From Candidatus Omnitrophota bacterium (GTDB taxonomy: Bacteria > Omnitrophota > Gorgyraeia > JABMRN01 > RBG-13-46-9): a DNA stretch of 64,000 nt. Under the pieces are notes generated by a model. The model was not told the origin of the DNA. It worked only from the letters and a program-made list of their open reading frames with translations, and searched no databases. The translations under genes were made by a program, and so were the position numbers. Positions 1 through 64,000 of this stretch are shown one piece after another. Each line of letters starts with the position of its first letter. The first letter of the stretch is position 1. The stretch covers positions 655-64,654 of the forward strand of contig JADHYN010000001.1 in the NCBI GenBank assembly GCA_016782425.1, given 5' to 3'.

Positions 1-870
1 TACTGTCAGCAGAATACTGAATGCTTCGAAATCAAGATTAAATAGGTTAAAAGGGTTAATATAGTGGTAAATTACAAATCCCTTGCGTCCTCCAATGATT
101 CCAAATAGTAAAAGAAGCATGGCAATAAAAAAACATGCGCGGATTGTGTTTGTAACTACAAATGGAAGTTTTCTTTTTTTGATTTTTCGCAAAATTGGAA
201 TGCTATAAATAAGCTCTTGCAAAGCACCAAAAGGACATGCCCAGCCACAAATTATCTTATTCCCAATAACAGCTAGTATAATGAAAAAACCAAAAGCGAT
301 TACTTTAATCATTGGGTCAGGGTAAAGCCCTACCATGGATTTAAATACCTTAACAACAGCTTCCATCGGGTTAGGTGATTTACCAAGAAGAAACCCAGCA
401 ACTGTTACAGAAAGCAATAGAGAAACAATATATGGAGTACGTGGATACCAGTCACGGCGGCTTTTAATATCCACCCCATCTGGACGCCCCAGCCTTATAA
501 GAAATACAAGTCCCAAAAGAACCAATGCTGCATAAACATAATATTTAAGCATAGAATCTCGATGGGATAGAATATGTTCAATGGCATGATCAAGCTCTTC
601 GTATGTTACCTTTAATAACTTGAGAGGCTTTTTCTTGGAAATATCAATCGGTAACTCAAGCTCCCTAGCAAGGCCTTTACCTGTAACCCCAAGTTTGGGA
701 GCAACATCCTGAATAGACATATTAATATTGAAATCGATTGATTCCTTTGATTTGCTGGGTGGGCTTGACAAAATACCAAGGGCTGCGATTGTAAGCATTC
801 CTGCTAAAGACGAAAACAGCCAAATTCGTTGTTTAAAAGAGATTTGAGAAAGCCAAGAACTAGTACTCAT
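1..870 (-). CDS. 4Fe-4S binding membrane protein, NapH/MauN/CcoG-like (partial, runs off window start)
   Basis: The reverse-complement translation from the ATG at 870 reads MSTSSWLSQISFKQRIWLF...ICGWACPFGALQELIYSIPILRKIKKRKLPF. The CGWxCPFG motif and hydrophobic segments are typical of polyferredoxin-type membrane proteins. It is absent from the ORF track because it is open at the window edge. Confidence 0.55.
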   Translation of the reverse strand, partial: MSTSSWLSQISFKQRIWLFSSLAGMLTIAALGILSSPPSKSKESIDFNINMSIQDVAPKLGVTGKGLARELELPIDISKKKPLKLLKVTYEELDHAIEHILSHRDSMLKYYVYAALVLLGLVFLIRLGRPDGVDIKSRRDWYPRTPYIVSLLLSVTVAGFLLGKSPNPMEAVVKVFKSMVGLYPDPMIKVIAFGFFIILAVIGNKIICGWACPFGALQELIYSIPILRKIKKRKLPFVVTNTIRACFFIAMLLLLFGIIGGRKGFVIYHYINPFNLFNLDFEAFSILLTV

Positions 871-952
871 TTTTTCTTCATAACATTATAATAGTAAAAT
901 TGGGAATGGAAACCATCTGACATCCGAAAGTCCTGATAAAGATTTTTTTCAT

Positions 953-1843
953 TTAAATCAAACCCTTAAAGCCCAAGTCCCTGTAGATCACAACATGGTC
1001 CTGCTGTTGCACTAAGGGTCTTTTTTTTCTATAGAACCTATCGTAAATAAAATCAGCGATCTCCTTTCTCTCGGCCAAATTATACCTATGTACATTCGGA
1101 TAAAGCAATACCATCCAGATCACCGCCATGAATTTATTGAAATCTTTTACTAAGCATTTTACGTTGCTTGTTTTTGATATTATCTGAGTTTTCTTAAAAT
1201 TTTGGTTTTTAGCCAACACTTTTTTAAATCTCAAAATGTCCTGATCGTTTTTATGATTGAAAAATTTTCCTGCAAAATGATTGTAGAGCCATGTTGTGGA
1301 ATAAGGATTTCTGCTTTTAGATGACATAAGCACGATGTGTATGGCGCCTTTGCGAGCCAGGATAATTTTAAACAAGTTCTCAAGTATCGCATTCCATTGT
1401 TGCTCCTGGGCGTAATAAAGGGAATGGTGAAATATAATAAGTTCGACTTTTTTGCCGTTAAGCTTTTTTCTAAAGAACTCTTTTGTAGTTTTCTCTCTTA
1501 GAAATAGCCCTCCATAATCTGCCTGGATGGTTTTTACATGTGTGACGAACTGCCTTTGAATGCGCTCCCTTACTACATCTAAGGCTTTTTTCTCTATGTC
1601 TACCAGGTAAAGCCCCCCGCGAAATGCCGTTTCTAAAATACGAAACTGCGGTTCATTGCTTGACCCGATAGAAAGCGCCCTCATCTTCTTTGAAAGGGGT
1701 ATTGACTTGTGCAAAGTTCTTATCACTTTCGCAAGCGCTTTTCCTATATCAACTTTATCATTGCTATATCGCGACCATATTTTATCTTCCTTAAACATCT
1801 CAGTACGGGCGGCTCTAAGCCCGGATCCTATAACTTTTTTCAT
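953..1843 (-). CDS. hypothetical protein, possibly methyltransferase-fold
   Basis: This is a 296-aa ORF. ALSIGSSNEPQF...GGLYLVDIEKKALD weakly resembles motif I of a Rossmann methyltransferase. I see no stronger motif. Confidence 0.3.
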   Translation of the reverse strand: MKKVIGSGLRAARTEMFKEDKIWSRYSNDKVDIGKALAKVIRTLHKSIPLSKKMRALSIGSSNEPQFRILETAFRGGLYLVDIEKKALDVVRERIQRQFVTHVKTIQADYGGLFLREKTTKEFFRKKLNGKKVELIIFHHSLYYAQEQQWNAILENLFKIILARKGAIHIVLMSSKSRNPYSTTWLYNHFAGKFFNHKNDQDILRFKKVLAKNQNFKKTQIISKTSNVKCLVKDFNKFMAVIWMVLLYPNVHRYNLAERKEIADFIYDRFYRKKRPLVQQQDHVVIYRDLGFKGLI

Positions 1844-1845
1844 GG

Positions 1846-2220
1846 CTATTCTCCTCGGATTATCTCTTCATCCTTCTTGCGCCAGGCAGGATCAACTATG
1901 CATAAAAAAATCAAATCTGAATTGCCGATATTTTTTATATACTGTACTGAGTGTGGCGGAATATAAACGGCGCAACCTTTGTTTACCTTTGAAGTTTTTC
2001 TATCTACGTGCACTAAGCCTGAGCCTTCTAAGATATAATAGACCTCCGATGTTTTAAGCCTGTGGGGCATTGTAACCCTGCCCGGTTTAACCACTGCGTG
2101 CGCCAAGCTATAACGGAATTTAAAATTTCCTTTATCTCTATGCAGCAGTTCCCGTAAAATTGCTTTATCTCGGGAAATGAACTTTTTGCATTTATTTAGT
2201 CGTTTTATAATCATATACAA
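1846..2220 (-). CDS. cupin domain protein
   Basis: This is a 124-aa protein. Its H..H...E..Y.LEG and G..V.IPP..H motifs are typical of the cupin_2 barrel. Confidence 0.65.
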   Translation of the reverse strand: MYMIIKRLNKCKKFISRDKAILRELLHRDKGNFKFRYSLAHAVVKPGRVTMPHRLKTSEVYYILEGSGLVHVDRKTSKVNKGCAVYIPPHSVQYIKNIGNSDLIFLCIVDPAWRKKDEEIIRGE

Positions 2221-2352
2221 GCCCTCCCCTCTCTCCTTTTTTTAAAAAAAATCGCTTGCGTTTGGCTCCTTCTAGATTTTTCTATCGGCCAAATATTTGT
2301 TGTTTATTTTTTGACGACACTTTTTTCTCTACCTTTTCATTACCAGAACTCT

Positions 2353-3507
2353 TCATTCCTTGTACCTATCAGCGAGCTGTTCGACCAGATATTCAAAAAT
2401 TATCGACGTCTCCAAATCATCATAGGTATCCTGCGGGTGATATTGCGTACCGAGCATCGTCTTATACTCATAGGCATCTATGATGACCCGGTTTTTCAAT
2501 ACCTTTTTGAATTCTTCGTTAAATTCTTCGTATTTTTTGTCGATGATCTTATCTTTATACTCGCTTAAGGGATGATAGGAAATTACCTTGACGTCATCGG
2601 GAATCGGCTCTATCAAACATAAAGAATGGTCAAAATCCTTATTCATGTACATTTCTTCGCCGGGCTCCCCTTTGCCCTTAAAAATTTCAGGTACGGGATA
2701 AACGAATAAACTGTATTCCATATAACCGGAATCTTTCTTGTGCGTATGAAGCATTTTAGTGATGTGCCATGTCTCCTCTTTGGCGTATTTTTGGCCGGTC
2801 TTTTTAAACGCAACATCATAGCCGTTCTCTTTATACTCAAACAACCTTCCCAGTTTTCCACCGGCGTGCATATAACCTATTTGTGCCCCGTGGCAGGTTC
2901 CCCATATCGGTTTGTCCTGTTTAAACGCGGCGTCTATAAAGAATAAAATGTACAATGTCTCCATGATGTCTTTAGCATTGGCACCATCCGGCGTATCGAC
3001 CAGGGTAACATAAGGCTTCAAAAAGATAGGATGAGCGCCGTACGTATAGTTTGGTTCGATTATCAGGAATTCGAATTCGGCCATGAACTCTTCAATTGTG
3101 GCGTGAAGTTCGGACAGGCGGGACTTAGGATTTCTCTTTATGTACTCGCGGATACCCTTTAAGAGCTCATCCGTGCGGGGATTGGCTTTTTTTATTGCCA
3201 TAACCTCGGTAACACATTCGTTCAGTAAATCCAGCAATTCCTTTTGAAACTCCGCCTTCTCGTCAAGAAATTCGTGTTGAAACGGGTTGAATAGGACAAA
3301 CGACATTTTCAGAAGCGGTTCAACCTTTTTTGCGCTATCCTTGAAAGCGTAAAATATCTCGGGCTGCATCCTTGTGTGCTCTCTAGAGGAAATCACAAGC
3401 GTATCAATTTCGATTTGCTCGTCTTTTTCCGCAAACGCAAACAAGAATGACGCAAGTAACGCAATCGTTATAAAAAGAAAAATGCTAAATTTTTTGTTGC
3501 CACGCAT
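2353..3507 (-). CDS. secreted class I glutamine amidotransferase-like (gamma-glutamyl hydrolase / peptidase C26-like) protein
   Basis: There is an N-terminal signal peptide (MRGNKKFSIFLFITIALLASFLFAFA). A GTCHGAQIG nucleophile elbow (G-x-C-x-G-x-Q) and a downstream YHPQ resemble the GATase1 catalytic triad region. Confidence 0.45.
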   Translation of the reverse strand: MRGNKKFSIFLFITIALLASFLFAFAEKDEQIEIDTLVISSREHTRMQPEIFYAFKDSAKKVEPLLKMSFVLFNPFQHEFLDEKAEFQKELLDLLNECVTEVMAIKKANPRTDELLKGIREYIKRNPKSRLSELHATIEEFMAEFEFLIIEPNYTYGAHPIFLKPYVTLVDTPDGANAKDIMETLYILFFIDAAFKQDKPIWGTCHGAQIGYMHAGGKLGRLFEYKENGYDVAFKKTGQKYAKEETWHITKMLHTHKKDSGYMEYSLFVYPVPEIFKGKGEPGEEMYMNKDFDHSLCLIEPIPDDVKVISYHPLSEYKDKIIDKKYEEFNEEFKKVLKNRVIIDAYEYKTMLGTQYHPQDTYDDLETSIIFEYLVEQLADRYKE

Positions 3508-3646
3508 TTTTAGCCCCTTTCACTTCTTTATCACGCTTATCATGACAAATCCACCCTCATCAAAGCTTTTTTACGGTTAAAAAATCACACCTCTTTTTCG
3601 ACACTATCTAATTTTAAAAAAGGTACGAATGTATATTGCTTTCATA

Positions 3647-4735
3647 TCAGGTTGTCCTGCCAAACAGATGTTTGGTTTTTAAGCATACCCTTACCAGCAT
3701 AAGCATAACCGGCACTTCAATCAATACGCCTACAACAGTAGCTAAAGACGCTCCTGAAGATAGCCCAAAGAGTATCGCGGAAGTAGCAATGGCAACTTCA
3801 AAATGATTGCTTGCGCCTATCAATGCTGAAGGCGCAGCATCTCTGTATGGTAATTTAAGCCATTTTGCCAGGGCATATGCGATAATAAATATCAAGCACG
3901 TCTGGATAAATAACGGGATAGCTATCAAAAATATAATTTGAGGCTGGCTTATAATCAACTCTCCTTTAAACGAAAATAAAAGTATTAGCGTGAGGAATAA
4001 GGCGCTGATAGAAACCGGTGTTAAATAATGCAGGAATTTTTCTTCAAACCACTTAAACCCTTTTTTTCTAATAATCCATTTTCGGGAATGGTACCCCAGA
4101 AAAAGAGGCAGGCCAACATAAGTCGCAACAGATAAAACTATCGTCTGCCATGGTATGGGCATTTTATTTACCCCTAGCAGCCACCCCCCTAAAGGAGCGT
4201 ATAGAAACAGCATAGTCAAAGAATTTATAGCTACCATAACAAGCGTGTGGCCGTCATTGCCCTTAGATAGATGTCCCCAGACAAGAACCATTGCTGTGCA
4301 GGGCGCAATACCTAATAAGATACATCCGGAAATATAAGACCTGTATAGCGCTACCTCTTGTCCTCCTTTAACAATTTCAAATCCCGGAAGCCAGCCTTTA
4401 AAAAGCACTCCTAAAAAGAGAGTCGCGATAGCGAGCATGGTAAAAGGTTTAATGCACCAATTTACAAACAAGGTAAGAATAACCGGCTTAGGGGCCTTTC
4501 CGGCTTTAATAACCTCGGCAAAATCAATTTTTACCATAATCGGGTACATCATAAAGAAAAGGCATATTGCTATGGGAATCGACACCTGGTGTATTGAAAT
4601 CTTATCTAATGTGACTGCCACCTGCGGAAATAGCTTTCCCAATAAAATACCTAAACCAATGCAGCCGACAACCCATAGGGTTAGATGCTTTTCAAAAAAA
4701 CTTAAGCTTCGTTCTTCGTGAATAACGTGTTCCAT
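3647..4735 (-). CDS. arsenite efflux transporter, ACR3 family
   Basis: This is a 362-aa polytopic membrane protein. [25 protein letters not shown] and [10 protein letters not shown] match conserved ACR3/ArsB(Bacillus-type) regions. Confidence 0.7.
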
Positions 4736-4742
4736 TTTAAAA

Positions 4743-5423
4743 TTATAGTAAATAATTCCAAATAAAATACAACCCGACTAGCACAAATATAACACCTGTT
4801 ATTTTTCTTGTATACTTCTCGACAGCAGCTATTTTATGAAACCAGTGTGAAGCTGATAATACGCCGAGCGCGATTCCTATCGCAAAAAGCATGACCGGAA
4901 GCCCTGTACCTATGCCAAAAAAGAAAGGCAAAACTATGCCTGCTTTGCTACTCAGCGCCAAAGGAATAAGGCTACCGAAAAATAACGCCGCGGAAAGCGG
5001 GCAAAAAGAAAGCGCAAAAATAGCTCCCAATAAGAATGCGCCTTTTGCCCCTGACCTGGCGAGAGACTCCTGTTTTTCCTTTGAAAGTGAAAATCCAGGC
5101 GTATTGAGGCGTATCACGCCCAAAAGAAACAGCCCAACCACAAGCAATAAAGGGCCCAATATTCTGTTCATATATTTTTGCAGAAAGTTCGCAACGGAAG
5201 GAACGCCGGCGATAGACGTTATAATAACTACTCCCAAAATAGCATATGCGGCCATGCGCCCAAGAGTATAAGCGCTTCCTGCCAATAAGACCGCTTTGGG
5301 ATGATTTATTTTCTTTGCCAGAAAAGAAATAGCGGCAACGTTAGTTGCTAAAGGACAGGGACTAATCGAGGTAAGTATGCCCAGCCAGATGGCAGATCCA
5401 AAAGTAATAAAAATCTCCATCAC
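4743..5423 (-). CDS. CcdA/DsbD-like transmembrane thiol-disulfide transfer protein (resembles ArsG-family annotation)
   Basis: This is a 226-aa membrane protein with two membrane Cys motifs, SPCPL and FCPL, as in the DsbD_2/CcdA core. It sits between ACR3 and thioredoxin-like genes. Confidence 0.6.
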
Positions 5424-5839
5424 TACATATCTTTCAGAAAAATAGCGACTTCGCTTTTAACATAATCGGTATACTTTGTTTTATTCCTTACGTATTCCCA
5501 GATTTTATCGAGATTTTTATGCTTTACTTCTTTACCGTCTTTTACTAAAGATAGGACCAGCGATTTTGTGTAGAGCTGGTAATCATTTACAAAATGTTCG
5601 TTTTCTTTTTCTTCTACGTTTACTGTCTTAAAAATAAGATTGCCTTTAGCTAATTCTTCGCTGAAATTATTGTCAATTGCATCTTTGGCATACTGCTCTA
5701 ATTTTTGACAGGTAGGGCATCGGAAGGCTCCGTGAAAATAATAAACTATAACTTTGCTGTTATCGCAGAATGCGGAAGATGCACTAAAGAGAACTGTTAC
5801 TAAGATAAGGATGGTTAAAAACTTTTTTATGCTAACCAT
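5423..5839 (-). CDS. secreted thioredoxin-like CxxC protein (resembles ArsF-family annotation)
   Basis: It has a signal peptide and a CPTC motif inside YYFHGAFRCPTCQKLE. It overlaps the neighbouring genes by a few nt, which suggests an operon. Confidence 0.5.
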   Translation of the reverse strand: MVSIKKFLTILILVTVLFSASSAFCDNSKVIVYYFHGAFRCPTCQKLEQYAKDAIDNNFSEELAKGNLIFKTVNVEEKENEHFVNDYQLYTKSLVLSLVKDGKEVKHKNLDKIWEYVRNKTKYTDYVKSEVAIFLKDM

Positions 5840-6057
5840 TTTTTAATCTCCTCCGCTTGAGGTATCTTACCTACTATTTTTACTTTCCCGTCTATAACAA
5901 GCGCCGGTGTCATCATTACGTCATAGCTTGTAATTTTATCCATATCTTCCACTTTTAGCACTTCGGCCTGAATGCCTGATTCTGCAACAGCCTTTTTAGC
6001 ATTTTCATAAAGCATTTTACATTTAGGGCAACCCATCCCGAGAATCTCTATTTTCAT
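5827..6057 (-). CDS. thioredoxin-family small protein (redox-active disulfide protein 2 / MTH895-like)
   Basis: This is a 76-aa protein with MKIEILGMGCPKC...VIDGKV. It forms the classic pairing with a DUF318 permease immediately upstream. Confidence 0.75.
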   Translation of the reverse strand: MKIEILGMGCPKCKMLYENAKKAVAESGIQAEVLKVEDMDKITSYDVMMTPALVIDGKVKIVGKIPQAEEIKKWLA

Positions 6058-6068
6058 TTTTCTCTCCT

Positions 6069-7253
6069 TTATTTAGCTATGATCCCAAATAAAATTCCGC
6101 TTATAGTGGCCATCACAACAACCAAAAATATATACACGATAGTTTTTTTCGTTCCTATGACACTTCGGATTACGAGCATACTGGGCAAACTAAGCGCCGG
6201 CCCTGCCAATAATAACGCTAATGCAGGACCCTTACCCATGCCTGCGCCGATCAGCCCCTGTAATATCGGTACTTCTGTAAGCGTAGCAAAGTACATGAAC
6301 GCGCCGAATATTGAAGCAAAGAAATTAGCGAATAATGAATTGCCCCCGACTAATCTTTCAACAAATACTGCCGGGATTATGCCTTCATGCCCTACCCTGC
6401 CAAGAAGAAAGCCGGCAACCAGTACCCCTAAAAGAAGTAGCGGCAGTATTTGAAGAGCGAACTCCCAGCTTGAATTTACCCATTTTTTAAGCTCATCTTT
6501 CTTAAACCATTTTATCAGCATCAACGCTAATGCTATCGCAAAAAAAGATGTAACTACCCACTTAAAATGATATATATTTGCCCATATTCCTGTATCTTGC
6601 GAGTCGGGTTTTGTCCAGTTAGCAAATACTAAAATTACAATCATAGAAGCAAAGTATATTGCGTTTTTCCACAAAGGCCTCGACACCTCTTCTTCCGGTA
6701 TTGAAAAGTTACCTTCTGCGTGGCGCTTTATTTCTTCTTTAATGAATATTAGATGCATTAAAAAACCGATAACTACGCTAAAGACTACTGCCCCTATTGC
6801 CCTCGCAAGGCCAAGCTCCCATCCTAAAACTTTGGCTGTAAAAATTATAGCCAATACATTTATGGCAGGACCGGAATAAAGAAACGCGATAGCAGGCCCC
6901 AATCCGGCTCCGCGCTTATAAATACCAGAAAATAAAGGCAGAACCGTGCAGGAACAAACAGCTAAAATACTTCCCGATACAGATGCCACGCTGTAAGCTA
7001 ATATTTTCTTGGCCTGCGCCCCAAAATATTTAATTACAGCTGCCTGGCTTATAAAAACCGATATCGCGCCCGCTATAAAGAAAGCCGGGACAAGACAAAG
7101 TAATACATGTTCCCTGGCATACCATTTTGCAAGCGCCAATGCTTCGAAAGCGGGATTCCTAAATGGCAGCAGACTTAACGGTAAATAGTAAAAGCCTAAG
7201 AATACCGCTGTAACTATAATAAATTTATTCAGATTTTTCATAATTTTAAGCAC
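6069..7253 (-). CDS. permease, COG0701/DUF318 family (ArsP-like, with membrane CSC motif)
   Basis: This is a 394-aa protein with two repeated halves of TM helices. LAVCSCTVLPLF resembles the TPFcSCS motif of the ArsP organoarsenical permease. Confidence 0.65.
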   Translation of the reverse strand: MLKIMKNLNKFIIVTAVFLGFYYLPLSLLPFRNPAFEALALAKWYAREHVLLCLVPAFFIAGAISVFISQAAVIKYFGAQAKKILAYSVASVSGSILAVCSCTVLPLFSGIYKRGAGLGPAIAFLYSGPAINVLAIIFTAKVLGWELGLARAIGAVVFSVVIGFLMHLIFIKEEIKRHAEGNFSIPEEEVSRPLWKNAIYFASMIVILVFANWTKPDSQDTGIWANIYHFKWVVTSFFAIALALMLIKWFKKDELKKWVNSSWEFALQILPLLLLGVLVAGFLLGRVGHEGIIPAVFVERLVGGNSLFANFFASIFGAFMYFATLTEVPILQGLIGAGMGKGPALALLLAGPALSLPSMLVIRSVIGTKKTIVYIFLVVVMATISGILFGIIAK

Positions 7254-8745
7254 GCTGATTGGGGTCCTGGGATTTTATATACGAAAGCAATCTTGACGTA
7301 AATAAAGACGCAACGCATATTTTGCTATAATCGATCCGGATATCATTCAGGTATTGCAACACGAGATTCTGCCGGGATCCCGAAGGCAGGATACCCGAGA
7401 AGAAAAATCCCATTTCCTCAAAATCTTTTGCGAACTTCATGGTAAGCGGATCGCAAAGATCAAGATAAAGAAAAACGGCTTCTATTTTGTTATGCACCAG
7501 TTCTTTTAAGCTATGACGGATTTTTTCTTTAATATCCGAGCCGTATTCTTTGATATGTATGTAGCCCGTGGACATGGGGCCGTGTATTTCTGTTTCTATT
7601 ACGGAATATTCGCGGGAAACGACAGGCTCCGCCTGTTCCTTCCACTCTACCGGAACGCCGATATTCGAATAAATATCCACAAGCACGGCCTTGTGATGCC
7701 CGGGAGCGTAAAGCGATTTATTCAGGTCCTGATTAATATCCCGGAATAACACCACCATGCTTTCACGCTGCTGGCCATGCTCCAGAGAATCCCTGAACAT
7801 GCTGGCCTGCGCCATTCCTATCATAATTCCGCATTCTTTGAAGTTGTTTTTTAAAATAACCTTCTGTGAAAATGGGTGAATGGTAACAGCCGTGGCGTAC
7901 AGCCCTTTTATACCTTCTTTCTTGGCTTCATTGATGAGGTATTCGCAAATGCGATTAAAACATCCCTGGCGCCTGAAGTTCGGCTTTGTAAAAGCGGCTC
8001 CCAGTTCTACGGCGTTCTTTCCTTTGAACACCTCAAGCGTGGCATGGCTTACAATTTCACTTGTTTTATCACTAACCGCAACACCTGATATTAGTTCTTT
8101 TTTCCTGTTCATCTCGGCGATTCTTTCAGGGTAATAAATAAATTCGTGTATATAATTATATCCGTAGGTTCGGTAAGCGCACTGCGACACCTCTATGGAT
8201 TTCTCCGGATTAAGCAATTCCACGCGATAATCCGCTTTTTCTATTGGCTTTTTTTTCGGTCCAACGGGATTTTTATAGGGCTTGATTTCTGATTTATCAA
8301 TGCATTTATCGATGTGTTTTTGATGAATATATTTAACCAGGTGAACTTCCTTGCCTCCGAAGCCGTTATTATGAAAGGATAGTTCGTCAACGCTATGCTT
8401 CATAAGATAGACGCCAAGTCCCGTGGTCTTGCCTTCTTTTATTACTCTATCGATAGAGTATTCCTCAACATCACCCGGGGAAAATGGATAGCCCTTATCC
8501 TTTACGATAACCTTAAATATAATAGAAGAGGCTTCGCAGATCACATCAAACAGAGCCGCCTCTTCCGGTAAAAAGGCATGTTTTATAACGTTTACCGCGG
8601 CTTCATCGGCAGCAAGAACAATTTTGTCAACGTCATCTTCAGGAAGTCCTGCCTTCTTTGCAGCTTCACGCACACAGGCCCGCGCTGTAGGAACATAAGA
8701 AAAATGGGCCGGCAATTTCAGATGTACAACTTCTTTATTCTCCAT
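7246..8745 (-). CDS. fusion protein: N-terminal RsbW/SpoIIAB-like HATPase_c (anti-sigma factor kinase-like) domain + central GNAT N-acetyltransferase + C-terminal unknown domain
   Basis: The N-terminus (VPTARACVREAAKKAGL...AADEAAVNVIKHAF...GLGVYLMKHSVDEL) matches the HATPase_c_2 fold. RRQGCFNRICEYLINEAKKEGIKGLYATAV is a GNAT acetyl-CoA motif. There is an AAGGAG RBS upstream of the ATG at 8745. Confidence 0.55.
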   Translation of the reverse strand: MENKEVVHLKLPAHFSYVPTARACVREAAKKAGLPEDDVDKIVLAADEAAVNVIKHAFLPEEAALFDVICEASSIIFKVIVKDKGYPFSPGDVEEYSIDRVIKEGKTTGLGVYLMKHSVDELSFHNNGFGGKEVHLVKYIHQKHIDKCIDKSEIKPYKNPVGPKKKPIEKADYRVELLNPEKSIEVSQCAYRTYGYNYIHEFIYYPERIAEMNRKKELISGVAVSDKTSEIVSHATLEVFKGKNAVELGAAFTKPNFRRQGCFNRICEYLINEAKKEGIKGLYATAVTIHPFSQKVILKNNFKECGIMIGMAQASMFRDSLEHGQQRESMVVLFRDINQDLNKSLYAPGHHKAVLVDIYSNIGVPVEWKEQAEPVVSREYSVIETEIHGPMSTGYIHIKEYGSDIKEKIRHSLKELVHNKIEAVFLYLDLCDPLTMKFAKDFEEMGFFFSGILPSGSRQNLVLQYLNDIRIDYSKICVASLFTSRLLSYIKSQDPNQRA

Positions 8746-8778
8746 TACTTCTCCTTATCAAATATGTCATTCACCACA

Positions 8779-8812
8779 AGCAGTAGGGGAGGCTTAAGCC
8801 TCCCCTACTGCT
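8779..8812 (-). terminator. perfect 15-bp stem hairpin (aGCAGTAGGGGAGGC ttaa GCCTCCCCTACTGCt) overlapping the maf stop codon
   Basis: I see the inverted repeat directly. A near-identical element recurs at 47934-47975. The U-tract on the minus strand is weak, so it may be a REP-like element rather than a strong terminator. Confidence 0.45.
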
Positions 8813-9392
8813 ATTTATCGAATATATTTATTCCAGCCTTTTTCAGGAGTTTTGCGAGTTTCGCGAGCGGCAGCCCCACGACGTTATAAAAGCATCCCTC
8901 GATCCGGTCTATGAATAGGCCGCCTCTCCCTTGTATGTCAAAGCTTCCAGCTTTATCGAAAGGCGAGGTCTCCTTAAAATAACCCTTTATATCGCGCTCT
9001 GTCATTTTGCACATGCGTATCTTTGTTTTTTCGTAATCTTTATAGATTTTATTCTTATCGATGTCAAAAACAGCGAGTCCTGTATAAACCCACTGGGGTT
9101 TTTTAGAGAGTAGTTTAAGGGTTTTTACCGCGTCTTTCATGCTTTTCGGCTTTCCGATCATCTTTTTCCCCACTAAAACAACAGTATCTGCGCCTATTAT
9201 AACGCCTTTTTTGCGCTGTAAGGCAACCTCGCGCGCCTTTAAAGCCGCATTCTCCATGACAAGGTCTTCGCATCGCTTTTTAGAAGTTCTTTTTTCCCTG
9301 ACCCGGGACGACGCAGTTTTAAACTTGAGCCCTATTTGTTTTAATATGGCTTTACGCGCTTTTGATTTTGACGCGAGTATTATTGTCCTCAT
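8811..9392 (-). CDS. maf: Maf-like nucleoside triphosphate pyrophosphatase (septum formation protein Maf)
   Basis: ILASKSKAR...GADTVV...GKP...V.TGLAV...F...I.GYF...D.AG.F.IQG...I..I.G...NVVGLPL is the Maf family signature across the full 193-aa length. Confidence 0.85.
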   Translation of the reverse strand: MRTIILASKSKARKAILKQIGLKFKTASSRVREKRTSKKRCEDLVMENAALKAREVALQRKKGVIIGADTVVLVGKKMIGKPKSMKDAVKTLKLLSKKPQWVYTGLAVFDIDKNKIYKDYEKTKIRMCKMTERDIKGYFKETSPFDKAGSFDIQGRGGLFIDRIEGCFYNVVGLPLAKLAKLLKKAGINIFDK

Positions 9393-9407
9393 TTTTTATT
9401 TTATTAC

Positions 9408-9503
9408 AAGATTACACAGATTAGGAAAAGATTACACAGATTATAAATCAGACAATCTGCGTAATCTAGGTTGCGTATTTATACGCAAGAAATCTGTGTA
9501 ATC
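9408..9503. promoter_or_regulatory. array of a repeated 13-16 bp motif (AAGATTACACAGATTA x2 direct at 9408-9423 and 9428-9443; inverted copy AATCTGTGTAATC at 9491-9503; degenerate inverted copy at 9454-9467) plus the palindrome TTGCGTATTTATACGCAA at 9471-9488
   Basis: I read these directly in the 115-bp gap between the flavoprotein stop (9508) and the maf start (9392). The spacing and orientation look like an operator or transcription-factor binding array. Confidence 0.4.
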
Positions 9504-9507
9504 ATTC

Positions 9508-10782
9508 TTAAATAGCAGCGCCTTCTCCGGCCAAATATCCGGTTGAAAACGCCTGCTGGAGATTATAACCCCCGCTCGGGGCCGTACCGTCTATTACCTC
9601 TCCGGCAAAATAAATTCCGGGAACTATTTTTGACTCCATGGTTTTCGAATCTATCTCATCCGTGGAAACACCGCCACCTGTGACCATTCCTCTATTGATT
9701 GCGAGCGCCCCGGTTACAGTTAAAGGAAAAGCCTTTAGCGCTGACACGATAAGAGCTCTTTCTCTTTTTGAGGCCTCGCTTCCCCTTTTCCCGGGATTTA
9801 TCCCGGCAATTCTAGCAAAAATGCTCGCGAGGCGTATGGGGAGAAGCTCCTTAAGGAGGTTTCCTATTTCTTTTCCCCCTGATTCTTTGAATTCCCTTAT
9901 AAGGCGCGCGTCAAGCTTTTCTCTGTCAAGGCCGGGTTTTAAGTCTATAAATACGGGTATTTCCTTTGCACGTTTCAGGCAGAGTGTTATCTCCCCGCTT
10001 AAGTCAAGAACAAGCGGCCCTGAAATCCCGAAGTGCGTAAACATGACCTCCCCTATAGGAGAAACTATTTTTTTCTGTTTACACCCCGGGGTGAAAAAAG
10101 TCACTCGCACGTTTTTAAGCGCGAGACCCTGGAGCTGGCGCACCCAAGGCTCTTTGGTCCTCAAAGGAACAAGGCCCGGCCTTAAAGGCTTCAGCTTATG
10201 CCCAAATGTTCTGGCTATCTGAAAACCATCGCCTGTTGAGCCGGTATGCTTAAAAGACATTCCGCCGGTTGATAATATGACTTTTTTTGCCGAAATGATA
10301 AGGCCCTCGTATCTTTGGCCTTTTTTTACTTTGCCTTTGATTGAAAAACCTTCACCCTTTTTTTCTATTCCGGTAACGCGAAAGTCAAAAATAGTATCGA
10401 TTTTGCGATCTTCAAGTGCTTTTTTGAGCGCCTGCACAACAAGACGCGCCTTTTGTTCCTTCGGAAAAACCCGGCCCTGACGCTCCTCAACCACCTCGAG
10501 GCCATTTTTAGTAAAAAAGTTCATTAGATCACGGTTCGAAAAAGCAGTAAATGCTGCGCGAAGAAAATTGCCCTGGGTCCCGAATTTCTCGATAAACGTA
10601 TCTAGAGATGCGGTATTCGTGATATTACACCTACCTTTACCGGTAAGGTATATTTTTTTGCCTACCGAGGAATTGCGTTCGATTAAGATGGGAGTGGTAT
10701 TTTTATCGTGCGCACTTATAGCCGCCATGCACCCGGCCGGACCTGCGCCTATTACGGCTATATCAAAAAGCTTATCCTTCAT
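9508..10782 (-). CDS. NAD(P)/FAD-dependent oxidoreductase, HI0933/BaiN family flavoprotein
   Basis: It has an N-terminal DIAVIGAGPAGCMAA dinucleotide-binding motif, and GRCNITN and GGMSFKHTGSTGDGF are typical of the HI0933-like family. Full length is 424 aa. Confidence 0.85.
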   Translation of the reverse strand: MKDKLFDIAVIGAGPAGCMAAISAHDKNTTPILIERNSSVGKKIYLTGKGRCNITNTASLDTFIEKFGTQGNFLRAAFTAFSNRDLMNFFTKNGLEVVEERQGRVFPKEQKARLVVQALKKALEDRKIDTIFDFRVTGIEKKGEGFSIKGKVKKGQRYEGLIISAKKVILSTGGMSFKHTGSTGDGFQIARTFGHKLKPLRPGLVPLRTKEPWVRQLQGLALKNVRVTFFTPGCKQKKIVSPIGEVMFTHFGISGPLVLDLSGEITLCLKRAKEIPVFIDLKPGLDREKLDARLIREFKESGGKEIGNLLKELLPIRLASIFARIAGINPGKRGSEASKRERALIVSALKAFPLTVTGALAINRGMVTGGGVSTDEIDSKTMESKIVPGIYFAGEVIDGTAPSGGYNLQQAFSTGYLAGEGAAI

Positions 10783-10862
10783 CGTATTTCATCCGCGTAC
10801 TTCGGGTTCGGCCTGTCATCGAATGTAAGGACGATTTTATTCATGCTTTCATCACCGTAGAA
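10634..10862. repeat. direct repeat copy A (~229 bp) covering the 5' end of the flavoprotein gene plus ~80 bp upstream
   Basis: It is near-identical to 12392-12619. The 40 bp immediately upstream of the ATG, catcgtatttcatccgcgtacttcgggttcggcctgtcat, are identical in both copies. Confidence 0.7.
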
Positions 10863-11012
10863 GTATATAATGGGTTCTTATCGGTTTCTGCAGTAAGGTA
10901 ATCGCTACCTTCTTGGATATAGAAAAATGCCAAAAAAACGCATATTAGGAAAATAACATGTCTCATGTGTTTTTTTGCTCTGAGAATCTTGGAAGTCTGG
11001 TTTAGAAATTTC

Positions 11013-12221
11013 TTAAACCAATTGCGTTAAAAATGTCCGGGCAGGCACAATGATAGGTTCCGTATGCCCGAAGCAATCATTGGGAACATATTCCATATCA
11101 AATGCCACCTGGAATGCGTGTTTTGCCTTAATTTTATCCTGAAAATAAATTAAATTTTTATTTAGTCCGCCTTTTGAAGACAGTTTAACCTCAACTAAAA
11201 ACCATGGTTTTTTATTTTTTGAGACCAAAAAATCTACTTCGCGTTTTTCTTTATCTCTGATAAACCACAAGCCATACTGCCCCAAACCGCAATCCGTCCA
11301 GAAATGAATTGCTTTTAACAAATGAGATGCTACTAAAGTTTCCGCTCTTTGTCCTTCATCGTTACAGACGATCCAGTCCCACAAATAAGTTTTGGGTTCT
11401 TTGATAAGAGAGCGTGGAATGTTTCTCGACCATGGCTGAATAGTAAAACAGTAAAAAAAGGATTGCAATGTCTTAATCCAGCGGCGTATTGTAGCGCTGG
11501 ATACATTAACCTTATTAGCGAGGTTCGTGTAATTAGTAAGTTGTCCGGCCTGATGTTTTAAGATTTCGGCCAGAAGCTCAATTTGTCCCAATTCCTGGAT
11601 ACGGCTTAAATCCCTAATGTCTTGGCGTATTAATTGTTCTTGTCGCAACGTCTTCCAGCGATTTAAAAATCTTGGATCATTTTTTATGAATGGTTCTGGA
11701 AAACCGCCGTTTTTAAGTAACTTTTCAAAATCTTGATTTTTGCTTTGAAAAGGTTTATTAATTTCTTTTCCTGATAAACCAACTCTTTCCAATTCTGCCA
11801 GAGACAACTGGTGTAGACGATACGGAAAATATCTACCCATTAAACTGTCCCCGCCCTTTTTATAAACATCTAATCGGGAGCTGCCTGTAACGATAATCTT
11901 AGTTCTCTCTTTGTACGTATCAAAAAAGCCTTTTAAAAACGTCTTCCATTTCCCATACTTGTGAATCTCATCAAATACGATAATAGGAATATCTTTTGCG
12001 AGCTTATTCAAGCCGGCGAAAGCGGCGACGCTTTCGACGCCTTCAAGAATAATTTTTCTATGATCCAGATTATCCCAATTCAAATACAAAAACTGGCTTG
12101 AAAACTCTTTAGCCATAAGGCTAACTGTCGTTTTTCCGGCTTGACGGGGACCGGCAAGAAAAATCATTTGCTCGTTATGTTCAAAATGTTCTTTGATAAT
12201 AGATGTGTATATTCTCTTCAT
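11013..12221 (-). CDS. AAA-family ATPase with DUF4143 C-terminal domain
   Basis: It has a Walker A motif, FLAGPRQAGKTT, and a Walker B motif, IIVFDEIH. The C-terminal region is typical of the AAA_14/DUF4143 architecture. Confidence 0.8.
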   Translation of the reverse strand: MKRIYTSIIKEHFEHNEQMIFLAGPRQAGKTTVSLMAKEFSSQFLYLNWDNLDHRKIILEGVESVAAFAGLNKLAKDIPIIVFDEIHKYGKWKTFLKGFFDTYKERTKIIVTGSSRLDVYKKGGDSLMGRYFPYRLHQLSLAELERVGLSGKEINKPFQSKNQDFEKLLKNGGFPEPFIKNDPRFLNRWKTLRQEQLIRQDIRDLSRIQELGQIELLAEILKHQAGQLTNYTNLANKVNVSSATIRRWIKTLQSFFYCFTIQPWSRNIPRSLIKEPKTYLWDWIVCNDEGQRAETLVASHLLKAIHFWTDCGLGQYGLWFIRDKEKREVDFLVSKNKKPWFLVEVKLSSKGGLNKNLIYFQDKIKAKHAFQVAFDMEYVPNDCFGHTEPIIVPARTFLTQLV

Positions 12222-12291
12222 CTGATTAATCTCACGCGCTATTTTTTCGTTAATTCGTATTATGACTAGTTTACCATATATCTAAAATTAG

Positions 12292-12540
12292 TCAAGACTG
12301 CTTTAACATATATGTCATTTTGGTCAAGCGCATCTCTGTGTACGGCGGGTTCGGGCTCTCATTAAAGGTAATGGCTATTTTCGTAACGCCCTCATCGCCG
12401 GTAAGGTATATTTTTTTGCCGATCGAGGAATTGCGCTCGATTAAGATGAGATTAGCGTTTTTGTCACACGCGCGTATCGCCGCCATGCACCCAGCTGCGC
12501 CTGCGCCTATTACGGCGATATCGAAAAAGTTATCCTTCAT
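12292..12540 (-). pseudogene. truncated paralogous fragment of the HI0933-family flavoprotein gene (N-terminal ~50 aa conserved, then frame runs out)
   Basis: MKDNFFDIAVIGAGAAGCMAAIRACDKNANLILIERNSSIGKKIYLTG aligns with residues 1-48 of the 9508..10782 product and then diverges to a stop. It lies inside direct repeat copy B. Confidence 0.7.
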
Positions 12541-12619
12541 CGTATTTCATCCGCGTACTTCGGGTTCGGCCTGTCATTGAAAGTAATGGCGATTTTATTC
12601 ACGCTCTCATCGCCGTGGG
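12392..12619. repeat. direct repeat copy B (partner of 10634-10862)
   Basis: I aligned it by eye. The shared +-frame peptide PVRYIFLP...ITAISK...LSFIVFHPRTSGSACH appears in both ORF-track entries, 10568..10828 and 12320..12580. Confidence 0.7.
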
Positions 12620-12648
12620 GTATATAGTAGTTTCGTCGCCGTAAGATT

Positions 12649-12685
12649 CTGTTTCTATTTTTATAAAAAATAGAAAGACAGTGAA
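12649..12685 (-). terminator. imperfect inverted repeat ctgtttctattttt-ataa-aaaatagaaagacag immediately after the wecB stop
   Basis: The hairpin is seen directly and sits at the 3' end of the long minus-strand glycan operon. There is no clean U-tract. Confidence 0.3.
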
Positions 12686-12693
12686 AGAGCATA

Positions 12694-13839
12694 TTAAAAA
12701 TATTGTTTTTTTCTAGTCAGAATTTCCACAATTCTGCCGGCTGCCCTGCCGTCCCACATTTTAGGTACTTTGAATTTTCTGCTTCCCTTTTTAAGCACAC
12801 TCAAGGCCTTGGTTCTTATCGAATCGGACCTTGTACCTATCAACTCGTTAGTTCCTTCTGTAATTGTTACTGGGCGTTCTGTGTTTTCCCTGATTGTTAA
12901 ACAGGGGATCCCTAAAATGGTCGTTTCCTCTTGTATGCCGCCGGAATCGGTAAATACTAACTTTGCCTTAGATGTGAGCCGCAAAAAGTCTATGTAGTTT
13001 AAGGGCGCAATTGCGCAAATGCCACGCGGAGTTCCAGTTGCTCCTAAGCTATTGAAATATTTCTGCAGCTTAAATACCTCAATTTGTTTTTTTGTGCGTG
13101 GATGCACGGGAAAAATTATGGGTAACAATTTGGATACGCTTCTTAGCCCATTCAAAATTTCAACAAAAACATCTTTATTGTCCACGTTGCTTGGCCTGTG
13201 AAGGGTTAGAACAGCGTATTCCGTAATATTCTTGTTTTGGTTTAAGTTTAATTTTTCCAAAATTTCTGAGTTTTCGGCTTTTTTTCTGTACGAAAAAAGT
13301 GTATCACACATCACGTTTCCCACAAAGAATATTTTTTTTGGATTTACTCCTTCATTTTTTAAATTCCTGTTCGCGTCCTCGCATGTCGTAAAAAGATAGT
13401 CGGAAATCCTGTCTGTCAGAATTCGGTTTATTTCTTCCGGCATACTCATATCAAAGCTCCTGAGCCCGGCCTCTACATGGGCAACTGGTATCCCAAGCTT
13501 TGCAGCCGTCAAGCTGCATGCAAAAGTTGAATTAACATCACCCACTACCAAAACCACATCAGGTTGTATTTTGACAGCAACTTTTTCAAATTCAATCATA
13601 ATTTTTGCTGTCTGAACGGCGTGCGAAACAGATTTGATTCCGAGAAAAAAATTCGGTTTTGGAAGACTTAGTTTTCTAAAAATTTCACCCGACATCTTGC
13701 TGTCATAATGTTGCCCCGTGTGAACCAGGACATATTTTATATCGCCTCTATTTTGTTTTTTTTGAATATTTACCACGTTTATAATTGAAGCTATTTTAAT
13801 AAAATTCGGCCTTGTTCCTACTACAAATATTGCTTTCAT
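12694..13839 (-). CDS. wecB: UDP-N-acetylglucosamine 2-epimerase (non-hydrolysing)
   Basis: VVGTRPNFIKIA...HTGQHYD...DVVLVVGDVNST...HVEAGLRSFD...EEINR...SGGIQEE is the full-length WecB/MnaA signature. Confidence 0.85.
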   Translation of the reverse strand: MKAIFVVGTRPNFIKIASIINVVNIQKKQNRGDIKYVLVHTGQHYDSKMSGEIFRKLSLPKPNFFLGIKSVSHAVQTAKIMIEFEKVAVKIQPDVVLVVGDVNSTFACSLTAAKLGIPVAHVEAGLRSFDMSMPEEINRILTDRISDYLFTTCEDANRNLKNEGVNPKKIFFVGNVMCDTLFSYRKKAENSEILEKLNLNQNKNITEYAVLTLHRPSNVDNKDVFVEILNGLRSVSKLLPIIFPVHPRTKKQIEVFKLQKYFNSLGATGTPRGICAIAPLNYIDFLRLTSKAKLVFTDSGGIQEETTILGIPCLTIRENTERPVTITEGTNELIGTRSDSIRTKALSVLKKGSRKFKVPKMWDGRAAGRIVEILTRKKQYF

Positions 13840-13842
13840 AAG

Positions 13843-15096
13843 TTAGGGGTTCTTCCTCATGATGTCTGTTATTTGAAAAAATTGTATGCGCGCCATTCCA
13901 ATCCCCAGCATAATCCAAAACAAAACGACCAATTGCAAGGCATAAAGGTTTGTATCAAAAAAACTTTGCCCCATAAACGCCAAAAGCCCACCCATTATTC
14001 CTAGAAGCAAAATGTCACCTGTTTCCTTAACTTTTCGTATGCCTGTATAGAAAAACCTCCATAAAATCCACAAAAAAGAGCCCAAACCCAAAAGCCCCGT
14101 TTCAGCCGCCATGTGTAAATATGAGTTATGTGGATAATTACCGGTTTCTTCCGTCAATCTATAATGTGGCGCGACAACTGCATAGGTATTTGGTCCAGTT
14201 CCAAAAATTGGAAAATCTTCTATGATGTTAAGTGCTTCTTGCCATACGTACTTTTTTGAACCGGCTTTTTCGAAACCCTCGCTTAAAGTCACTAATCTTT
14301 TTTTGATTGGATCAAATACTAGGTAACCCAATAAAAACGATGCACATAAGAAAAGTATTACAAAGAAAGAAAATATTTTTATTGGCTTAGTTTTATTGAC
14401 AAAAACAAAGAATCCCACAAAACAGAAACCAGATAAAAAACCCAACCAGGCGCCGCGGCTAAATGTCATTCCCAAAAAACCAATGCCTGCTGCAGCCAAC
14501 GCAATTAACGGCAAATTAAATCTTAATGAAGATTTGCGGGTTCTGTAATCGAAAAAAGACATAGCCAGCAAAAGCGGTATTACAATAATAAGCCAGCCTG
14601 CGAAATCATTTGGTGATAAAAAAGATGCCCGCAGTCGTCCGATTATTGCATAGCCTCGTAAAAAATCCGTGCCTGTTACACATTGAAAAATTGCATCTCC
14701 AAATATAAGTAAAACAGAAGCGATTGTTACAGACAATAAAAATTTTGTCCGCTTAGCTTGGTTATTCTCCGTTAAAAAATCAAAACAAACGTAAAACAAC
14801 AAAAGATACTCGGCCAACTTTAAAAACACTCCTTCCAGGCTTAGTGCAACATCCACGGAAATAGCCATGGAAACAAATGATACCACGAAAAGCGTCATAA
14901 TGGGTTTGTTTAATGGCATTTCGGGAAAATAATTCTCGACTTTCAGTTTGTGCATTGTAATTTTTTTAAGCGCCCATACCGCAATAGCGATATGAGCGAA
15001 TATTTCAATTCCTGATTTTGAAAACGGTATAAAAAAAATGGTTGCGCATAAAGATATCCCGATTATTTTATTTGCTATTTTTTCCATGTTCAACAT
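13843..15096 (-). CDS. O-antigen ligase/polymerase (Wzy-like) family membrane protein
   Basis: This is a 417-aa protein with about 10-12 TM segments and a large periplasmic loop. It sits within a glycan locus. Confidence 0.6.
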   Translation of the reverse strand: MLNMEKIANKIIGISLCATIFFIPFSKSGIEIFAHIAIAVWALKKITMHKLKVENYFPEMPLNKPIMTLFVVSFVSMAISVDVALSLEGVFLKLAEYLLLFYVCFDFLTENNQAKRTKFLLSVTIASVLLIFGDAIFQCVTGTDFLRGYAIIGRLRASFLSPNDFAGWLIIVIPLLLAMSFFDYRTRKSSLRFNLPLIALAAAGIGFLGMTFSRGAWLGFLSGFCFVGFFVFVNKTKPIKIFSFFVILFLCASFLLGYLVFDPIKKRLVTLSEGFEKAGSKKYVWQEALNIIEDFPIFGTGPNTYAVVAPHYRLTEETGNYPHNSYLHMAAETGLLGLGSFLWILWRFFYTGIRKVKETGDILLLGIMGGLLAFMGQSFFDTNLYALQLVVLFWIMLGIGMARIQFFQITDIMRKNP

Positions 15097-15103
15097 TTAT
15101 TTA

Positions 15104-15877
15104 TTATCTAAATTTCTTGCCAAGCCGTTTAAAACAAATCCGATCTTTTTTAGTTGGAAAAGAAAAATACGAGCCATCTGATGGATCATTTTTTATCGTT
15201 TTTACACGTCCCCTCCTAATGCAGTCGATGCCCATGATTAAAACGTCGAGTCCCTTTAACTTATTTTTAGCAAGTAGCGAACATAGGGTATCATCATGAT
15301 CGATATCAATATCTAGCTGAACGATAATATTTCCCTGATCGATTTTCTCATTAATATAGTGAAGCGTAACCGCTGTTGTTTTCTCGTTATTTACAAGCGC
15401 CCAAAAAGTTGGAAGCATCCCTCTGTAATGCGGGAGTTTTCCCGAATGAAGATTTATGCAGCCATGCTTTGGTATTTTAATTACACTATCCCTAAGTTTT
15501 TGGCTAAACGCGATACTAACAATAAGGTCAGGTTTAATTTTATTTTTTAACACGTAGATAAAATCATCGCTGTTAACGTTTTGAACGGGAAAAACGGGTA
15601 TTGAAGAAAATTTGGCTACTTTTTTTACAGAATAAAATCTTTTTTCCTTTGCATGCGACAACATGTCTTTTATTTTATAATTAATAGCCAATAAACTATG
15701 CATCATAAATTCTTTGGGCCCTAAAAAGTCATAATGCCGCAATGCCATCTTTAAAAAAGAAACGTTATGCCTCTTCCCTATTCCCAATCCAACAATTTCT
15801 TTATTTCTCTCAAAAAGATGTTGAAAAAATGTTGGCAGGTAAAATGGCTCTTCCTGGGTTAGAATAAAAATCCTCAT
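15104..15877 (-). CDS. formyltransferase-family protein (sugar N-formyltransferase-like)
   Basis: HGCINLHSGKLPHYRG matches the conserved formyl_trans_N N-H-S/D motif. It overlaps the upstream gene by ATGA. Confidence 0.7.
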   Translation of the reverse strand: MRIFILTQEEPFYLPTFFQHLFERNKEIVGLGIGKRHNVSFLKMALRHYDFLGPKEFMMHSLLAINYKIKDMLSHAKEKRFYSVKKVAKFSSIPVFPVQNVNSDDFIYVLKNKIKPDLIVSIAFSQKLRDSVIKIPKHGCINLHSGKLPHYRGMLPTFWALVNNEKTTAVTLHYINEKIDQGNIIVQLDIDIDHDDTLCSLLAKNKLKGLDVLIMGIDCIRRGRVKTIKNDPSDGSYFSFPTKKDRICFKRLGKKFR

Positions 15878-16728
15878 GTTTTATCTCCGGCCTTATGAGT
15901 CTCAATTGCGTAATCGCGTACCGCGTCTATCATTCGCGTGAATTGGTAGGTTTGGAAAATTTTTTGGAGTTTTTTTAGCGGGTTGCCAACACATATCTTC
16001 CGGCGTACTTTCGAGGTTAACCTTCTCGGAGCAGGGCTCTTTGGGTCAATGTCATATGGGTGAATATACATGACTGCCTGTATGTTTCGGTTATTTAAAT
16101 AGGATATCCCTTTAAGAAAAACCCATGCCGGAAATAACCTAAAATAACCCCCTCCGCCCATGGGAAGTTCGCAATTTTGGACGTTGAGAGAACTCAATGG
16201 GATTTCATAGAAGCGCAAACAAGCCTGATGAAGCATTCTTGTTTTCGAATTCCATCGATACCATGGGTGATATGGCGGATACAGGCTTGAATCATACAAA
16301 TAATCCGCCTTTTTCAACATATCCAAAAATGAAGTTTGCAGTTTAGAGTTTACAAAACACGGAAACCGATAACCGTATACCGGCGCACCGATTATCTGTT
16401 CGATTGTTTCTTTTGATTTTACCATATCCTCGTATAATTCGCCGGGATAGCTAGCGTTAACGTTGTGCCAGTACCCGTGGCTGGCGACTTCGTGTCCTTC
16501 CATATGAATTCTTCTTGCCAGATCAGGATACTGCTGAGCCACCCAGCCAAGAAAAAAGAATGTTGCTTTTACATTATATTTTGCTAATAAATTAAGAATT
16601 GTATTGCTATTCTCCTTGACCCTTCCTTGTACTTTTTGCCAGTTCGCTCTTGAAATATCATTAAATGCCCTACCATGAAAAAAATCTTCCACGTCCACAG
16701 AAAACATGTTTTTGACAATCGGTTTCAT
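15874..16728 (-). CDS. polysaccharide deacetylase family protein (DUF3473-type, EPS/PEP-CTERM locus-associated)
   Basis: FSVDVEDFFH...ATFFFLGWVA..YP...HEVASHGYWH is a NodB-like catalytic motif set. Confidence 0.7.
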   Translation of the reverse strand: MKPIVKNMFSVDVEDFFHGRAFNDISRANWQKVQGRVKENSNTILNLLAKYNVKATFFFLGWVAQQYPDLARRIHMEGHEVASHGYWHNVNASYPGELYEDMVKSKETIEQIIGAPVYGYRFPCFVNSKLQTSFLDMLKKADYLYDSSLYPPYHPWYRWNSKTRMLHQACLRFYEIPLSSLNVQNCELPMGGGGYFRLFPAWVFLKGISYLNNRNIQAVMYIHPYDIDPKSPAPRRLTSKVRRKICVGNPLKKLQKIFQTYQFTRMIDAVRDYAIETHKAGDKT

Positions 16729-16750
16729 GCTATTTTTCGTATTCTTATTT

Positions 16751-18112
16751 TCAATGATTCTTCGGACCGCATATCAATGTTTGCAACGTTTTTACCATGA
16801 TAAACAGGTCTAAAAATAAGGAAGCATATTTGATATAATATAAATCGTACTGAAATTTCTCTATATGTTCCTCTATGCTTCCACCGTAATCATAATTAAC
16901 CTGAGCCCAGCCGGTGATACCCGGTTTAACACTAAATCTAATCGAATAAAACGGTACATTGTCCTCTATGAGCTGCGCGAAATGCCTTCTTATTGGCCTT
17001 GGCCCCACAAAGCTAAGCTCCCCTTTTAAAATATTTATTAATTGTGGTAATTCATCCAGTTTTGTCCTTCTTAAAAGACTGCCTACTTTCGTAACTCGGT
17101 TATCGTTTTTAGTTGTCCATTGCGGCCCGTTGCTTTTTTCCGCATCGGCAACCATTGTTCTAAATTTAATCAGCTTAAACGGATTTTCTTGAAAACCTAT
17201 TCTTTCCTGAAAATAAAATATCGGCCCCTCAGAGGTGGCTTTAATCAAAATTATTATTACTAAGCATACCGGTAATAAAAATAGCAGGCCCAACAATGAT
17301 CCAAAAAAATCAATAAGCCGCTTTGTGTTTTTAAATATGGGCGCCGAGAAAGCCATGATGCTAGGAAAGGGGCTATTCTTATTGGCCAGATAATAACTGA
17401 TCGCAAATTTTCTTGTCAGTACTTCGTAAAAATAATCGCTTCTACACACTTCAATTCCTTTGAAATTATACTCGTATATCTTTTTTGCGACATCTAACGG
17501 CATTTGATAATCCAATGCCAGGACCAATACCTTTATTTTTTTAGACTGTATTAGCGTTTCAAGATTTTTATTTTCAAGAACCCCTGCAACGCTATACCCG
17601 GAACCCTTTAATCTCTCGGTTATCTGTTTTGACAGGATGTCTGTGCCTATAAACAATATGTTTACGCTTTCTTTTGCCGGCAAAAAAACATATTTAAATA
17701 AAACCATTTTATGTAAAAAAAGGCATGTTGTTGAAAATATTAAAAAGGAATATAAAATATATTTCGTCGGTAAAATTATCGGGAAGATTCTGCTTATAAT
17801 AAGAAATATTGCACAAAACAAAAAGTTAATCAATATTATGCATGTAATAGTGTAAGCTTTTCGAAAAGTCTTTGTAATTTCGTACAAACCAAAAATGTAG
17901 AACAGGAAAGGGTATATAAGCAATATACATAACATGAAATATAAAAGGCTCGCGCCGAAAATGTCCGCAGTGAAATCGTTCACTTTCGGCTTCGATATAA
18001 GATAACAAGAAAGAAAATAAGACAACAGACCCGCAAGAAAAACACAGCTTATATCTGAAATTGCCATAAAGGCTTTCTTTTTGTCTGTTATGTTTCTAAA
18101 TATAATTTTCAT
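16751..18112 (-). CDS. exopolysaccharide biosynthesis polyprenyl glycosylphosphotransferase (initiating sugar transferase, WbaP/EpsB-like)
   Basis: The C-terminal bacterial sugar transferase domain reads PFKLIKFRTM...LDELPQLINILKGELSFVGPRP. It has N-terminal TM helices. Confidence 0.85.
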   Translation of the reverse strand: MKIIFRNITDKKKAFMAISDISCVFLAGLLSYFLSCYLISKPKVNDFTADIFGASLLYFMLCILLIYPFLFYIFGLYEITKTFRKAYTITCIILINFLFCAIFLIISRIFPIILPTKYILYSFLIFSTTCLFLHKMVLFKYVFLPAKESVNILFIGTDILSKQITERLKGSGYSVAGVLENKNLETLIQSKKIKVLVLALDYQMPLDVAKKIYEYNFKGIEVCRSDYFYEVLTRKFAISYYLANKNSPFPSIMAFSAPIFKNTKRLIDFFGSLLGLLFLLPVCLVIIILIKATSEGPIFYFQERIGFQENPFKLIKFRTMVADAEKSNGPQWTTKNDNRVTKVGSLLRRTKLDELPQLINILKGELSFVGPRPIRRHFAQLIEDNVPFYSIRFSVKPGITGWAQVNYDYGGSIEEHIEKFQYDLYYIKYASLFLDLFIMVKTLQTLICGPKNH

Positions 18113-18119
18113 CGTTTAT

Positions 18120-19373
18120 TTACAATTTATCAAACAATAATTTGTATTTTTGTATTACGAGTTCCTTTGAAAAATTTTTTTCGGCAAACTCCCTCCCTCT
18201 GCGACCCATGCGTTCCCGCAAGTCAGGATTATTATATAAAAATTCCACTTTATGCGCCAGGTCATTCGCGTTTTCGGCTTCCGCACAAACTCCACCCCGA
18301 GACATCTCTATAAAATTCCAGATCTCGCTATTTTTGTCTGTTACGGTAATAATCGGTCTGCCGCTTGAAAGTATACTGTATATTTTTGACGGGAAAGCGA
18401 GGTGGGATATGTTTTTTCTCAAGCTTACAAGAGAAACATCTGCGCTAGCCCATATTTGCGGCATTTTGTAAAGAGGCTGTAAGGGTATAAAAATAACATT
18501 TTTCAGACCTTGTTGTCTAACTAATTTCTCGGCTTCGCTTTTTCTTTCGCCTCTACCAATAAACATGAAGAGTATATCCCGATTTCTGAGAAGCCTTGCG
18601 GCTTCGATAATAAATTCGATTCCTTGTGGTTCGCCCATGTTCCCCGCGTATAACACGACAAATTTACTTTCCAGGTTGTATTTTTTTGTAAACTCATTTT
18701 TTTTCGGAAGCGGTTTAATAAGCTCAGTGTCGCAAAAATTTGGTATAACAACAATCTTCTCAAAAGGAACGCCCTTTTCAATAAGAGTATCTTTAATCCT
18801 ATCCGAAATTGCTACGATGATTTTTGCACGGCGATAAATAAATTTCTCAATTTTCCCGAGAATATAGGAAACGGGTTTCGCTCTAAACAATTTTATGGAG
18901 AATAATAGATCTGGGTTTACATCCTGCACGTTGTATACAAAAGGTAGGTTTTTTACTGTGGAGATTAAAACCGCTAGAAGCCCACTGAAAAACGCCGGAA
19001 AACTCAATGTAAAAATAAAATTTGACTTAAATTTGCGATCGAACATTATAGTAAAAAAAGCTGAAATAAAAAAAGAAAAATAATTAATCGTTCTTCGGAA
19101 AATTCCGTTTTTGTCGAATAGAATATCAAGTGTTGGCGAAAGGACAAATGTTCTCTTTATATATAGTTTATCCTCAATGGTTTGCTTTAAAAAAACCCCC
19201 TTGTATTCACGCCATAATTCTTCCCGTCCCTTTCGGTAGTGCGGCATACCGGCTATTATATTAATCTTATAGCCGTTAGCGGTTAAATGTGTAAATATAG
19301 ATTTGTAGATCGGCTGCAGGGGGCCCGCATACGGGTACCAATACATTATTATTGCTGTTATCTCTTTATTCAT
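18120..19373 (-). CDS. glycosyltransferase family 4
   Basis: GNMGEPQGIEFIIEAA... and the E-x7-E region are typical of GT4 retaining glycosyltransferases. Confidence 0.75.
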   Translation of the reverse strand: MNKEITAIIMYWYPYAGPLQPIYKSIFTHLTANGYKINIIAGMPHYRKGREELWREYKGVFLKQTIEDKLYIKRTFVLSPTLDILFDKNGIFRRTINYFSFFISAFFTIMFDRKFKSNFIFTLSFPAFFSGLLAVLISTVKNLPFVYNVQDVNPDLLFSIKLFRAKPVSYILGKIEKFIYRRAKIIVAISDRIKDTLIEKGVPFEKIVVIPNFCDTELIKPLPKKNEFTKKYNLESKFVVLYAGNMGEPQGIEFIIEAARLLRNRDILFMFIGRGERKSEAEKLVRQQGLKNVIFIPLQPLYKMPQIWASADVSLVSLRKNISHLAFPSKIYSILSSGRPIITVTDKNSEIWNFIEMSRGGVCAEAENANDLAHKVEFLYNNPDLRERMGRRGREFAEKNFSKELVIQKYKLLFDKL

Positions 19374-20289
19374 CTTTTATCGGCCTATACACTGCCTTCA
19401 TCCACTCTATGGTTCTGGGTATTCCCTCTTCAAGTTTTATTCTTGAGCTGTGTTTTAGATCCTTTTTGGCTTTTATTACATCGGGTTTTTTATCTTTGGT
19501 CGTAAATGGCTCTTTTTTAACGTATTTAACGCGGCTGTCTTTCTTGCCCAAATATGACAGAATCAAATCCGACAGATACTTTATGTCATGATATTCGTCT
19601 CCCGCTATATTATATACCTCGCCAGGAATAAAGTTACCCAATATATTGCAGAGTGTCGCCACCGTATCCGTTACATAAGACGAGGTTCGGTGATGGTCCA
19701 AAAAAACCTTATAAGGCATGCCGTGTAATGCATGATAAATAAATTTACATATCACGCTGCGGTAATTGCTATAATATTCGCCTGGGCCATAGGTATTGAA
19801 TAATCTTACTCGAACGCTTTCCGTATTATGCATCTTTTGCGAGTTGATTATCTGCTGCTCGTTAATCCACTTTGTCATTGCGTAATCGTTCAGCTGTTTT
19901 ATCTCGTGATTATCCATAACATTTTCCGCCATGACACTCTTGTAATCACCGTAAACCTCTGAACTGCTGGTAAAAATAAGCCTAAAATTATGCTTCTCCT
20001 GCAATTTTATCACGCTTTTTGTCCCTACCGCATTGGTTTGCCAGAGAACATCGTAATACTCTTCACCGTTCCATCTCCCGAACTCGGCCGCTAAGTGATA
20101 TACATAATCAAAATTGTGATTATCGAAAATATTTGACAGCTGTCGATAATTTCCCACATCACATCGTATATATCTATCGCGATGCGAATGCGCTAAATCG
20201 CAAAGCCATACTTCGTGACCGCGCCTGTGCAAATCCTTAACCAGAACATGACCGATAGTTCCCAGACCACCTGTTACCAAAATTTTCAT
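19366..20289 (-). CDS. NAD-dependent epimerase/dehydratase (SDR extended family)
   Basis: MKILVTGGLGTIGHVL is a Rossmann GxxGxxG motif, and YxxxK is present in YAMTK. Confidence 0.8.
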   Translation of the reverse strand: MKILVTGGLGTIGHVLVKDLHRRGHEVWLCDLAHSHRDRYIRCDVGNYRQLSNIFDNHNFDYVYHLAAEFGRWNGEEYYDVLWQTNAVGTKSVIKLQEKHNFRLIFTSSSEVYGDYKSVMAENVMDNHEIKQLNDYAMTKWINEQQIINSQKMHNTESVRVRLFNTYGPGEYYSNYRSVICKFIYHALHGMPYKVFLDHHRTSSYVTDTVATLCNILGNFIPGEVYNIAGDEYHDIKYLSDLILSYLGKKDSRVKYVKKEPFTTKDKKPDVIKAKKDLKHSSRIKLEEGIPRTIEWMKAVYRPIKDE

Positions 20290-20315
20290 CTGTACCTCCG
20301 GCTATTTTTAAAAAA

Positions 20316-21719
20316 CTATTTTAAGTTAATAAGTGCACCCTTGACATAATTCAACAAGTCATTCAAGCTTTTTATTTTGGCGAAATGGTAAAAAAGTATT
20401 TTAGGTCTTAAGTAAAATTCTCGAAAGGCCCTTTTTTGGCTGCGTAAAATATCCTGGGATTTAAAATTTGCGTATCTTACTACGGACAAATTTTTAACGC
20501 TATATCTGGACCAATCTTTTGTAATGATAAGGCTATTTTTAACCGCATAGTCCCATAAATCGGAACCCGGAAAAGGCGTGACAGTCGTAAAGCCTGCGGA
20601 ATAAAGCGGAAGGTTTTTTGCGAAACTCAAGGTTGCTCTTATAGTATCTCTTGTCTCACCAGGCATGCCGAACATAAAATATCCATGCGCTTTTATTCCA
20701 GCCCTGTTAGTAATTGCTATTGCGTTTTTAATTGTTTCTTTGTCGAGCCGCTTAAATTTTTTCAGCATGCTTTCATCACCCTGCTCTATTCCATATTGAA
20801 TCAACTCGCATCCGGCTTTTTTCATCCACGCAAGAACTTCCTCATTTACCTCTTTTGCGTGAGCGTTGCAATTCCATTTTATATCCAATTTATTTTTTAT
20901 TATTCCTTTGCAAATATCGATTACCCGTTGTTTATAAAGTGTGAATACGGAATCTCTTAATGAAATATATTTTACGCTGTATTTTTCATGCAGTAATTTT
21001 AATTCTTTCAGAACATTTTCAGCGCTGCGATATCTGTACCTTTTTCCCCATGTGCGCGTCACTGAACAAAACATGCACCCGTAAGGACAACCCCTGCTTG
21101 TAATAACCGTGGCGAACGCGCCTCTTTTACCCCAGTGCGGGGGCGGGTTGTACCGTTTCATTTGAGAGAGTAGCCCGTAGTCAGGAAAAGGTATCCGGTC
21201 TATGTTCATTACAAATGGTCTTGTTCCCGTATTCGTAATTGAACTGCCCGTTTTATAACTTATGCCCTTAACTGCTTGATAGTTTTTATTCCCTCTACTC
21301 GACATATCGCACAATTCAAGCATGGTATATTCACCTTCGCCTAGCACGACAAAATCCATGCATCCCTCTTTTAACGCCTCTTCGGGCATTGCGGTAGCGT
21401 GAGGCCCTCCCATAACGGTAACAATAGAGGGATTGATCTTTTTTATTTCTTTCGCAATAATATACGCAGATGGAGCCAAAATGGTCATGGCGGTTATCCC
21501 CACTATATCCGGCTTAAGTGCAATAATGCGATTTTTTATCTCTTCCATACTGCAACCAAAATTGCAAGCGTCAAGAATTTCCACATTGTAGTCGTTCTTT
21601 TTCAGCATGCTTGCAATATATAACAGCCCCAAGGGATGAGACTGAAATTTTGGCTTCACTGGCCTATTGATATTCAATCCCTGGGTAGGATTAATTAGTA
21701 ATATTTTAGGTTTTTCCAT
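20316..21719 (-). CDS. B12-binding domain radical SAM protein
   Basis: It has an N-terminal cobalamin-binding Rossmann-like segment. RGCPYGCMFCS is the CxxxCxxC radical SAM cluster motif. Confidence 0.85.
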   Translation of the reverse strand: MEKPKILLINPTQGLNINRPVKPKFQSHPLGLLYIASMLKKNDYNVEILDACNFGCSMEEIKNRIIALKPDIVGITAMTILAPSAYIIAKEIKKINPSIVTVMGGPHATAMPEEALKEGCMDFVVLGEGEYTMLELCDMSSRGNKNYQAVKGISYKTGSSITNTGTRPFVMNIDRIPFPDYGLLSQMKRYNPPPHWGKRGAFATVITSRGCPYGCMFCSVTRTWGKRYRYRSAENVLKELKLLHEKYSVKYISLRDSVFTLYKQRVIDICKGIIKNKLDIKWNCNAHAKEVNEEVLAWMKKAGCELIQYGIEQGDESMLKKFKRLDKETIKNAIAITNRAGIKAHGYFMFGMPGETRDTIRATLSFAKNLPLYSAGFTTVTPFPGSDLWDYAVKNSLIITKDWSRYSVKNLSVVRYANFKSQDILRSQKRAFREFYLRPKILFYHFAKIKSLNDLLNYVKGALINLK

Positions 21720-23124
21720 CTTGTTTTATAAAATAACGCATCATTTCCCGGAAACATCTTTTTATTAATTGAACTACTTTGTTGATCACCTGACTCTTGT
21801 TTCGATATAAAAATCCGAGCAGCTCCGCGTATCTGGAATTATGGATATACAGCCCAAAAAAGGTCCTTATACGCATGAAATCAAGATAAGTCAAATTGAA
21901 ATTCTGAAATTCAAGAACACTTCCAAAATACTTATCATATTTCGAATAATCCTTGCTCTGAAGCCTGTATCCCCCTTTATTTTCTAAAGCCAATTTATAT
22001 ACATCGGTTCCCGGCCACGGCGTCATTATGCCCACGCTGATTCCATCCGTATTAAGTTTATAAATTAAGCGTACCGTTTTTTCAATTTCGCTTTTTGTCT
22101 CGTCTATATGACCGAGAATATAGTACCCCCACGTTTTAAAACCGAGGCTTTTGGCTAAATTAACCGCGTCTACACACTTTTGCACTGAAGTATTTTTCCC
22201 TGTGGCTTTAAGAACCCTGTCCGAGCCGGATTCGATTCCAAAACTAATAGTGTGACAGCCTGCTTTTTTTATCAACGCTAAAAATTCCTTATCGACTATA
22301 TCAACTCTTGTAGTGCAATCCCATTTTAATCTTTTACTTAGCCCGTTTTCGATTATTTTACTCAACATATTTTCCGTGTATTCTCTATTTAGACCAAACG
22401 TGCTGTCGCAGATTGACAGATCGCTATTCGGTTCATGACCAAGCACATACTCTAGATCGACCAAAATATGCTCGATATCCCTATAGCGCGCCTTCCTGCC
22501 AAGCGTTCGAAAACAAAATGAGCACCTAAACGGGCAGCCCCTATAAGTATTGATAAAATATTTTTTGGCGCGAGGCCATAAACTGAAAGACGCGGGGGCG
22601 TAATCATGCAGATTATTACCATATATTTGTTCGGACGTATTTTTTATTATACCGTTTTTTCGATAATATAAACCGGGGATTCTTTCTACAGTTTCGGAAA
22701 TGGAATTCGCTTTAGACAATTTTTTTAAAATAAACTCTCCTTCACCAACCGCTACCGCGTCTAAACTGGCGTTCTCCCGAATAGTCTCGTCAGGTAATGC
22801 AGTAGCGTGGACGCCACCAAGTATAACGAACGAACCGGGTAAATGCCTCTTAATATTTGTTGAAAACGCAATGACATCTTTTATTTCGGTCGTGGTGGAA
22901 GTAAGCCCTATTATTTTCGGATTAAGCTTTACCAGACGACCAATCACTTCCTTCTCGTCTAAATTAAAAAACTTCGCGTCTATCACCTCAAACTCGATCT
23001 CGTGTTTATTAAGGTAGCCCGCCAAATACGCCAGGCCCACGTGAGGACATCTTACTTTATTAAAATTGAATTTATACGTACTATATGAGTTAAACGGCGG
23101 GTTTATTAATGCTAAATTTTTCAT
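21706..23124 (-). CDS. B12-binding domain radical SAM protein
   Basis: YRGCPFRCSFC is a CxxxCxxC motif. It is a paralogue of 20316..21719. Confidence 0.85.
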   Translation of the reverse strand: MKNLALINPPFNSYSTYKFNFNKVRCPHVGLAYLAGYLNKHEIEFEVIDAKFFNLDEKEVIGRLVKLNPKIIGLTSTTTEIKDVIAFSTNIKRHLPGSFVILGGVHATALPDETIRENASLDAVAVGEGEFILKKLSKANSISETVERIPGLYYRKNGIIKNTSEQIYGNNLHDYAPASFSLWPRAKKYFINTYRGCPFRCSFCFRTLGRKARYRDIEHILVDLEYVLGHEPNSDLSICDSTFGLNREYTENMLSKIIENGLSKRLKWDCTTRVDIVDKEFLALIKKAGCHTISFGIESGSDRVLKATGKNTSVQKCVDAVNLAKSLGFKTWGYYILGHIDETKSEIEKTVRLIYKLNTDGISVGIMTPWPGTDVYKLALENKGGYRLQSKDYSKYDKYFGSVLEFQNFNLTYLDFMRIRTFFGLYIHNSRYAELLGFLYRNKSQVINKVVQLIKRCFREMMRYFIKQDGKT

Positions 23125-24294
23125 TTATAATTCAATTGTCTTTCGTAATATACTTCGATAAACATGAATGTATTTTTCTTTTATTACATCTAATGAAAAT
23201 ATATTTTTTACCCTTTCCCTACCTTTATTTACCATCTTTTTCAAATCTTCCTTGGGTGTATTTAAAATTCGTAAAATACCCTGCGCGAGCATGTCCGATT
23301 TTCGTGGCTCAACAACAATGCCGTTTTCTCCGGCAATTATTTGTTCCCTAACACCGCCAACCGCGGTTGCGACTACGGGAACTCTCATCGCCAAAGCCTC
23401 CAATAAAGCAATGGAGCAAGCCTCGCTTACCGAAGAAAGAACAAAAACATCAAGTATCGAAAGCAGTTCGGGTACGTCGTTTCTAAAACCCAGGATGATT
23501 ATATCGTTTTCTAATCCCAGAATATTTATACTTTTATGTATTTTTTGGAAGTATCGCGCTTTATTTTTTATGGACCCTATGATTATAAATTTTGTGTTTT
23601 TTTCCTTTTTCTTAATTATACTTGCGGCTTTCAGAAAATATTCATATCCTTTCGCCTGAGTAAAATTGCCCGTAGCACCGATAATTCGGAATTCCCGCGG
23701 TATGTTTAATTCTTTTTTGATACTGTTTTTTTTTCTTTCATCCATCAGGTCAGAATTAAACTTATCCGTATCCACTGGTGCATAAAGCACGACGGATCTG
23801 GACCAAAGGCGCTTATTATTTGAAAAGTAATACCTGCCTACTTCTTCAGATGCAATAGCGATCCTGTCAGACAGGGCATGAGCCAATGGTAAAAATAATT
23901 TCTTCATAATTCCGGTAGTTACCGTGTCATTTAAGTGCCATAATATGTTAATGCCGGCAATTTTACCAGCAAACGCCGGAAGACAGTTCGTTATACCATT
24001 TATATGAAGCAATTCGATTTTCTCCGACTTGATTATTCTGTAAATCTTGTAAATGCTGCGTGGTAAAAAAATGCAAAACATAAATAAATTGATCGCCGTA
24101 AAATCGCGCGTTATGCATTGCATATACCGCATGACAAAACATTTAAAATCGTTTATTGGGACATAATTTTTGTTTTTTTCATTAAATAAAAATACTGTAT
24201 CAATATTTTCATCTTGTAGTTTCAGCGCAACATTACGCGCCCGAACCTGCGGCCCACCTAGTCTATTATCTAAAAAACAGTTTAAAACTCTCAT
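23125..24294 (-). CDS. glycosyltransferase family 4
   Basis: The GT4 C-terminal motif is SVSEACSIALLEALAMRVPVVATAVGGVREQI. Confidence 0.8.
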   Translation of the reverse strand: MRVLNCFLDNRLGGPQVRARNVALKLQDENIDTVFLFNEKNKNYVPINDFKCFVMRYMQCITRDFTAINLFMFCIFLPRSIYKIYRIIKSEKIELLHINGITNCLPAFAGKIAGINILWHLNDTVTTGIMKKLFLPLAHALSDRIAIASEEVGRYYFSNNKRLWSRSVVLYAPVDTDKFNSDLMDERKKNSIKKELNIPREFRIIGATGNFTQAKGYEYFLKAASIIKKKEKNTKFIIIGSIKNKARYFQKIHKSINILGLENDIIILGFRNDVPELLSILDVFVLSSVSEACSIALLEALAMRVPVVATAVGGVREQIIAGENGIVVEPRKSDMLAQGILRILNTPKEDLKKMVNKGRERVKNIFSLDVIKEKYIHVYRSILRKTIEL

Positions 24295-25145
24295 GAATAC
24301 TTGCTTGCTGTAAATGTCGGCTTTCTTGTGTATTTTTTATCTTTTTCTTCATCGTATAAAACAGCTCTCCAATTGGCGGGTTTTCTCCCAACTACAAGCA
24401 CCGCATCGCTTAATGCCGGGAAAAGCTTCGTAAGAATAGAATATACCGTTCTCATGATTTTATTTTTTATTTTTTTACGCCCGGCTACATTTACGCCGTT
24501 CGCGTATTCAATAGAAAGACCCTGATACTTTAAAAGCCGCTTGGATTCCTGCAGGGTATATTCCCTGACATGCCCCCTCCATGGTTTTTTGCCAAAATAA
24601 AAGCTTTCCAATGAGACATAGTTGGTCCTGCCAAACAGAACCGAAATACGCTTCCGTATATTAACGGAATTCGGCATTCCTATAAATACATAACCATTAA
24701 TCTTTAATTTGCTTATGAGCTTATTCAGTAAATCTCTTGGCGAATCATGTAAATGCTCCATTACGTCCGTTATAAGTATTCCGTCAAACGTATTATCGTT
24801 GTAAGGCAGGTTTTCATCTGTGATTTCTAAAAAATTTATATTTTCTTTTCGTACAAAATCTTTTATAAGCTCCTTGTTGTCACCTTCTAGGTGCCAACCG
24901 TCTTTTAAATCATCGCAGCCGTAACACACATAACCCATTCTGTTATAAATCGCCGTTTTATCGCATGCCCCGCAACCAAAATCCAATATCTTGGAACCCG
25001 GCAAAATATATCTTCCGATTATGCGCGCTAGCACGCTTCCGAAATCAGTTGCTGTTTCTATATAGCCTTTAAAAGGAAAATCGTTTTTTAGATCCTCTAT
25101 GATTTTCGCTATTTCCCTATCTTTGTTCTTTAGTTTTTTTCTCAT
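24291..25145 (-). CDS. class I SAM-dependent methyltransferase
   Basis: ILDFGCGACDKT is the motif I glycine-rich loop. It overlaps the upstream gene by ATGA. Confidence 0.75.
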   Translation of the reverse strand: MRKKLKNKDREIAKIIEDLKNDFPFKGYIETATDFGSVLARIIGRYILPGSKILDFGCGACDKTAIYNRMGYVCYGCDDLKDGWHLEGDNKELIKDFVRKENINFLEITDENLPYNDNTFDGILITDVMEHLHDSPRDLLNKLISKLKINGYVFIGMPNSVNIRKRISVLFGRTNYVSLESFYFGKKPWRGHVREYTLQESKRLLKYQGLSIEYANGVNVAGRKKIKNKIMRTVYSILTKLFPALSDAVLVVGRKPANWRAVLYDEEKDKKYTRKPTFTASKYS

Positions 25146-25168
25146 TCGCTTATCCTTCTTAAATTTTT

Positions 25169-26644
25169 TTACTTCTTACCTTTCAGAGTATCTATGACAT
25201 TTTTAACCAGTTTTGGACGATTAGTTTTTGCCAACTCAACAACATACGCCAATCTTTTCATGTTGAGTCTAAGTTTATCTTTCCTTGATTTCTTAGCGAC
25301 AATAGTATACGCCCTCTTTCTTGCTGCAATAAGATAACCGGCATCCAGATCATTCACCTCCAGCATGGGCTCCTCTCTTGAATAGGCCTCCCAGTTCATT
25401 CGCTTCCCTTCAATCCAGCGCAACCCTCCTTCGCCTTGATCGGCCATTTTAAATACATCAGTTGCGGGATACGCGTCAAGTATGTTTATACTTGCGTTGT
25501 CACAAGGTAATCTTGCAATCAGTTTCATCGTCTCTTCGAGTGTATTCTTATTTTCGTACGGCAATCCAAAAATAATGCTTATATTTACATGGCTTATGCC
25601 TGCGCATTTCGCGGAATGTACTTTTTCGATTATCGCATCTTTTGCGTACCCCTTATTAGCCTTTTCCAGCACCTCTTCGCTTCCGGATTCCACGCCGAAA
25701 AAGGTATATATACAGCCTGCTTTTTTTGCGTGTTTAAACATTTCAGGATCTGCGGTATCAATTCTTGTCTCAAAACCCCATTGTACTTTTTTATGCAATC
25801 CGCGCTTTATATACTCGTCGCAAAATCTCGCAAACCATTCTTTTTTTGAGCAAAATAGGCTATCTTCAAAATAAATGCGTTGTGCGCCATGCTCTTTATT
25901 TAACAAGTCAATCTCATCTAATATGTTTTCGATTGCCCGAACGCGATGTTTCCTTGTATGCAGCGGCATGCAAAAAGTGCAGCGAAAAGGACACCCGCGG
26001 GAAGCGAAAATGGGATAGACGTGTTGAAAATTATACTTACTGGGGTTGTATACTCTTGCGTACTTCTTATAACATACAAGGGAAAGGTCCGGAAATGGTA
26101 AAGAATCTAAATCCTTGATTAATGCTCTCTCATCATTGCGTATGATTAGGCCTGATTTATTACGCCACGCGACTCCTTTTAGATTAACAAACAAATCATC
26201 GGTCGCGCGGCAACCATGCCGTATTCTCTGGCAAAGTTCAACAATGGTATCCTCTCCTTCCCTTATTACAGCGGCGTCAATATCAACGCACTCTCTAAGC
26301 GTATATTCGGGTAATGCTGTCGAGTGCGCCCCGCCAACCAGGGTTATCGTTTCGGGACATACTTTTTTTACGCATGCGGCAATCTTATACGCTGAAAGTA
26401 TATTGAATGTTTTGGATGAAATACCAACTATGGCTGGACGAAGATCTTTTACTGCTTTTTCCACATCACCATGGCTTAGGTTGTACGTAGGAATATCCAA
26501 GATTTTGACGTTAGCACCGGTTTTTAATTTAACGTATGTCGCGATGTAAACAATGCCCATGTTGGGAGTGGGCAATTTTCGCCCAAGGGCCTGTTCGGTA
26601 ACCAGGCCCTTGGGCGAAGACGGATCAATAAATAAAATATTCAC
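25169..26644 (-). CDS. B12-binding domain radical SAM protein
   Basis: SRGCPFRCTFC is a CxxxCxxC motif. This is the third paralogue. Confidence 0.85.
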   Translation of the reverse strand: MNILFIDPSSPKGLVTEQALGRKLPTPNMGIVYIATYVKLKTGANVKILDIPTYNLSHGDVEKAVKDLRPAIVGISSKTFNILSAYKIAACVKKVCPETITLVGGAHSTALPEYTLRECVDIDAAVIREGEDTIVELCQRIRHGCRATDDLFVNLKGVAWRNKSGLIIRNDERALIKDLDSLPFPDLSLVCYKKYARVYNPSKYNFQHVYPIFASRGCPFRCTFCMPLHTRKHRVRAIENILDEIDLLNKEHGAQRIYFEDSLFCSKKEWFARFCDEYIKRGLHKKVQWGFETRIDTADPEMFKHAKKAGCIYTFFGVESGSEEVLEKANKGYAKDAIIEKVHSAKCAGISHVNISIIFGLPYENKNTLEETMKLIARLPCDNASINILDAYPATDVFKMADQGEGGLRWIEGKRMNWEAYSREEPMLEVNDLDAGYLIAARKRAYTIVAKKSRKDKLRLNMKRLAYVVELAKTNRPKLVKNVIDTLKGKK

Positions 26645-27741
26645 CTTGGTTCACGTTTTGTTTTATGCTTATCGGCAAGTAATATTTTTAGGCTTTCCTC
26701 AAATTTTTTTCCTATGGTCTGCGGCGTAAATCTACGAAAAGCCTCTTCCTTGCCGCTTTGCCCGATTGCACTTCTAAAGCTATGGTCAACTATTACTCTT
26801 TTTATCTTCATAAAGGTTTCATCATTATTTTCATTGTCGACAATTACGCCAGTCTTTCCATCTTCTACCTGCTCAAGCATGCCACCGAATCGATTGACAC
26901 ATACCGGTTTACCAAAAGCCTGCGCCTCGATCACCACATTGGGAAAAGCCTCTTGAAATGAGAAATGAAGCAGCATATCCGCATTTCGGTAATATTCGCC
27001 TATGTTATTCACGCAACCGATCAGTGTAGTTACCTCGCTCATGCCAAATTTCATCAAACTCTCCTGGAACATATACTTGTATGACCCCTCGCCGATTATA
27101 AGCCAAACAGCGTTTTTCGCTACTTCATCAAAAATTTTCCTCATTGTAGGCAGAAAAAATATCAGGCCTTTCATTTTATTATATATATCAAAATGGGTTA
27201 TTGATAGAAAAATATTTCTTTTACGGTTTGTTCCCGGATTTTTTTCGTGTTCCGCGACCTGTGCTTCCTTTATAATGCTATTATTTAGCGGAATTTCCAC
27301 AATCTTTATTCTGTTTTCAGGGACATCTGTATTACTAAGAATTTTTTTCTTTATGAAGCATGAATTGGCAATAATGCCGTTTGATTTATTGATCAAAAAA
27401 GTTCCCAGTTTTGCTGAAAATTTATAATACATTTTCCCAAATATATTTGGCGCCATCCTGGCAAAGGTTTTTCTTTCCTCCCAGATATCCCCTCTTAATC
27501 GCATAAAGTACGGTACGCTAAATAACAGTCTCAAAACAAATGCAAATGCTCCATGCTTGCCCTGATTATCGGTTAAAATTAAAGCTACCTTTCCGCTCTT
27601 TAGAGCCTTATGCAATGATATAAATTGCGGGATCAACTTCTTCCTGAAATTGAAAATTTGAACTATTTCTACAGCGCTCTCGCTGAGCGGTTCAATAATT
27701 TTATAATGCCTTACCGGATGTGCAATGTATACGATTCTCAA
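26641..27741 (-). CDS. glycosyltransferase family 4
   Basis: FQEAFPNVVIEAQAFGKPVCVNRFGGMLEQVEDGKTG is the GT4 EX7E region. Confidence 0.7.
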   Translation of the reverse strand: MRIVYIAHPVRHYKIIEPLSESAVEIVQIFNFRKKLIPQFISLHKALKSGKVALILTDNQGKHGAFAFVLRLLFSVPYFMRLRGDIWEERKTFARMAPNIFGKMYYKFSAKLGTFLINKSNGIIANSCFIKKKILSNTDVPENRIKIVEIPLNNSIIKEAQVAEHEKNPGTNRKRNIFLSITHFDIYNKMKGLIFFLPTMRKIFDEVAKNAVWLIIGEGSYKYMFQESLMKFGMSEVTTLIGCVNNIGEYYRNADMLLHFSFQEAFPNVVIEAQAFGKPVCVNRFGGMLEQVEDGKTGVIVDNENNDETFMKIKRVIVDHSFRSAIGQSGKEEAFRRFTPQTIGKKFEESLKILLADKHKTKREPR

Positions 27742-27753
27742 GTTTTAACCTTT

Positions 27754-29415
27754 CTACCCCAAATAACCCAGGTGGCGTAATCGTTCCATTAGGCGTTTTT
27801 CGTCGCAGGCATTATTTTCCTGTTTTTTATAAATTATACTTTCGGATTTTTGGTATTTTACCGGGGCGCAATTTTTGATTATTTCATCCCATATACGCCC
27901 ATCCATATCTTCCGGGACAGGAACCCCCATTAGATGTAAAACCGTGGGCGCTATATCCTCGATGCGAGCTTCGGAAATTCTGGCATTAGGTTTAATCTTG
28001 TTTCCCATAGCCATCAATACTCCCGAGGGGCTGTGGGACCCACCCCGCCTTCTTACGAATAAGCAGCTATCGCTCAATGTATTCCGTGTCGTGCAGCTAA
28101 AATCATCTATTTTAACTACCAAGTCCGGCATTTTATCAAGATGCGGCCCTTTAGCGTATATATCCTCTTTGCGCAAAATTTCGGCCGATTGGACCTGCCA
28201 TAGAAACTGCAACTTCTTAAATTCAGAGCAAATATGTTCTATTGTTTCTTTGCGTGCCCGCGAGGAAAGGTTTTGTTTTTCGCAAAAAGGCCCAACGTAT
28301 ATTTCGCCATAATTCCCATATCCGTAAGCTTTCGTATGTTCCCAATCAATAAGGTTTTCGTCAAAATTTATGCTGTCCCGGAAAAAGCGCTGCAGATTTA
28401 TCTTGCCCCTTACCACATTAATTAATCGTTCCATTTTTACATTGCTTCTTATTACCGGAAAAAGCATCTTTTTGATACTTCTTGTCAGGTAGCGGCTCGG
28501 GTTCTTCAATAAATTTAAAGACTCTTTTTTTAGATGCAATACCCCTATTTTTTCAAGCCACGTATTGATGTTGAACTGCCATTTCACCGGCTGCATGCCA
28601 TGATCGGACATGATTAAGACCTCCGTATCTTTGCCAGCGACTGTAATTAGTTTCTTTATGCAATCGTCCAAAATAATATAAGACTCCATTAATAAACTTT
28701 GCGCATGCATCATTTCCGGCGCAAGAAGCCTGTGAAATACGCGATCCAGACTTGTAAATGTCGTAATGAGCAAATCCCATTCCGGATATTTTTTCATAAG
28801 ATACAACGTGGCGTCAGATCGGTTAAGCATAACTTCTCTTGCGCGATTCAGCAACCATTTATCGCTAAAAAACCTTCTTTTTTCCATCCTTGATCTCTCT
28901 TCTTTCTGCCCGGCCCTGTATGAAAGAGAGGTCTTTAAATCCCAGAAATCAACTATGTAGGCGCTACCAAAGGCGCTATTTAGCTCGCTCTCCAGCCCCC
29001 TCGGGAATGTTAAAGCCATATCCTGTGGTTTGAAAAAACCGGCTACTATGAATCCATTAACTTTTTCTGCCCTAAAAACAGATGGAACATTAATAACGCC
29101 TATTTGCTTACCTGCGTCATTCACATAATCCCAGAATGCCTTTCCTTCTGAAATTTCACTGTAAATATAAGGTTGAAATGAAAATGTATTCTTTTTTCTC
29201 GTCATAAACCACGGGATTCCTATTTTTGCCGGTGATTTACCTGAGGCAAAAACATTCCACGCGGGGCAGCTGGCAGGGGGATACGTGGAACGCAATTTAT
29301 TAACTACGCCTTTTTCAAAAAATAGTTTAAACGTGGGCAACCTACCCGCTTTAACCCCGAGTTCTATAAAATTCAAATCCGCCGCATCGATTCCAACTAT
29401 AAGCAATTTGGACAT
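27754..29415 (-). CDS. alkaline phosphatase superfamily protein (type I phosphodiesterase/nucleotide pyrophosphatase fold)
   Basis: The N-terminal LLIVGIDAADLNF and internal LIMSDHGM motifs are typical metal-ligand motifs of the family. I place the start at the ATG at 29415 (MSKLLIVGID), which abuts the upstream stop at 29420. The ORF-track N-extension (to 29556) overlaps wzx and looks spurious. Confidence 0.65.
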   Translation of the reverse strand: MSKLLIVGIDAADLNFIELGVKAGRLPTFKLFFEKGVVNKLRSTYPPASCPAWNVFASGKSPAKIGIPWFMTRKKNTFSFQPYIYSEISEGKAFWDYVNDAGKQIGVINVPSVFRAEKVNGFIVAGFFKPQDMALTFPRGLESELNSAFGSAYIVDFWDLKTSLSYRAGQKEERSRMEKRRFFSDKWLLNRAREVMLNRSDATLYLMKKYPEWDLLITTFTSLDRVFHRLLAPEMMHAQSLLMESYIILDDCIKKLITVAGKDTEVLIMSDHGMQPVKWQFNINTWLEKIGVLHLKKESLNLLKNPSRYLTRSIKKMLFPVIRSNVKMERLINVVRGKINLQRFFRDSINFDENLIDWEHTKAYGYGNYGEIYVGPFCEKQNLSSRARKETIEHICSEFKKLQFLWQVQSAEILRKEDIYAKGPHLDKMPDLVVKIDDFSCTTRNTLSDSCLFVRRRGGSHSPSGVLMAMGNKIKPNARISEARIEDIAPTVLHLMGVPVPEDMDGRIWDEIIKNCAPVKYQKSESIIYKKQENNACDEKRLMERLRHLGYLG

Positions 29416-29419
29416 TGTA

Positions 29420-30949
29420 TCATATCTCCCTTTTCGAAAAATCACCGCTTTTAAGCACCCGTCTGACGGCGTTAACCGCTTTGTAGAGCAAAAAACGGTC
29501 CTCTTGCGGCAGCAACAACAAAAAACCAGCAATAAAAACAAAGTTAACGTACGCAAGTTTTAAAAACCAGCAGGCGGTAATATTTCTGATAAGCGCAAAA
29601 GTCACCAGAGCTGCGCACAAAGGAATTATTAATCTGCTATAATCCATGTTCCAGGGATGTATCTTTAAAAGGCTGTATACTTCGATTAAGCCCAACAAGG
29701 CACACAAACTAAGTGAAATGCCCGTGGCAAAGGCCGCTCCTAATATTCCAAAAATAGGAATCAGCAACGCATTTAAAATTATATTCAAGACGGCCATTAT
29801 CGCGTTATTTATAAGAATTAAATTCGGGTGTCCGGACATTTGCAGCATGAAAGGCACCGGCCCCAAACTGGCTTTTAATAAATAAAAAAAGGAAAGCACA
29901 ACAAGCACGCTTGACCCCGTTTCAAAACTTTTACCGAATAAGCCCAATAGGTTTTTAGAAAAAAATACAATAGGTAAAAAACATAAAATGCTTATAATAA
30001 GATTCCATCTTGTCGTTGTTTTAAACAAGAGCTCCGTGTTTTTTAGTTTATTCCTATTGAACAAATCCGCGATTATAGGCGCGAAGGTTTCGTTCAAAGG
30101 CGTAATTAGTAAAGTTATGGAGGCCGCTATGATAGTCGCCATGCTATATATGCCTACGTCGTCCATGTTCAAGAAAAATCCCAGCATAAAAATATCTGTT
30201 TTTGCCAAAAGAAAAAATGAGACAGTAGCGAAGAACATCGGTAAAGAAAACTTGATCAATCCGAGCGGCTCATACACGGCTTTGGTTTTTGATAAAAAAT
30301 GCGGGAAATCTTTTTTCAGATAATACAAGCTTATAATCGATGCGGCAAAGCATGAAATTACAAAGCTCCATATAGCGCCATAAAGTCGGTAGCCTATCAA
30401 GAATACAGTCGTTAAAAGGATTAAATTTATGACCGTGCGGATTAAAAGTATATAAATGTAGCGTTTCATGCTTAGAACGGCACGTATATTATTCGCCGCT
30501 ATCGTAAAAAACACAAAAAACGGCAGCGATATTGAGAAAATCCTCATTACGCCAATAAGCGCGCTTTCATGAAATATATTAATTGCGATAAAAGGAGAAT
30601 AAATATACAGTATTGACGAAATAGCTACCGAACATACCGACGAAAGAACTATTGATATGATCAATATGCCCTTTTCCCGCCCTTTGTCATCCACGCCTCT
30701 ATGTGAAGATATGAATTTGACAATTCCCTGCGATAGTCCCAATAAAGCAATGGTATGCAAAAAAGAAATGACGGTTGACCCCATCGCGTAAAGTCCGTAG
30801 GCTGGCACCCCTAGGGTGCGCGCAAGAAACGCATGCTGCACGAAGTGTAGAAAAGTATTTGCGAGCTTTCCTATGAATATAGTCGTTCCGCCCTTGGCTA
30901 ATTTTTTTATGTACTTTTCGCTGCTTTCCTGATGATTTATTTTATCCAA
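29420..30949 (-). CDS. polysaccharide biosynthesis protein / oligosaccharide flippase (Wzx-like, MOP superfamily)
   Basis: It is 509 aa with about 12-14 TM helices. The N-terminal layout KKLAKGGTTIFIGKLANTFLHFVQHAFLARTLGVPAYGLY is typical of Wzx proteins. Confidence 0.75.
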   Translation of the reverse strand: MDKINHQESSEKYIKKLAKGGTTIFIGKLANTFLHFVQHAFLARTLGVPAYGLYAMGSTVISFLHTIALLGLSQGIVKFISSHRGVDDKGREKGILIISIVLSSVCSVAISSILYIYSPFIAINIFHESALIGVMRIFSISLPFFVFFTIAANNIRAVLSMKRYIYILLIRTVINLILLTTVFLIGYRLYGAIWSFVISCFAASIISLYYLKKDFPHFLSKTKAVYEPLGLIKFSLPMFFATVSFFLLAKTDIFMLGFFLNMDDVGIYSMATIIAASITLLITPLNETFAPIIADLFNRNKLKNTELLFKTTTRWNLIISILCFLPIVFFSKNLLGLFGKSFETGSSVLVVLSFFYLLKASLGPVPFMLQMSGHPNLILINNAIMAVLNIILNALLIPIFGILGAAFATGISLSLCALLGLIEVYSLLKIHPWNMDYSRLIIPLCAALVTFALIRNITACWFLKLAYVNFVFIAGFLLLLPQEDRFLLYKAVNAVRRVLKSGDFSKREI

Positions 30950-32120
30950 AATTTTTCCTCTCAGGTTTTTGCGTCTTTACGGCTGCAAAATACGATCTTT
31001 CCACGGCCTCAATGTATACGCTTGAGATGATTATGACCAAAGGAACCGCGATCAGCCTATAGCGCCAATGAGGCTCCGGCGCAAGTGAAAACAAGAGCCA
31101 GTTGGCACAAAGTGAGAATAATAAAAAATTTAATGCTGTATTTTTTACTTTCTTGTATATGAAAAACGTGCCTAAGAAAAAGAAAGAGAAAAGAAACATA
31201 TTGAAAGGCAAAACTAAGCATAACGCAAGGAGGCTGTTCGCGTCGGTTGGTATTGGTATCCAAAAAGCTGTCAGTTTTTTTAAGTACTCGGGAATTGAGG
31301 CGGCTACATCACTTGCGCTCAAAGACGTTAAAACATCGATAACACCGTGGCTTTTTAGGCCGGCGGTTTTTACAGAGCTTAAAAAAGTTATTTTATATGA
31401 AGCTTCAGAGGCTAAAATCTTTCGCAGCACAGCGTGTTCAGAAAAGTATGATAAACCTATAAGTGAAAAAATCAAAATAGAGATAAACAAAAATTTAGTC
31501 TTTATAACCTTGAAAAGAACAAAAATAAGCATAGCCAGACAAATAATTACTAGCTGTAATTTTAACGTTACTAGGGCTATTAACAAAATTAGGCTCATTA
31601 AAAAATATGAAAACGCCCGTGTTTTTCGCAGTTCCAGCAGGGCATAAGTAAACAGGATAAAAAGAAAAGCAAGCATGCTATCTTTTAAAATAAAAATTGA
31701 AAACCATGCCAATGAGGGTGATAAGGCCAAAAGAACTAACGCCCACACGGCGGCTTTCCTACTAAAGAACTCCTTTGCTATCCTAAAACCAACTATTGGC
31801 ACAAGAGAACTGATAACAATGTTTATGCCTTTTATGAAGAGTGGCGATGGTCCGAATAACCTGTAAACAAAACCGACAAACACGTGCCATCCGTAAATAT
31901 ATTTTATCGATTTGACATACGCGATAAACTCCTGCCAACTGCCGCTCATAGCGGTCCCTATATAATGATATTTATATTCATCCGGAAAGGATAAGAGAAG
32001 TTCGCTGTCAGTAGGCGGAAAAAATTTCATTTTTACAAAGTAGAGCAACAAACGGTAGAATATACCGAATAAAAAAACGCCTATTAAAAGCTTGGTTTTT
32101 GTTACTTTATGTCTATCCAT
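30942..32120 (-). CDS. polytopic membrane protein, possible GT-C fold glycosyltransferase or polymerase
   Basis: It is 392 aa and multi-TM. A DE-containing first loop, SFPDEYKYHY, faintly suggests a GT-C enzyme. The function is uncertain. Confidence 0.35.
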   Translation of the reverse strand: MDRHKVTKTKLLIGVFLFGIFYRLLLYFVKMKFFPPTDSELLLSFPDEYKYHYIGTAMSGSWQEFIAYVKSIKYIYGWHVFVGFVYRLFGPSPLFIKGINIVISSLVPIVGFRIAKEFFSRKAAVWALVLLALSPSLAWFSIFILKDSMLAFLFILFTYALLELRKTRAFSYFLMSLILLIALVTLKLQLVIICLAMLIFVLFKVIKTKFLFISILIFSLIGLSYFSEHAVLRKILASEASYKITFLSSVKTAGLKSHGVIDVLTSLSASDVAASIPEYLKKLTAFWIPIPTDANSLLALCLVLPFNMFLFSFFFLGTFFIYKKVKNTALNFLLFSLCANWLLFSLAPEPHWRYRLIAVPLVIIISSVYIEAVERSYFAAVKTQKPERKNFG

Positions 32121-33262
32121 CCCAGGTCCACGCTATTTTTATTCGTTAAAACATCCTTCAGGCGCTCCTGCGGATACCCCTTGCCGGCGGGATATTTCAG
32201 GAAAAATTTAATATTGTATTTACCCGGCGCTATCTTTGGAGTATATTCATGAACGTATACCTCACCGATTTGCCAATAAGAGGTATTTTTCTGCATTTCT
32301 TTGGCTGAATACATGGCACCATAGGGCCTGCGTTCTTGAGGCAGGCATTCCGCGTTTTCCGGCTCAAAACGAATCACGCATAAATAATCCTTGTTCATTA
32401 AGTCCAGGGATTTAAACCAAAATTTCAATTCAATCCTTTCTTTGTCAATTCTTTCTACGCCATACCCTAGAAATTGTATCTTGTTTAAAAAATTCGCGCG
32501 CGCTTCGTTTGCAGGTGAAAGTTTTTTGATTTCTGAGGTTGTTCTATGCGCACTTACACCATTAACATTATTAGCGCTAATGCGAACAAGGTTTTTTAAC
32601 GCTTCTATGTGCGCTGGTAATAAATCCACTGTTTTTTCATATTCCATACGCGCCATGTCTAATGAACCCTGTTTTTCATATATGTATCCCAATAAATAAT
32701 GAGCCTCGGCGAAGCTGCCGTTTTCGCTAAGGCTTGTCTTAAAGGCCTTTTTAGCTTTTTCGAGCATATCGCTATGTAAATAGCTTAATCCCAGTTTATA
32801 CTGCCCGTAAGAGTTTTTCGTAAAATGTATCGGTAAATCACGGCTGTTTATTTTTTCATACTTGGTTATCACGCCTACGGCTTCTTCAGTGCGGCCAGCA
32901 CCCTGATAAACGTTGTAAAGGCGTACATAATTACTAGTTATCTCGGGCCTGAGATCGATTAATTCTATTAAATATTTTTCTTCGTTTAAAATATCATTTT
33001 CGCGCTTATAATAATCCACCAACTCGGAAATCACGAAGTAATCACAGTATGAGCTTGCAACAAAAAAATCCTGCAACTTTTTTTTTCTTAACATTTGTTT
33101 TTTTCGATAAAAATTTTTATAGATGTCCACGGCCAGAGGCTCAAGGTCCTGGTTAAAACAATGCCGCGCCATTCCCAGCCTTATGAAATCCTGGCCATGC
33201 ATCCAGACCAGAGATAAAAGGCCCCCAATGAGAATAACTATCGCGAGTTTGTATTTTTTCAT
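32102..33262 (-). CDS. tetratricopeptide-repeat protein with N-terminal membrane anchor
   Basis: It has an N-terminal TM helix. TPR-like degenerate 34-aa repeats include AEAHYLLGYIYEKQGSLDMARMEYEKTVDLLPAHIEA. Confidence 0.5.
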   Translation of the reverse strand: MKKYKLAIVILIGGLLSLVWMHGQDFIRLGMARHCFNQDLEPLAVDIYKNFYRKKQMLRKKKLQDFFVASSYCDYFVISELVDYYKRENDILNEEKYLIELIDLRPEITSNYVRLYNVYQGAGRTEEAVGVITKYEKINSRDLPIHFTKNSYGQYKLGLSYLHSDMLEKAKKAFKTSLSENGSFAEAHYLLGYIYEKQGSLDMARMEYEKTVDLLPAHIEALKNLVRISANNVNGVSAHRTTSEIKKLSPANEARANFLNKIQFLGYGVERIDKERIELKFWFKSLDLMNKDYLCVIRFEPENAECLPQERRPYGAMYSAKEMQKNTSYWQIGEVYVHEYTPKIAPGKYNIKFFLKYPAGKGYPQERLKDVLTNKNSVDLGWIDIK

Positions 33263-34455
33263 TAAAAATGCAGCATTGAGTTATTTTTCAGATATTCATA
33301 CAACATAGACGCCGCCAGATAGTGCCCGTATTCGTTCCAGTGGGCTTCATGCTGAAAATATGCCGATCTCTTTGTATTGGTAAAATCAGCCTGAAAACTT
33401 TCAAGCATTGAAACGTTTAATATAGAATTCTGATCACAGAATTTATTTATCGCCGTGTAGGGATAACAGAAATCATAATCCTCCTCAGCCATAGAGCGGT
33501 AGCGTTGATAATACAGACCTGTATTCATTTCTGCCAGGGGTTTCATAGGCAGTGAAACACACAAAAATTGTATGGCGTTTCCGCGGCACACACTATCAAG
33601 CTCCTTAAGACAGGCCAACGTAACGTAAACGGCTTTCATCCAAACCATATTTTTTTTAACTAAAAATATCCCAAAATATTTCGGTATTTTATTAACATCT
33701 TTAACTCTGCGTGCCAACCGCGATATATTCTGCCGCAAAAAACAAAGGAGCTGCGACTTTTTATATACTCTGTAGAGAAATGTGCCCTTGCCTTTGTCCG
33801 TCCCGGAGGGTACGGCCGCCAGTTTGCCATATTTGTCAATCGTATAATACGGCAAAAATTCATCTTTTGTTAACTGTTTACAGCTATTGAAAAAATCATT
33901 CGCGGGATACAGGCACAGGATGACTAAGTCGGGTTTGTATTTAAGTCCGACTTCTTTAAAGTACTTTAATTGCTGAGCCGTGCCCCATCCTGACCTGGCA
34001 AGCGCAATGACTTCGTAGCTGCCGTTTGCGCTGTTGCGTTTTGAGTTTAATTGCCCTGAAAGCACGCTGGCGACGAGATTATCTTTATTGACCTGCAGCC
34101 CCTCTATCATTGAGTCGCCCAAAATAAGTATACGGAAAACATTTTTTTCTTTCTCGTAACCGTGCTCATAATCATGCTGCCCATGAGTATTTATAAAAAC
34201 TATATTATTGAATTCTTTTCCGGCAAATCTTGCACGTTGACAGGGCTTTAAAAGAGCGCCCATGGCACTGTTGGGCACCCATGCAACGGTGGATACCCTT
34301 ACATGCGGCAATACCCTTATACAGATTTCACCAATAATGAATGCGCATATAAGCCCAAGGAAGAAACGGGTAATGACGCTTCTGTTTTTAATATACTTTC
34401 CACTCATAAACTTTTTGATAATTTCGCCAAAACTCTCTTTTCCGCCCTTCTTCAA
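33262..34455 (-). CDS. SGNH/GDSL hydrolase family protein (possible glycan O-acyl esterase/acyltransferase accessory)
   Basis: It has an N-terminal TM helix. ILILGDSMIEG is the GDS(L) block I. A later start at the ATG at 34407 is possible, because the long form overlaps the upstream gene. Confidence 0.5.
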   Translation of the reverse strand: MKKGGKESFGEIIKKFMSGKYIKNRSVITRFFLGLICAFIIGEICIRVLPHVRVSTVAWVPNSAMGALLKPCQRARFAGKEFNNIVFINTHGQHDYEHGYEKEKNVFRILILGDSMIEGLQVNKDNLVASVLSGQLNSKRNSANGSYEVIALARSGWGTAQQLKYFKEVGLKYKPDLVILCLYPANDFFNSCKQLTKDEFLPYYTIDKYGKLAAVPSGTDKGKGTFLYRVYKKSQLLCFLRQNISRLARRVKDVNKIPKYFGIFLVKKNMVWMKAVYVTLACLKELDSVCRGNAIQFLCVSLPMKPLAEMNTGLYYQRYRSMAEEDYDFCYPYTAINKFCDQNSILNVSMLESFQADFTNTKRSAYFQHEAHWNEYGHYLAASMLYEYLKNNSMLHF

Positions 34456-36280
34456 TAATAGAAAAGAATTTTTTTATTTCCGAATCGGGCCAGCCGAGAA
34501 TTACCTCAAAATTCTCTTTCTGCAAATCGTATTTTCTTTTCGAATTCAAATAAAGCTGGCGGAAATATTTATAAACTCCATATTCAAACCCGATTAAATT
34601 CCCACCTATTGGGGTAACTGGATATTTTGTTGCCTTATATATTTTTATTTCCCCTTTTGAAAAAGATTTTAGTAAAGAAAATTTAGGGTTATTTTCGACG
34701 TATAAATTCAAAAAATTCCGCTTTTGGGTAACTACTAAATATCCGATGCGGCCGTCATTTATTTGCTTCAGGAGATCGCTTTCAAACTGCCCTTCAAGCC
34801 ACTCCCTGCTTGGCCAAATAAAAAGTGGCTCCTCATAACGCCTTTCGTATTTATTTTTGAATTCTGATATCTCGACATTTTTTATTTCAAGCAATTCGTA
34901 CTTGCCTTGCGTGAAGAAATATATGGCGTTTAGCGCGTATTTCTGGCACAAAATTGCGGTTCCAGGAACGATATTTTCTTCAATCCACTCCGAAGACTCT
35001 CGCACGGTTTTACTTGTCCACCCGTCTAATTTAAAATCACTTTTCCAGAACGAAAACTCATATACACCTCTCACCTTTACGCCAAATATCAGGCTCAAAA
35101 AATTCTTTTTGGCGGTTGCCCCGACAAATACCTGCATTAAAACACACGCCAAAACTAAAAAAAACACGCTTATGTTCAAAATTCGATTTTTTGCTTTTAA
35201 AAATTCTGTCGGAAAATTAATTAAAAAATTAGCGATCGCTAGATAAAACAAAAAATAAAGCGTAAGAAATTGGCCCAAACGCGAATTCGCTTTGGCGGTT
35301 ATGTAAACTACCGGTAAAAACAATATGACCGCCATCAGAAAAATCCTGTCTGAAAGTTTTTTTCTAAAAACAGCTCCGAAAAAGCTGTAGGCAATTCCAA
35401 AAAAAACCAAAGGCCATATCGCAAGCTGCCTGATAATATACCGGTTAATAAAATTGCTGGCTATTCTCAGCTGTTCCGCAAGAATGCCTCCCGTCGACCA
35501 GGTTAATCGGTTCGGCGTTATTATTCCAAATTTTTTAATTTCGTTTAAATTCACGAGCGGCCCTACCAATATTTCCAGACTTTCTTTTCCGGCAAAAACC
35601 TTATAGAGCCAGGGAGAAAGCAGGACAGCTGAAAACATGAAAAATAGCGCAGTGCCTTTTGCGGTTTTGACGCTTCTGTAACTTTTAAAGCACAGGAGAC
35701 AAACCGGAAGCGGGATAAACATAACTGCTATCACCCCTTTTAAAAGTATTGCCAGTGACAGCGCGAGCCCCGCAAGTGCAAAATATATGTAATTTTTATT
35801 TTTAAACGCTAGATAAATCAAAAAAATGTAACCCAGAATAAAGAACGGCACGATATTATCCAGCAACAGATATGACGCGCATCTGTTGACAACGAATGAA
35901 GTAAACACCAAAAGGCTGCAGGTCAAACCGGTTGCTTTATTGAACATTTTCGACCCGAGAAAATAAATAAGCATTATATTGAGCACATAAAATAGCCGAA
36001 CCACGTAAAAGGCGCTTTTTACGCTATAGCCGAATATACTGAAAGAGGCGGTCATCATAAGGGGAAAAAGCGGTCTGTAAGTGATTATTTTTTCCATGCT
36101 AAATTGCTTATACATAGCCGCTGCATTGCTTAGATACCAGCATGAATCGGGCGAAGGGTTAACGCCCTTTAGAGGAAAAAAAATCATTGCAAGAGCGAAG
36201 AGAACCAACGGTATAAAATAAGGCGATTTTGCCAAATTTCTAAAGCGCGACGATATCTTAAAAAAATTCATAGCAATCAA
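34388..36280 (-). CDS. membrane glycosyltransferase, GT39/ArnT-PMT-like (GT-C fold), putative
   Basis: It is 630 aa with a multi-TM N-terminal half and a soluble C-terminal half, the general architecture of ArnT/PMT-like enzymes. Confidence 0.45.
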   Translation of the reverse strand: MIAMNFFKISSRFRNLAKSPYFIPLVLFALAMIFFPLKGVNPSPDSCWYLSNAAAMYKQFSMEKIITYRPLFPLMMTASFSIFGYSVKSAFYVVRLFYVLNIMLIYFLGSKMFNKATGLTCSLLVFTSFVVNRCASYLLLDNIVPFFILGYIFLIYLAFKNKNYIYFALAGLALSLAILLKGVIAVMFIPLPVCLLCFKSYRSVKTAKGTALFFMFSAVLLSPWLYKVFAGKESLEILVGPLVNLNEIKKFGIITPNRLTWSTGGILAEQLRIASNFINRYIIRQLAIWPLVFFGIAYSFFGAVFRKKLSDRIFLMAVILFLPVVYITAKANSRLGQFLTLYFLFYLAIANFLINFPTEFLKAKNRILNISVFFLVLACVLMQVFVGATAKKNFLSLIFGVKVRGVYEFSFWKSDFKLDGWTSKTVRESSEWIEENIVPGTAILCQKYALNAIYFFTQGKYELLEIKNVEISEFKNKYERRYEEPLFIWPSREWLEGQFESDLLKQINDGRIGYLVVTQKRNFLNLYVENNPKFSLLKSFSKGEIKIYKATKYPVTPIGGNLIGFEYGVYKYFRQLYLNSKRKYDLQKENFEVILGWPDSEIKKFFSIIEEGRKREFWRNYQKVYEWKVY

Positions 36281-36292
36281 AGGGTTGTGTTG

Positions 36293-36979
36293 TCACTGCT
36301 TTGATTGCACGCAGCACAACACATTGCAATTAAACCCAAATAAAGAAGCAAGCGCAGTTTTATCCAGCTTTCGCAGTATTGGCAACATAAAGCGCGGTGT
36401 TGCATTTGGCAGGAGTAGCGAATCTACATACGCATTTAAGATTGTCAAATTATTTTCCTTAAAAATTTGCCTTAAATATCTAAGATCAAAATCCAGTAAT
36501 CTTCGTTCTTCCGGGTGGAATAGCGCAAAAATTACATTAGCAAGATTATTTCCGTTTGGTTCCGTAATAAAAATATATTTTCGCGCCACCCTGCGCATCT
36601 CTTTTAAAGCCGCTGATTGTTTATCGAAACTCAGATGGTGAAACAGCATGCTGCATGTAACTAGATCAAAATATTTATTTTCAAAAGGCATTGCCGCTAT
36701 GTCCGCCGCTACTTTTCCAGCATTGGGGTTTACGCGCAGCATTTTGCTTGAAAAATCAACGCCCATGCAATTTATCTGGAAAGCTTCCGACAGAAATGTT
36801 TGAAAAAACCCGTTTCCGCACCCGCAATCCAGAATTGAGGTTACTTTTGTCGGAATTAAATTTTTTAGTTTTTCAGCCTGGCGTTTATAAAGGCAGACAA
36901 CCACCGGATGCGTCACGTCTCTACGATTCGATTTATCGCGGTGCCAAAATTTCTTTTGCAAGATATCGTAGGAATTCAT
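36293..36979 (-). CDS. class I SAM-dependent methyltransferase
   Basis: ILDCGCGNGFF is motif I, and FDLVTCSMLFHHL is motif II-like. Confidence 0.75.
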   Translation of the reverse strand: MNSYDILQKKFWHRDKSNRRDVTHPVVVCLYKRQAEKLKNLIPTKVTSILDCGCGNGFFQTFLSEAFQINCMGVDFSSKMLRVNPNAGKVAADIAAMPFENKYFDLVTCSMLFHHLSFDKQSAALKEMRRVARKYIFITEPNGNNLANVIFALFHPEERRLLDFDLRYLRQIFKENNLTILNAYVDSLLLPNATPRFMLPILRKLDKTALASLFGFNCNVLCCVQSKQ

Positions 36980-38076
36980 GAATCCTTTTTATTGTGCAAT
37001 TCAGCAATTTCGTTTATTCTCTTCATGGTGCTGTCGTAATCGAGTCCTACGAATTCCAGGTATCTTTTGATTGCCTCATATCGCGGTTTATTCTCCTCTT
37101 TAACAATTTCCAATGCCGCACCTCTCAATAAAATACCATTCCTTATTTGATTACTTCTGAAAGTATCATTTTCCGTAAAACCCACCATTTTATAATACAA
37201 ATAATTGTAAAACGGAGCGGTACCATCGTCTATCCTCCATGTAAGAACTGTATCCTTTGGCGATTCCCAATTAAGTTCTCTGCGTATAGTAGCCAGGATC
37301 TCATTTTCATTCCATGGAACATATTGAAAAAATTTAATCCAGTTTGAATTTTTTGCCTCATACGCCAAGATATATTGCACAAAGTATGCGTTTAGAAGCC
37401 GCATAATTGAACTGTTGATATATCCCGGATTTCGTAAATATTCAATCATATAGCGCAACATTAATTTAGTATGCCCTCTCGCTGACAGCTCGTTTGACTC
37501 GGCGTCTTCATTGACCCCAAAAAAAGACATTTTAAATCTGGTTCTCTCGAAAGAATTACCGTTGCCGGTCACGACAAGCGAAATGCCTTTCTGCTTTGCC
37601 AGTTTAGATATGTGATACTCCATAGTTTTATCGCCTTCTGTAAAAAGCGGTATCATCCCCATGTGAGGCTTTTTTAACCATGCGGTTATGTTTTGCTTTA
37701 TATTACGCCTGATTCTGTCCTTATCCGCTTCAATAATTATATGTTCTATGTCTAGCTTTTCTTTTGTTAGTTTCCAATTTATTCGCGCTTCAGGAGTCAT
37801 TAGCCCCCAGTCATACGTAACGGCTAAAGGGTGCATATTAAACTGTTTCATTAAAAGATAAAGCGCAAAGCAGCTGTCGCGGCCTCCGCTGAAGGTTACT
37901 ACGCAATCGACCGTATTGTCCTTTGAGCGGTATTGCGATAAAATGTCTTCCAGAACATGAAGCGCGGGCTTCTTTCCTATCGGGATATGGCTCTTGCAAT
38001 AATTGCAGACTCCTTTGTCATCAAAGGTAACCATTGGAAATGTTTCAGGTAAAATACATTTCGTACAACGCCTCAT
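36976..38076 (-). CDS. N-acetyl sugar amidotransferase (PP-loop ATP-pyrophosphatase; WbuX/LfnA-like)
   Basis: The N-terminal zinc ribbon is MRRCTKCILPETFPMVTFDDKGVCNYC. The PP-loop is TFSGGRDS. I place the start at the ATG at 38076, not the ORF-track 38187, so it does not overlap the next gene. Confidence 0.7.
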   Translation of the reverse strand: MRRCTKCILPETFPMVTFDDKGVCNYCKSHIPIGKKPALHVLEDILSQYRSKDNTVDCVVTFSGGRDSCFALYLLMKQFNMHPLAVTYDWGLMTPEARINWKLTKEKLDIEHIIIEADKDRIRRNIKQNITAWLKKPHMGMIPLFTEGDKTMEYHISKLAKQKGISLVVTGNGNSFERTRFKMSFFGVNEDAESNELSARGHTKLMLRYMIEYLRNPGYINSSIMRLLNAYFVQYILAYEAKNSNWIKFFQYVPWNENEILATIRRELNWESPKDTVLTWRIDDGTAPFYNYLYYKMVGFTENDTFRSNQIRNGILLRGAALEIVKEENKPRYEAIKRYLEFVGLDYDSTMKRINEIAELHNKKDS

Positions 38077-38105
38077 CCGTCCAACCTCTTGGTGCTTTAT
38101 GGGAT

Positions 38106-38957
38106 TTATTTTTTTGCCGCGCAAAATTGTATATCCCCTGTAGGAACATAAATAATCGATTTTGAAAAACGGCTTTTTATTATCCAATTCACAAGGTTCC
38201 CGGGAAACAAAAAAGGGGCGATTCTGGCGGCTTTATTTATTAAAAAACCTATATTTATCCATGCCCCTTTTGTCGTCCACCCTATTGTTTTTAACCCGCT
38301 TCTTTTGTGCAGTAGATCAATGGTGTTTCGATTAAAAAAACATAAATGCTCAGGAACGGTCATAAATGCCCAGTATTTCCTCATAAGACGTGCCACAGGC
38401 GCACCCGCATTAGGTGTACTAAATGTCAAAATGCCGCCTTTTTTTAAGAAGCGTGACAATTTTAAAAAAACATTTACCGGATCCCGTAGATGCTCAAGCA
38501 CATCCCACAGTGTAATAACGTCAAAAAAATCATCGGGGAAATCGCTTTCCTCGATCATGCGACAAATTATGCGTTCGGATAGTTCTGGATTTCGTTGTTT
38601 GGCCAATGTTGTCGCGTCTTCGGAAATATCTATGCCCCACATATCAAAATAAAGTTTGGCATGACTTATAAAATCGCCTGTCGCGCATCCAACGTCCAGT
38701 ATTTTTGCTTGATCGCATGCTCCGTTTTTGCGAAGCCAGTGGATTCTGCGGTAGCAGGTGTTTTTTATAGCTTTATCATTTATGTATTTGCCGCGAGTGA
38801 AATATTTCTTGGAATACAAGGTATAAAGATCTTTCTTTGTTTGCTCATCAAGAACTAACATAAATCCGCAATCATGGCAATGCGCAATTCTGTAAGCAGC
38901 AAATTTATAGAGCAGTGAAAGATTACGTGAACCGCAAAGGCGGCATTTTTCATGCAT
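38106..38957 (-). CDS. class I SAM-dependent methyltransferase with N-terminal Cys4 zinc ribbon
   Basis: The zinc ribbon is CRLCGS...CHDCGF. ILDVGCATGDF is motif I. Confidence 0.75.
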   Translation of the reverse strand: MHEKCRLCGSRNLSLLYKFAAYRIAHCHDCGFMLVLDEQTKKDLYTLYSKKYFTRGKYINDKAIKNTCYRRIHWLRKNGACDQAKILDVGCATGDFISHAKLYFDMWGIDISEDATTLAKQRNPELSERIICRMIEESDFPDDFFDVITLWDVLEHLRDPVNVFLKLSRFLKKGGILTFSTPNAGAPVARLMRKYWAFMTVPEHLCFFNRNTIDLLHKRSGLKTIGWTTKGAWINIGFLINKAARIAPFLFPGNLVNWIIKSRFSKSIIYVPTGDIQFCAAKK

Positions 38958-38961
38958 TGCT

Positions 38962-40377
38962 TTATTTTAGTTGCAATATATCCATACCTACCTGAAATTT
39001 CAGCTTCAGTTCATTAAGGGAACGTACCGTTCTTAAACTTTTGAAAAAATATGATGGTCTAATGTAGAATTCCTTGTAAGCAGTTTTTAATACTTTTTGT
39101 ATTTCATTCATTTGCACGGTTTCAATCCAGGATTTCGGTTTAAAACCGTCTACCGGATTGAGCGCAAATTCACGCCAGTGGTCATGAGGAAACCTGCCGG
39201 AAAACATGCCTTCTTCGTATAGAGGCGTACCGGGAAATGGAATAAGTATCGTAAAATGGCAATACTCAGGATTGAGTTGTTTCGCGAACTTTATCGTTTC
39301 CAGCATATCAGGCAACATTTCTCCAGGACATCCGAACATGAAGTATGCTGCGGTATGAATTCCTGTATTTTTAGACAATTTAAAAACGCTTCTGATCTTT
39401 TCTTTAGCAATGTTTTTCCCCAATCTTCTCCGTACTCTATCATTGCCAGATTCTACGCCATAGTTAATCATTTTGCAGCCAGCCGATTTAAGTGCTTTTA
39501 ACATCTCTAAATCTACACAGTCTATGCGCGCACGAATGCTCCAGATAACCTTAACGCCTCTTTGCTTTATTTCCCTGCAAACCTCGAAAACGCGCTTTCG
39601 GTCAACGTTAAACGTATCATCATAAAACATGATCTTTACAGCACCCGCTTTTATGCATTCCTCCATTTCATCCACTATGTCACCGGCGCTTCTGGATCTA
39701 AAATTTTTCCCAAGATGTGGCCTATCACAAAACGTACATTTATATGGGCATCCGCGCGAGCTAATCATTGTCGTAATCCCAGATCCAAGCACACTCGAGA
39801 AGTAACGTTTGTTTTTTATCATCGCCCTGTCCGGATGAGGAATATCATCTAACTTCTCAATTAAATTGGAGCTCGTGTTGCACACGACATCGCCTTTTTT
39901 AGTTTTGAAACAAAAACCTTTTATTTCTTTCAGGCTATCTTCGTCATTCCATAAGTTTAAAAGCTTCGCGATTGTATACTCCCCCTCGCCCAAGACCACA
40001 TAGTCAACACAGTTAAAGCCTATAGTCTCTTTAGGATAAAGATGGACATGAGGACCGCCGAAAATTACTTTTATTAGAGGGTTTATTTTTTTTGTAAGGC
40101 GAGCCGTGCGCAAGCAATCTATCAACGAATGAGTCATAGCAGTAATGCCTACGGCATCGGGTTTGCTGCGTTTTATACGCTCTTGGATTTGCCCATAATT
40201 CAATCTCTCGGCAACACAATCAACGAACTCCACATCCCAATCAGTCCACCGTTTTACGCTGGCAGCGATATAAAGCAAGCCTAAGGGTGGGACAATTCCT
40301 GTTCCGCGTTCCAGCACATCAGGTAATTTTGTATCGATAACATTTTCTTCTGAAGGGTATAATAAAAGAAGTTTCAT
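38962..40377 (-). CDS. B12-binding domain radical SAM protein
   Basis: SRGCPYKCTFCDR is a CxxxCxxC motif. This is the fourth paralogue. Confidence 0.85.
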   Translation of the reverse strand: MKLLLLYPSEENVIDTKLPDVLERGTGIVPPLGLLYIAASVKRWTDWDVEFVDCVAERLNYGQIQERIKRSKPDAVGITAMTHSLIDCLRTARLTKKINPLIKVIFGGPHVHLYPKETIGFNCVDYVVLGEGEYTIAKLLNLWNDEDSLKEIKGFCFKTKKGDVVCNTSSNLIEKLDDIPHPDRAMIKNKRYFSSVLGSGITTMISSRGCPYKCTFCDRPHLGKNFRSRSAGDIVDEMEECIKAGAVKIMFYDDTFNVDRKRVFEVCREIKQRGVKVIWSIRARIDCVDLEMLKALKSAGCKMINYGVESGNDRVRRRLGKNIAKEKIRSVFKLSKNTGIHTAAYFMFGCPGEMLPDMLETIKFAKQLNPEYCHFTILIPFPGTPLYEEGMFSGRFPHDHWREFALNPVDGFKPKSWIETVQMNEIQKVLKTAYKEFYIRPSYFFKSLRTVRSLNELKLKFQVGMDILQLK

Positions 40378-40390
40378 GCTTGAATAGCTT

Positions 40391-41272
40391 TTATTGTTTT
40401 AATTCTCTTCTTATGTGCGCCATCTGGTCAACAATTAATCCCAAGAAAAAAATCAAAATACCGCTAAAAATAATTAGCAGGGTTATGTCCTGAATGTTCG
40501 AATGTATAATGTCGTACACCAAAAGAAAAGCCCCCCCGAGAAATGTCAGAAATGCCGCGGGTAAAAATAATTTCAGCGGTGAAAAAATTGTCATGAGTCG
40601 AATAACCAACAAGAATGCCTGCATTCCATCGAAAAGAGTAACCTTGCTTTTACCGAAACGCTTACTCGCAGATATAGGAACATACTTGATGTTATATCCG
40701 TCTCTGAGAAGCGCGATAGTCAATGTAGTTGAAAGAGAAAATCCATTTGGCAAAAGGTGCATATATTTCATAACTATATCTTTCTTGATTAGCCGAAAGC
40801 CTGAATTAAGGTCAGGTATGCGCGTTCTTGATAAATAGTTTGCCGTAGAATTGATTATTTTTTTCCCAAATGAATATAGCGCGGACTCTTTAAACCTGCA
40901 TTCTCTTTCCCCGACAACCATATCATAATTATTCATCTCTTCCAAAAATTTACGAATATCTTCGGGATCATGCTGGCCATCGCCGTCAAGCGTACATATA
41001 AAGCTGCCTCTGGCGGCCCTGATACCGGTTTTTATCGAAGCGCCGTATCCTTTATTAAATGAATGCCGTATATTTTTTACATTGAAATTTTGTATAAGCT
41101 TATACGTATCATCTCTGGAACCATCATCAATAACAATTATTTCAAAATCCGGATATAATTTAATCAGCTGCGACAAGATTCCATTAATAGATTTTTCTTC
41201 ATTGTAAACGGGTATAATTATACTAACTTTCGTAATTTGGGTTGTTGCTAATATTAAAGGGTTTCCTTCCAT
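40391..41272 (-). CDS. glycosyltransferase family 2 (polyprenyl-phosphate sugar synthase-like, C-terminal TM anchors)
   Basis: VSIIIPVYNEE...IIVIDDGSRDDT and a DxD-type TLDGDGQHDP motif are present. There are two C-terminal TM helices. Confidence 0.8.
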   Translation of the reverse strand: MEGNPLILATTQITKVSIIIPVYNEEKSINGILSQLIKLYPDFEIIVIDDGSRDDTYKLIQNFNVKNIRHSFNKGYGASIKTGIRAARGSFICTLDGDGQHDPEDIRKFLEEMNNYDMVVGERECRFKESALYSFGKKIINSTANYLSRTRIPDLNSGFRLIKKDIVMKYMHLLPNGFSLSTTLTIALLRDGYNIKYVPISASKRFGKSKVTLFDGMQAFLLVIRLMTIFSPLKLFLPAAFLTFLGGAFLLVYDIIHSNIQDITLLIIFSGILIFFLGLIVDQMAHIRRELKQ

Positions 41273-41303
41273 GTCACTCCCTACCTCCTTTATAACTTTT
41301 TTG

Positions 41304-41642
41304 TTAAGCTTTTATTTTAATCATTTCCTCATTAATCATGTCTACGAGTTGAAGCTTAGAATGGGCCCCTATAAGCCTTTTGATTTCTCGTCCTTCGTCA
41401 AATAGAATAATGGTCGGCACCCCTGAAATGTTAAAACATGCGGCACTTGTTTGATTCTGATCCACATTTATCTTCGCCACACGGATTGAGCCGTTCAGCT
41501 GAAATAACAATTCCGTTAAAATCACTTCCATCATCTTGCACGGAGGGCACCAGGAGGCCCAGAAGTCGACAAGGACGGGAATGCTAGACTTAAGAACTTC
41601 TTCTTCGAAGTTTTTATCAGTTAATGTTAACGGCTTTTCCAT
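41304..41642 (-). CDS. trxA: thioredoxin
   Basis: The active site is WASWCPPCKMM. It has typical thioredoxin length and fold motifs. Confidence 0.85.
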   Translation of the reverse strand: MEKPLTLTDKNFEEEVLKSSIPVLVDFWASWCPPCKMMEVILTELLFQLNGSIRVAKINVDQNQTSAACFNISGVPTIILFDEGREIKRLIGAHSKLQLVDMINEEMIKIKA

Positions 41643-43149
41643 TCTTTTTTACTGCATGGTTATTGTTTTTAATGAGCTCGAGGCGCTCGACTTCCTTTTT
41701 CTCTCCTGACCACCAAGTTTTTGGCAAGATCACATGTTCTTTTTCCTCTATTCGTTTTTTTATTTCCGGCCGGGTAAGAAGAGCGAACATCCTGTGAATT
41801 TCTTTTTCAAGCATATCGCTCTGAACAAAGCCAAATTCATCCGGTAGTTTATTGAAGATTGGTTCGAAGGGATGCCGATCTGCTTCCACACGCGGATTTT
41901 CGACGCGCTGGATTTCGATTTTAAGGCCAAAATCTTTCTCCCCTATTTTTTTAACGGTTTCCGCGAGTTTGCGCATACTGCAGTAGCCAGACATCTGGTT
42001 TACTACGTCATACTGTCCCGGCTCAGGGGGTTTCGCGATAAGACGGGTTATGCACTGCATGGCATCTTCTAACCCTATAAACCCGCGTATCTGCTCGCCT
42101 TTGCCGTAAAGTGTAAGAGGAAAACCTATTACAGCTTGTGCCACATAGCGGTTGATAACCGTTCCAAATGCTTCGTCTATATCATAACGCGTCCTCAATC
42201 TTGGATCAGCAGCTAAATGGTCGGTATACACCCCGTAAATAACGCCTTGCATGACATCATATGAACGGAGCCACCAATATTTGCAGGCCTCATATACGTT
42301 GAATGTATCCTGGGCTTTGCTACAGTGATAAAAACTTACGGGATCGCGCGGCGTAAGCTCACCTCCCATTGACCATTCTCTGTTATTCCACTTAAGGACC
42401 GCATTCGCAGGAAACATTCCTTCAAATATGGGCCTTCCTGTAAGGGGCGTTCCGTACTCACCCATGGTCCCGAGTTTTATTAATGATGCCTCCGGGACAA
42501 CCTCGTGCATAGTAAACAAAAGCCCTAAAGTTCCTATAACGTTGTTTTTCTGCACATAGGCCGCGTGCTCGAAATCTATCATGCTGTACGGAGCGCTCGG
42601 GCACTCGCCATAATGCACGATTGCCTCGGGTTTTACTTCCTCTATAAATTCTTTCAATAACTCTCGGTCTAATATATTAATTTTTCTGAAATTTATGTTT
42701 AGTCCCAGCACTTCCTTAGCAGCATGGAGCCGTTCAGTCATATCGGAAATGGGCACGATTGTATGCGAGCCCCTTTCAGCAACCCATGAGCGTCGACTGA
42801 AGTTGTCTATACCGCTTACATGGCAACCGAGCTTACCGAGCCACAAAGCCAAAGTCCATCCAAGGTAGCCATCCATGCCAAGTATCATGATACGCATGTT
42901 TTTCAGGAGATACCCGTATTGCGTTTCTCTCCATTCGGGGCACTCCTCGAAAGTTATGCTTGTCGGGTCAAAAAGCCCAAGTTCAGGCCGCCTTTTGCAC
43001 TCTGCCATTATGTGGCTATCTCCGGTTTCATCTTGTTTTTTCTCGAATTTCAAAGCAGACTGCCCGCAAGCTCTAAAATCTACTTTTCCTGCCAGATTTA
43101 TTGCGGGGCAATTCCAACAGGTGCAATCGGAGTTATGGAATTTTGTCAT
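41617..43149 (-). CDS. sqdB: UDP-sulfoquinovose synthase (SqdB/SQD1 family) with an ~85-aa Cys-rich N-terminal extension
   Basis: The core reads MRIMILGMDGYLGW, GECPSAPYSMID, NNVIGTLGLL, KLGTMGEYGTP, SFYHCSKAQD and QGVIYGV, which matches the SQD1 active-site blocks. The N-extension is MTKFHNSDCTCWNCP...C...C...C. Its ATG overlaps the upstream stop as ATGA. Confidence 0.8.
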   Translation of the reverse strand: MTKFHNSDCTCWNCPAINLAGKVDFRACGQSALKFEKKQDETGDSHIMAECKRRPELGLFDPTSITFEECPEWRETQYGYLLKNMRIMILGMDGYLGWTLALWLGKLGCHVSGIDNFSRRSWVAERGSHTIVPISDMTERLHAAKEVLGLNINFRKINILDRELLKEFIEEVKPEAIVHYGECPSAPYSMIDFEHAAYVQKNNVIGTLGLLFTMHEVVPEASLIKLGTMGEYGTPLTGRPIFEGMFPANAVLKWNNREWSMGGELTPRDPVSFYHCSKAQDTFNVYEACKYWWLRSYDVMQGVIYGVYTDHLAADPRLRTRYDIDEAFGTVINRYVAQAVIGFPLTLYGKGEQIRGFIGLEDAMQCITRLIAKPPEPGQYDVVNQMSGYCSMRKLAETVKKIGEKDFGLKIEIQRVENPRVEADRHPFEPIFNKLPDEFGFVQSDMLEKEIHRMFALLTRPEIKKRIEEKEHVILPKTWWSGEKKEVERLELIKNNNHAVKKNGKAVNIN

Positions 43150-44429
43150 TTACTACTCTCTCTTTCGGTTAAAAGATTAATTATATTGGTAACGTCACAT
43201 ACGTTGGGATTTTCGGGAATTAAACTTTCGCAATTCTTCCGGTTAACCAGTAAGAACGCATCGTCCCATGAATGCTTGCCGGTAAAAATGCCTTTAGAGA
43301 AAATTCTTTCGGAAGTTAAGCCGGCTTTTAAATTGAATCCCTTACTTCCTAAAAGTACTAAATCCGGCGCCATGTCGAAATAAGGGCCCTTATAAATTTC
43401 TTCTTTTCTATAGATGCGCTTTATGACTTTTTGGTTATTTTCTTTTAAGTCCTCAAATAATTTCTCTACACCTTTTATTACGCTTTCTTTGTCTTCCGGC
43501 TTAACACTGCCTCTCGGGTATTTGCCTTCTAAATTCACGTAGATGCGCGCCGGATCAAGGGCAAAGGCCTTTGTGCCGTAATCTATATGACTAAAATCTA
43601 TTCTTTCTCCGTTCTTCAGTTTCAAAAAACCTGCCTTTTTTAAAATCCTGTTTACATAAACATCCTTCTCGAGTTTTTCAAAACCATGGTCAGAAAGCAT
43701 TAAAAAAGTGTCGTTTTCATTAATTTTTGATGCGATTTCGCCTATCACTTCATCTATTCGCCTAAAATAGCTACTGAACTCTTCGTGAAATTCATTGTCA
43801 GGGTCTTCGTATGCGTCCCACAAGAAATGCATGAGCCGGTCAGTTCCCGTGAACACAAACATGAATGTATCCCATTCCTCTTTCCAGAGTTCCCTGTACA
43901 CAGCTATGCGCGCCTCGTTGGTCCTTTTTAAATCCTTAAGAAAAAGCTCGATGGATTCGTGCGCCTTACTTGAATCGACATCGGTCGCGTAGTTTAGATT
44001 TTTTAGTACCTCAAGCATGGAATTAGGGTAAGTGGCTTTTTCAAGGTCAAGCGCGACAAAACCGGCCACAAGCACACCGTTTAGTTCGTGCGCCGGGTAA
44101 GTGGACGGAACATTGATAACGATATGGCGCTTGCTATGATTTGTTTCCCAGAAGGCAGGCGTCTTTAAATCATTAAAGTTCGGGAAAGAAAGCCTATAAG
44201 TATTTTGCGGGAATTCCGTAAAACCGAAGATACCGTGTTCTGCCGGGTTTTTCCCCGTAATTATCGATGACCACGCAACAGATGAAACTTCCGGTAGACT
44301 TGAGAACATTTTGCGGAACGTGCCGTCTGAAATAATTCCTTTTGTGTTGGGCATTACGCCGCGGTCAGCCAGGTCTTTTAAGAGCCCGAAAGGAACTCCG
44401 TCTAAACCGATTATTATTGTACGTCCCAT
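43146..44429 (-). CDS. alkaline phosphatase superfamily protein (type I phosphodiesterase/nucleotide pyrophosphatase fold); paralogue of 27754..29415
   Basis: IIIGLDGVPFGLL and LMLSDHGF are the metal-ligand motifs of the family. Confidence 0.65.
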   Translation of the reverse strand: MGRTIIIGLDGVPFGLLKDLADRGVMPNTKGIISDGTFRKMFSSLPEVSSVAWSSIITGKNPAEHGIFGFTEFPQNTYRLSFPNFNDLKTPAFWETNHSKRHIVINVPSTYPAHELNGVLVAGFVALDLEKATYPNSMLEVLKNLNYATDVDSSKAHESIELFLKDLKRTNEARIAVYRELWKEEWDTFMFVFTGTDRLMHFLWDAYEDPDNEFHEEFSSYFRRIDEVIGEIASKINENDTFLMLSDHGFEKLEKDVYVNRILKKAGFLKLKNGERIDFSHIDYGTKAFALDPARIYVNLEGKYPRGSVKPEDKESVIKGVEKLFEDLKENNQKVIKRIYRKEEIYKGPYFDMAPDLVLLGSKGFNLKAGLTSERIFSKGIFTGKHSWDDAFLLVNRKNCESLIPENPNVCDVTNIINLLTERESSK

Positions 44430-44455
44430 AAATTAATTAATTAACCACTCACCAA

Positions 44456-45451
44456 TTAACCATTTTTCATTTCCTTTTCCCAGAATTCCCGAAAAAATGC
44501 AATGAATACGCCCAGAAACAATCCTAAAATACCGGCTACAGCAATATTTTTCATCTTTTTTGGCCTTACAGGAAAAGGCAAAGCTTGCGGTTTTTGCACA
44601 AATTTAATGTTTTGGATCTGGTTCTTTTGCAAACCAATTGTATCTATTTGGGTTTTTAAGTTTTCTATGTCTTTATTCAAGCATTCTATCTCATTCAAAA
44701 GATTCTCTTTTCTGCTTTTTAAAGACATTAACTGGTCGCTTAAGGTACTGAAGTAACTAATATTCTGCTGGACAACGTTTGAGTAAAGAAGAGAGGACAT
44801 GCCGTTCTTATTGGTTTTATCGATTAATAAAGCGTCTCTTTGCGCAATTAATTTTTCAGAATTTTCTTTGACAATTTTAAGTTCGCCGAGAAGGCTCGCC
44901 TCTCTCTCTTCGAGAATCTTTAATTCTTTTTCGCGCAACGCAATGCTATCTTTTTTTGACTCTATTATGTTAGAAACAACAGCTGCCTCTTTAGTAAACA
45001 TCTCTTTTTTATAATCAATGTGAGATTGATAAGTTTCGGTCATTTTGATGAATAAATTGTTTAAAAGTCTAACGCCCGTATCTATCTTGCTCTTCGGTTC
45101 TTCAATACTTATTTTTACGAGAGTGGAATCTTTCGGCTGTGTAACTTTAAGACTTAATTTTTTTCGCCCGGGGTCTACGTTTGAAATGCGCAAAACGCTT
45201 AGATTAAACGCTTCTCCTCGTATTTTTGCTGCTATGTTCTTTGGTGAATCTAAATAAAGTTGCTTATTTCCTTTCGTAATCTCAAGGCTAGGCTCTATAA
45301 TCATGGAAATTTCGTAGCTTTTCGGCATTAAAAAGCTGATAATCGCGGCAGCTATCGTTGTGGCAAGAAAAATTAAAAAGATGGTTTTTTTTCGCTTCAG
45401 GATAACTTTCACATAATCGCTTAAATTGACCTCTTGCTCATGCTCTTGCAT
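44456..45451 (-). CDS. polysaccharide co-polymerase / chain-length determinant (Wzz/PCP-like)
   Basis: It has an N-terminal TM helix, a long coiled-coil periplasmic region and a C-terminal TM helix (IAVAGILGLFLGVFIAFF). I place the start at the ATG at 45451, which has an AGGGG RBS. The ORF-track start at 45484 is GTG. Confidence 0.65.
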   Translation of the reverse strand: MQEHEQEVNLSDYVKVILKRKKTIFLIFLATTIAAAIISFLMPKSYEISMIIEPSLEITKGNKQLYLDSPKNIAAKIRGEAFNLSVLRISNVDPGRKKLSLKVTQPKDSTLVKISIEEPKSKIDTGVRLLNNLFIKMTETYQSHIDYKKEMFTKEAAVVSNIIESKKDSIALREKELKILEEREASLLGELKIVKENSEKLIAQRDALLIDKTNKNGMSSLLYSNVVQQNISYFSTLSDQLMSLKSRKENLLNEIECLNKDIENLKTQIDTIGLQKNQIQNIKFVQKPQALPFPVRPKKMKNIAVAGILGLFLGVFIAFFREFWEKEMKNG

Positions 45452-45579
45452 ATTAAATCCCCTTTCTTTCTGTCTAATAAGCACGTTTTGATAGTGACAA
45501 AAAAAGCGCTATTTTTAGCACTTTACTGCGCAATATAGTATCTATATTATAATATATGGTAGCTAGAAATCAACCAAAA

Positions 45580-47109
45580 TCAGCGGCGGGCGTCGCGTGG
45601 AAGGTAAAACGAAAATTCAGAACCCTTTCCAAATTGGGAAGTTACGAAGATTTTCCCGTGAAACTGCTCGATTATCTCTTTGCATATTGCAAGACCCAGT
45701 CCTGTGCCGCCCTCGGTCTTGCCTGTCCGCGCAAGTTGTTCAAATTTGTTAAAAACGCGGCCAAGGTCCGATTTTTTTATTCCACGGCCTGTATCCTTGA
45801 CAGCAATTTTAATATATTTTGAGTCTGATGCCGAACTTATTTTTACTGATCCTTGATCCGTAAATTTAATCGCGTTATTTACCAGGTTATGCACGACCTG
45901 GGCAATCCTATCCCTATCAAATAACACATTTGGTACGAGGGGATTCAGGTTAAGCTCAAGCTCTATTCCCTTTTTTCCCGCTGTACTGCGATAACTCGTT
46001 CCGATTTCGCCGAGAAGCTCGTTTACATTGGCGCGCGTCATGTCAAATTTCATTTTTCCGCTCTCAAGCTTGCCAAGATCTAAAAGGTCGTTTATAAGCC
46101 GCGTGAGGCGTTTTATGTTATCAAGAGCTATGGCAAGCTGTCTTTTCTGCTTTTTACTGACCTCTCCGAGAATGCCTTCTTCGACGACAGCAACGCTTTC
46201 TCTGATTACCGTAAGCGGCGTCCTAAGCTCGTGGGAGACTAAAGAGGTAAATTCCGTTTTTATATCATACATGCGCAAAATTCTATCGTTTGCCTCTTCA
46301 AGTTCTTTTGTCCTTTTCTTCACAAGTTCCTCGAGGCGCTCTTTATAATTCTGCAGCTCCTCCTCGGCAACCATCTTATCCGTTATGTTGCGCGTAATGC
46401 CGATGATCCCGATTATTTTTCCTTTTTCGTCATAATGAGGAATCTTGGTTGTGCTAACATAAGTTATTCCGCCGTCAGAGCGGCGCGCCCTTTCAATCTC
46501 GCCGATAATCGGCTTTCCTTTTTTTATGAGCTCTATATCGTCTTTAAAATATTTTTCGGCTATTTTTTTCGGAAAAAAATCAAGGTCGGTTTTTCCGATT
46601 ATTTCTTCGGGAATTTTGTTAAGGGCTTCGGCGTGGGCCTTGTTTACGAGAACAAACCGGTTTTGCCTGTCCTTGAAATATATCATGTCAGGGATGTTAT
46701 CTAAGAGGTCTCGAAGAAATTTATCTTTATCAACTTCATGTTTTCCGGCGTGCACGGACTTTTCCATCACAACAACAGCGCCCTCGGGTTTTATAAGAAA
46801 GGTGAGGATTTTGAGTTTCATTTCTTGGCCGTTTTTCGTTTTTCCGTCGGCCTTTCCACTGTGAAAGCCGTAGGAATCTAAAAGATTGTAAATCTCCCTT
46901 TTGGCCTTAGGCTGTTTTCGCCTATCCCCGTAAAGAAGCTCGGTCCTTTTGCCGAGAAGTTCTTTGGGCGAGTAACCGAAGATGCTCTCCGCGTCTTTAT
47001 TGCAGTACTTTATCTTCCGGTCAGGCGAAACAATAATGCCCGGCATAGAGAGATTCTCAAGCATCTCCTTAAAAAAAAGTTGTGGAGCATGTGATTTTTT
47101 ATCGTTCAT
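45580..47109 (-). CDS. PAS domain-containing sensor histidine kinase (cytoplasmic)
   Basis: There are two PAS segments. The HisKA block is SHELRTPLT, and HATPase_c carries N (HNLVNNAIKFT), G1 (DTGRGI) and G2 (GGTGLGLAI) boxes. I see no TM segment. Confidence 0.85.
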   Translation of the reverse strand: MNDKKSHAPQLFFKEMLENLSMPGIIVSPDRKIKYCNKDAESIFGYSPKELLGKRTELLYGDRRKQPKAKREIYNLLDSYGFHSGKADGKTKNGQEMKLKILTFLIKPEGAVVVMEKSVHAGKHEVDKDKFLRDLLDNIPDMIYFKDRQNRFVLVNKAHAEALNKIPEEIIGKTDLDFFPKKIAEKYFKDDIELIKKGKPIIGEIERARRSDGGITYVSTTKIPHYDEKGKIIGIIGITRNITDKMVAEEELQNYKERLEELVKKRTKELEEANDRILRMYDIKTEFTSLVSHELRTPLTVIRESVAVVEEGILGEVSKKQKRQLAIALDNIKRLTRLINDLLDLGKLESGKMKFDMTRANVNELLGEIGTSYRSTAGKKGIELELNLNPLVPNVLFDRDRIAQVVHNLVNNAIKFTDQGSVKISSASDSKYIKIAVKDTGRGIKKSDLGRVFNKFEQLARTGKTEGGTGLGLAICKEIIEQFHGKIFVTSQFGKGSEFSFYLPRDARR

Positions 47110-47157
47110 AATAATATATTATAACACAGAAAAGAATAAATCTGACTATTTATTTGA

Positions 47158-47880
47158 CTAATTGATGTTTTTGAAAATGGGAATATTTTTTCGTTTATGC
47201 TCTGATTTCTTGATCATTTCCTGGACCATGGCGAGTTTGGACTTGTCAATTTTTTCAGTATTGTTTTTTTCAAGGGCAAGTATTATTTCATCGAGTTCTT
47301 TGTATGTTATGCCCATTTCCCCTTCGTCAGTCTGGCCTTCCCAGAGTCCGGCTGACGGCGCGCGATTTATTACATCATCCGGCACACCAAGTTCTGCGGC
47401 AAGCTTGCGCACCTCACTTTTTACGAGATCCCCCAACGGAAGAATATCAGAACCGCCGTCACCGTATTTAGTAAAATATCCGACGGAAATTTCACTTTTA
47501 TTACCTGTCCCGGCGACAAGATAATTCAAACTGTTGGCAAAACAGTAAAGCATCGTCATTCGAAGACGCGGTTTCAAATTTGACCTGGCTATTTTTTTTG
47601 CCTCCGAGTTGGTTTTTAGAAATTCGTCGTAGATTTTATCAAGTGAGATTGTTTTTGTTTTTATGCCGGAGACTTTCGTTACCATTTTCGCGTATCGAAC
47701 GTCATCGGCACTACTCTGGCAAGGCAATATCAGCGCAAGTGCGTCTTCGCCCATGGCTTTTTTAGCTAAACACGCGACAACAGCAGAATCGAGCCCCCCG
47801 CTCAGGCCCAGCACAATACCAACCTTTTCGGCTTTCTTGACTTCGTCTTTTATCCAGTCAGAGATTTTATATGATAACAT
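47158..47880 (-). CDS. nadE: NH3-dependent NAD+ synthetase
   Basis: The PP-loop is GLSGGLDSAV. The 240-aa length and motifs are typical of single-domain NadE. Confidence 0.85.
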   Translation of the reverse strand: MLSYKISDWIKDEVKKAEKVGIVLGLSGGLDSAVVACLAKKAMGEDALALILPCQSSADDVRYAKMVTKVSGIKTKTISLDKIYDEFLKTNSEAKKIARSNLKPRLRMTMLYCFANSLNYLVAGTGNKSEISVGYFTKYGDGGSDILPLGDLVKSEVRKLAAELGVPDDVINRAPSAGLWEGQTDEGEMGITYKELDEIILALEKNNTEKIDKSKLAMVQEMIKKSEHKRKNIPIFKNIN

Positions 47881-47933
47881 AGATATTATTATACTCTGTG
47901 TAGAGAGATTTTGAAATAAAAAAAGTAACTCTT

Positions 47934-47975
47934 AAAAGCAGTAGGCGAGACTTAAGCCTCGCCTACTGCTTTTTT
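47934..47975 (-). terminator. Rho-independent terminator hairpin: AAAA-GCAGTAGGCGAGaC-ttaa-GcCTCGCCTACTGC-TTTTTT
   Basis: The stem-loop has U/A tracts on both sides. It lies just 3' of the HupE-like permease stop (47977) on the minus strand. It is a sequence relative of the hairpin at 8779-8812. Confidence 0.6.
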
Positions 47976-47976
47976 G

Positions 47977-48687
47977 TTATAATCCCAGAAACTGAATCGC
48001 AATGCCGGAAAGGCATATTGTCGCACCGGCAAGGGCATGGCTGTAACGCTCGAGTTTTCCCAATGGTACTATTTTTATACCTAAAGAAAGCAATATTACT
48101 ATACTCATCATAGTGGCAACTGTTGCAGCGCCAAAAGTCAGTGTTACGCCAATAAGGCCAGCTATGCTTTTCTTGGCAGCCGGATACATGAGAATAGGTA
48201 TCAACGGTTCGCAGGGCCCCAGAACGAAAATAGTAAAAAGGATCCAAGGCGTAATATTGCTTTTTGCCTCTTTATGCGCATGGACATGCTCATATTTGTG
48301 CGCGTGGTCATGGTCGTGATTTTCTCCGTCGAGATGTGCATGCACGTGAGCGTGGGGTTTGTTTTTTATGGCCTGGTGAATACCCCATACAAAATATGCA
48401 AATCCAAAACCGATAAAGGCCCAGGCAGCTATGTTACCTCTAAACGCCTCAAAGGCCTCCAATTTCATAATAGCTATGCCAAAAGCAATGCCAATAAAGC
48501 CCAATACTACCGAGCTCATTATGTGCCCTATTCCGCAGAGAAAAGTAATAAATATCGTTTTGGGTAAAGCCCATTTGCGCGCCTTGCTCATTACTATGAA
48601 CGGCAGGTAATGGTCCGGCCCGAAAACCGTATGAAAAAACCCTATCGACGCTGCGGTTGTATATAAAATTATTAATTCTTTGTTCAT
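47977..48687 (-). CDS. HupE/UreJ-like (or NicO-like) nickel/cobalt transporter with His-rich loop
   Basis: The N-terminal FHTVFGPDHYLPFIVM resembles the HupE/UreJ H-x4-G-x-DH motif. The central loop is HAHVHAHLDGENHDHDHAHKYEHVHAHKE. I place the start at the ATG at 48687 (MNKEL), preceded by an AAGGAGG RBS. The ORF-track upstream extension is unlikely. Confidence 0.5.
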   Translation of the reverse strand: MNKELIILYTTAASIGFFHTVFGPDHYLPFIVMSKARKWALPKTIFITFLCGIGHIMSSVVLGFIGIAFGIAIMKLEAFEAFRGNIAAWAFIGFGFAYFVWGIHQAIKNKPHAHVHAHLDGENHDHDHAHKYEHVHAHKEAKSNITPWILFTIFVLGPCEPLIPILMYPAAKKSIAGLIGVTLTFGAATVATMMSIVILLSLGIKIVPLGKLERYSHALAGATICLSGIAIQFLGL

Positions 48688-48914
48688 GTCGCCTCCTTTA
48701 ATGAGACCTTGAGTTATTAAAAATTTCAAAGAAATTTTTCATAACTCAATCTTCTCTGAACTTCTTCCCCGAAGGGTCGAATTAAACCCCGCCCTTTTGG
48801 TAAACGTATTTTTTTGTCTTAATAAACTATTCTTCATTTGCAAAGTGTTATCGTAATTTTTCGTTTTTATCCTTGCCAAAAGGGCGGGGTAAATTCGCAG
48901 ACGGCCTTATGCCT
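48688..48914 (-). promoter_or_regulatory. long (~225-nt) structured 5' leader of the nickel-permease gene, candidate riboswitch or attenuator
   Basis: A 14-bp perfect long-range pairing, CCCCGCCCTTTTGG (48787-48800) with CCAAAAGGGCGGGG (48876-48889), encloses ~75 nt. Directly upstream of the RBS there is also a 17-bp hairpin, GAGUUAUGAAAAAUUUC-UUU-GAAAUUUUUAAUAACUC, with one mismatch. I did not recognise a known riboswitch class. Confidence 0.3.
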
Positions 48915-48950
48915 ATGATTTACGGAAACCTGCAGATTTCCGTAAATCAT
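48915..48950. promoter_or_regulatory. 36-bp near-perfect palindrome ATGATTTACGGAAA-cctgcaga-TTTCCGTAAATCAT (candidate NikR or other operator, or porin terminator)
   Basis: I see this directly, 8 nt after the porin stop and ~230 nt upstream of the permease start. It has no U-tract, so an operator is at least as likely as a terminator. The TTACG-N16-CGTAA core echoes the 6-N16-6 layout of the E. coli NikR box. Confidence 0.35.
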
Positions 48951-48958
48951 CTGCTCAT

Positions 48959-50350
48959 TTAAAAATCAACCTGCGCCCTGGTTCCGTAAACAAATATCGT
49001 GTCATTCTCCCCCTGGTATGAGTGGCTCACGCCATAAGGGTTCCATATAAGCTGAAAGTCCGGGCTTATGGCCAGCCATTTAAATAGCTGGCATTTGTAA
49101 TAAATTTCAATATGCCCTTCTCCGGCGCCAAAATCGCTGGGAGAGGCGTCTTTCCACGCCTTACTCGGGAAAATCTGACCTATGGCGCAGGCGAGAACGT
49201 CGTCATCCCTCTTCCAATATTTACCCGCAACCTGGCCGCCGGTGGACCAGGACCATTCGAGCGTCGGATTCGTGGTAACATCGACCATTGTTATGTCACC
49301 GGGAAGAACGTCAGGCCTTTGCCACCCGAATCGTCCGAATAATCCAAACGCGTCCGTTACCATCTGGTCAAAGCTGAATCCAAAGCCATAGTTTAAGATC
49401 TTGCCTTTATCGCTGGATTCATCGTCCTTCGCGAGCTTTTCGTGATTACGGTCGTTCATCCAGAAGTAAGTCCTGTAATTTCCGTCAAACTGCTCGGTGT
49501 CTATGCCAAGCGCCTCGATCTCCGACGGCCTGAAATTAAACTGAAATGAGTAGAAGTTTTTATCAAACACGTCGTCATAATCAGCGTCGCCTGAAAAATA
49601 GCTAAGTTCTGTTTGGATAAAGCTTATGGGTTCAAATGCAAGAATAAGGTCCATTCCAAGGGCATTTCCCGGAGGAAATTCCATAACAGGAGAATTCCTG
49701 AACATATGGGCAAGGAACTGGGTTTTCTCGTCATTAGCGTATTCGTTCTGGTCAACGCGATCCCCGCAATCCATTTTACCCAGAGTAAAGGCGATTTGCT
49801 TATCAAGCGCGAACTGCGTATAAAACCATTCTGCGAACTCGACGCGCGAACCAGTATCAGCGGCTTCGCGGTTTACATTACTGAATACCTCAAGCTCGTT
49901 CTCGATCGTATCGTTTTCTCCACCCTCAAGATGTAAATACGCGAATCCCCAATCCTCAAACTCTTTGGCTATTTCAACATCAGCCGAGTATGAGGCGTCA
50001 AATATGCTGTTTTCTCCCGCGCCGGCGTTATTAGCGTCAGGGGTGCCTTGCGCGACAAACGTAATACCCGCTCCTATATTAAGCCCTGCCGGCTCGACTC
50101 TCATTCCCTCGCCGGGCTTATATTCTATGAGAGATTTTTTCACTTCGTCCCTTACGTGTTCAAGCGAAATCGCTTTCATATCCTGTTTTACCATTTTTTT
50201 TTCAAGTTCATCAACGCGCATTTTTAGAGACTGTATCTCTGTCAAAAGTTCCGCGGTTGTAGGCGCTGCAGGCCCTGCCGCAAATACAGCCGGGGTTATC
50301 ATGCTTATCAAAATAAATAAAGCCGCCAGTCCTGTGATTTTCCTAAGCAT
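48959..50350 (-). CDS. outer-membrane porin, probably OprB-like carbohydrate-selective family, with N-terminal coiled coil
   Basis: It has a signal peptide and a coiled-coil segment (LLTEIQSLKMRVDELEKKMVKQDM). The remainder is rich in alternating aromatic/hydrophilic beta-strand patterns, with a C-terminal Phe (…RAQVDF). Confidence 0.5.
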   Translation of the reverse strand: MLRKITGLAALFILISMITPAVFAAGPAAPTTAELLTEIQSLKMRVDELEKKMVKQDMKAISLEHVRDEVKKSLIEYKPGEGMRVEPAGLNIGAGITFVAQGTPDANNAGAGENSIFDASYSADVEIAKEFEDWGFAYLHLEGGENDTIENELEVFSNVNREAADTGSRVEFAEWFYTQFALDKQIAFTLGKMDCGDRVDQNEYANDEKTQFLAHMFRNSPVMEFPPGNALGMDLILAFEPISFIQTELSYFSGDADYDDVFDKNFYSFQFNFRPSEIEALGIDTEQFDGNYRTYFWMNDRNHEKLAKDDESSDKGKILNYGFGFSFDQMVTDAFGLFGRFGWQRPDVLPGDITMVDVTTNPTLEWSWSTGGQVAGKYWKRDDDVLACAIGQIFPSKAWKDASPSDFGAGEGHIEIYYKCQLFKWLAISPDFQLIWNPYGVSHSYQGENDTIFVYGTRAQVDF

Positions 50351-50363
50351 ACCTTCCTCCTGC

Positions 50364-50780
50364 CTATGGTAGCTCTTTAGCAGTCGTTGCTGCCGTAAGG
50401 GCCCCGTATTTTACTCCTTTTATTGACTTTAGCTTATCAGCTAACTCTTCTATTTTCTTTGGATTTCCTTTTACCACTATGGTTTCCAGGCAATTATGAT
50501 GGTCCAAATGTACGTGCTGATTCGAAATAACCATGCCGTGGAAATCATGCTGCATGTCAGTGAGCTTATTTACGAGTTCCCGCCTGTGGTGGTCATAAAC
50601 AAGTACTATCGCGCCGGCGACTTCGCGGCCCGAGCGCCACTCGCTTTTTACAAGCTCACCGCGTATGAGCGCGCGTATCGCGTCCGAACGGTTCTGGTAT
50701 TTTTTCGACTTAGCGTACCTATCAAACTTCGCAAGAAGCTTATCCTCAAGCGCGATGCTGAATCTCACAAGTTTCGCCAT
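50364..50780 (-). CDS. nikR: nickel-responsive transcriptional regulator NikR
   Basis: The ribbon-helix-helix N-terminus is RFSIALEDKLLAKFD...RSDAIRALI. The C-terminal nickel site reads HHRRELVNKLTDMQHDFHGMVISNQHVHLDHHNCLE, the H..H..H.H...C pattern of NikR. Confidence 0.85.
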   Translation of the reverse strand: MAKLVRFSIALEDKLLAKFDRYAKSKKYQNRSDAIRALIRGELVKSEWRSGREVAGAIVLVYDHHRRELVNKLTDMQHDFHGMVISNQHVHLDHHNCLETIVVKGNPKKIEELADKLKSIKGVKYGALTAATTAKELP

Positions 50781-50794
50781 GATTGTCCTTTCGT

Positions 50795-50817
50795 GTTACG
50801 ATTTTTATAATCGTAAC
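50795..50817. promoter_or_regulatory. perfect palindrome GTTACGATT-TTTAT-AATCGTAAC 15-37 nt upstream of the nikR start (candidate autoregulatory NikR operator overlapping a TATAAA -10-like element)
   Basis: I see this directly. Its position relative to nikR is what one expects for an RHH-repressor operator. Confidence 0.4.
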
Positions 50818-50864
50818 ATTACATCGCTACTCTGTCAAGTATTTTGTGAGTGTCGACGCCTAAT

Positions 50865-51521
50865 TTAGTGACAGGTTGGGCAGTGAGGGTGGGAGCTTTC
50901 TTTGACGAAAAGAAGAGGAAAAACGATATCGCTTACACAGCATGGCACCCAGACAGCTATAAAGAGGAAAACAAATACGCCTGCGTAGGAAATCCACGTA
51001 AGCTTCTCGCCTATTGCCATCAGGATATGAAACAAAGACGCCCAGGTACTTAAAAGTACGTGTCCGGCGTGAGGAAATTTTGTCCTGGGCCTGAAATAGG
51101 CTATCGCTATCCCTATTATAGCAAGGGGGTTTACGAGCCACCATTTCTCAATAAAACCTATATGCATGTGTCTGTGTGGCATATTAAGAAGCGTTTCCCC
51201 CAGGTAAGGAATAAGGGAATCGCTTAAAGTCGCTATCCCGATAGCGCCGACATAGCCTATGACTAAGAGCGCCCAAATATTACATTTACTTTTAAGACCG
51301 CCGCATTTGTGAATATTATACATCGACGCCGTAACAAGCGCACTTAATAGAACGTGCAGGGGGTGAAACACATAAAACATATCATATGAGGTTCTTTCCG
51401 GCAGGTTCTTACAAAAAAACATAAGCGCTATGCCTGTCAGCGCCCCGAAGATAGTGAAGGGTGCGTGGTGCTTGAGTTCTGTTAATATTTTTTTAAGCAT
51501 ACTTTGTTTCTTTGAATTCAC
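50865..51521 (-). CDS. integral membrane protein with His/Cys-rich motifs (HRHMH, HAGH, C-terminal HPHCPTCH); function unknown, possibly metal-related
   Basis: It is 218 aa with about 5-6 TM helices. The metal-ligand-like clusters and its position next to nikR suggest a metal role. Confidence 0.35.
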   Translation of the reverse strand: MNSKKQSMLKKILTELKHHAPFTIFGALTGIALMFFCKNLPERTSYDMFYVFHPLHVLLSALVTASMYNIHKCGGLKSKCNIWALLVIGYVGAIGIATLSDSLIPYLGETLLNMPHRHMHIGFIEKWWLVNPLAIIGIAIAYFRPRTKFPHAGHVLLSTWASLFHILMAIGEKLTWISYAGVFVFLFIAVWVPCCVSDIVFPLLFVKESSHPHCPTCH

Positions 51522-51585
51522 TGATTATAGTAAAAAACTCGTCTTTTGTCTAATTTAAAATTATATATTTATTATCAGTAAATTT

Positions 51586-52185
51586 TTAATTAGCGTAACT
51601 CCATCGCATTTTGATATCCAGGATAGGAGTACCATTAACTGCATCAAGCCCTTCAACGAAAAGAACCGCCCCTTTTACCTCCGCCAGCCTGACGTCTTGT
51701 ATGCCAATTCTTGACAGTCTGTAAGGCGTGCGTGAAGCGAATACCCCCACTTCTTTTCCGTCTAAACCTCTTTTAAAGATTGATGCCACGGAATTTGCCT
51801 CGTGTAAATAGTAAACAATCGTAATGTATTCTTCTTCTTCTAATTTATATAAGAAAGGTTTTTGTGATGCAAATAGCTTTATGCGCGATGTTCCGTCCTT
51901 GCCACGGGTATCAAAACCTTTACCGGCACGCTTTAGTTTATTATAAACAATGCCTATGGGATAAATTTTAAACGGTTTTGCCTTGCTGTATAAACAGGCG
52001 GGACAAACCGGTTTGCCGTCAACAACAACATTATTGACGGGCGCCATTTTCCTGTTGCACCTAGAACACCTGCTATTTTTCATTGTTTTCTTCCTGAAAT
52101 CACCACGAATCCCCCTTCGCCGAAGCCTCTTTTCGGTTTTTCTACTGAATTGATTTTTCCCGGCAGCTCGAAAATAGTCTGCCAA
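51586..52185 (-). CDS. TsaA/YaeB-like (TrmO-family) SAM-binding beta-barrel domain protein with N-terminal Cys4 zinc ribbon
   Basis: The C-terminal SRTPYRLSRIGIQDVRL...GLDAVNGTPILDIK matches the TsaA-like UPF0066 signature. The N-terminus is CSRCNRK...CPAC. The start may be the ATG at 52086 (MKNSRCSRC), which avoids overlap. Confidence 0.5.
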   Translation of the reverse strand: MADYFRAAGKNQFSRKTEKRLRRRGIRGDFRKKTMKNSRCSRCNRKMAPVNNVVVDGKPVCPACLYSKAKPFKIYPIGIVYNKLKRAGKGFDTRGKDGTSRIKLFASQKPFLYKLEEEEYITIVYYLHEANSVASIFKRGLDGKEVGVFASRTPYRLSRIGIQDVRLAEVKGAVLFVEGLDAVNGTPILDIKMRWSYAN

Positions 52186-52700
52186 TAAGAGATCCGGGAA
52201 AAACGGATTTTTGTCAACATCTCTGTTATTTCTTTAATGCCAAAAAAGTTTGCTTTTTTATAAAAAACGCTTTTTTTTATCCGGTAAAATTTACCTAAAA
52301 AACTATTCTTATCTATAATCCCTATAATAATCTTACCGTTTTTCCTTAGCACTCTTTTTGCCTCTCGCAACACTTGCTCGGGATTTTTAACAAAGCAAAG
52401 GGTAATAATAATTGTAACAAAATCAAATTCGGAATTTTTAAATGGTACTTTTTCTCCAAGGCCTGATTTTATCCTGATCTCTCTTTTTCCGGCTATCCCA
52501 AGCATTTTTTTCGAAGGATCTATTCCATATTTTGTACCAAGCAAAACAGCAAATCTTCCTGTACCCACGCCAATTTCAATTCCTTTTCCCATTCTCGGGA
52601 CTGCTTTTTTTACCGCTTTGAGCTCCGAAAGATATGCAAATTTATTCCTATCGTACCAGGCGTCGTATTTCTTGTAATATTTATTAAATATATTACTCAT
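52080..52700 (-). CDS. class I SAM-dependent methyltransferase
   Basis: IEIGVGTGRFAVLL is motif I, and FDFVTIIITLCFV is post-II. Confidence 0.7.
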   Translation of the reverse strand: MSNIFNKYYKKYDAWYDRNKFAYLSELKAVKKAVPRMGKGIEIGVGTGRFAVLLGTKYGIDPSKKMLGIAGKREIRIKSGLGEKVPFKNSEFDFVTIIITLCFVKNPEQVLREAKRVLRKNGKIIIGIIDKNSFLGKFYRIKKSVFYKKANFFGIKEITEMLTKIRFSRISYWQTIFELPGKINSVEKPKRGFGEGGFVVISGRKQ

Positions 52701-53014
52701 AAATTCGAATCTCCTAACCAGCCATCGTAAAATCTCTTCAAATGTTTATAGAATTCCCTATCCATGATGTTTCTTTTTACATCTTTCTCTTTAAAGGAAT
52801 ATTTATAACCGGCACAATAACTTATTAAAATATCGTTTGCACGGCCTATTTTTTTAAACATTTCCTCGCACTTTTTCTTCTTTTTATCTTTACATTTGTC
52901 AGGATGATATTTATACGCCAGAACACGATAGGCCTTCTTTATTTCTTCCAGGGTCGCATCTTCTTCTAATCCCAGGAGTTGTCTTGCTTCATCAATTCGT
53001 TTAAAATCCGACAT
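52697..53014 (-). CDS. J-domain (DnaJ-like) protein
   Basis: YRVLAYKYHPDK contains the HPD tripeptide in J-domain context. Confidence 0.7.
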   Translation of the reverse strand: MSDFKRIDEARQLLGLEEDATLEEIKKAYRVLAYKYHPDKCKDKKKKKCEEMFKKIGRANDILISYCAGYKYSFKEKDVKRNIMDREFYKHLKRFYDGWLGDSNL

Positions 53015-53030
53015 TTTAATAATTTTCCCT

Positions 53031-53243
53031 TTAAAAACCCGTAGGGCATGTTCCTGTAGGGCAACTTGACCCAGAGGAACCGGATTTACCGCCTGAATTC
53101 CCTACACTAAATAAACTTAATATTTTATCTACGTTTCTGCTATTGCATTTTTTGCATTTAAGCTCTGCTTTTTCAGAAGTCACCCCTATTAATAAATCAA
53201 ACTTTTCATTACAATCTTTGCATACATAAGTATAAATAGGCAT
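53031..53243 (-). CDS. FmdB-family zinc-ribbon protein
   Basis: MPIYTYVCKDCNEKFDLL...CKKCNS is the CxxC...CxxC FmdB signature, with a Gly/Ser-rich tail. Confidence 0.7.
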   Translation of the reverse strand: MPIYTYVCKDCNEKFDLLIGVTSEKAELKCKKCNSRNVDKILSLFSVGNSGGKSGSSGSSCPTGTCPTGF

Positions 53244-53286
53244 TATTTTCCTCTATTGAATTTTTTAGTCTATAACCACAAACCAG

Positions 53287-53604
53287 CTAAATATGAGAAT
53301 CAACCTTGGAGGCAAGTTCCGATTCGGGGACTACCCCGACAACCGTATCAACGATCTTACCACCTTTAAAAATAGCTAAAGTAGGTATGCTCATAATGCC
53401 ATATTCAGATGATGTTTTTGGGGCTTCATCAACGTTTAGTTTGCATACTTTTAGTTTGTCTTTATACTTTTTAGCTATAGCCTCGACTGTCGGAGCAACC
53501 ATGCGACAGGGCATGCACCACTCAGCCCAAAAATCTACCAAAACCGGCAAATCTGAGTTTAATACAACCTCATTAAAATTCGCATCATTTGTATTTATCT
53601 CCAT
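53287..53604 (-). CDS. thioredoxin
   Basis: The active site is WAEWCMPCRMVAP. I place the start at the ATG at 53604 (MEINT), which has an AGGAGA RBS. Confidence 0.85.
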   Translation of the reverse strand: MEINTNDANFNEVVLNSDLPVLVDFWAEWCMPCRMVAPTVEAIAKKYKDKLKVCKLNVDEAPKTSSEYGIMSIPTLAIFKGGKIVDTVVGVVPESELASKVDSHI

Positions 53605-53677
53605 TTCTCCGTTCTCCTTTCTCAAAAAATTTCATTTAATAATATACTTCTAAACCTATTCAAAGATGCTATTCTCT

Positions 53678-54955
53678 CTACTTAACTTGCGACTCTTCAA
53701 TTGAATGTGTTGGAGCAGGAACTTTTTCAAGTTGCCCGTTTCGATATTTATTCACGGTTTCAGCTACAGTTAAATCCTCTGCAATTTTGTATATATCTAC
53801 AAAGTTTTCCTTAAGCATATAAAATGATAATTCTCCGATTTTAGCGGTAAACAGCATATCCAGCTTATATTTTATTACCGCTTTAATAACTTTAATGCCT
53901 ATGTGTTTTTTCTCATTAAGAAATTCGTTGTAATAAAAATCCTCTATTTCTGCATCTTTATCGGTTAATCTTAAGATAATATAATACGGAGCTCGTCCAA
54001 AATGGGCGTGAACCTTTGAATCCAAACCGTTCATATCCTTTACCGGAATAATCACCGATTCAACATTTCGTTTTGCAGGTTCAAGATGTATAAATACGGA
54101 TTCAATATCCTCATAGCTTTTGGTTATCAAATCTTCTGTTTTATCCGCAAGCTCATGCGCGCGGTATAATGGAAGTGTAGGCGAAGTCTCGATTTTGCAT
54201 TCTACCATCTTGAACGGCCCTGATTGCCGAATTTTGACCTCACTTGTTCCTTTAACCCCGTATATTTCATTTATCTTTTTTTCAATCGCGAATTGCAATT
54301 CGGGGCCTAGATTAGCGTCCATTAACGCCAATAAAGACATCCATACGTTTTCAATGCCTAATTTGAAAATCAAAAGCGAAATTAAAACTATAATAACTCC
54401 TTCTATATGGGGAATTCTTAAAAAAGCCAACCATATCCCTGCCAAAACAACCATTGAAGTAATAATATCCAGAAATGATTCCCGGGCATTAGCAATAAGG
54501 GATTGAGAGTTACTTTCTCGGCCTGCTGCTTGTTCTTTTCTGGCTATAAAAAAAGCCGCTATAGCTGATATTCCACTCACAACGAGAGGCAAAGCAGGGA
54601 ATTCTTCAACTTGGGTTATGTGGAAAAGCTTATAATATCCTTCTTTTAACATCCCTATGCCAGCCCATATTATGAATATTCCAATTAAAAAACTAACCAG
54701 AGTTTCTGCTTTATATAACCCATAAGGAAATCTGGCGCTTTTTTTCTTTCCCGCTAACCAAAGACCAAAACCGGAAGCAAAAATTGCCAAAAGATCTGCG
54801 GCACTGTGAAACGCATCAGCCAATAATATTTTTGAATTAAATAGGTACCCTACGGTGCCTTTGGCAATTGCTAGAAACAAAGTAAAAAAGGCAGCTATAA
54901 ACGCTACTTTTTGGCCCCTTTTTAATTTCTCCATCCTACCTTTGGCAATCCCCAT
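53678..54955 (-). CDS. cation diffusion facilitator (CDF) transporter fused to a C-terminal NifX/NifB-like (dinitrogenase FeMo-cofactor-binding) domain
   Basis: The N-terminal ~300 aa have six TM helices with CDF signatures (LLADAFHSAADLL; H/D metal sites). The C-terminal VIIPVKDMNGLDSKVHAHFGRAPYYIIL matches the conserved HFGxAP start of the NifX/NafY/NifB-C domain. Confidence 0.65.
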   Translation of the reverse strand: MGIAKGRMEKLKRGQKVAFIAAFFTLFLAIAKGTVGYLFNSKILLADAFHSAADLLAIFASGFGLWLAGKKKSARFPYGLYKAETLVSFLIGIFIIWAGIGMLKEGYYKLFHITQVEEFPALPLVVSGISAIAAFFIARKEQAAGRESNSQSLIANARESFLDIITSMVVLAGIWLAFLRIPHIEGVIIVLISLLIFKLGIENVWMSLLALMDANLGPELQFAIEKKINEIYGVKGTSEVKIRQSGPFKMVECKIETSPTLPLYRAHELADKTEDLITKSYEDIESVFIHLEPAKRNVESVIIPVKDMNGLDSKVHAHFGRAPYYIILRLTDKDAEIEDFYYNEFLNEKKHIGIKVIKAVIKYKLDMLFTAKIGELSFYMLKENFVDIYKIAEDLTVAETVNKYRNGQLEKVPAPTHSIEESQVK

Positions 54956-54978
54956 TGTTCTTTCCTTTAACTTTCAGT

Positions 54979-55212
54979 TTATTCCTGAAAAAACTGCCGG
55001 GTCATAAAGGCACCGCAATTAGGGCATCTTGTCTGAAAGCAAGGCAAGCCTCGTCTATGAGGAACAACTCTTTCGCAATTGGGACAAATGCAGGTCTCTA
55101 GAGGTCCAACCGGGCCTCGAGGCCCAAACCATCCACGTCCTCTACTCCCTCCAAAACCTCTGCCTCGTCCATCGCCTCCTCTGCCTCTGCCCTTTCCAAA
55201 TCCAAATGGCAT
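54979..55212 (-). CDS. DUF5320-like Gly/Arg-rich small protein, Cys-containing variant (CxCPxC ... CPxCG)
   Basis: MPFGFGKGRGRGGDGRGRGFGGSRGRGWFGPRGP... is followed by CICPNCERV...CPNCGAFM. It is a paralogue of 62572..62805. Confidence 0.5.
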   Translation of the reverse strand: MPFGFGKGRGRGGDGRGRGFGGSRGRGWFGPRGPVGPLETCICPNCERVVPHRRGLPCFQTRCPNCGAFMTRQFFQE

Positions 55213-55227
55213 TTCGATACTCCTTTT

Positions 55228-55941
55228 CTAGACTTTTATTTCTGCCCCTGCTTTAATTGGTAGAAAATCTTTTTTATACTTAAGTTTAAAAATTTCTTCC
55301 GCTCTTGGGCCCGAACAATGAGTGGCTCCGACTTTTTTTACCCCTATTTTCTTGAACTCATCGGCAATAATTTCAATGAGCATTTTGTCCTTGTCCATAA
55401 GATGAAAACCGCCTAGAACTGCGTAAATATCTTCTTTTGGGAAATTTTTCTTTACAGTATTTAACATTTTAATTATGCCGGGGTGAGCGCAACCGGTAAT
55501 AACAGATATACCCTTGTTGGTCTTAACAACCAACGCTTGTTCAGGCATATATTCACCTTTATATTCACCGGTAATTTCACCTGTAACAAAAATGTTTTTT
55601 GAAGTTTCGGTAATATTCTTCGTTCCTTTAAGGTTTCCGTTTAGCTTTTTGGCTTTATCCTTGAATTCGGCGCTGAAATTAGGGCATGCGTAAATCGTAA
55701 GGCCTTTTTTCCTCTTCAACAACTCCCACAGGCCACCCTGGTGATCCCAGTGGTCATGCGAAATTACCACAGCTTTTATCTTGTCGATATTTACATTTAA
55801 AATTTTCATGTTTTCTGTAAGCCAGGCGCCGTTTTCTCCCGTATCGAAAAGCACCTTCTCCTCGACCAAAAAAGAGACCCCCCAACCGGTACGCAGAGTT
55901 TTATTTTTTGCTTCCTTGTCAAAAAGCACTTCTATTCGCAT
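55228..55941 (-). CDS. MBL-fold metallo-hydrolase
   Basis: VVISHDHWDHQGG is the HxHxDH motif. A downstream GCAHPG His ligand is present. Confidence 0.75.
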   Translation of the reverse strand: MRIEVLFDKEAKNKTLRTGWGVSFLVEEKVLFDTGENGAWLTENMKILNVNIDKIKAVVISHDHWDHQGGLWELLKRKKGLTIYACPNFSAEFKDKAKKLNGNLKGTKNITETSKNIFVTGEITGEYKGEYMPEQALVVKTNKGISVITGCAHPGIIKMLNTVKKNFPKEDIYAVLGGFHLMDKDKMLIEIIADEFKKIGVKKVGATHCSGPRAEEIFKLKYKKDFLPIKAGAEIKV

Positions 55942-55945
55942 AATT

Positions 55946-56827
55946 TTATGGCCTTTTGCATAATATTATATCGCCAAGTTCGCATTTTACTTCACGAGCA
56001 ACTACCGGACACTTTGCCATGAAAAGAAAAAATATGTTCTTCTTTCTTCCGGAAAGGGCCTCGAAATTCCCCTGTCCCTTACTTATAACCATATCTGCAT
56101 TTTTATATATCTTCAGGAATTTAGCGGAACAAAGCGAAAGAACCGTTCCGGGGACGTCAAGGCCGCTTGAAATTACTTCTGTTACTTTGTCTAAACCGCA
56201 GTATACGGCATCGGCCATTATGGCGTCATTAATGATAGGTTTTTCTTTAATCGCGTAAAAAATTTTCTTGTGCGGGTATATTCTAAGTATTTCCTCTATA
56301 AGGATCCTGTCGAAAACTATCTCACCAGCGTTATCGCCCAAGTATAAAATCTTACCGGATTTTGCAAGAGCCAGCTTAAAAGCAGCGTAATTAAAAAGGC
56401 GGTTCGACTCATTTTTAATCGCCCTATTTTCCAGATTAAGTATTTTTTTTAGTTCACTCGTAACATCAAGGAAATTTTTTACCCCGTAGTCAATTATGTT
56501 ACCCGCTATAGCAAGTTCCACCGCGGTAAATAACGCGTCTTTCGAACGCCTTACTTTGTTCTTGAGCTTCCCATAAAGTGAAAGTGCCTGGCGATTGCTT
56601 TTTTCTTTTATTTTTTTATATGGGTCTTTCTTGCCGGTTTCCCTGTTTACAGTGCCATAAATTATTCTGCCCATTTCGGGAGGCGATTTTTGGAGGGTAA
56701 GCTTTTCTATCGCGCCTGCTATTTTCTTTAAAATTCTGCGCTGCGTAAGTGAGCCCGCTCCGGCGAGCCGCGCGGCCTCAAGCGCCTGTTTAAAAAAACA
56801 TGGTATACATTCTAAATATGTCTTCAT
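55946..56827 (-). CDS. DUF89 family protein (ARMT1-like damage-control phosphatase fold)
   Basis: The N-terminal LECIPCFFKQALEA (CxPC motif) and the DNAGE metal-binding motif (YLGDNAGEIVFD) are diagnostic of DUF89. Confidence 0.7.
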   Translation of the reverse strand: MKTYLECIPCFFKQALEAARLAGAGSLTQRRILKKIAGAIEKLTLQKSPPEMGRIIYGTVNRETGKKDPYKKIKEKSNRQALSLYGKLKNKVRRSKDALFTAVELAIAGNIIDYGVKNFLDVTSELKKILNLENRAIKNESNRLFNYAAFKLALAKSGKILYLGDNAGEIVFDRILIEEILRIYPHKKIFYAIKEKPIINDAIMADAVYCGLDKVTEVISSGLDVPGTVLSLCSAKFLKIYKNADMVISKGQGNFEALSGRKKNIFFLFMAKCPVVAREVKCELGDIILCKRP

Positions 56828-56833
56828 TTACCA

Positions 56834-57610
56834 TCAAACCTTGCCTCTTCTTTTCAAGGTGTCTTCCGAGCTGATAGGATTAACTCTCTTTTTTTGTGCG
56901 TCATAAACCGAAACGGTATTCAATCCGGCAAAATGCGCTTTTATAATATTCATTTCCGGATTCGTTAACGGTTTTACCCTGCATGGCCTAAGAGGCGTGT
57001 TTAGCTGAACTTCATCGGGACTAATTTCTTTTGCAATCTTCGCAATCTCCTGCACATAGCTTTTATTTTGTTCTATGAACATAATCTGCAACGCCAATTT
57101 TCCTATATAGCAGCTTTTAAAGTCTTTTACTGCCTGAATAATATTTTCAATTTTTATAGTGCTTAACGGCTTATTTACTTGGTTAAAAACTTTTTGCATA
57201 GAACTATCTAATTTGGCAACGACAAAATCCGCACAAAAGAGGTCTTTTTGGACATCTTCTCGGTTCAAAAGCGAGGAATTAGTCAAAACTGCTATTTTCT
57301 CATTTCGTATTTTCTTTATCGCCCTTATCATATCGCCCAGGTTTTTCGCCAATGTCGGCTCACCGGTTCCGGAAAAAGTTATGTAATCGATTTTGAGATG
57401 TGGCAGGCTATCAAACTCTTCTATTACATCCTCAACCTTAACAAACGTCTTCCGTTTATCGGTTAATATCTTAGTCTTTCCGATCTGGCAATATACACAA
57501 TCGAATGTGCAAACCTTCTCACCCTTAGACAAAGGATCTATCCCCAGAGAACTGCCTAACCTCCAGGACGGTACAGGCCCATAAATATATTTATAGTTTT
57601 TTTGGCTCAT
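56834..57610 (-). CDS. radical SAM protein ([16 protein letters not shown]-terminal motif class)
   Basis: CTFDCVYCQ is the CxxxCxxC motif, and [10 protein letters not shown] is the SAM-binding GGEP-like motif. I place the start at the ATG at 57610. Confidence 0.75.
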
Positions 57611-58430
57611 CCAAAACACTCGCAATCTTCACCATAATTTCATTCATGATGTTCGCTGTTTGTGTCTGTCTTTTAAAATGAATAAATGGTTGCCCCGAAT
57701 CTCCAAACTTTACCATTTCAGGTTCAATAGGTATTCTTCCTAAGAACGGCACTTTTAAATCATGAGCCGATTTCTCGCCACCACCCATTCCGAATAAATC
57801 TATCTCTTTTTTGCAGTGCGGGCACAAGAAACCGCTCATATTCTCAATTATACCAATAACAGGCATTTTCAACTCTTTCGCGAATAAAACACTCTTTCTT
57901 GAATCCAAAATAGCCACATCCTGCGGCGTAGTGACCACTATCGCTCCATTTATGTCCGGAATAAGCTGGCATACGCTCAATGGTTCATCACCGGTTCCAG
58001 GAGGAGAATCCACTATTAAGTAATCAAGCTCCCCCCAGTTAACATCAGCCAAAAACTGTTTTATGGTTACCATTTTGAGGGGGCCGCGCCAAACAATAGG
58101 CTGATCTTGATTCTCAAATAACAAAGCAAGACTTACTGCTTTTAGGTTAGGCAAAACTTCCATGGGCTCAATTCCGGACTCAGAACCTATGAGCCTTTTG
58201 CCTTCAATCCCTAACATTTTGGCAATATTGGGCCCGTGAATATCGACATCCAGAATGCCCACCTTATTTCCTTTGACAGCCAGCCCATACGCTAAATTAA
58301 CGGCAACTGTGCTCTTGCCGACTCCGCCTTTTCCGCTTATTACAATAAGCTTATATTTTATTTTAAACATCCTCTCTTTGAGGCGGTTCTCTTGTTCGAT
58401 TCTTTCTTCGTCTTTTTTCTGCATCAGCAA
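57591..58430 (-). CDS. Mrp/NBP35/ApbC-family Fe-S cluster carrier ATPase
   Basis: The deviant Walker A is [11 protein letters not shown]. The [13 protein letters not shown]-terminal CxxC motif is typical of ApbC/Nbp35. Confidence 0.85.
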
Positions 58431-58448
58431 TCTTCTTATTAATTTTAT

Positions 58449-59363
58449 CTAGGGCTTATCAATTCCTGTTTGTAACTTTTCCCATGCCTCGTTTATTTCC
58501 TTTTTGGCCTTTCCGCCAGCGTATTCTGTTATTGTCTTCCCTTTAACCATCGCCTCTACCACAGATTTATCGAAAGGGATTTTGCCTACTAAACCGATAT
58601 TATTTACCTTTGAGTATTCCTCTATTTTTTGCGTCATATCCGTATTAAGGTCGTACTTATTTACGATTAATTTCGCTAAAATACCAAAATGTTTGGCTAC
58701 ACTTATAACCCTATCCGCATCATGAAGCCCTGAAAGCGTCGGCTCTGTAACAACAATAGCACAGTCTATGCCTGAAAGAGACGCTATGACAGGACACCCT
58801 ATCCCGGGCGCGCCGTCTATGATTACGAGATCCGCTTTTTTTGCTTCGGCCAGTTCCTTTGCCTTTTGCCTAACAAGGCTTACAAGCTTCCCGGAATTTT
58901 CCTCCGCTATGCCGAGCTTGGCATGTACCATAGGGCCAAAACGTGTATTAGAGATAAACCATTCGCCTGAAATATTTTCTTCCATTTTTATGGCGCCTAC
59001 GGGACAAGCAAAACTGCAAAAAGCGCATCCTTCGCAGGAAACTCGGTCTACGGTAAAATCCTCGCTTACCTCGTTAGAAATGTCATTTCTAACGGGGCTA
59101 ATAGCATTGAAACGGCAAATTTCTATACATTTGCCGCATTGAACACATTTATTTTTATCTATGAAAGCCGTTTTACCGCTTCGAAATTCATATCGTTCTT
59201 TTATGTTAGGCTGCAACAATAAATGTAGGTCCGCCGCGTCCACATCGCAATCAGCCATTACTTTGTTTTTCGCAAGGGCGGCAAACGCTCCCGTAATTAC
59301 GGTTTTCCCTGTTCCGCCTTTTCCGCTTATTATTACGATTTGCTTCACTATAACCTTTCTCAC
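58449..59363 (-). CDS. MinD/ParA-superfamily P-loop ATPase with inserted 2x[4Fe-4S] ferredoxin domain
   Basis: The Walker A is ISGKGGTGKT. The inserted ferredoxin motifs are CVQCGKCIEIC and CEGCAFCSFACP. Confidence 0.8.
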   Translation of the reverse strand: MRKVIVKQIVIISGKGGTGKTVITGAFAALAKNKVMADCDVDAADLHLLLQPNIKERYEFRSGKTAFIDKNKCVQCGKCIEICRFNAISPVRNDISNEVSEDFTVDRVSCEGCAFCSFACPVGAIKMEENISGEWFISNTRFGPMVHAKLGIAEENSGKLVSLVRQKAKELAEAKKADLVIIDGAPGIGCPVIASLSGIDCAIVVTEPTLSGLHDADRVISVAKHFGILAKLIVNKYDLNTDMTQKIEEYSKVNNIGLVGKIPFDKSVVEAMVKGKTITEYAGGKAKKEINEAWEKLQTGIDKP

Positions 59364-60712
59364 ATTTTGTCTGACGCGTTTTGAGCCGCCAGCACAACCG
59401 GATACATTGTCGGAGCAGACGTCAAATATGGATGGGTTGCCATTTGCAATGTCTCCAGTTCCGTTACAGAAACTCTCTGCTGAATTGCCATGCCGATAAT
59501 GTTAATTATCTCTCCGGCGGATATACCTCCGACAACCTGGCCGCCCATTAAAATACCGGATTGTCTGGAAAAAATAAGCTTTACTCTCACTTTATTCGCT
59601 CCGGGAAGGCTTCCGGGATGCTTATCTATACTTTCCGTATTTCCCGAAACAATCTCAAACCCTTCTTTTTTAGCGCTTGTTTCCGTAAGTCCCGCAGAAC
59701 CTAAAACCAGGCCATCCACATAAGTCGAGTAAATCGCGATCGTTCCTTTGTTTTCACGCACAACTTTTAGCCGATAGAGGTTGGCTCCGGCAATTCTCGC
59801 TTCAGCTGTAGCGGTAGAAGCGAGCATAACAGGCGTATCTCTTCTTGTATAAAAATCTCGTTTCCCGGCGCAATCACCTACCGCGAAAATATCAGGATCA
59901 GCGGTACGCATGTATTCATCTACCCATATACCCTTGCCTCTCCCTAAATCCAAGCCTGCCTCAGTTGCCAAAGTTGTGTTAGGAACGGATCCTATTCCTA
60001 AAATAACACTGTCTATTCTTAACTCTTTCCCGTTGTCAAACCGCACACCTTTTATCTTATCATCCCCCAAAAATTCAACCACCTTAGTGCTGGTTAAAAG
60101 GGTAACGCCCCCTGACTTTAGCCTTTCTTCAACCAACAAAGAAAACTCATCATCAAAAGAATTCGCGAGCAAACGGGGAAGAACTTCGGCTAAATATACA
60201 TTAATGTCATTTATTTTTGAGATCTCATCAGCAAACTCAACGCCTATAAATCCGCCGCCAAGAATCAATACATTTTTCGCTTTTTTAAGTTTAGTTATAA
60301 TTGCTTTAAGATAATTCATGTCCTTATATACGGGGTAGATTCCTTCTTTCTCAATCCCGGCTATAGAAGGCTTAATTGGCATAGATCCCGGGGCAAGGAC
60401 AAGTTTCTCATATTCATATTCTTCACCGCTTTTAGCAGTTATTTTTTTTGCGCTACGATCCATCTTTACCGCTTCGTCAATAATAACTTCTATGTTATTC
60501 TTTTTAAGAGCGTCAAGTCCCAGCTTATTGTCATCAGGATTTTTAAGACTCCAGAACATATAGGGAATCCCGCACGGAATACAACCGTTAACTACATTTT
60601 TCATAACCACAACGTCTTTATCCGGATAATACCTTTTTGCCGTAATCGCGCTTACGAGCCCGGCCGGTCCTCCTCCGATAATAAGAACACCCACTTTTTT
60701 AACCATAAACAC
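59360..60712 (-). CDS. FAD-dependent pyridine nucleotide-disulfide oxidoreductase (CoA-disulfide reductase/NADH oxidase-like)
   Basis: The N-terminal FAD site is VLIIGGGPAGLVSA. A Cys pair sits in NGCIPCGIPY, and the second Rossmann motif is VLILGGGFIGVEFA. Confidence 0.75.
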   Translation of the reverse strand: MFMVKKVGVLIIGGGPAGLVSAITAKRYYPDKDVVVMKNVVNGCIPCGIPYMFWSLKNPDDNKLGLDALKKNNIEVIIDEAVKMDRSAKKITAKSGEEYEYEKLVLAPGSMPIKPSIAGIEKEGIYPVYKDMNYLKAIITKLKKAKNVLILGGGFIGVEFADEISKINDINVYLAEVLPRLLANSFDDEFSLLVEERLKSGGVTLLTSTKVVEFLGDDKIKGVRFDNGKELRIDSVILGIGSVPNTTLATEAGLDLGRGKGIWVDEYMRTADPDIFAVGDCAGKRDFYTRRDTPVMLASTATAEARIAGANLYRLKVVRENKGTIAIYSTYVDGLVLGSAGLTETSAKKEGFEIVSGNTESIDKHPGSLPGANKVRVKLIFSRQSGILMGGQVVGGISAGEIINIIGMAIQQRVSVTELETLQMATHPYLTSAPTMYPVVLAAQNASDKM

Positions 60713-60719
60713 CTTTCTT

Positions 60720-61103
60720 TTATGAAGATTCCAGCATTACACAGAGTCCGTAAATCACATCAATATTATTATCACGGCAAAATTTTATTGCGGTTTCACT
60801 TTCGGCTCCCGGTTGAAGCCAGACTCTTTTAATGGATTTTTTCCGGCATTCCTTTACTATTGTTTCAGTAACAGAAGGCGGGGTAACCACATTAACGACA
60901 TCGATATTAAAAGGGATATCGCTTATGCTTTTATAGCATTTTATCCCATCGACATCGCTAAGACGGGGGTTAACAGGAAAGGCCTCATACCCTTTTTTTA
61001 TTAAAGTTTTCAAAATCTTATACGCGTATTTAGCTTCATTTCTAAACGAGCCAACAATCGCAAACCTCTTTTGTTTTAAAAAATCTTTAATTAGGCTTTC
61101 CAT
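60720..61103 (-). CDS. CoA-binding domain protein (YccU/YneT-like)
   Basis: FAIVGSFRNEAKYAYKILKTL...GYEAFPVNP matches the CoA_binding_2 fold signature. I place the start at the ATG at 61103. Confidence 0.65.
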   Translation of the reverse strand: MESLIKDFLKQKRFAIVGSFRNEAKYAYKILKTLIKKGYEAFPVNPRLSDVDGIKCYKSISDIPFNIDVVNVVTPPSVTETIVKECRKKSIKRVWLQPGAESETAIKFCRDNNIDVIYGLCVMLESS

Positions 61104-61944
61104 CTTTAATTTTGTTAAAAAGCTCTTCAAAATCTTTTTTGTATTCGGGAAACGTTTTCACAATCGACTCACCTTTAGAATAGGCAACTGCTATCTCTTT
61201 CTTAAAAGGTATACGCATGAGAATAGGAATATTCTGTTCCTTGCAATATTTGTCTGTTTTCTCATCGCCTAAATCAGAACGGTTAATCACGACTCCGAAC
61301 CGAATCTTGAGTTTCCTCAAGACTTCTACCGCAAGGGTTAAATCATTTAACCCAAAGGGCGTCGGCTCGGTAACAAGCACACAAAAATCGCTTTTCTTTA
61401 TAGTCTCAACTACGGGGCATGACGTTCCGGGAGGGGCATCGATAATAACAGTGCGTGTTGGATTGAGATGTTTTTTGATTTCCCTTATAACGGGAGGCGC
61501 CATTGCTTCGCCTATATTCAATCGCCCGTGTATAAATTGTATAGACTCAACCGTGCCAATTTCAATTTCACCGATTTCTTTATTCACTTCCTTTATGGCG
61601 CTTTCAGGACAAAAATAAGAACAACTTCCGCAGCCATGGCAAAGGTTCGAAAAAACTAGAATGTTTCCCTTTTTGCCATCAGTTCCTCCTATTACGGCAA
61701 TGACATTGTAAGCGCATACCTCACGGCACCTGCCGCAATAGGTACACTTTTCCTCATCTATTTCCGGAATGGGAATATAAACTTTTTTTGTTTCTTTTAT
61801 CTTGGGTTTTAAAAAAATGTGGGCGTTTGGTTCTTCCGCGTCGCAATCCAAAAACTGCACTTCCTTATTTATAGAAAGCGCTAAATTGACCGCTATCGTA
61901 GTCTTACCTGTTCCGCCTTTCCCGCTTGCAACTGAAATAACCAT
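61087..61944 (-). CDS. MinD/ParA-superfamily P-loop ATPase with inserted 2x[4Fe-4S] ferredoxin domain (second copy)
   Basis: The Walker A is ASGKGGTGKTT. The ferredoxin motifs are CTYCGRCREVC and CHGCGSCSYFCP. Confidence 0.8.
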   Translation of the reverse strand: MVISVASGKGGTGKTTIAVNLALSINKEVQFLDCDAEEPNAHIFLKPKIKETKKVYIPIPEIDEEKCTYCGRCREVCAYNVIAVIGGTDGKKGNILVFSNLCHGCGSCSYFCPESAIKEVNKEIGEIEIGTVESIQFIHGRLNIGEAMAPPVIREIKKHLNPTRTVIIDAPPGTSCPVVETIKKSDFCVLVTEPTPFGLNDLTLAVEVLRKLKIRFGVVINRSDLGDEKTDKYCKEQNIPILMRIPFKKEIAVAYSKGESIVKTFPEYKKDFEELFNKIKDGKPN

Positions 61945-61948
61945 AATT

Positions 61949-62674
61949 TTATATAATCGGTTTATACGCTATAAACATTTCCTGAAATTTACTATTATAT
62001 TTTTCTGTTTTAAAGCCCTTTTCACATAAATATCTATGTATATCTTGCAGATTAAATTTAGCTGTTCTGTGACTCCTGCCCTCTTGGGCATGGATCTTAT
62101 TGAGTACCTCAAATCCATCCTTAGTGAAATCGCTTAGAACAATCTTTCCTTCAAAAGTAAGAACCCTTATAAACTCATCCATTACCTTAAAAGGGTTCTC
62201 GAAATGATGAACTGTATTTATTGATAAAATAATATCGAAGCTTTTATCATCAAAGCTTAAATGCTCGGCATTTTCAATCTTAAAATCAACGGTCTTTTCT
62301 AATCCGGCATATTTTAGATTTAGTTTTGCGATATTCTGTTCTTCTCTAGAGATGTCAACACTTGTAAACTGATATCCTTCTTTGGCAAGAATCAACGTAA
62401 AATGGCCTTTACCGGTCCCAACTTCAAGGATATCATCGAATAACGGCTCGGCCTTATCAAGAACGAATTCTCGTTCTTTGTCTATGTCGAATCCGTGACT
62501 TTGGTACAGCTTCTTACGCTCTAAATAACGTTTGTGGTTTTCTAAAACTTTTCTTTCCAAAATTAATCTTTCTAAGCCTTCGTCATTTTCGTCCCGCATT
62601 TCGGGCAATTTACCGAATAACAAGGCGCTCCCTGCTGATGCTGTAGTCTCTCGCCACAATTCGTACAAACACAA
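61949..62674 (-). CDS. class I SAM-dependent methyltransferase
   Basis: ILEVGTGKGHFTLIL is motif I. The N-terminus of the ORF-track model overlaps the small gene 62572..62805, so the true start is probably an internal ATG, for example 62599. Confidence 0.65.
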   Translation of the reverse strand: MCLYELWRETTASAGSALLFGKLPEMRDENDEGLERLILERKVLENHKRYLERKKLYQSHGFDIDKEREFVLDKAEPLFDDILEVGTGKGHFTLILAKEGYQFTSVDISREEQNIAKLNLKYAGLEKTVDFKIENAEHLSFDDKSFDIILSINTVHHFENPFKVMDEFIRVLTFEGKIVLSDFTKDGFEVLNKIHAQEGRSHRTAKFNLQDIHRYLCEKGFKTEKYNSKFQEMFIAYKPII

Positions 62675-62805
62675 TATCCGCCGGGTCCTGATCCCGGACG
62701 GTTTCCGCCCATGCGGCCTCTGCCGCCACCTCTACCCATGCCTCTACCTGTTCCCGGTCCTCCTCCTAAAGGTCCTGTTCCGTCTCCACCTGGCATTTTA
62801 CTCAC
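62572..62805 (-). CDS. DUF5320-like Gly/Arg-rich small protein, Cys-containing variant (CVCTNC ... CPKCG)
   Basis: MSKMPGGDGTGPLGGGPGTGRGMGRGGGRGRMGG... is followed by CVCTNCGER...CPKCGTKM. It is a paralogue of 54979..55212. Confidence 0.5.
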   Translation of the reverse strand: MSKMPGGDGTGPLGGGPGTGRGMGRGGGRGRMGGNRPGSGPGGYCVCTNCGERLQHQQGAPCYSVNCPKCGTKMTKA

Positions 62806-62820
62806 CTCCTATTTTGTTTC

Positions 62821-63195
62821 CTATTTTCTTGGCGGCATGCCAAATTTTGAATTCACGCTCGGCCCGCCTGTAGATTTAAGCCCACCTTTTTTGTATTTTT
62901 CAACAGCTTCTTTAACCGTACCGGAAACTCCGGTAATTACCTCTACACCGGCCGCTTGTAAAGTCTGAAACGCGTTAGGCCCGACATTTCCCGTAAGCAC
63001 GGTTTTCGCTTTTTTATCAGCAATAAGCTGCCCGGACTGGACTCCGGCTCCACCCATTGAGTCAATATTAGGATTTTTTACCACCTCGAGTTTCATAGTG
63101 TCGGTATCTACGACAATAAAATATTGACATCTACCAAAACGCGGATCAACTTTAGAATCCAGATTGTCACCTTCCGAAGTAATGCAAATTTTCAT
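62821..63195 (-). CDS. NifX/NifB-like dinitrogenase FeMo-cofactor biosynthesis domain protein
   Basis: [30 protein letters not shown]... matches the conserved start of the Nitro_FeMo-Co domain, with a glycine-rich tail. Confidence 0.8.
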
Positions 63196-63210
63196 ATCCT
63201 CCCCTTTCTT

Positions 63211-63615
63211 TTAATCATCGCAATCCTTTTCATTAGGATGGTCACACTCGGACTTCTCTATGCCATAGCCTTTTCCTGCGCCGGGCTTGCAAAGGCTTTC
63301 CCCACCCTCAAGTGTTCCTTTCAGAATTTTTTTTAAAACTTCGTCGATTTTTCCGCTTATGCCGACAATCGCTTTAATGTTAAGCTCTTCAAAAAATTGA
63401 GTTGCCCGCATTCCCATCCCCCCGGCTATTATAACATTTACTCCCTTTTCGTGCAAAAATTGGGGTATTGCACCCGGCTGATGGCCCGGATTTGGTACAA
63501 CCTCTTTTTTTATCAGCTTATTTTCACTAATATCTAAAATGGTGAACTCCGGACATCGCCCGAAGTGGGCAGATACATTGTCCCCGTCAGTTGATATAGC
63601 TATTTTCATAAGCAC
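63211..63615 (-). CDS. NifX/NifB-like dinitrogenase FeMo-cofactor biosynthesis domain protein with Cys/His-rich C-terminus
   Basis: KIAISTDGDNVSAHFGRCPEFTILD is the family signature. The C-terminus is ...GESLCKPGAGKGYGIEKSECDHPNEKDCDD. Confidence 0.8.
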   Translation of the reverse strand: MLMKIAISTDGDNVSAHFGRCPEFTILDISENKLIKKEVVPNPGHQPGAIPQFLHEKGVNVIIAGGMGMRATQFFEELNIKAIVGISGKIDEVLKKILKGTLEGGESLCKPGAGKGYGIEKSECDHPNEKDCDD

Positions 63616-63633
63616 TCCTAATATTACGTTCAG

Positions 63634-63700
63634 AAGTCAGAAATCAGAGGTCAGAGGTCAGATTTTTAGACTCGTCTGACTTCTGTATTCTGACTTCTGT
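63634..63700. repeat. compound direct/inverted short repeats (TCAGA x5; TCTGACTTCTGTAT x2; arms mutually complementary)
   Basis: gttcagaagtcagaaatcagaggtcagaggtcagatttttagactcgtctgacttctgtattctgacttctgtattctgaac forms an extended imperfect hairpin between two minus-strand genes. Confidence 0.4.
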
Positions 63701-63709
63701 ATTCTGAAC

Positions 63710-64000
63710 TTATTTCTTCTCACTTTTCGCCGCAGACTCAAGCTCTTTCACCCGAGCGTTAACAGCGTCAAGTTCTTCTTTAAGAAGCGAAGCCTCTTCC
63801 TTTAACGCCTTTGCCTCGTCTTTTGACGTTGCCTCCGGGTATGCATAACCATACTGCGGGTAACCGTAAGCATAAGGATAGGCTGCTCTAGCCCGGCCCC
63901 GGCCTCTGCCAAAGCCTCTTCCAAATCCTCTGCCACCGCCACGGCCATATCCTAATCCTCTTCCCGGGATAGGGTTTGCGTAACCCGGCACCGGGTAACC
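63710..64000 (-). CDS. DUF5320 family protein (Gly/Arg-rich N-terminus, YPYAYGYP aromatic stretch, C-terminal coiled coil); 5' end probably beyond window
   Basis: ...GYANPIPGRGLGYGRGGGRGFGRGFGRGRGRARAAYPYAYGYPQYGYAYPEATSKDEAKALKEEASLLKEELDAVNARVKELESA is the canonical DUF5320 layout. The frame is open to the window edge, and the ORF-track start is a GTG. Confidence 0.55.
   Translation of the reverse strand, partial: GYPVPGYANPIPGRGLGYGRGGGRGFGRGFGRGRGRARAAYPYAYGYPQYGYAYPEATSKDEAKALKEEASLLKEELDAVNARVKELESAAKSEKK

Follow-up and report, generated by a model that had tools for sequence, protein, structure and literature searches.

In the delta-proteobacteria Geobacter and Desulfovibrio, NikR controls a nickel regulon through the operator consensus GTGTTAC-[N13/14]-GTAACAC, a site that precedes nik(MN)QO (Rodionov et al. 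2004, PMC545781). At the outer membrane, HopV has been implicated in nickel trafficking (PMC5385501). UreH proteins consist of six transmembrane helices (TMHs) with a His-rich loop between TMH III and IV, and their genes co-localise with hydrogenase genes (PMC4284471). Here, we describe an operon of a Candidatus Omnitrophota bacterium that likely serves nickel uptake and is repressed by its own first product, NikR, a reading in which a large palindrome within the operon (palindrome 2) is taken as a stem-loop. In type, this is an ordinary self-repressing nickel-sensor operon; modestly new are the pairing of nikR with an OprB porin followed by interchangeable importers, and a His/Cys-rich, unannotated membrane protein family adjoining the operon (TM211).

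The window, i.e. the whole stretch of 64,000 nucleotides that was analysed, carries on its minus strand the gene order nikR, OprB-family porin and His-loop six-helix permease. These genes and both palindromes named in a preliminary description of this DNA were all recovered in place, and the principal features of the locus are as follows:

50865-51500, minus strand: TM211, an unannotated six-helix membrane protein of 211 aa, immediately upstream of the nikR promoter.
50810-50838, minus strand: sigma-70-type promoter of the nikR operon, with -35 TTGACA (50838-50833), a 17-nt spacer, -10 TACGAT (50815-50810) and TG upstream.
50793-50819, no strand assigned: predicted NikR operator (palindrome 1), GTGTTAC-N13-GTAACAT on the plus strand, 12 nt before the nikR ATG.
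50364-50780, minus strand: nikR, nickel-responsive ribbon-helix-helix repressor of 138 aa (Pfam, NCBIfam, Ni-ligand alignment).
48959-50350, minus strand: OprB-family outer-membrane porin of 463 aa, 13 nt downstream of nikR, the presumed outer-membrane nickel entry route.
47977-48687, minus strand: inner-membrane permease of 236 aa, presumed Ni(II) importer of UreH-type architecture (Pfam DsbD_2, alignment).
47934-47973: intrinsic terminator after the permease, a 19-bp stem followed by T-runs (inverted-repeat search, terminator scan, RNA fold).

The product of the first gene has both domains of NikR proteins, an N-terminal ribbon-helix-helix (RHH_1 PF01402, E 1.2e-6) and a C-terminal, ACT-like NikR_C domain (PF08753, E 1e-33), and scores 180.6 bits in the profile search against the NCBIfam NikR equivalog NF003381 (cut-off 105). 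Residues His76', His87, His89 and Cys95 (E. coli numbering) form the high-affinity square-planar nickel site of NikR. The corresponding ligands here, H78, H89, H91 and C97, do not vary when the protein is aligned with NikR of E. coli K-12 and of four other loci.

Closely upstream of nikR, as previously proposed, lies a perfect palindrome with the core GTTACGATT-N5-AATCGTAAC (50795-50817), 14 nt before the ATG. It matches the delta-proteobacterial consensus at 13 of the 14 half-site positions with a spacer of N13, and a scan allowing up to 3 mismatches returned no second NikR box in the 64 kb (0.05 matches expected per window from shuffled sequence). In a consensus scan, the nikR promoter agrees at 10 of 12 positions and has the additional TG; palindrome 1 overlaps its -10 and the likely transcription start. 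Fifteen further independent loci have the same box ending 1-20 nt ahead of the nikR start codon (among them L009, L011, L023, L037, L043, L079, L088, L090-L094, L101 and L104), so that credible boxes, defined by at most 3 mismatches, are present in 16 loci including the window, all with N13. TTGACA is placed 16 or 17 nt upstream of TAC(A/G)AT in 14 of these 16 loci (the window and 13 further), and a half-site therefore overlaps the -10. We read palindrome 1 as an autoregulatory NikR operator of known kind, to which NikR is predicted to bind; the suggestion of an autoregulation site is thus strengthened by a known box whose position and spacing are kept in 15 further loci.

The regulator and its box also bear on the metal that is handled. 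It is decidedly unlikely that the module serves cobalt, iron or zinc instead of nickel, although iron uptake has been predicted for, or linked to, porins of the OprB family, as for the Fur-regulated Geobacter porin encoded next to feoAB (PMC545781), and one UreH member is predicted to be cobalt-specific (PMC2667541). A weak match of the porin to the NCBIfam 'iron uptake porin' model and the position of the permease gene after nifS-nifU in L096 and L097 point in the same direction. However, the regulator can be assigned to NikR without ambiguity and has all nickel ligands as well as a NikR box, the nickel-insertion genes hypA and hypB and other hyp genes are the commonest functional neighbours of the permease, and neither a B12 riboswitch nor a Fur box turned up.

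The second gene of the operon encodes a porin that matches Pfam OprB (PF04966) with E 3.8e-22 and 79.6 bits, well above the gathering threshold (cut-off 22.9), with residues 152-463 covering profile positions 44-372 of 372, i.e. the barrel domain; this settles by profile search the family that had been left to be confirmed. Judged by eye only, its N-terminus has signal-peptide-like and heptad-like segments. OprB of Pseudomonas is selective for carbohydrates. For the porin described here, nickel is proposed as the substrate on the grounds of its genomic linkage to nikR, which lies immediately upstream of a porin homologue in all six metagenome-scan loci and also in L009, L094, L101 and L104; a literature search found no paper linking OprB porins to NikR. 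nikR and oprB form a fixed pair, with a downstream importer that differs between loci: the six-helix permease follows in the window, L009, L094, L101 and L102, CbiM/PDGLE/CbiQ/ABC (NikMNQO-type) genes follow in L088, L089, L091, L092 and L104-L107, and two small membrane proteins follow in L090 and L093. These arrangements support the earlier proposal of a NikR-linked nickel acquisition module that combines an OprB outer-membrane porin with a secondary inner-membrane permease and differs from NikABCDE.

The permease starts at the ATG at 48687, after AGGAGG and where all homologues begin (the listed open reading frame spans 47977-48729). It belongs to a family with at least 594 relatives in contigs from one genome per species, sharing the motifs HTxxGPDHYLP in TM1 and LGPCEPLIP in TM4 and, between TM3 and TM4, a His-rich loop (HAHVHAHLDGENHDHDHAHKYEHVHAH in the permease) whose periodic histidines do not vary across the alignment, where the loop follows hydrophobic segment 3 and precedes segment 4. 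From the positive-inside rule we infer a cytoplasmic location of this loop, given the basic residues on either side of it and in the TM1-TM2 loop. The AF2 model has six long helices at poor confidence (pLDDT 61). In public annotation, homologues are called TauE/SafE or RcnA. Among Pfam families, only DsbD_2 (PF13386; 27 bits, cut-off 24.9) passes the threshold; we take it to be the family labelled 'UreH-like transmembrane domain' in InterPro, and both the architecture and the co-localisation with nickel genes of the published UreH description are found for the permease. The assignment as HupE/UreJ-like in the preliminary description was therefore wrong at the family level, as DsbD_2 is matched instead and 13 members of the family, searched at E up to 10, gave no match to HupE_UreJ or HupE_UreJ_2. 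HupE/UreJ proteins are likewise small six-helix secondary metal permeases encoded in hydrogenase or urease clusters, and the TM1 sequence HTxFGPDH resembles what we take to be the HupE signature, HPxxGxDH, but HupE is without the long central His loop.

Genomic context argues for the permease being an importer. Its commonest neighbours are nikR and hypA-F: NikR or Hyp genes lie next to it in 21 of 80 species loci, while about three quarters of the species loci have no nickel-related neighbour in the DNA fetched. hypB ends at the permease start in six loci, hypA, C, D, E or F adjoins the permease in a further set, hyp operons are directly upstream in L005, L023 and L099, and the two-gene nikR-permease loci L023, L037 and L079 have a single NikR-controlled promoter; in some Omnitrophota (L096, L097), the permease follows nifS-nifU and not nickel genes. 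Since nikR and hypA-F are the commonest neighbours and NikMNQO occupies the slot of the permease in sister loci, import is favoured. We regard it as unlikely that the permease exports Ni/Co in the manner of RcnA, which was raised earlier as a counter-hypothesis, or that it serves as a His-loop metal buffer; the locus would then combine outer-membrane uptake with efflux. E. coli RcnA, a NicO-family protein encoded with RcnR, has the same layout of 3+3 helices around a cytoplasmic, His-rich central loop and analogous motifs (H..GPDH here against H..EPGH in TM1, GPCEP against IPCP in TM4); there is a weak match to the NCBIfam RcnA model NF007454 (E 9e-4), an hhalign probability of 90% against E. 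coli RcnA over 38 columns only, a name of RcnA given to some homologues by JGI, and a CDF exporter nearby in three loci. Against this, the 18.5 bits obtained with the RcnA model compare with a cut-off of 195, Pfam NicO does not match any of the 13 members at E up to 10, and the permease, linked to NikR and hyp genes, adjoins hypB and hypA-F with no RcnR/CsoR-type regulator among its recurrent neighbours. Furthermore, in several phyla the -10 of the permease promoter is covered by a NikR box, which predicts repression at high nickel, the opposite of what an exporter needs and of the nickel-induced RcnA.

In the window, porin and permease are parted by a spacer that is a recent insertion: in the related nikR-porin-permease loci L102, L101 and L094 it is missing, and the porin-permease gap is 9-37 nt. 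It comprises the following elements:

48697-48958, minus strand: lineage-specific insertion of 262 nt from the porin stop to the permease ribosome-binding site, with three large RNA hairpins.
48915-48950, no strand assigned: palindrome 2, a near-perfect 36-bp palindrome with 18-nt arms (94% complementary) and no spacer.
48786-48890, no strand assigned: second inverted repeat, with 18-nt G+C-rich arms (48786-48803 and 48873-48890) and a 69-nt A+T-rich loop.
48709-48749, no strand assigned: third inverted repeat, two A+T-rich arms of 19 nt around a 3-nt loop; 8 nt separate its end from the permease ribosome-binding site.

The second and third repeats went unmentioned in the preliminary description. 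As RNA, the spacer folds with a minimum free energy of -95.4 kcal/mol (z -7.9). Rfam gave no match at gathering thresholds in the window, and thus no known RNA family such as the NiCo riboswitch for the spacer, and at E up to 10 only chance-level, miRNA-like matches between 48650 and 49050. The loop of the second repeat contains an isolated GATAACAC half-box and a promoter-like TTGGCA-18-TACGAT (48879-48850, minus strand). With the insertion parting the permease from the NikR promoter and no NikR box before the permease in the window, NikR control of the permease is uncertain here.

The porin stop codon is followed 8 nt later by palindrome 2, a position that had been overlooked; from palindrome 2 it is another 227 nt downstream to the permease ATG. 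As RNA, the palindrome folds into a hairpin of -25 kcal/mol (z -7.9). Five of the eight long hairpins in the window are located within 50 nt after a stop codon. The most probable reading of palindrome 2 is a stem-loop at the 3' end of the nikR-porin transcript, or an insertion scar. Other assignments were rejected. As an intrinsic terminator, it has a stable stem, but the downstream AGGCAUAAGGCC is without a U-run, so it is not a canonical one, and the terminator scan did not report it. As a NikR box, it would read GATTTAC-N18-GTAAATC, with 4 mismatches in 14 half-site positions and a spacer 5 bp too long, and the box scan, which allowed up to 3 mismatches, did not pick it up. A conserved box is contradicted by the absence of the entire 262-nt spacer from L102, L101 and L094.

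The 36-bp palindrome with TTACG-N16-CGTAA upstream of the permease thus exists as described, whereas its proposed role as a second operator is not supported for an element inside an insertion missing from three related loci. It is very unlikely that palindrome 2 is a true operator controlling the permease, whether NikR binds it in an alternative arrangement or a different regulator does, even though it is near-perfect, carries TTACG...CGTAA as palindrome 1 does, and is upstream of the promoter-like site inside the spacer. A search for such sites, carried out in the window, found TTACG-N9-20-CGTAA three times where 0.85 occurrences are expected. The centre of palindrome 2, however, lies some 55 nt further upstream than the -35 of the sole promoter-like site, which is not a position for a repressor, and the half-sites GATTTAC and GTAAATC have 2 mismatches each and N18, while all 16 credible boxes have N13; with five base pairs more between them, the two half-sites face opposite sides of the helix. 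The TTACG core shared by the two palindromes lies partly in the half-site and partly in the non-conserved spacer of the NikR box and is not the part that defines the consensus. At 36 bp the element is also long for an operator, and it follows closely on a stop codon.

It is possible, if rather doubtful, that the spacer including palindrome 2 is a functionless scar, left by a small mobile or palindromic element or by the recombination that joined nikR-oprB to the permease. The spacer is lineage-specific, is composed of three unrelated long palindromes, and has ends resembling short inverted repeats (TAAATGAG ... CTCATTAA); in the very close relative L100, TM211 is joined directly to the permease without nikR-oprB, which argues that the region is recombinationally active. 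On the other hand, the window and about 100 fetched loci hold no further copy of the spacer, and a repeat family is thus not demonstrated; four samples carry the spacer without any difference in sequence, and an insert placed midway through an operon will affect expression whether or not it was selected for that. A scar and the 3' stem-loop that we prefer are compatible and not mutually exclusive. Intercistronic or 3' stem-loops, such as the REP elements of the E. coli mal operons, terminate or stabilise upstream mRNA segments. Like palindrome 2, REP-type stem-loops are strong hairpins directly after a stop codon within an operon, without a U-tract; unlike them, palindrome 2 is a single copy and not a dispersed repeat family, and its effect on the mRNA is only predicted.

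On the other side of the nikR promoter, TM211 has no Pfam or NCBIfam match, and its AF2 model (pLDDT 93) gave no fold match in the PDB. It belongs to a family of 460 clusters at 50% identity with the conserved residues H12, H46, H49, D94, H113, H144, H147, C187 and D191. TM211 is directly upstream of nikR-oprB-nikM in L104-L107 and overlaps the permease start in L100. It may be an accessory component of metal transport.

Taken together, we propose that at high intracellular nickel, Ni-NikR would occupy the 27-bp box GTGTTAC-N13-GTAACAt and block RNA polymerase at the nikR promoter, because the left half-site of the box is part of the extended -10. At low nickel, the promoter would fire, yielding NikR and the OprB-family porin; Ni(II) would pass the outer membrane through the porin and be moved across the inner membrane by the secondary permease with its UreH-like architecture. 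The imported nickel may then feed [NiFe]-hydrogenase maturation; no hyp genes are present in the 64-kb window. Palindrome 2, as the first of the three hairpins in the insertion, would stand outside this conserved regulatory logic, most likely ending or stabilising the nikR-porin message, and the permease may be driven separately by the promoter-like site inside the insertion.

The closest described systems thus share parts of this locus. With UreH/SodT (UreH of Bacillus sp. TB-90, cyanobacterial SodT), the permease has in common six transmembrane helices, a His loop between III and IV, and neighbouring genes for nickel enzymes (here hyp genes), a likeness by description and by the PF13386 match; the linkage to NikR and an OprB porin has no counterpart in the published UreH descriptions covered. 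The principle of NikR-controlled metal entry through the outer membrane is known as well, but the barrel is of the Hop or TonB-dependent type in those systems and OprB here, with the porin co-transcribed with nikR itself; OprB-family barrels of known systems, which share the barrel family with this porin, are used for cation uptake. The NikR regulon of the delta-proteobacteria has the same repressor family, operator consensus and N13 spacing, with the common logic of a nickel repressor controlling a nickel importer, and sister loci of the window likewise carry NikMNQO-type genes after nikR-oprB. In the present locus, by contrast, the box, merged with the extended -10, autoregulates nikR, an OprB porin gene comes first among the structural genes, and a secondary permease takes the place of the ECF/ABC system as importer.

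The nickel locus of the window is a real and coherent nickel-uptake module with regulation of a known kind, and the nickel acquisition module proposed in the preliminary description is borne out. Its genes lie in a row on the minus strand, within a stretch that is also included in ENA contig ERZ24794676 NODE_522.

Features of the nickel locus
51586-52047, minus: TrmO_N-domain protein
50865-51500, minus: TM211, a 211-aa membrane protein without family match, 84 nt before nikR
50364-50780, minus: nikR, with NikR_C and RHH_1 domains (NCBIfam NikR equivalog), 13 nt before the porin
48959-50350, minus: OprB-family porin (Pfam OprB, E 3.8e-22), 271 nt before the permease
47977-48687, minus: permease of 236 aa
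47934-47973: strong terminator, after the permease
47158-47880, minus: nadE

The nikR product reaches 180.6 bits against the NCBIfam NikR equivalog (cut-off 105), and the four high-affinity nickel ligands (H78, H89, H91 and C97 in window numbering) are invariant in an alignment with E. coli K-12 NikR. The HMM match confirms OprB, which had been named as one option for the porin family. The permease start codon is the ATG at 48687, 3′ of an AGGAGG, and all homologues share this start. A tblastn search of the window returned 0 hyp genes, and no hydrogenase or CODH families were found among 16 scanned proteins of its 62 ORFs.

Palindrome 1 (50793-50819), which precedes nikR, is by its sequence a canonical NikR operator, and the regulatory part of the locus is textbook. 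The arrangement GTTACGATT-N5-AATCGTAAC is found as a perfect match at 50795-50817. With two bases added per side it becomes GTGTTAC-N13-GTAACAT, with a single mismatch to the NikR consensus GTGTTAC-[N13/14]-GTAACAC, derived from nik operons of Geobacter, Desulfuromonas and Desulfovibrio (PMC545781). It is the sole NikR box of its type in the 64 kb; no further boxes were found in the window, the regions upstream of the permease and TM211 included, nor near permease genes without an adjacent nikR (e.g. in L005; L-numbers denote fetched relative loci). Among nikR loci gathered via homologues of the permease, porin and TM211, a box with ≤3 mismatches lies 1-20 nt 5′ of the nikR start codon in 15 further independent loci, always with N13 (L009, L011, L023, L037, L043, L079, L088, L090-L094, L101 and L104 carry it). 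In the window, a promoter-like TTGACA-17-TACGAT, preceded by TG, has a -10 that overlaps palindrome 1. Counting the window, TTGACA stands 16-17 nt 5′ of TAC(A/G)AT in 14 of the 16 box loci, the exceptions being L043, which has TTGATT, and L101, which begins too near the box. At this spacing, the left half-site GTG(C/T)TAC plus AAT makes up an extended -10, TGnTACAAT. Such a conserved promoter–operator fusion predicts steric repression, in which Ni-NikR bound to the box would block the nikR promoter at the overlapping extended -10. In L094, a degenerate NikR-like site (GTAGCAC-N13-GTAATAC) stands 5′ of a small ORF (1900-2066) that lies between nikR and oprB and resembles the YezD/DUF2292 family.

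A second NikR-binding architecture, or else a second regulator, had been proposed for palindrome 2 (48915-48950; 18-nt arms with one mismatch), which begins 8 nt 3′ of the porin stop codon. Read in NikR terms (GATTTAC/GTAAATC), it has N18, 5 bp above the invariant N13, so that its half-sites would lie on opposite helix faces. The TTACG core described as shared by both palindromes lies, in the true NikR box, partly in the half-site and partly in the variable spacer. Furthermore, alignment with three related nikR-porin-permease loci places palindrome 2 within a 262-nt insertion in the window (48697-48958): the corresponding gap measures 9 nt in L102, whose porin and permease flanks align closely with the window, and 37 and 19 nt in L101 and L094, respectively. 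Palindrome 2 does not qualify as a conserved operator, and the idea of two operator architectures is not supported. It fits the ordinary post-stop hairpin pattern of the window, where five of the eight long hairpins (stem ≥12 bp, ≤1 mismatch) lie ≤50 nt 3′ of a stop codon. A canonical intrinsic terminator was ruled out because no U-tract follows palindrome 2.

The porin–permease spacer is filled by three large inverted repeats, of which palindrome 2 is the first; its RNA fold has an energy of -95.4 kcal/mol (z = -7.9), and palindrome 2 RNA alone folds at -25 kcal/mol (z = -7.9). We favor reading palindrome 2 as a 3′ stem-loop that would end or stabilize the nikR-porin transcript, and a promoter-like TTGGCA-18-TACGAT in the A+T-rich loop of the middle repeat might allow permease expression without NikR control. 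The main alternative is that the insertion, identical in contigs of four samples, is a purely neutral scar. No other copies of it, or of any arm, were found in the window or in ~100 fetched loci, and a repeated mobile element was dropped for this reason; the insertion may have originated from either a mobile element or recombination. Rfam returned no family for the window or the spacer, the NiCo riboswitch included. The ends of the insertion resemble short inverted repeats (TAAATGAG ... CTCATTAA), and its three palindromes are unrelated to one another. An integron attC reading of the 105-bp inverted repeat was dropped, as inspection by eye showed no GTTRRRY core sites on its flanks. The sole NikR trace in the spacer is an isolated half-box, GATAACAC, beside a TACGAT -10-like hexamer, where the best full-site reading has 6 mismatches in 14. 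The two are linked by TTACGATAACAC (48850-48879, minus), which resembles the nikR promoter TTACGAT...AACAC with its centre missing; this may be a coincidence or a remnant.

The permease, a six-helix membrane protein with a His loop, had been described as HupE/UreJ-like. This assignment was not upheld: DsbD_2 (PF13386) is its sole Pfam family above threshold, and HupE_UreJ is absent from all 13 permease family members at E up to 10, as is NicO. Its layout parallels that of RcnA: TM1 carries H..GPDH, TM4 carries GPCEP, and a His loop lies in the centre. It scores 18.5 bits with the NCBIfam RcnA model, whose cut-off is 195, and when its profile was compared with that of E. coli RcnA, the alignment covered no more than 38 columns (90% probability). 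The family is highly conserved and broadly distributed, with relatives in at least 594 one-genome-per-species contigs. The best 80 of these share 58-72% identity and cover Omnitrophota, Planctomycetota, Bacteroidota, Aminicenantes, Syntrophorhabdus, Kiritimatiellales, Clostridia and other groups. When neighboring ORFs were clustered across 86 loci, the commonest permease neighbor was NikR, followed by HypF, HypB, HypC, HypE, HypD, HypA and the OprB porin; in six loci, the end of the HypB ORF is the permease start. Of the 80 species loci, 21 have at least one NikR or Hyp neighbor, a lower bound because many of the loci are short contigs. In other Omnitrophota, the permease follows hycI-hypAFCDE or nifS-nifU. 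In some nifS-nifU-permease loci (L096 172-2753, L097 2192-4708) the permease overlaps the nifU stop, and this arrangement hints at a link to Fe–S assembly or a non-Ni metal.

The direction of transport is suggested by three features: a predicted NikR-occluded promoter common to both genes in two-gene nikR-permease loci, the presence of NikMNQO in the slot of the permease in sister loci, and nickel-insertion chaperone genes next to it. Together these favor import over efflux. This context suggests a modestly new nickel-import role for a very widespread family that is inconsistently annotated, at present as TauE/SafE or RcnA. A small cupin adjoins the permease in L005 (5603-5875), and those of five Planctomycetota loci (L049, L061, L065, L082 and L086) form one cluster, whose representative from L065 has a His-rich C-terminal tail (...GGEHHHVHH); this cupin may be a nickel-binding accessory protein.

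Upstream of the nikR promoter, TM211 has no Pfam or NCBIfam match, and its family falls into 460 clusters at 50% identity (E up to 1e-3). Residues that are invariant or nearly so include H12, H46, H49, D94, H113, H144, H147, P186-C187 and D191. The AF2 model is confident (pLDDT 93, pTM 0.89) and predicts six TM helices; Foldseek found no significant neighbor in the PDB (best E-value 0.34, listed TM-scores all ≤0.26). Besides the window copy, members are encoded in L100 (887-1507) and L104 (4001-4609). Very closely related is L100, whose TM211 is identical to that of the window across about the first 160 residues and ends in ...KKDKAVA versus ...KESSHPHCPTCH in the window. The gene order of L100 is trmO-TM211-permease, and the last two genes are translationally coupled through a TM211 stop codon that overlaps the permease start. 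As nikR-oprB is lacking there, the pair either entered between TM211 and the permease or was lost from L100. TM211 also lies directly 5′ of nikR-oprB in L104-L107, followed by NikM-type genes, so that two lineages with different importers share this position; in L108 its neighbors are unrelated to nickel. TM211, a modestly new, unannotated His/Cys-rich membrane protein family, is a possible partner in nickel uptake by its adjacency in a few lineages.

The TrmO_N-domain protein adjoining TM211 has an N-terminal Cys4 ribbon, and TrmO_N proteins recur near TM211 or the permease: TrmO_N-FmdE-zinc-finger fusions stand directly 5′ of the permease in three MAG loci, L027 (5931-6968) and L068 from Bacteroidota and L014 from Armatimonadota. 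Elsewhere in the window, a CDF cation-efflux protein fused to a Nitro_FeMo-Co (NifX-like) domain (53678-54955) and, 5′ of it (58449-63615), two stand-alone NifX-like proteins and two MinD/CbiA-type ATPases with 4Fe-4S domains make up a metal-cofactor-handling cluster. All 62 non-overlapping ORFs of ≥90 aa in the 64 kb are on the minus strand, an extreme bias. The terminator-like hairpins at 8779-8812 and 47934-47973 are built from almost identical arms (GCAGTAGGsGAG ... CTCsCCTACTGC), which points to reuse of a terminator module in this genome.

With the porin as query, nikR was found immediately 5′ of it in all six metagenomic loci. Three kinds of partner follow nikR-oprB: the permease (window, L009, L094, L101, L102); CbiM, PDGLE, CbiQ and an ABC ATPase, i.e. 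a NikMNQO-type ECF importer (L088, L089, L091, L092, L104-L107); or two small membrane proteins without Pfam match (L090, L093). The porin–importer gap is 9-37 nt in L088, L089, L091, L094, L101, L102 and L104. The porin thus appears to belong with NikR, the inner-membrane importer being interchangeable. The small proteins (92 and 103 aa; L090 2507-3100, L093 4887-5483) take the place of a known importer and may be another undescribed nickel-uptake component. As a tentative and on balance unlikely generalization, nikR-oprB could be a portable cassette of sensor and dedicated outer-membrane nickel porin that docks beside interchangeable inner-membrane importers, with at least two partners (TM211 and the ~100-aa pair of L090/L093) being undescribed transporter types and the DsbD_2-type His-loop permease a major unrecognized nickel importer of anaerobes.

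Also modestly new is the pairing of nikR with an OprB porin, conserved while the importers are swapped, and no link of OprB porins to NikR was found in the literature. The closest precedents are the NikR-regulated outer-membrane proteins of Helicobacter, the porin-like HopV and HopW among them (PMC5385501), an OprB porin that adjoins feoAB in Geobacter and is predicted to be Fur-regulated (PMC545781), and cyanobacterial porins with SLH/OprB domains, which have reportedly been connected to iron uptake. To our knowledge, Helicobacter is the only case in which the route of nickel across the outer membrane has been identified, via the TonB-dependent FrpB4 and possibly HopV. A porin that shares its transcript with nikR and stays beside it through importer swaps would be a simple candidate, among environmental anaerobes, for a dedicated nickel porin.

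Follow-up and report, generated by a model that had tools for sequence, protein, structure and literature searches.

An enlarged ORP (orange protein) gene cluster, putatively controlled by an iron regulator, in an uncultured Omnitrophota bacterium

The dense gene block at the end of the window (the whole stretch of 64,000 nucleotides analysed here, from an uncultured Omnitrophota bacterium) is probably an Omnitrophota version of the 'orange protein' (ORP) gene cluster, in which an ATPase-ferredoxin pair would drive the trafficking of Fe-S or metal-sulfide clusters. Judged from sequence, the locus is an enlarged ORP cluster putatively controlled by an iron regulator, with a predicted core consisting of a MinD-type ATPase pair (Orp3/Orp4 type), an Orp8-type orange-protein homologue and a split MrpORP, whose Mrp/NBP35 carrier and NifX-fold 'Di-Nase' domain would be encoded by separate genes. 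The core is accompanied by conserved satellites (DUF5320, two Gly/Arg-rich Cys6His mini-proteins, an FmdB zinc ribbon, a radical SAM enzyme, DUF89, an MBL hydrolase, methyltransferases and a J-domain protein) and by genes that are rare or local additions (those for a CoADR-like reductase and its accompanying CoA-binding protein, for a CDF-NifX exporter and for a thioredoxin). The original prediction presented the block as an undescribed system, which it is not, as its core has already been described in sulfate reducers as the ORP gene set of Desulfovibrio: the ORP complex cluster of Desulfovibrio vulgaris (orp3-4-5, orp7-8-9) has been known since 2011, with biochemistry available for MrpORP and OrpR (PMC6345978, PMC8359166), and the MrpORP equivalog model in NCBIfam (NF041136) matches two genes of the block. 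The companion statement that no function had been assigned to these genes is not supported either, although the physiological role was still called 'unclear' in 2021 (PMC8359166).

Locus comparison finds the same core in Desulfovibrio sp. X2, and a pair of MinD-ferredoxin ATPase paralogues is common to the Desulfovibrio and Omnitrophota clusters. The two differ in that sigma-54/OrpR control is absent here, where a Fur-family gene stands at the head of the cluster, and in that the Mrp-NifX fusion of the type system (MrpORP) is represented by two genes. Most individual gene calls had been made correctly (Table 1); Pfam bears out the radical SAM, DUF89, MBL, thioredoxin and disulfide reductase assignments, while a SAM methyltransferase and a CoA_binding_2 protein had been overlooked.

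Evidence that these genes belong together comes from 80 related loci in more than 15 bacterial and archaeal phyla, with twenty unrelated proteins from the same window as controls, each of which occurs in 0-3 of the 80. The families of the block are found in 4 to 73 loci, except for the thioredoxin and the CDF-NifX fusion (three each), and their grouping is far beyond chance. MinD-ferredoxin paralogues 1 and 2 adjoin in 73 loci, and the satellites include sCys, the family of the mini-proteins (34), DUF5320 (33), the FmdB ribbon (32), MBL (18), radical SAM (17) and DUF89 (14), together with NifU_N (26). When only the 40 loci that extend 5 kb or more on each side are counted, 97% have paralogue 1, 95% the ORP-like protein, 75% NifX-fold protein 1 and 57% Mrp. 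Gaps within the recurring clusters are often -4 to 60 nt; the related loci repeatedly contain Fur, CGGC and DUF364 proteins as well as IscU-like scaffolds and Mrp, the last two being the commonest added partners. Absence of the named domains, or their never being co-localised in related genomes, had been specified beforehand as grounds for abandoning the idea of one pathway for an Fe-S or other metal cofactor; Pfam detects the domains and the co-localisation is real across many phyla. The genes are thus supported as a single conserved, co-transcribed-looking module linked to Fe-S or metal-cofactor handling.

Table 1. Features of the gene block, listed from the window end downwards (counts are out of 80 related loci)
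Feature	Coordinates	Strand	Evidence
DUF5320 gene, 3' part	63710..64000 (ORF 63710-63991)	-	PF17253 E 2.4e-14
Long intergenic hairpin, DUF5320 gene / first NifX-fold gene	63629..63706	-	RNA fold -38.3 kcal/mol
NifX-fold protein 1	63211..63609 (or ..63615)	-	PF02579 Nitro_FeMo-Co E 1.4e-24
NifX-fold protein 2, orange protein (Orp8/ORP) homologue	62821..63195	-	PF02579 E 3.8e-26
sCys copy 1, small Gly/Arg-rich protein with Cys6His zinc-ribbon-like C-terminus	62572..62796 (or ..62805)	-	Family alignment
Class I SAM-dependent methyltransferase	61949..62623	-	Methyltransf_11 E 5.9e-22; 8/80
MinD-type ATPase with 2x[4Fe-4S] ferredoxin insert, paralogue 1 (Orp3/Orp4 type)	61087..61944	-	CbiA/ParA + Fer4
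Stand-alone CoA-binding domain protein, rare accessory	60720..61103	-	CoA_binding_2 E 1.4e-34; 4/80
Pyridine-nucleotide disulfide oxidoreductase, CoADR/Nox group	59360..60706 (or ..60712)	-	Pyr_redox_2 E 6e-59
MinD-type ATPase with 2x[4Fe-4S] ferredoxin insert, paralogue 2	58449..59363	-	CbiA/ParA + Fer4
Mrp/NBP35 Fe-S carrier ATPase	57591..58424 (or ..58430)	-	PF10609 (NUBPL/Mrp ParA) E 1.5e-96
Small radical SAM enzyme (CxxxCxxC)	56834..57610 (or ..57625)	-	PF04055 E 2.6e-16
DUF89 / ARMT1-like metal-dependent phosphatase	55946..56827	-	PF01937 E 3e-70
MBL-fold hydrolase, TM1679 / 7DCK type	55228..55941	-	Lactamase_B; PDB 7DCK E 4e-35, 3H3E E 3e-29
sCys copy 2	54979..55212	-	All six Cys + His of sCys family
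CDF cation exporter with C-terminal NifX-fold domain	53678..54955	-	Cation_efflux, ZT_dimer, then Nitro_FeMo-Co E 3.5e-14
Thioredoxin	53287..53604 (or ..53625)	-	PF00085 E 1.5e-31
FmdB-family zinc ribbon protein with Cys-rich tail	53031..53243	-	Zn_ribbon_8 E 9e-13; TIGR02605
Stand-alone J-domain protein	52697-53014	-	DnaJ E 1.6e-16
Second SAM methyltransferase	52080-52700	-	Methyltransf_11 E 2.6e-18
TrmO/YaeB-like protein	51586..52047	-	TrmO_N E 2.2e-21; 7/80

The location of all genes on one strand is true and uninformative, since across the whole window all ORFs of at least 120 aa are on the minus strand once those nested within a longer minus-strand ORF are set aside. The packing had been given as gaps or overlaps of 4-20 nt; most gaps are of -44 to +23 nt, and the exceptions measure 94 nt (the site of a strong hairpin), 52 nt and 43 nt. 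The bounds of 53678-64000 were too narrow: close packing continues to 51586, taking in the genes for the FmdB zinc ribbon, the J-domain protein, a methyltransferase and the TrmO-like protein, and at the other side the block passes the window end and reaches the start of DUF5320 and a Fur gene. Judged only by this spacing and by the lack of terminator-like sites between genes, the block resembles a single transcription unit of about 20 genes, starting from the Fur-family gene. A promoter-like 11/12 match at 51552-51524 follows the TrmO/YaeB-like gene, the last before that site. The hairpin (z = -5.8 against shuffles; an inverted repeat with 25 nt arms) has no U tract and no match to an Rfam family, and may be a transcript-processing or stability element. 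The Fur gene, directly upstream of DUF5320 and beyond the window end, has a consensus TTGACA-17-TATAAT promoter and the Fur-box-like palindromes TGATAATGGAAACCATTATCA and TGAAAATGATTTTCA, which are candidate Fur sites; the top family models for the regulator are iron-type Fur. Five further Fur-linked loci, attributed to Omnitrophota, Atribacteria and Aminicenantes, have similar palindromes at matching positions, three of them including the downstream palindrome, and the Fur-DUF5320-NifX-NifX frame is also found in two sister Omnitrophota clusters (L088 and L089).

All three proteins predicted to carry a NifX/NifB-type domain, two free and one fused to a CDF exporter, are confirmed by Pfam as containing Nitro_FeMo-Co. 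NifX-fold protein 1 matches positions 265-365 of the MrpORP model (105.8 bits in a profile search) and contains the motifs HFGRC, PGHQPGAIP and CDH, which are published for Di-Nase (PMC6345978) and show conservation in 37 orthologues; it corresponds to the 'Di-Nase' domain at the C-terminus of MrpORP. The Mrp carrier, in which GKGGVGKS and CPHC motifs can be read, covers positions 3-253 of the same model with 371 bits, versus 226 bits for ApbC, and likewise corresponds to the P-loop half of MrpORP. It is absent from both sister Omnitrophota clusters and is therefore not obligatory. NifX-fold protein 2, which has a short cationic tail, finds its closest solved relative over its full length in the ORP of D. 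gigas (2WFB, E 1.4e-23), a protein that holds a Mo-Cu sulfide cluster non-covalently (PMC6345978). The CDF-NifX fusion (TIGR01297, 187.5 bits) has about 100 full-length representatives at the 50% clustering level, but like the thioredoxin it is not found near the ORP core above the control rate; contrary to their proposed membership of the pathway, both look like lineage-specific neighbours.

Three small Gly/Arg-rich ORFs had been grouped as DUF5320-like, and only one of them is a true DUF5320 (54.7 bits, cutoff 27). Its gene runs off the window end; in full (120 aa, start at 64072, i.e. 72 nt past base 64000; sequence taken from the source assembly, L001 5292-5654) it encodes an N-terminal MPRGDGTGP...GPMTGRG, a middle part rich in Gly, Arg, Tyr and Pro, and a coiled coil at the C-terminus. 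Residues 27-80 contain G16, R+K 8, D+E 1, 11 aromatic residues and P7, the same Gly/Arg/aromatic composition as in the thioferrate-binding tail of the NifX-fold protein IssA (PMC5524996). The other two belong to a family of their own, sCys, which shares with DUF5320 only the N-terminal MPxGDGTGP/Gly-Arg part and has a C-terminal module of invariant CxCPxC-H-C-CPxC (C45, C47, C50, H56, C62, C67 and C70 in the alignment). Copy 1 reaches 22.1 bits to DUF5320, under the cutoff; copy 2, whose ORF has AAGGAG 7 nt 5' of its ATG and is missing from the gene calls of the source assembly, has no above-cutoff match to DUF5320 or any other family and weak, sub-threshold matches to zinc ribbons. There are more than 3,400 clusters of sCys homologues, none characterised.

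An unlikely but not negligible reading of these small proteins is that DUF5320, sCys and the similar tails of regulators bind nucleic acid, as post-transcriptional or DNA-level regulators of the cluster and not as ligand carriers. The combination of RGG and zinc ribbon is a classic one for RNA binding, and in the AF2 model of sCys a disordered, Gly/Arg-rich N-half (residues 1-37) precedes a small zinc-ribbon-like fold (40-74, pLDDT about 80-87); DNA-binding Fur and DUF134 regulators carry similar Gly/Arg-rich tails, and the strong hairpin follows the DUF5320 gene. However, seven invariant metal-type ligands exceed what a plain zinc ribbon needs, the DUF5320/sCys genes adjoin NifX-fold genes in many phyla, and the same chemistry in IssA can bind an inorganic Fe-S polyanion (PMC5524996).

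The two predicted MinD/ParA ATPases with ferredoxin inserts, and the Mrp/ApbC ATPase, are confirmed by Pfam (CbiA/ParA plus Fer4, and NUBPL/Mrp ParA). In 150 of 150 MinD-ferredoxin ATPase sequences the deviant Walker A, the eight ferredoxin cysteines and a switch-II cysteine (C190, seven residues past the Walker B Asp) are invariant; profile alignment gave no confirmation that C190 is equivalent to the NifH-type cluster ligand. The folds nearest to the AF2 model of paralogue 2 (pLDDT 84) are MinD, FleN and FlhG, then NifH-type Fe proteins and BchL, and the MinD plus 2x[4Fe-4S] insert architecture is not found among solved structures. Such folds, with a deviant Walker A typical of MinD/ParA, would also suit a role in cell division or positioning, in which the pair places the septum or another structure and the Fe-S clusters are redox sensors only. 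Such a role was initially proposed for the Desulfovibrio ORP complex (PMC8359166), and morphological defects in D. vulgaris orpR mutants and the location of MrpORP at the cell pole agree with it (PMC8359166, PMC6345978, PMC4672049). It is nevertheless improbable here: neither MinC, MinE, FtsZ nor ParB is among the families identified in the block or the 80 loci, the recurrent neighbours identified are Fe-S or metal proteins and metal-type regulators (NifU_N, Mrp, Fur, CGGC, DUF364), and the authors themselves term the ORP role unclear (PMC8359166).

Similarly improbable is the handling of Mo/W (and Cu) sulfides, with thiomolybdate- or thiotungstate-type clusters held by the NifX-fold proteins for cofactor supply or detoxification. 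The homology of NifX-fold protein 2 to ORP, isolated with an S2MoS2CuS2MoS2 cluster (PMC6345978), points in this direction, as do the 'heavy-metal chelation' DUF364/DUF4213 proteins in seven loci and a molybdopterin-enzyme link suggested in A. fulgidus (PMC3949148). The radical SAM enzyme, of an uncharacterised subfamily with no solved relative at E <=0.01, has MoaA and a tungsten-cofactor maturase as its best, though weak, models. On the other hand, no mod, tup, moa or moe gene occurs in the block or among the called genes of L001, the regulator is best matched by iron-type Fur, and IscU-like scaffolds and Mrp are the most frequent added partners.

Among the remaining genes are two rare accessories, the disulfide oxidoreductase and the CoA_binding_2 protein. 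The disulfide oxidoreductase (motif CIPCGIPY; 229.7 bits to CoADR models, cutoff 458) lies between the two ATPase genes, as in L088, and its membership is weakly backed by recurrence (six loci), whereas that of the thioredoxin is not. The CoA_binding_2 protein is also in L006 and L089, and the J-domain and methyltransferase pair reappears in L006, L014, L016, L021, L024, L085, L088 and L089. A recurrent client enzyme, expected nearby, was not found in the neighbourhoods of the related loci. That the cluster exists to assist a single client in this lineage, with [NiFe]-hydrogenase as the most plausible one, is quite unlikely, even though in Omnitrophota it sits between hyp maturation and NikR/nickel-uptake genes: HypD and HypE are just upstream in L001 and the block is followed by NikR and an OprB porin within the window, HypF-C-D-E and NikR-OprB-CbiM/N/Q flank it upstream and downstream in L089, and NikR-OprB-CbiMNQO adjoin it in L088. 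Gene order is unlike between L088 and L089, a metal-gene island may explain the synteny, and no hyp or nik family was identified among the recurrent neighbours in the 80 loci of other phyla. That unrelated housekeeping genes have come to lie side by side by chance, in a compact region with its genes on one strand, is hardly credible and is refuted for the core and most satellites, since these co-recur in bacteria and archaea far above the controls, even if one strand and close spacing characterise all real genes of the window and the thioredoxin and CDF-NifX fusion do no better than controls.

In the preferred reading, ORP-type trafficking of Fe-S or metal-sulfide clusters, Mrp would place [4Fe-4S] clusters on both ATPase-ferredoxins, as MrpORP does in vitro for Orp3/Orp4 of Desulfovibrio (PMC6345978), and the ATP-bound ATPase heterodimer would move electrons or clusters via its own clusters and the invariant switch-II cysteine. 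The target may be an anionic species, Fe-S or metal-sulfide, that the NifX-fold proteins bind non-covalently and the cationic Gly/Arg-rich partners stabilise, an idea suggested by the non-covalent Mo-Cu cluster of ORP, the thioferrate tail of IssA and the composition of the DUF5320 middle. The product would go to apo-proteins, or be buffered or stored, and expression would be tied to iron status through Fur. The ORP system, to which this cluster would belong, is widespread in anaerobes and handles Fe-S or metal-sulfide clusters.

The orange protein (ORP) has been known for decades and the ORP complex since 2011, and the block at the high-coordinate end of the window is an enlarged form of this known kind of cluster. 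The original prediction had put it forward as an undescribed system, which it is not: its core genes are those of the Desulfovibrio vulgaris ORP complex. The key lead is that NifX1, one of two free NifX-fold proteins, matches the C-terminal part of the NCBIfam equivalog model MrpORP (NF041136) with 106 bits, while the Mrp ATPase matches the N-terminal part (model positions 3-253) with 371 bits, well above ApbC; neither half alone reaches the 450-bit cutoff of the model. Mrp also carries the deviant Walker A (GKGGVGKS) and the CXXC motif (as CPHC) of an MrpORP-type carrier. The best solved relative of NifX2 is the orange protein of Desulfovibrio gigas (PDB 2WFB, E 1.4e-23, residues 2-113 of 124), and the Di-Nase motifs, published as HFGHC, PxPGxxP and CDH, are kept in NifX1 and 36 orthologues. 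Finally, the block has a pair of paralogous ATPases of MinD/ParA type that both carry two [4Fe-4S] ferredoxin motifs, as in Orp3/Orp4.

Positions of the features discussed (L001, same contig in the public assembly, reaching beyond window base 64000; L088 and L089, sister Omnitrophota clusters)
Feature	Positions	Sequence	Strand	Remark
Block	51586-64000	window	minus	~20 genes, narrowly spaced
DUF5320 protein	63710-63991	window	minus	clipped by window end; complete 120-aa gene in L001
Hairpin	63629-63706	window		between DUF5320 stop and NifX1 start
NifX1	63211-63609	window	minus	Di-Nase-like
NifX2	62821-63195	window	minus	ORP homologue
sCys, first copy	62572-62805	window	minus	Cys6His mini-protein
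MinD-ferredoxin ATPase, paralogue 1	61087-61944	window	minus	
CoADR/Nox flavoprotein	59360-60706	window	minus	
MinD-ferredoxin ATPase, paralogue 2	58449-59363	window	minus	contains C190
Mrp ATPase	57591-58430	window	minus	
sCys, second copy	54979-55212	window	minus	Cys6His mini-protein, 77 aa
Promoter-like site	51552-51524	window		near consensus
Membrane protein	50865-51521	window	minus	218 aa
Polysaccharide biosynthesis region	12694-45484	window	minus	
B12-binding radical SAM genes	20316-21719, 21706-23124, 25169-26644, 38962-40377	window	minus	in polysaccharide region
Fur-family gene	4680-5290	L001		just past window base 64000
Encapsulated-ferritin-like protein; DUF169	6122-6373, 10884-11489	L088		
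Encapsulated-ferritin-like protein; DUF169	10899-11501	L089		

In D. vulgaris Hildenborough, the ORP cluster consists of orp3-orp4-orp5, orp7-orp8-orp9 and orpR (DVU2103-DVU2109). Of its products, Orp3 and Orp4 are reported to be ATPases that both have two [4Fe-4S] motifs, and a NifX fold is reported for Orp5 and Orp8; Orp9 (MrpORP) is an Mrp fused to a NifX-fold domain (PMC6345978). The block has in common with this cluster the neighbouring pair of MinD-type ATPase paralogues, both with two [4Fe-4S] motifs (in the window a CoA-binding gene and a reductase gene sit between them, whereas most related loci have them directly adjacent), the orange-protein homologue, the second NifX-fold protein and the Mrp/NBP35 carrier of MrpORP type, and both the Desulfovibrio cluster and the block belong to anaerobic lineages. 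In a comparison locus from Desulfovibrio sp. X2, the same core lies behind PAS/sigma-54 activators, and Gly/Arg-rich small ORFs stand upstream of the ORP gene at the place matching Orp7 (DVU2107); such ORFs beside the ORP gene are likewise shared with the block. The differences concern layout, control and size. Specifically, the block is one co-directional unit instead of two divergent three-gene operons, and MrpORP is split into separate, non-adjacent genes ~5 kb apart (the fusion is reported to have arisen several times independently; PMC6345978). A Fur-family gene with palindromic boxes occupies the place of the sigma-54 promoter and OrpR. Additional genes encode a radical SAM enzyme, a DUF89 protein, an MBL hydrolase, two methyltransferases, a J-domain protein, an FmdB ribbon, a CoADR-like reductase with a CoA-binding protein, a CDF-NifX exporter and a thioredoxin. 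Therefore, with the gene-content features present, the Mrp-NifX fusion and sigma-54/OrpR control missing and many more genes, the block is a variant of the known ORP kind.

The source genome, a Candidatus Omnitrophota, is metagenome-derived. Pfam confirmed the domains that had been named from the sequence, namely three Nitro_FeMo-Co (NifX-fold) domains, one of them the C-terminus of the CDF exporter, two CbiA/ParA ATPases with Fer4 inserts, and the Mrp/NUBPL ATPase, radical SAM enzyme, DUF89 protein, MBL hydrolase, thioredoxin and Pyr_redox_2 flavoprotein; a SAM methyltransferase and a CoA_binding_2 protein had been overlooked. Only one of the three claimed DUF5320 proteins is real, and the other two small Gly/Arg-rich ORFs form a separate family, here called sCys. 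That all genes lie on one strand is true but carries no weight as evidence, since the entire 64 kb window is coded on the minus strand. Every real gene of the window is on that strand, and GC skew is negative in 31 of 32 2-kb bins (cumulative -3.74).

Related loci were found by a scan with an ATPase alignment in which each species was represented by a single genome. It gave 80 loci, spread over more than 15 bacterial and archaeal phyla; their ORFs were labelled with the window proteins and the unlabelled ORFs were then clustered. In 40 of these loci the sequence extends 5 kb or more to either side; 97% of the 40 have the second ATPase paralogue, 95% an ORP-like protein, 75% NifX1 and 57% Mrp. 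Intergenic gaps in the related loci are often -4 to 60 nt. The satellites, counted over all 80 loci, are sCys (34), DUF5320 (33), the FmdB zinc ribbon (32), NifU_N scaffolds (26), MBL (18), radical SAM (17), DUF89 and a DUF134 regulator (14 each), a sigma-54 activator, i.e. an enhancer-binding protein (12), Fur (11), methyltransferase 2 (10), methyltransferase 1 and the J-domain protein (8 each), a TrmO-like protein (7), the disulfide reductase (6), the CoA-binding protein (4), and thioredoxin and CDF-NifX (3 each). As controls, twenty unrelated proteins of the window were used, a histidine kinase, glycosyltransferases, B12-radical SAM enzymes and a methyltransferase among them; each was found in 0-3 loci, with a mean of 0.3. 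Given this difference, the core and most satellites are truly associated, and the view of the block as one conserved grouping holds for them but not for thioredoxin and CDF-NifX, which stay at the control background. The CoADR-like reductase and CoA-binding protein are a rare accessory pair. The CDF-NifX fusion was also considered as a novelty and rejected: with ~100 full-length members left after clustering at 50%, its family is a populated one, and it is rarely found beside the core.

Directly upstream of the DUF5320 gene lies the Fur-family gene, whose best NCBIfam models are iron-type Fur and whose protein has an unusual Arg/Gly/His/Trp-rich N-terminal extension. It is preceded by a perfect consensus TTGACA-17-TATAAT promoter, then the palindrome TGATAATGGAAACCATTATCA, and the space between Fur and DUF5320 holds TGAAAATGATTTTCA, a palindrome of 7-1-7 form. 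Five other loci with a linked Fur gene, assigned to Omnitrophota, Atribacteria and Aminicenantes, have a similar upstream palindrome in the corresponding place, and three of the five also have the downstream one. The Fur-DUF5320-NifX-NifX frame is kept in two further Omnitrophota genomes, those of L088 and L089; in these clusters an encapsulated-ferritin-like protein follows the NifX genes and DUF169 stands at the place of Mrp. No match to a Fur-box pattern was found inside the window, and candidate sites lie just beyond its end. A sigma-54 promoter search of the window showed no enrichment (20 matches against 25 expected), and neither the Pfam-annotated block genes nor L001 include an enhancer-binding-protein gene. 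The hairpin ahead of NifX1 (-38.3 kcal/mol, z = -5.8) is built of repeated TCTGACTTCTG units, has no U tract and has no Rfam match. Rfam and tRNA scans of 48-64 kb returned nothing, and promoter and terminator scans did not rise above shuffles. Past the end of the block, the promoter-like site precedes the next unit, which includes the membrane protein, NikR and an OprB porin.

The small Gly/Arg-rich proteins deserve separate treatment. The DUF5320 protein passes its family model (PF17253, 27-bit gathering threshold) at 54.7 bits, the first sCys copy stays below it at 22.1 bits and the second has no DUF5320 match in Pfam; a literature search on DUF5320 returned nothing relevant. The sCys proteins combine a disordered Gly/Arg N-half with an invariant CxCPxC-H-C-CPxC module. 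The second copy, which the public assembly did not call as a gene, keeps all invariant Cys/His residues and has a strong ribosome-binding site. Gly/Arg segments that are cationic and poor in acidic residues, and that in many cases also contain Trp, Phe or Tyr, recur in at least five protein families of these clusters: in the middle region of DUF5320, in the N-half of sCys, in tails on some NifX-fold variants, as an N-terminal extension in 8 of 11 cluster-linked Fur proteins and as a C-terminal tail in 11 of 16 cluster-linked DUF134 proteins. The DUF134 tails, which often follow a CxxC...CxxC ribbon (L012, L020, L021, L022, L026-L028, L034, L046, L048, L068, L085), match the DUF5320, sCys and Fur segments in chemistry.

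A comparable arrangement is described for IssA, the iron-sulfur storage protein of Pyrococcus furiosus, which has a NifX fold and a cationic Gly/aromatic tail proposed to wrap anionic thioferrate (PMC5524996). Storage proteins of the IssA type are marked by binding of a polymeric Fe-S anion and by nanoparticle formation. The clusters share with IssA a NifX-fold (IPR003731) domain of MTH1175/ORP type and, with its tail, the composition of cationic, Gly/Arg/aromatic/Pro-rich disordered sequence (PMC5524996). In IssA the tail is fused to the NifX fold; in the clusters, other proteins bear the tail-like sequence, namely DUF5320, sCys and the regulators with their extensions. An IssA-type cationic tail of ~70 aa is lacking, the tail of NifX2 being 21 aa long (G5, R+K 4) and that of NifX1 acidic. 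Moreover, the accessible portion of the IssA description mentions no ATPase-ferredoxin partner. By analogy, the common composition of the IssA tail and the cluster segments supports a shared polyanionic ligand. Binding of RNA or DNA by the same cationic segments is a fair rival to such a ligand.

Maturation of the nitrogenase cofactor (NifB/NifX/NafY) offers another comparison, as it shares with the block a NifX-fold domain, a radical SAM enzyme and an ATPase of the NifH fold class, and with related loci the NifU_N scaffolds. Unlike nitrogenase loci, the annotated part of the window (12.7 kb to end) has no nif structural genes (nifHDK) or nifEN, and the radical SAM enzyme is a small, separate gene with no NifX fusion. 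A NifB-like reading of this enzyme is unsupported, since it finds no solved relative at E 0.01 or better. A client enzyme was looked for in the window and none emerged. The polysaccharide biosynthesis region encodes glycosyltransferases, Wzy, Wzz, a flippase and epimerases as well as four B12-binding radical SAM enzymes; as a specific client it was rejected.

The CoADR/Nox flavoprotein, paired with the stand-alone CoA-binding protein, falls short of the CoADR equivalog cutoffs (229.7 bits against 458; 221.9 against 578.8) and thus belongs to the wider CoADR/Nox group only. By eye, its CIPCGIPY motif has an extra Cys three residues before the candidate active-site Cys, making a CxxC. The CDF exporter passes its family model (TIGR01297, 187.5 bits against a cutoff of 82.35) and has the dimerisation domain (ZT_dimer, E 1.2e-15). 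In Omnitrophota the cluster lies between hyp genes and NikR/nickel-uptake genes; no hyp or nik families were identified among the recurrent neighbours in other phyla. The membrane protein behind its own promoter-like site may be a metal transporter. Many of its His residues are conserved, its C-terminal part contains HPHCPTCH, and it matches no Pfam family. The family count gives it 4 of the 80 loci, and homologues with 63-71% identity adjoin the cluster in L006, L007, L008, L016 and L085.

In the MinD-ferredoxin ATPases, the deviant Walker A and the eight ferredoxin Cys are invariant in all 150 sequences (80 loci, both paralogues). So is a ninth Cys, seven residues past the Walker B Asp in the motif DxxPGxxCPV (C190 of paralogue 2), and a DCD cysteine (C39) is kept in 99% of one paralogue and 62% of the other; the accessible text of the ORP literature mentions neither C190 nor C39. 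Among solved folds, the predicted ATPase structure (pLDDT 84) comes closest to MinD, FleN and FlhG, with NifH-type Fe proteins next, and no solved structure was found with the MinD-ferredoxin architecture. A septum-site MinD finds no support, as TIGR01968/TIGR01969 give 63-65 bits against cutoffs of ~202-213 and the block has no minC or minE. The P-loop fold class and the deviant Walker A are shared with NifH/BchL Fe proteins and with the SIMIBI ATPases Mrp/NBP35, HypB and CooC. Unlike in NifH/BchL, the Fe-S clusters would be in an inserted ferredoxin domain, not only at the dimer interface, and the neighbourhood has no catalytic partner like NifDK or BchNB. The spacing from Walker B to C190 equals that from Asp125 to the cluster ligand Cys132 in a validated NifH sequence. 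This equivalence comes from ungapped counting, since the profile alignment with Azotobacter vinelandii NifH extends over just the first 50 residues and one segment of the C-terminal part, leaving switch II uncovered.

The deviant Walker A implies an ATP-sandwich dimer, and the two paralogues would form it as a heterodimer. Such a heterodimer could couple nucleotide state to the movement of electrons or clusters between the ferredoxin inserts and a species on the NifX-fold proteins, Mrp (plus IscU-like scaffolds where present) would supply it, and Fur would link the cluster to iron status. Chaperone-assisted transfer is known from HscB/HscA. The J-domain protein of the cluster and the reported co-elution of Orp3 with DnaK (PMC3125180) hint, by analogy, that a similar step may operate here. 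This scheme stands beside published findings that a [4Fe-4S] cluster bridges MrpORP and is passed on from it to Orp3/Orp4 in vitro, that its NifX-fold domain binds an Fe-S cluster and that ORP binds a metal-sulfide cluster non-covalently (PMC6345978).

A wider reading, which we consider unlikely, is that ORP-type clusters are a general system of anaerobes for storing and mobilising a thioferrate-like Fe-S polyanion, a split-up relative of IssA in bacteria and archaea. NifX-fold proteins would nucleate the Fe-S species, and the separate cationic, disordered DUF5320 and sCys proteins would wrap the putative polyanion. Drawing on ATP and on electrons of low potential, the MinD-ferredoxin heterodimer would free clusters or build them anew, with the invariant switch-II Cys as a NifH-like site, and Mrp and IscU-like carriers would hand the clusters out. 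The cluster-linked Fur and DUF134 regulators would sense the same polyanion via their matching cationic tails.

The physiological role of ORP is described as still open (PMC8359166), and Fe-S biogenesis in anaerobes as poorly documented (PMC6345978). The block itself is largely explained. Loci with relatives of the ORP core are assigned to more than 15 bacterial and archaeal phyla. Together with the 80 related loci, the block extends what was known from six Desulfovibrio genes by a fixed satellite set, three alternative regulator types (Fur, DUF134 and sigma-54 activators), a ninth invariant Cys of the ATPases, in switch II, and a cationic Gly/Arg motif, often a tail, that is repeated on at least five families. 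As leads that can be put to the test, these comparative results bear on the question of how Fe-S or metal-sulfide clusters are moved or stored in anaerobes.

Follow-up and report, generated by a model that had tools for sequence, protein, structure and literature searches.

A cation diffusion facilitator with an additional NifX-like cytoplasmic domain, encoded beside an ORP-type Fe-S gene cluster in anaerobic bacteria

Introduction

Little is understood of the ways in which strict anaerobes store, buffer and remove iron when their cytoplasm is sulfidic and rich in Fe-S. To our knowledge, no clear physiological role has been assigned to the ORP (orange-protein) complex, to IssA, or to the thousands of non-nif proteins that carry an IPR003731 domain. 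One gene in a 64,000-nucleotide stretch of a Candidatus Omnitrophota genome brings these subjects together, as it encodes a cation diffusion facilitator (CDF) joined to a domain of that family. Two questions arise: what would such a domain do on a metal-ion pump, and which metal would the pump move? The whole stretch is called the window hereafter; coordinates are window positions, and every feature given with coordinates lies on the minus strand.

One Gene, Three Domains

The gene, referred to here as CDF-NifX (53678–54955), was delineated from its reading frame, Pfam matches, an exact database match and an AF2 model. It is a single uninterrupted, ATG-initiated open reading frame of 425 amino acids, and its product is the same protein as MBL7156573.1, deposited in GenBank for a Candidatus Omnitrophota MAG. 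An AGGA-type ribosome-binding site precedes it, inside the 23-nt gap that separates it from the upstream gene. Operon boundaries cannot be set, because scans for sigma-70 promoters and terminators returned signals no higher than shuffled expectation.

Pfam recognizes three domains from the N- to the C-terminus, without overlap and all far above their curated cutoffs. The six-helix Cation_efflux transmembrane core covers residues 19–212 (54320–54901; PF01545, E = 7e-42, 143.9 bits for a cutoff of 26.6), and ZT_dimer, the canonical CDF cytoplasmic domain, covers residues 222–293 (54077–54292; PF16916, E = 1e-15, 57.7 bits for a cutoff of 26.7). The third domain, Nitro_FeMo-Co (IPR003731, also called NifX-like or Di-Nase), spans residues 312–405 (53741–54022; PF02579, E = 3.5e-14, 53.3 bits for a cutoff of 26.3). 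The final AF2 model, a monomer computed from a 64-sequence alignment reaching 38% identity, has a mean pLDDT of 85.7 and a pTM of 0.71; it replaced a model from a shallower input (37 sequences, all at least 67% identical) with a pLDDT of 66, in which the NifX part was unreliable. It folds into six long helices (residues 2–38, 42–69, 78–111, 121–148, 151–178 and 184–211), an alpha/beta C-terminal domain (218–293) and a distinct alpha/beta domain (299–405). The linker between the parts is continuous and conserved. Pfam, AF2 and Foldseek agree that a CDF core is fused to a domain bearing an HFGRAP motif, as a sequence-only reading of the locus had proposed, and the profile match to Nitro_FeMo-Co that this reading depended on is clear. 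The reading had left it undecided whether the extra domain replaces or augments the usual CDF C-terminal domain; ZT_dimer is intact in both Pfam and AF2, hence the domain augments and does not replace.

The same single-frame architecture was found in 120 of the 120 best matches of each of two large searches. Among the 80 species-representative genome loci kept for comparison, it is full length in about 75. Altogether, hundreds of clusters in the databases show the architecture, as do 75 or more genomes counted at species level, which come from many anaerobic phyla; one archaeal MAG has it as well. The fusion family comprises about 50 clusters at 50% identity; a survey of public genomes had been proposed with the initial reading, and it recovered the fusion widely. 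These observations settle another concern raised at that stage, that a sequencing or assembly frameshift had fused a CDF gene to a standalone NifX-like gene. Standalone NifX-like genes do lie nearby, which is all that speaks for such an artefact. It is refuted by the recurrence of one continuous frame across hundreds of assemblies made independently and across 75 or more species-level genomes; with the linker conserved and the model confident, its probability is practically negligible. CDF-NifX is a real and widely conserved protein architecture of anaerobes. Entries with this architecture all bear the sole annotation "cation diffusion facilitator family transporter". A literature search, limited to open-access text, found no published description of a CDF joined to a NifX-like domain.

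A CDF Core with an Intact Transport Site

The transmembrane core also matches the general NCBIfam CDF model TIGR01297 (187.5 bits for a cutoff of 82.35), and Foldseek aligns YiiP and ZnT chains with CDF-NifX over about 280–300 columns at E values near 1e-11. Transport site A is formed by H50 and D54 in TM2 and by E159 and D163 in TM5, which align with D45, D49, H153 and D157 of YiiP. Across the fusion family, this site follows the pattern H/N/D, D, E/D/H, D. Judged from these alignments, a single-ion transport site is intact and conserved family-wide. In the ZT_dimer domain, H267, H290 and E292 align with H261, H283 and D285 of YiiP, and each of the three is kept in 44 of 53 fusion relatives.

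This conservation bears on the proposal, made in the sequence-only reading, that a metal cluster or organometallic species is the exported substrate. In its fuller form, the proposal would have an intact cluster, a thiometallate or an organometallic cofactor delivered by the NifX-like domain and then exported, in keeping with the orange protein and nitrogenase maturation, where IPR003731 domains carry clusters, and with the abundance of metallocofactor genes nearby. However, the CDF fold is unaltered and so is its four-residue site for a single ion, both being conserved; there is no sign of an enlarged pathway, the extra domain is not of the nif type (see below), and no nif gene was found at the annotated 36–64 kb. 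Characterized CDFs, as far as we know from YiiP and ZnT structures, all move single cations. Export of a cluster or cofactor is thus very improbable.

As to which cation, CDF-NifX scores below the cutoff of every NCBIfam CDF equivalog, the best being MamB with 120.8 bits for a cutoff of 350, followed by MamM (109), FieF (97), MntE (93), ZitB (38) and DmeF (26). By these models, it belongs to none of the named subfamilies (MamB, MamM, FieF, MntE, ZitB, DmeF). The order of similarity, MamB > MamM > FieF > MntE, suggests an Fe/Mn-leaning branch of the CDF family. The sequence does not disclose metal specificity: a site A with a glutamate in TM5 gives a pattern that we could assign to no characterized CDF, and Mn2+ or Zn2+ are possible substrates.

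The Additional Domain

The folded unit of the NifX-like domain extends over residues ~299–405 and is followed by a conserved PTH-x-x-EE tail, acidic in CDF-NifX (PTHSIEESQVK). Its HFGRAP motif occupies residues 318–323, within VHAHFGRAPYY. Foldseek superimposes the domain on Ta1041 (2re2) over 120 columns, with a TMt of 0.84 and an rmsd of 2.2 A. Sequence searches of the PDB matched TM1816, MTH1175, TM1290 and the D. gigas ORP (1o13, 1eo1, 1rdu and 2wfb), and no chain named NafY, NifX or NifB-NifX was among the matches. Among the nif-specific models of NCBIfam, the isolated domain had no match with the threshold relaxed to E ≤ 10; very weak hits may be lost to HMMER filters. By these comparisons, the fused domain is of the IssA/orange-protein type of IPR003731 and not of the nif type, and the initial attribution to the NifX/NafY/NifB-C kind is not sustained.

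Over 53 divergent fusions, the HFGRA motif, N343, G353 and G374-E375 are conserved, and the His of the HFG motif is retained in 37. Among close homologues, the domain equals the core in conservation, an indication that it is under selection. The domain contains no Cys, as is the case in 31 of the 53 relatives; consequently, it cannot ligate a cluster in the way proposed for MrpORP's Di-Nase domain. Several His and acidic residues of the extra domain and tail (H316, E336, E338, D339, H351 and H417) are conserved in the subfamily. A mononuclear metal site made of these residues was considered as a family-wide mechanism and rejected, as they are not conserved across the 53 divergent fusions.

The lack of Cys and the restriction of family-wide conservation to scaffold-type residues are what would be expected of a ligand-free docking module, tethering such soluble ORP-type proteins as Mrp, the MinD-like ATPases or the standalone NifX-like proteins, or else the partner protein GRZn (see below), to the membrane, or of a dimer contact, on an otherwise ordinary, Fe-S-independent pump. 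In D. vulgaris, the cell pole or the membrane is where Orp3, Orp4 and MrpORP are located, and the authors of the MrpORP study themselves suggested that its Di-Nase domain serves a structural function or protein interaction (PMC6345978); the strong synteny with ORP genes also fits. On the other hand, the HFG His persists in most divergent members, the IPR003731 domains characterized so far all bind metal-sulfur species (PMC5524996, PMC6345978), and some fusion variants carry features that point to cargo and not to pure docking: an added FeS_assembly_P domain, giving a four-domain protein, and cationic tails. We regard docking alone as rather unlikely.

A Cysteine-Rich Partner Gene

A gene encoding a 77-aa protein, named GRZn here (54979–55212), was identified by its position and by alignment: it lies immediately upstream of CDF-NifX, on the same strand, in 72 of 77 loci. 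Residues 1–38 of GRZn are rich in Gly, Arg and Phe and cationic (pI 12). They are followed by six invariant Cys (C41, C43, C46, C58, C63 and C66) arranged in CxCPxC...PCF...CPxC knuckles. GRZn matches no Pfam or NCBIfam family; its own family, whose members are about 75 aa long, comprises at least 387 clusters, all named "hypothetical". It is fused to a ferredoxin at nine loci and to DUF134 at one. The pairing of CDF-NifX with GRZn is newly described here.

Cationic R/W/G tails in cis, resembling that of IssA, occur in three CDF-NifX homologues only (P0225, P0285 and P0152). One of these, P0285, has no GRZn gene upstream, and a possible complementarity between cis-tail and GRZn is drawn from this single locus.

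An ORP-Type Neighborhood

The part of the window annotated around CDF-NifX covers 28 kb (36–64 kb). Upstream of GRZn lies a gene for an MBL-fold metallo-hydrolase (55228–55941; Pfam; 39 of 80 loci, and also the divergent loci L081 and L083), followed by those for an ARMT1-like/DUF89 protein (55946–56827; Pfam E = 3e-70; 20 of 80) and a small radical SAM protein (56834–57625; Pfam; 33 of 80) that is weakly MoaA-like or W-cofactor-maturase-like, all its NCBIfam matches being sub-threshold. Next come an Mrp/NBP35 Fe-S carrier ATPase (57591–58430; Pfam ParA, E = 1.5e-96; 32 of 80), a MinD/CbiA-type ATPase, resembling Orp3/Orp4, into which a 2x[4Fe-4S] ferredoxin domain is inserted (58449–59363; Pfam CbiA/ParA and Fer4; 31 of 80), and a FAD/NAD pyridine nucleotide-disulphide oxidoreductase (59360–60712; Pfam E = 6e-59; 22 of 80), also present at the archaeal locus L082. 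A second Orp3/Orp4-like MinD/CbiA-type ATPase with a 2x[4Fe-4S] insert follows (61087–61944; Pfam CbiA/ParA and Fer4; 31 of 80). Beyond it are two standalone NifX-like proteins: the first, similar to Orp8 and the orange protein (62821–63195; Nitro_FeMo-Co, 91.7 bits), is 27% identical to the fused domain by blastp, and the second (63211–63615; 86.6 bits in Pfam) has an HFGRC motif and a C-terminal CDH. The last gene encodes a DUF5320 protein (63710–63991; PF17253, E = 2.4e-14), with a Gly/Arg-rich N-terminus and a coiled coil, the second small cationic protein of the cluster.

The ORP complex of Desulfovibrio includes two MinD-like ATPases, Orp3 and Orp4, each with two [4Fe-4S] motifs (PMC6345978). 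Its other features are the one-domain Di-Nase protein Orp8, MrpORP (Orp9), control by sigma54/OrpR and a small [2Fe-2S] protein, Orp5, of which GRZn might conceivably be a relative. Two such ATPases with Fer4 are encoded here, and the two standalone Nitro_FeMo-Co proteins are candidate counterparts of Orp8 and of the Di-Nase half of Orp9. MrpORP (Orp9) itself is represented only by split halves, both below its 450-bit cutoff: the Mrp ATPase matches the P-loop half (371 bits, model positions 3–253) and the second standalone NifX-like protein the Di-Nase half (105.8 bits, positions 265–365). No nif or nitrogenase gene was found among the open reading frames annotated at 36–64 kb, and no other magnetosome gene was seen in the annotated parts of the window. 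Gene content thus identifies an ORP-type Fe-S cluster as the probable context of CDF-NifX, and not FeMo-co machinery. The suggested coupling of the transporter to neighboring cofactor machinery gains from the conserved synteny, but the machinery is of another kind than first supposed.

Genes of iron metabolism adjoin a minority of CDF-NifX loci only: FeoAB lies next to P0301, an EncFtn-like ferritin next to P0307, and FeoB was found in 8 of 85 loci, about 0.8 being expected. These neighbors bear on a further alternative, in which the pump moves a different divalent metal (Mn2+, Zn2+ or Co2+/Ni2+) and the extra domain is a second cytoplasmic metal-ion sensor extending the allosteric C-terminal domain. 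The carboxylate-rich site A (H-D-E-D) is also Mn-type-like, the MntE score is near that of FieF, His and acidic residues are conserved in the extra domain of the subfamily, and a NikR gene lies 3 kb downstream of CDF-NifX. Nevertheless, the His/acidic cluster is not maintained in the wider family, the conserved neighbors are Fe-S proteins, with FeoAB or ferritin at some loci, just 2 of 80 loci have NikR close by, and DmeF and ZitB are the weakest matches. A Ni/Co substrate, prompted by NikR, was dropped as a leading idea on account of this NikR count and of DmeF being the weakest CDF match. We consider a different metal with a second ion sensor unlikely.

A Possible Role in Iron and Fe-S Handling

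The extra domain and the accompanying Cys-rich partner gene suggest a putative link between iron export by CDF-NifX and the Fe-S handling machinery. In IssA, the IPR003731 domain binds Fe/S, and thioferrate is the proposed ligand of a cationic tail rich in Gly, Arg and aromatic residues (PMC5524996). MrpORP's Di-Nase domain is a binder of a [3Fe-4S] cluster, and Orp8 carries a Mo-Cu-S cluster through non-covalent interactions (PMC6345978). Sensing or donation by the extra domain of CDF-NifX is plausible.

We tentatively favor, at somewhat less than an even chance, a reading in which CDF-NifX is an Fe(II)-type exporter whose extra domain, together with GRZn, binds an iron or Fe-S species, so that export is gated or fed. 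CDF-NifX would function as a dimer-type CDF antiporter, most likely moving Fe(II) out of the cytoplasm. It keeps its normal regulatory C-terminal domain and carries the IssA/orange-protein-type IPR003731 domain as a third cytoplasmic module. This module and GRZn could bind anionic Fe-S or iron species from the adjacent ORP-type machinery, the candidate suppliers being Mrp, the MinD-ferredoxin ATPases and the standalone NifX-like proteins. Occupancy of the module might then gate iron efflux or hand iron to the pump, and CDF-NifX would be an overflow valve, set between the membrane and the Fe-S pool of the cytoplasm. The architecture, its fold, the intact transport site, the broad conservation, the pairing with GRZn and the ORP-type synteny are observed; Fe2+ as the metal, the binding of a ligand to the extra domain and the way in which export is gated or fed are the parts of this scheme that we infer.

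In a more speculative and decidedly unlikely version, CDF-NifX and GRZn would together constitute a membrane-anchored, split IssA-like device that keeps an inorganic, thioferrate-like Fe-S species on the cytoplasmic side of an iron CDF. If true, Fe(II) flux across the membrane would be linked directly to a mineral-like Fe-S store, a kind of iron/Fe-S homeostasis not described before and common to many phyla of anaerobes and one or more archaeal lineages.

Whichever reading prevails, CDF-NifX, along with GRZn and the ORP-type genes, offers a concrete and testable handle on the role of IPR003731 proteins. For CDF biology, it would exemplify how an accessory domain in the cytoplasm can be added behind the allosteric C-terminal domain that is canonical for the family. 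Were the domain inert, the finding would be that of a common, unremarked domain architecture.

Comparison with Known Systems

YiiP/FieF of E. coli and Shewanella is the top PDB match of CDF-NifX, both by sequence (E = 1e-13) and by fold. As with CDFs generally, the two share the six-helix transmembrane domain and the alpha/beta C-terminal domain, and YiiP has site A at equivalent positions of TM2 and TM5 as well as the three C-terminal-domain site residues. They differ in the composition of site A, H-D-E-D in CDF-NifX and D-D-H-D in YiiP, in an overall identity of only ~21–25%, and in the additional 130-aa IPR003731 domain that CDF-NifX carries behind the C-terminal domain.

MamB and MamM, the CDF iron transporters of magnetosomes, are the best-scoring characterized CDF models, yet CDF-NifX falls far under their 350-bit cutoffs. 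The taxa overlap in Omnitrophota, Nitrospirota and Desulfobacterota, whereas magnetotaxis has a much narrower distribution than the CDF-NifX family. FmpB, a magnetosome protein in D. magneticus RS-1, also has a NifX/NifB domain (PMC4287615), and the split IssA-like device outlined above might be evolutionarily related to the combination of MamB/MamM with FmpB in magnetosome-forming Desulfobacterota.

NifX, NafY and the C-terminal domain of NifB, which are carriers of nitrogenase cofactor, have the Pfam/InterPro superfamily and the HFG motif in common with CDF-NifX, but the fused domain matches no nif-specific model and no nif genes were found at the annotated 36–64 kb. A precedent is MrpORP (Orp9, DVU2109) of Desulfovibrio, in which a Di-Nase/IPR003731 domain lies C-terminal to a metal-handling protein in strict anaerobes; its gene cluster is of the same kind as that of CDF-NifX, and its domain binds an Fe-S cluster (PMC6345978). 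The fusion partner in MrpORP is a soluble P-loop ATPase and not a membrane transporter, and its Di-Nase domain has CxHFGHCE and CDH Cys/His motifs, in contrast to the Cys-free, VHAHFGRAPYY-bearing domain fused to the CDF.

Finally, IssA (PF2025), a thioferrate storage protein of Pyrococcus furiosus, combines in cis an IPR003731 domain and a cationic tail, the proposed binder of anionic Fe-S polymer (PMC5524996), for which the Gly/Arg/Phe head of GRZn would be the counterpart in trans. MTH1175, which has been called IssA-type (PMC5524996), is among the nearest solved relatives of the fused domain. IssA is soluble and forms nanoparticles, and thioferrate binding is conjectural for CDF-NifX. CDF-NifX has no cationic tail in cis, and GRZn adds a six-Cys module that is absent from IssA.

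Architecture and Predicted Structure

The ORF at 53678..54955 (minus strand) lies exactly where the sequence-only reading had placed it. It starts with ATG, is separated from the upstream gene by 23 nt that include an AGGA-type ribosome-binding site, and encodes a 425-aa protein, hereafter the pump, identical to GenBank MBL7156573.1 ('cation diffusion facilitator family transporter', Candidatus Omnitrophota MAG). The protein carries three consecutive Pfam domains, each well over its curated cutoff: Cation_efflux (residues 19-212, E 7e-42), ZT_dimer (222-293, E 1e-15) and Nitro_FeMo-Co (312-405, E 3.5e-14; 53.3 bits vs. a cutoff of 26.3), the latter being referred to as the NifX-like domain. 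The HFGRAP motif occupies residues 318-323 within this match. The pump is a member of both the family of cation diffusion facilitators (CDFs) and the IPR003731 superfamily, and shows the features tested as defining for each. In NCBIfam, it falls in the generic CDF superfamily TIGR01297 (187.5 bits vs. a cutoff of 82), scores under the cutoff of every named CDF equivalog and belongs to none of them.

An AlphaFold2 model built on a 64-sequence alignment (mean pLDDT 85.7, pTM 0.71; an earlier shallow alignment gave a pLDDT of 66 only) has two alpha/beta domains behind its six long TM helices: the C-terminal domain at 218-293 and, separate from it, a further one at 299-405. In Foldseek searches of the PDB, YiiP and ZnT chains match the pump over ~280-300 columns (E ~1e-11), and its last domain matches Ta1041 (2re2) over 120 columns (TMt 0.84, rmsd 2.2 Å). 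The longest alignment among the matches listed covers ~344 columns; therefore, none of these PDB chains spans the whole 425-residue architecture. The Pfam domain order and the predicted structure place the NifX-like domain behind the canonical CDF C-terminal domain. Of the two arrangements envisaged from the sequence alone, augmentation of that domain holds and its replacement does not, as ZT_dimer is present and the NifX-like domain follows it.

Distribution of the Fusion

A survey of public genomes, proposed in the sequence-only reading, revealed that the architecture is common, not rare. The best 120 clusters in each of two large database searches all have the same three Pfam domains, and when a single genome from each GTDB species was scanned, 80 loci came out, of which about 75 are full length at 46-78% identity. 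This recurrence in clusters and full-length loci makes it virtually out of the question that assembly or a frameshift created the fusion. Using the last 128 pump residues as query against 50%-identity representatives, ~50 clusters of 400-460 aa were retrieved with the NifX-like domain at ~295-420 and identity down to ~25%; five divergent members, once re-scanned, all kept the three domains.

According to record titles, the hosts include Omnitrophota, Nitrospirota/Thermodesulfovibrionia, Syntrophales, Syntrophorhabdia, Desulfuromonadales, Desulfobacterales, KSB1, Calditrichota, Victivallales, Aminicenantes, Spirochaetota, Fibrobacterota and Zhuqueibacterota, the genomes behind the 80 loci being MAGs throughout, with some perhaps unreliable binning labels (e.g., "Planctomycetia"). 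A further fusion (P0307) was found in an Aenigmarchaeota MAG, on contig JAGGZO010000036.1, which encodes ribosomal protein L37e and is therefore archaeal. This locus (L082), where the fusion is accompanied by neighbours of the type found with the orange protein complex (ORP) of Desulfovibrio, implies inter-domain transfer or an ancient origin. Source databases name the fusion proteins plain CDF transporters without exception, and full-text literature searches returned no published description of the CDF plus NifX-like architecture, which already stands in the databases, yet appears undescribed and uncharacterised.

Transport Site and Likely Substrate

Alignment to E. coli YiiP locates transport site A at H50 and D54 (TM2) and at E159 and D163 (TM5); H261, H283 and D285, site residues of the YiiP C-terminal domain, correspond to H267, H290 and E292 of the pump. 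In the 53 divergent fusions compared, the four positions of site A hold H/N/D, D (53/53), E/D/H and D (51/53), and each of the three C-terminal residues is kept in 44. As judged from these residues, the pump is an intact single-ion CDF. Export of a cluster or organometallic species, suggested by the sequence-only reading, is disfavoured because this single-ion site is conserved, and cluster export now seems very improbable.

Below threshold, NCBIfam ranks MamB (121 bits) ahead of MamM (109), FieF (97) and MntE (93), and far above ZitB (38) and DmeF (26). This similarity ranking, together with the carboxylate-rich site A, points by inference to Fe2+, or perhaps Mn2+, as a likelier substrate than Zn, Co or Ni. 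The alternative that a metal other than iron is exported and that the NifX-like domain acts as an ion sensor is unlikely.

The NifX-Like Domain

Among close homologues, the NifX-like domain is conserved to the same degree as the CDF core. Family-wide, P304, G310, the H318-F-G-R-A motif, N343, G353, D366, G374-E375, L381, Y389 and the C-terminal P415-T416 are conserved, H318 being His in 37 of 53 divergent fusions. Nif-specific NCBIfam models did not match the isolated domain even at E≤10, and chains bearing the names NafY, NifX or NifB-NifX were absent from its PDB sequence matches; its solved relatives are TM1816 (5e-8), MTH1175 (4e-6), TM1290, D. gigas ORP (3e-5) and Ta1041. On sequence grounds, these results put the domain with IssA and the orange proteins inside the broad IPR003731 superfamily, and not with the nitrogenase cofactor carriers. 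The NifX/NafY/NifB-C domain of the sequence-only reading hence survives as an HFGRAP-bearing IPR003731 domain and loses its nif-type identity.

The domain lacks cysteine in the pump and in 31 of 53 relatives. A ligand-free docking role is unlikely, though worth bearing in mind; elsewhere, IPR003731 domains bind Fe and S in IssA (PMC5524996), a [3Fe-4S] cluster via Cys/His motifs in MrpORP, and, non-covalently, a Mo-Cu-S cluster in Orp8 (PMC6345978).

A Small Cysteine-Rich Partner

The most consistent feature of pump loci is GRZn, a ~60-80-aa protein: of the 77 loci whose upstream flank measures 260 nt or more, 72 encode it immediately upstream on the same strand. Its pairing with the pump is the most useful new lead of the analysis. 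The head of GRZn is rich in Gly (30%), Arg (18%), Pro and Phe (pI 12.0 for the first 38 residues of the window protein), and precedes CxCPxC...PCF...CPxC, whose six cysteines are invariant in the alignment. No Pfam or NCBIfam model matched this family of at least 387 database clusters, nearly all un-named or "hypothetical". In the locus of P0285, one of the pumps that end in a cationic tail, the MBL and pump genes adjoin directly and GRZn is missing between them, which is a single case.

GRZn is extended by a 2x[4Fe-4S] ferredoxin in nine loci and in P0426, P0436 and P0442, and is fused to a putative DNA-binding domain, DUF134, in locus L083 and in P0438, which suggests that the Gly/Arg and six-Cys unit can serve as the sensor domain of a DNA-binding protein. 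The L083 protein (5104-5604, plus strand), a putative HTH regulator, ends in a complete GRZn module.

Gene Neighbourhood

Across the window, all ORFs of at least 180 aa lie on the minus strand, barring those overlapping a longer minus-strand ORF, and GC skew is negative in all 2-kb bins but one (1-64000); the window is therefore an unusually long co-directional stretch. Upstream of the pump, the gene order is GRZn (54979-55212, minus strand), an MBL-fold protein, an ARMT1/DUF89 protein, a small radical SAM protein, an Mrp/NBP35 ATPase (57591-58430, minus strand), a MinD-type ATPase with a 2x[4Fe-4S] insert, a pyridine-nucleotide-disulphide oxidoreductase, a CoA-binding protein, a second MinD-ferredoxin ATPase, a methyltransferase, two standalone Nitro_FeMo-Co proteins (one at 63211-63615, minus strand) and a DUF5320 protein. 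Downstream are a thioredoxin, a Zn-ribbon protein, a DnaJ-domain protein, a methyltransferase and a TrmO-like protein, then a family-less His/Cys-rich membrane protein, NikR and an OprB porin. No nitrogenase gene was found among the annotated ORFs at 36-64 kb.

Against the MrpORP model, the Mrp ATPase aligns with the P-loop half only (371 bits, positions 3-253) and the NifX-like protein at 63211-63615 with the Di-Nase half (106 bits, positions 265-365), both under the 450-bit cutoff, such that MrpORP appears, from these matches, to be split into two genes. With reference to the ORP cluster defined for Desulfovibrio (Orp3/4, Orp8, Orp9; PMC6345978), the genes upstream of the pump look like an ORP-type cluster with MrpORP apparently in two parts. 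One standalone NifX-like protein is 27% identical to the domain of the pump. Within flanks of at most 10 kb, many on contigs that end early, the 80 loci include MBL (39), radical SAM (33), Mrp (32), a MinD-ferredoxin pair (31), standalone NifX-like genes (~33) and NikR (2).

Several other ORFs deserve mention. The 218-aa multi-helix membrane protein at 50865-51521 (minus strand) is His-rich, ends in HPHCPTCH, matches nothing in Pfam or NCBIfam and may, like the pump, handle metal at the membrane; its homologues adjoin the pump gene in two loci (L011, L020) and lie nearby in four (L001, L004, L016, L056). The TrmO-like ORF (51586-52185, minus strand), listed with a TTG start that may not be the true one, overlaps the upstream methyltransferase (52080-52700, minus strand) by ~100 nt and has an N-terminal CxxC...CxxC extension before its TrmO_N match (from residue 99). 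An 83-aa Cys-rich ORF (CKWFEVCP...CKGDYKNC) without Pfam match lies between the MBL and ARMT1 genes in L083 (8059-8310), L084, L085, L010, L013, L056 and L063; tblastn detected none in the window.

Links to Iron and a Working Model

Pump variants and certain loci point to iron and Fe-S. A 524-aa protein from the representative search (P0183) adds a fourth domain, FeS_assembly_P (PF01883; DUF59/MIP18), to the usual three, and three others (P0225, P0285, P0152) carry a cationic Arg/Trp/Gly tail at the C-terminus. The archaeal locus encodes, in order, an EncFtn-like (EncFtn/rubrerythrin-like) ferritin, the pump, a NifX-like protein, two MinD-ferredoxin proteins and the oxidoreductase; the P0301 locus, divergent FeoA-FeoB, DUF5320, DUF134-GRZn, a NifX-like protein, the pump, MBL and ARMT1. 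FeoB occurs within the fetched flanks of 8 of 85 loci, vs. ~0.8 expected under a crude model.

An intact CDF with a normal C-terminal domain, an extra IPR003731 domain under selection and recurrent ORP-type neighbours are established here, GRZn being an almost obligate partner. In the model that we tentatively put forward as plausible, the pump would export Fe(II), the NifX-like domain and the cationic head and Cys module of GRZn would bind an anionic species of Fe-S or iron that comes from the ORP-type machinery, and occupancy by that species would gate efflux or feed iron to the pump.

Comparison with Known Systems

The pump has two closest functional precedents. In MrpORP, the same domain is fused to an Fe-S carrier, both halves being joined in Desulfovibrio, whereas Mrp and NifX-like genes are separate in the window. 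In IssA, the IPR003731 domain precedes a cationic tail with abundant Gly, Arg and aromatic residues, a proposed binder of anionic thioferrate (PMC5524996). This design is echoed twice in the window cluster, where small cationic Gly/Arg proteins accompany IPR003731 domains: GRZn is paired with the pump, DUF5320 with the standalone NifX-like proteins. The domain of the pump falls outside the NifX/NafY/NifB group.
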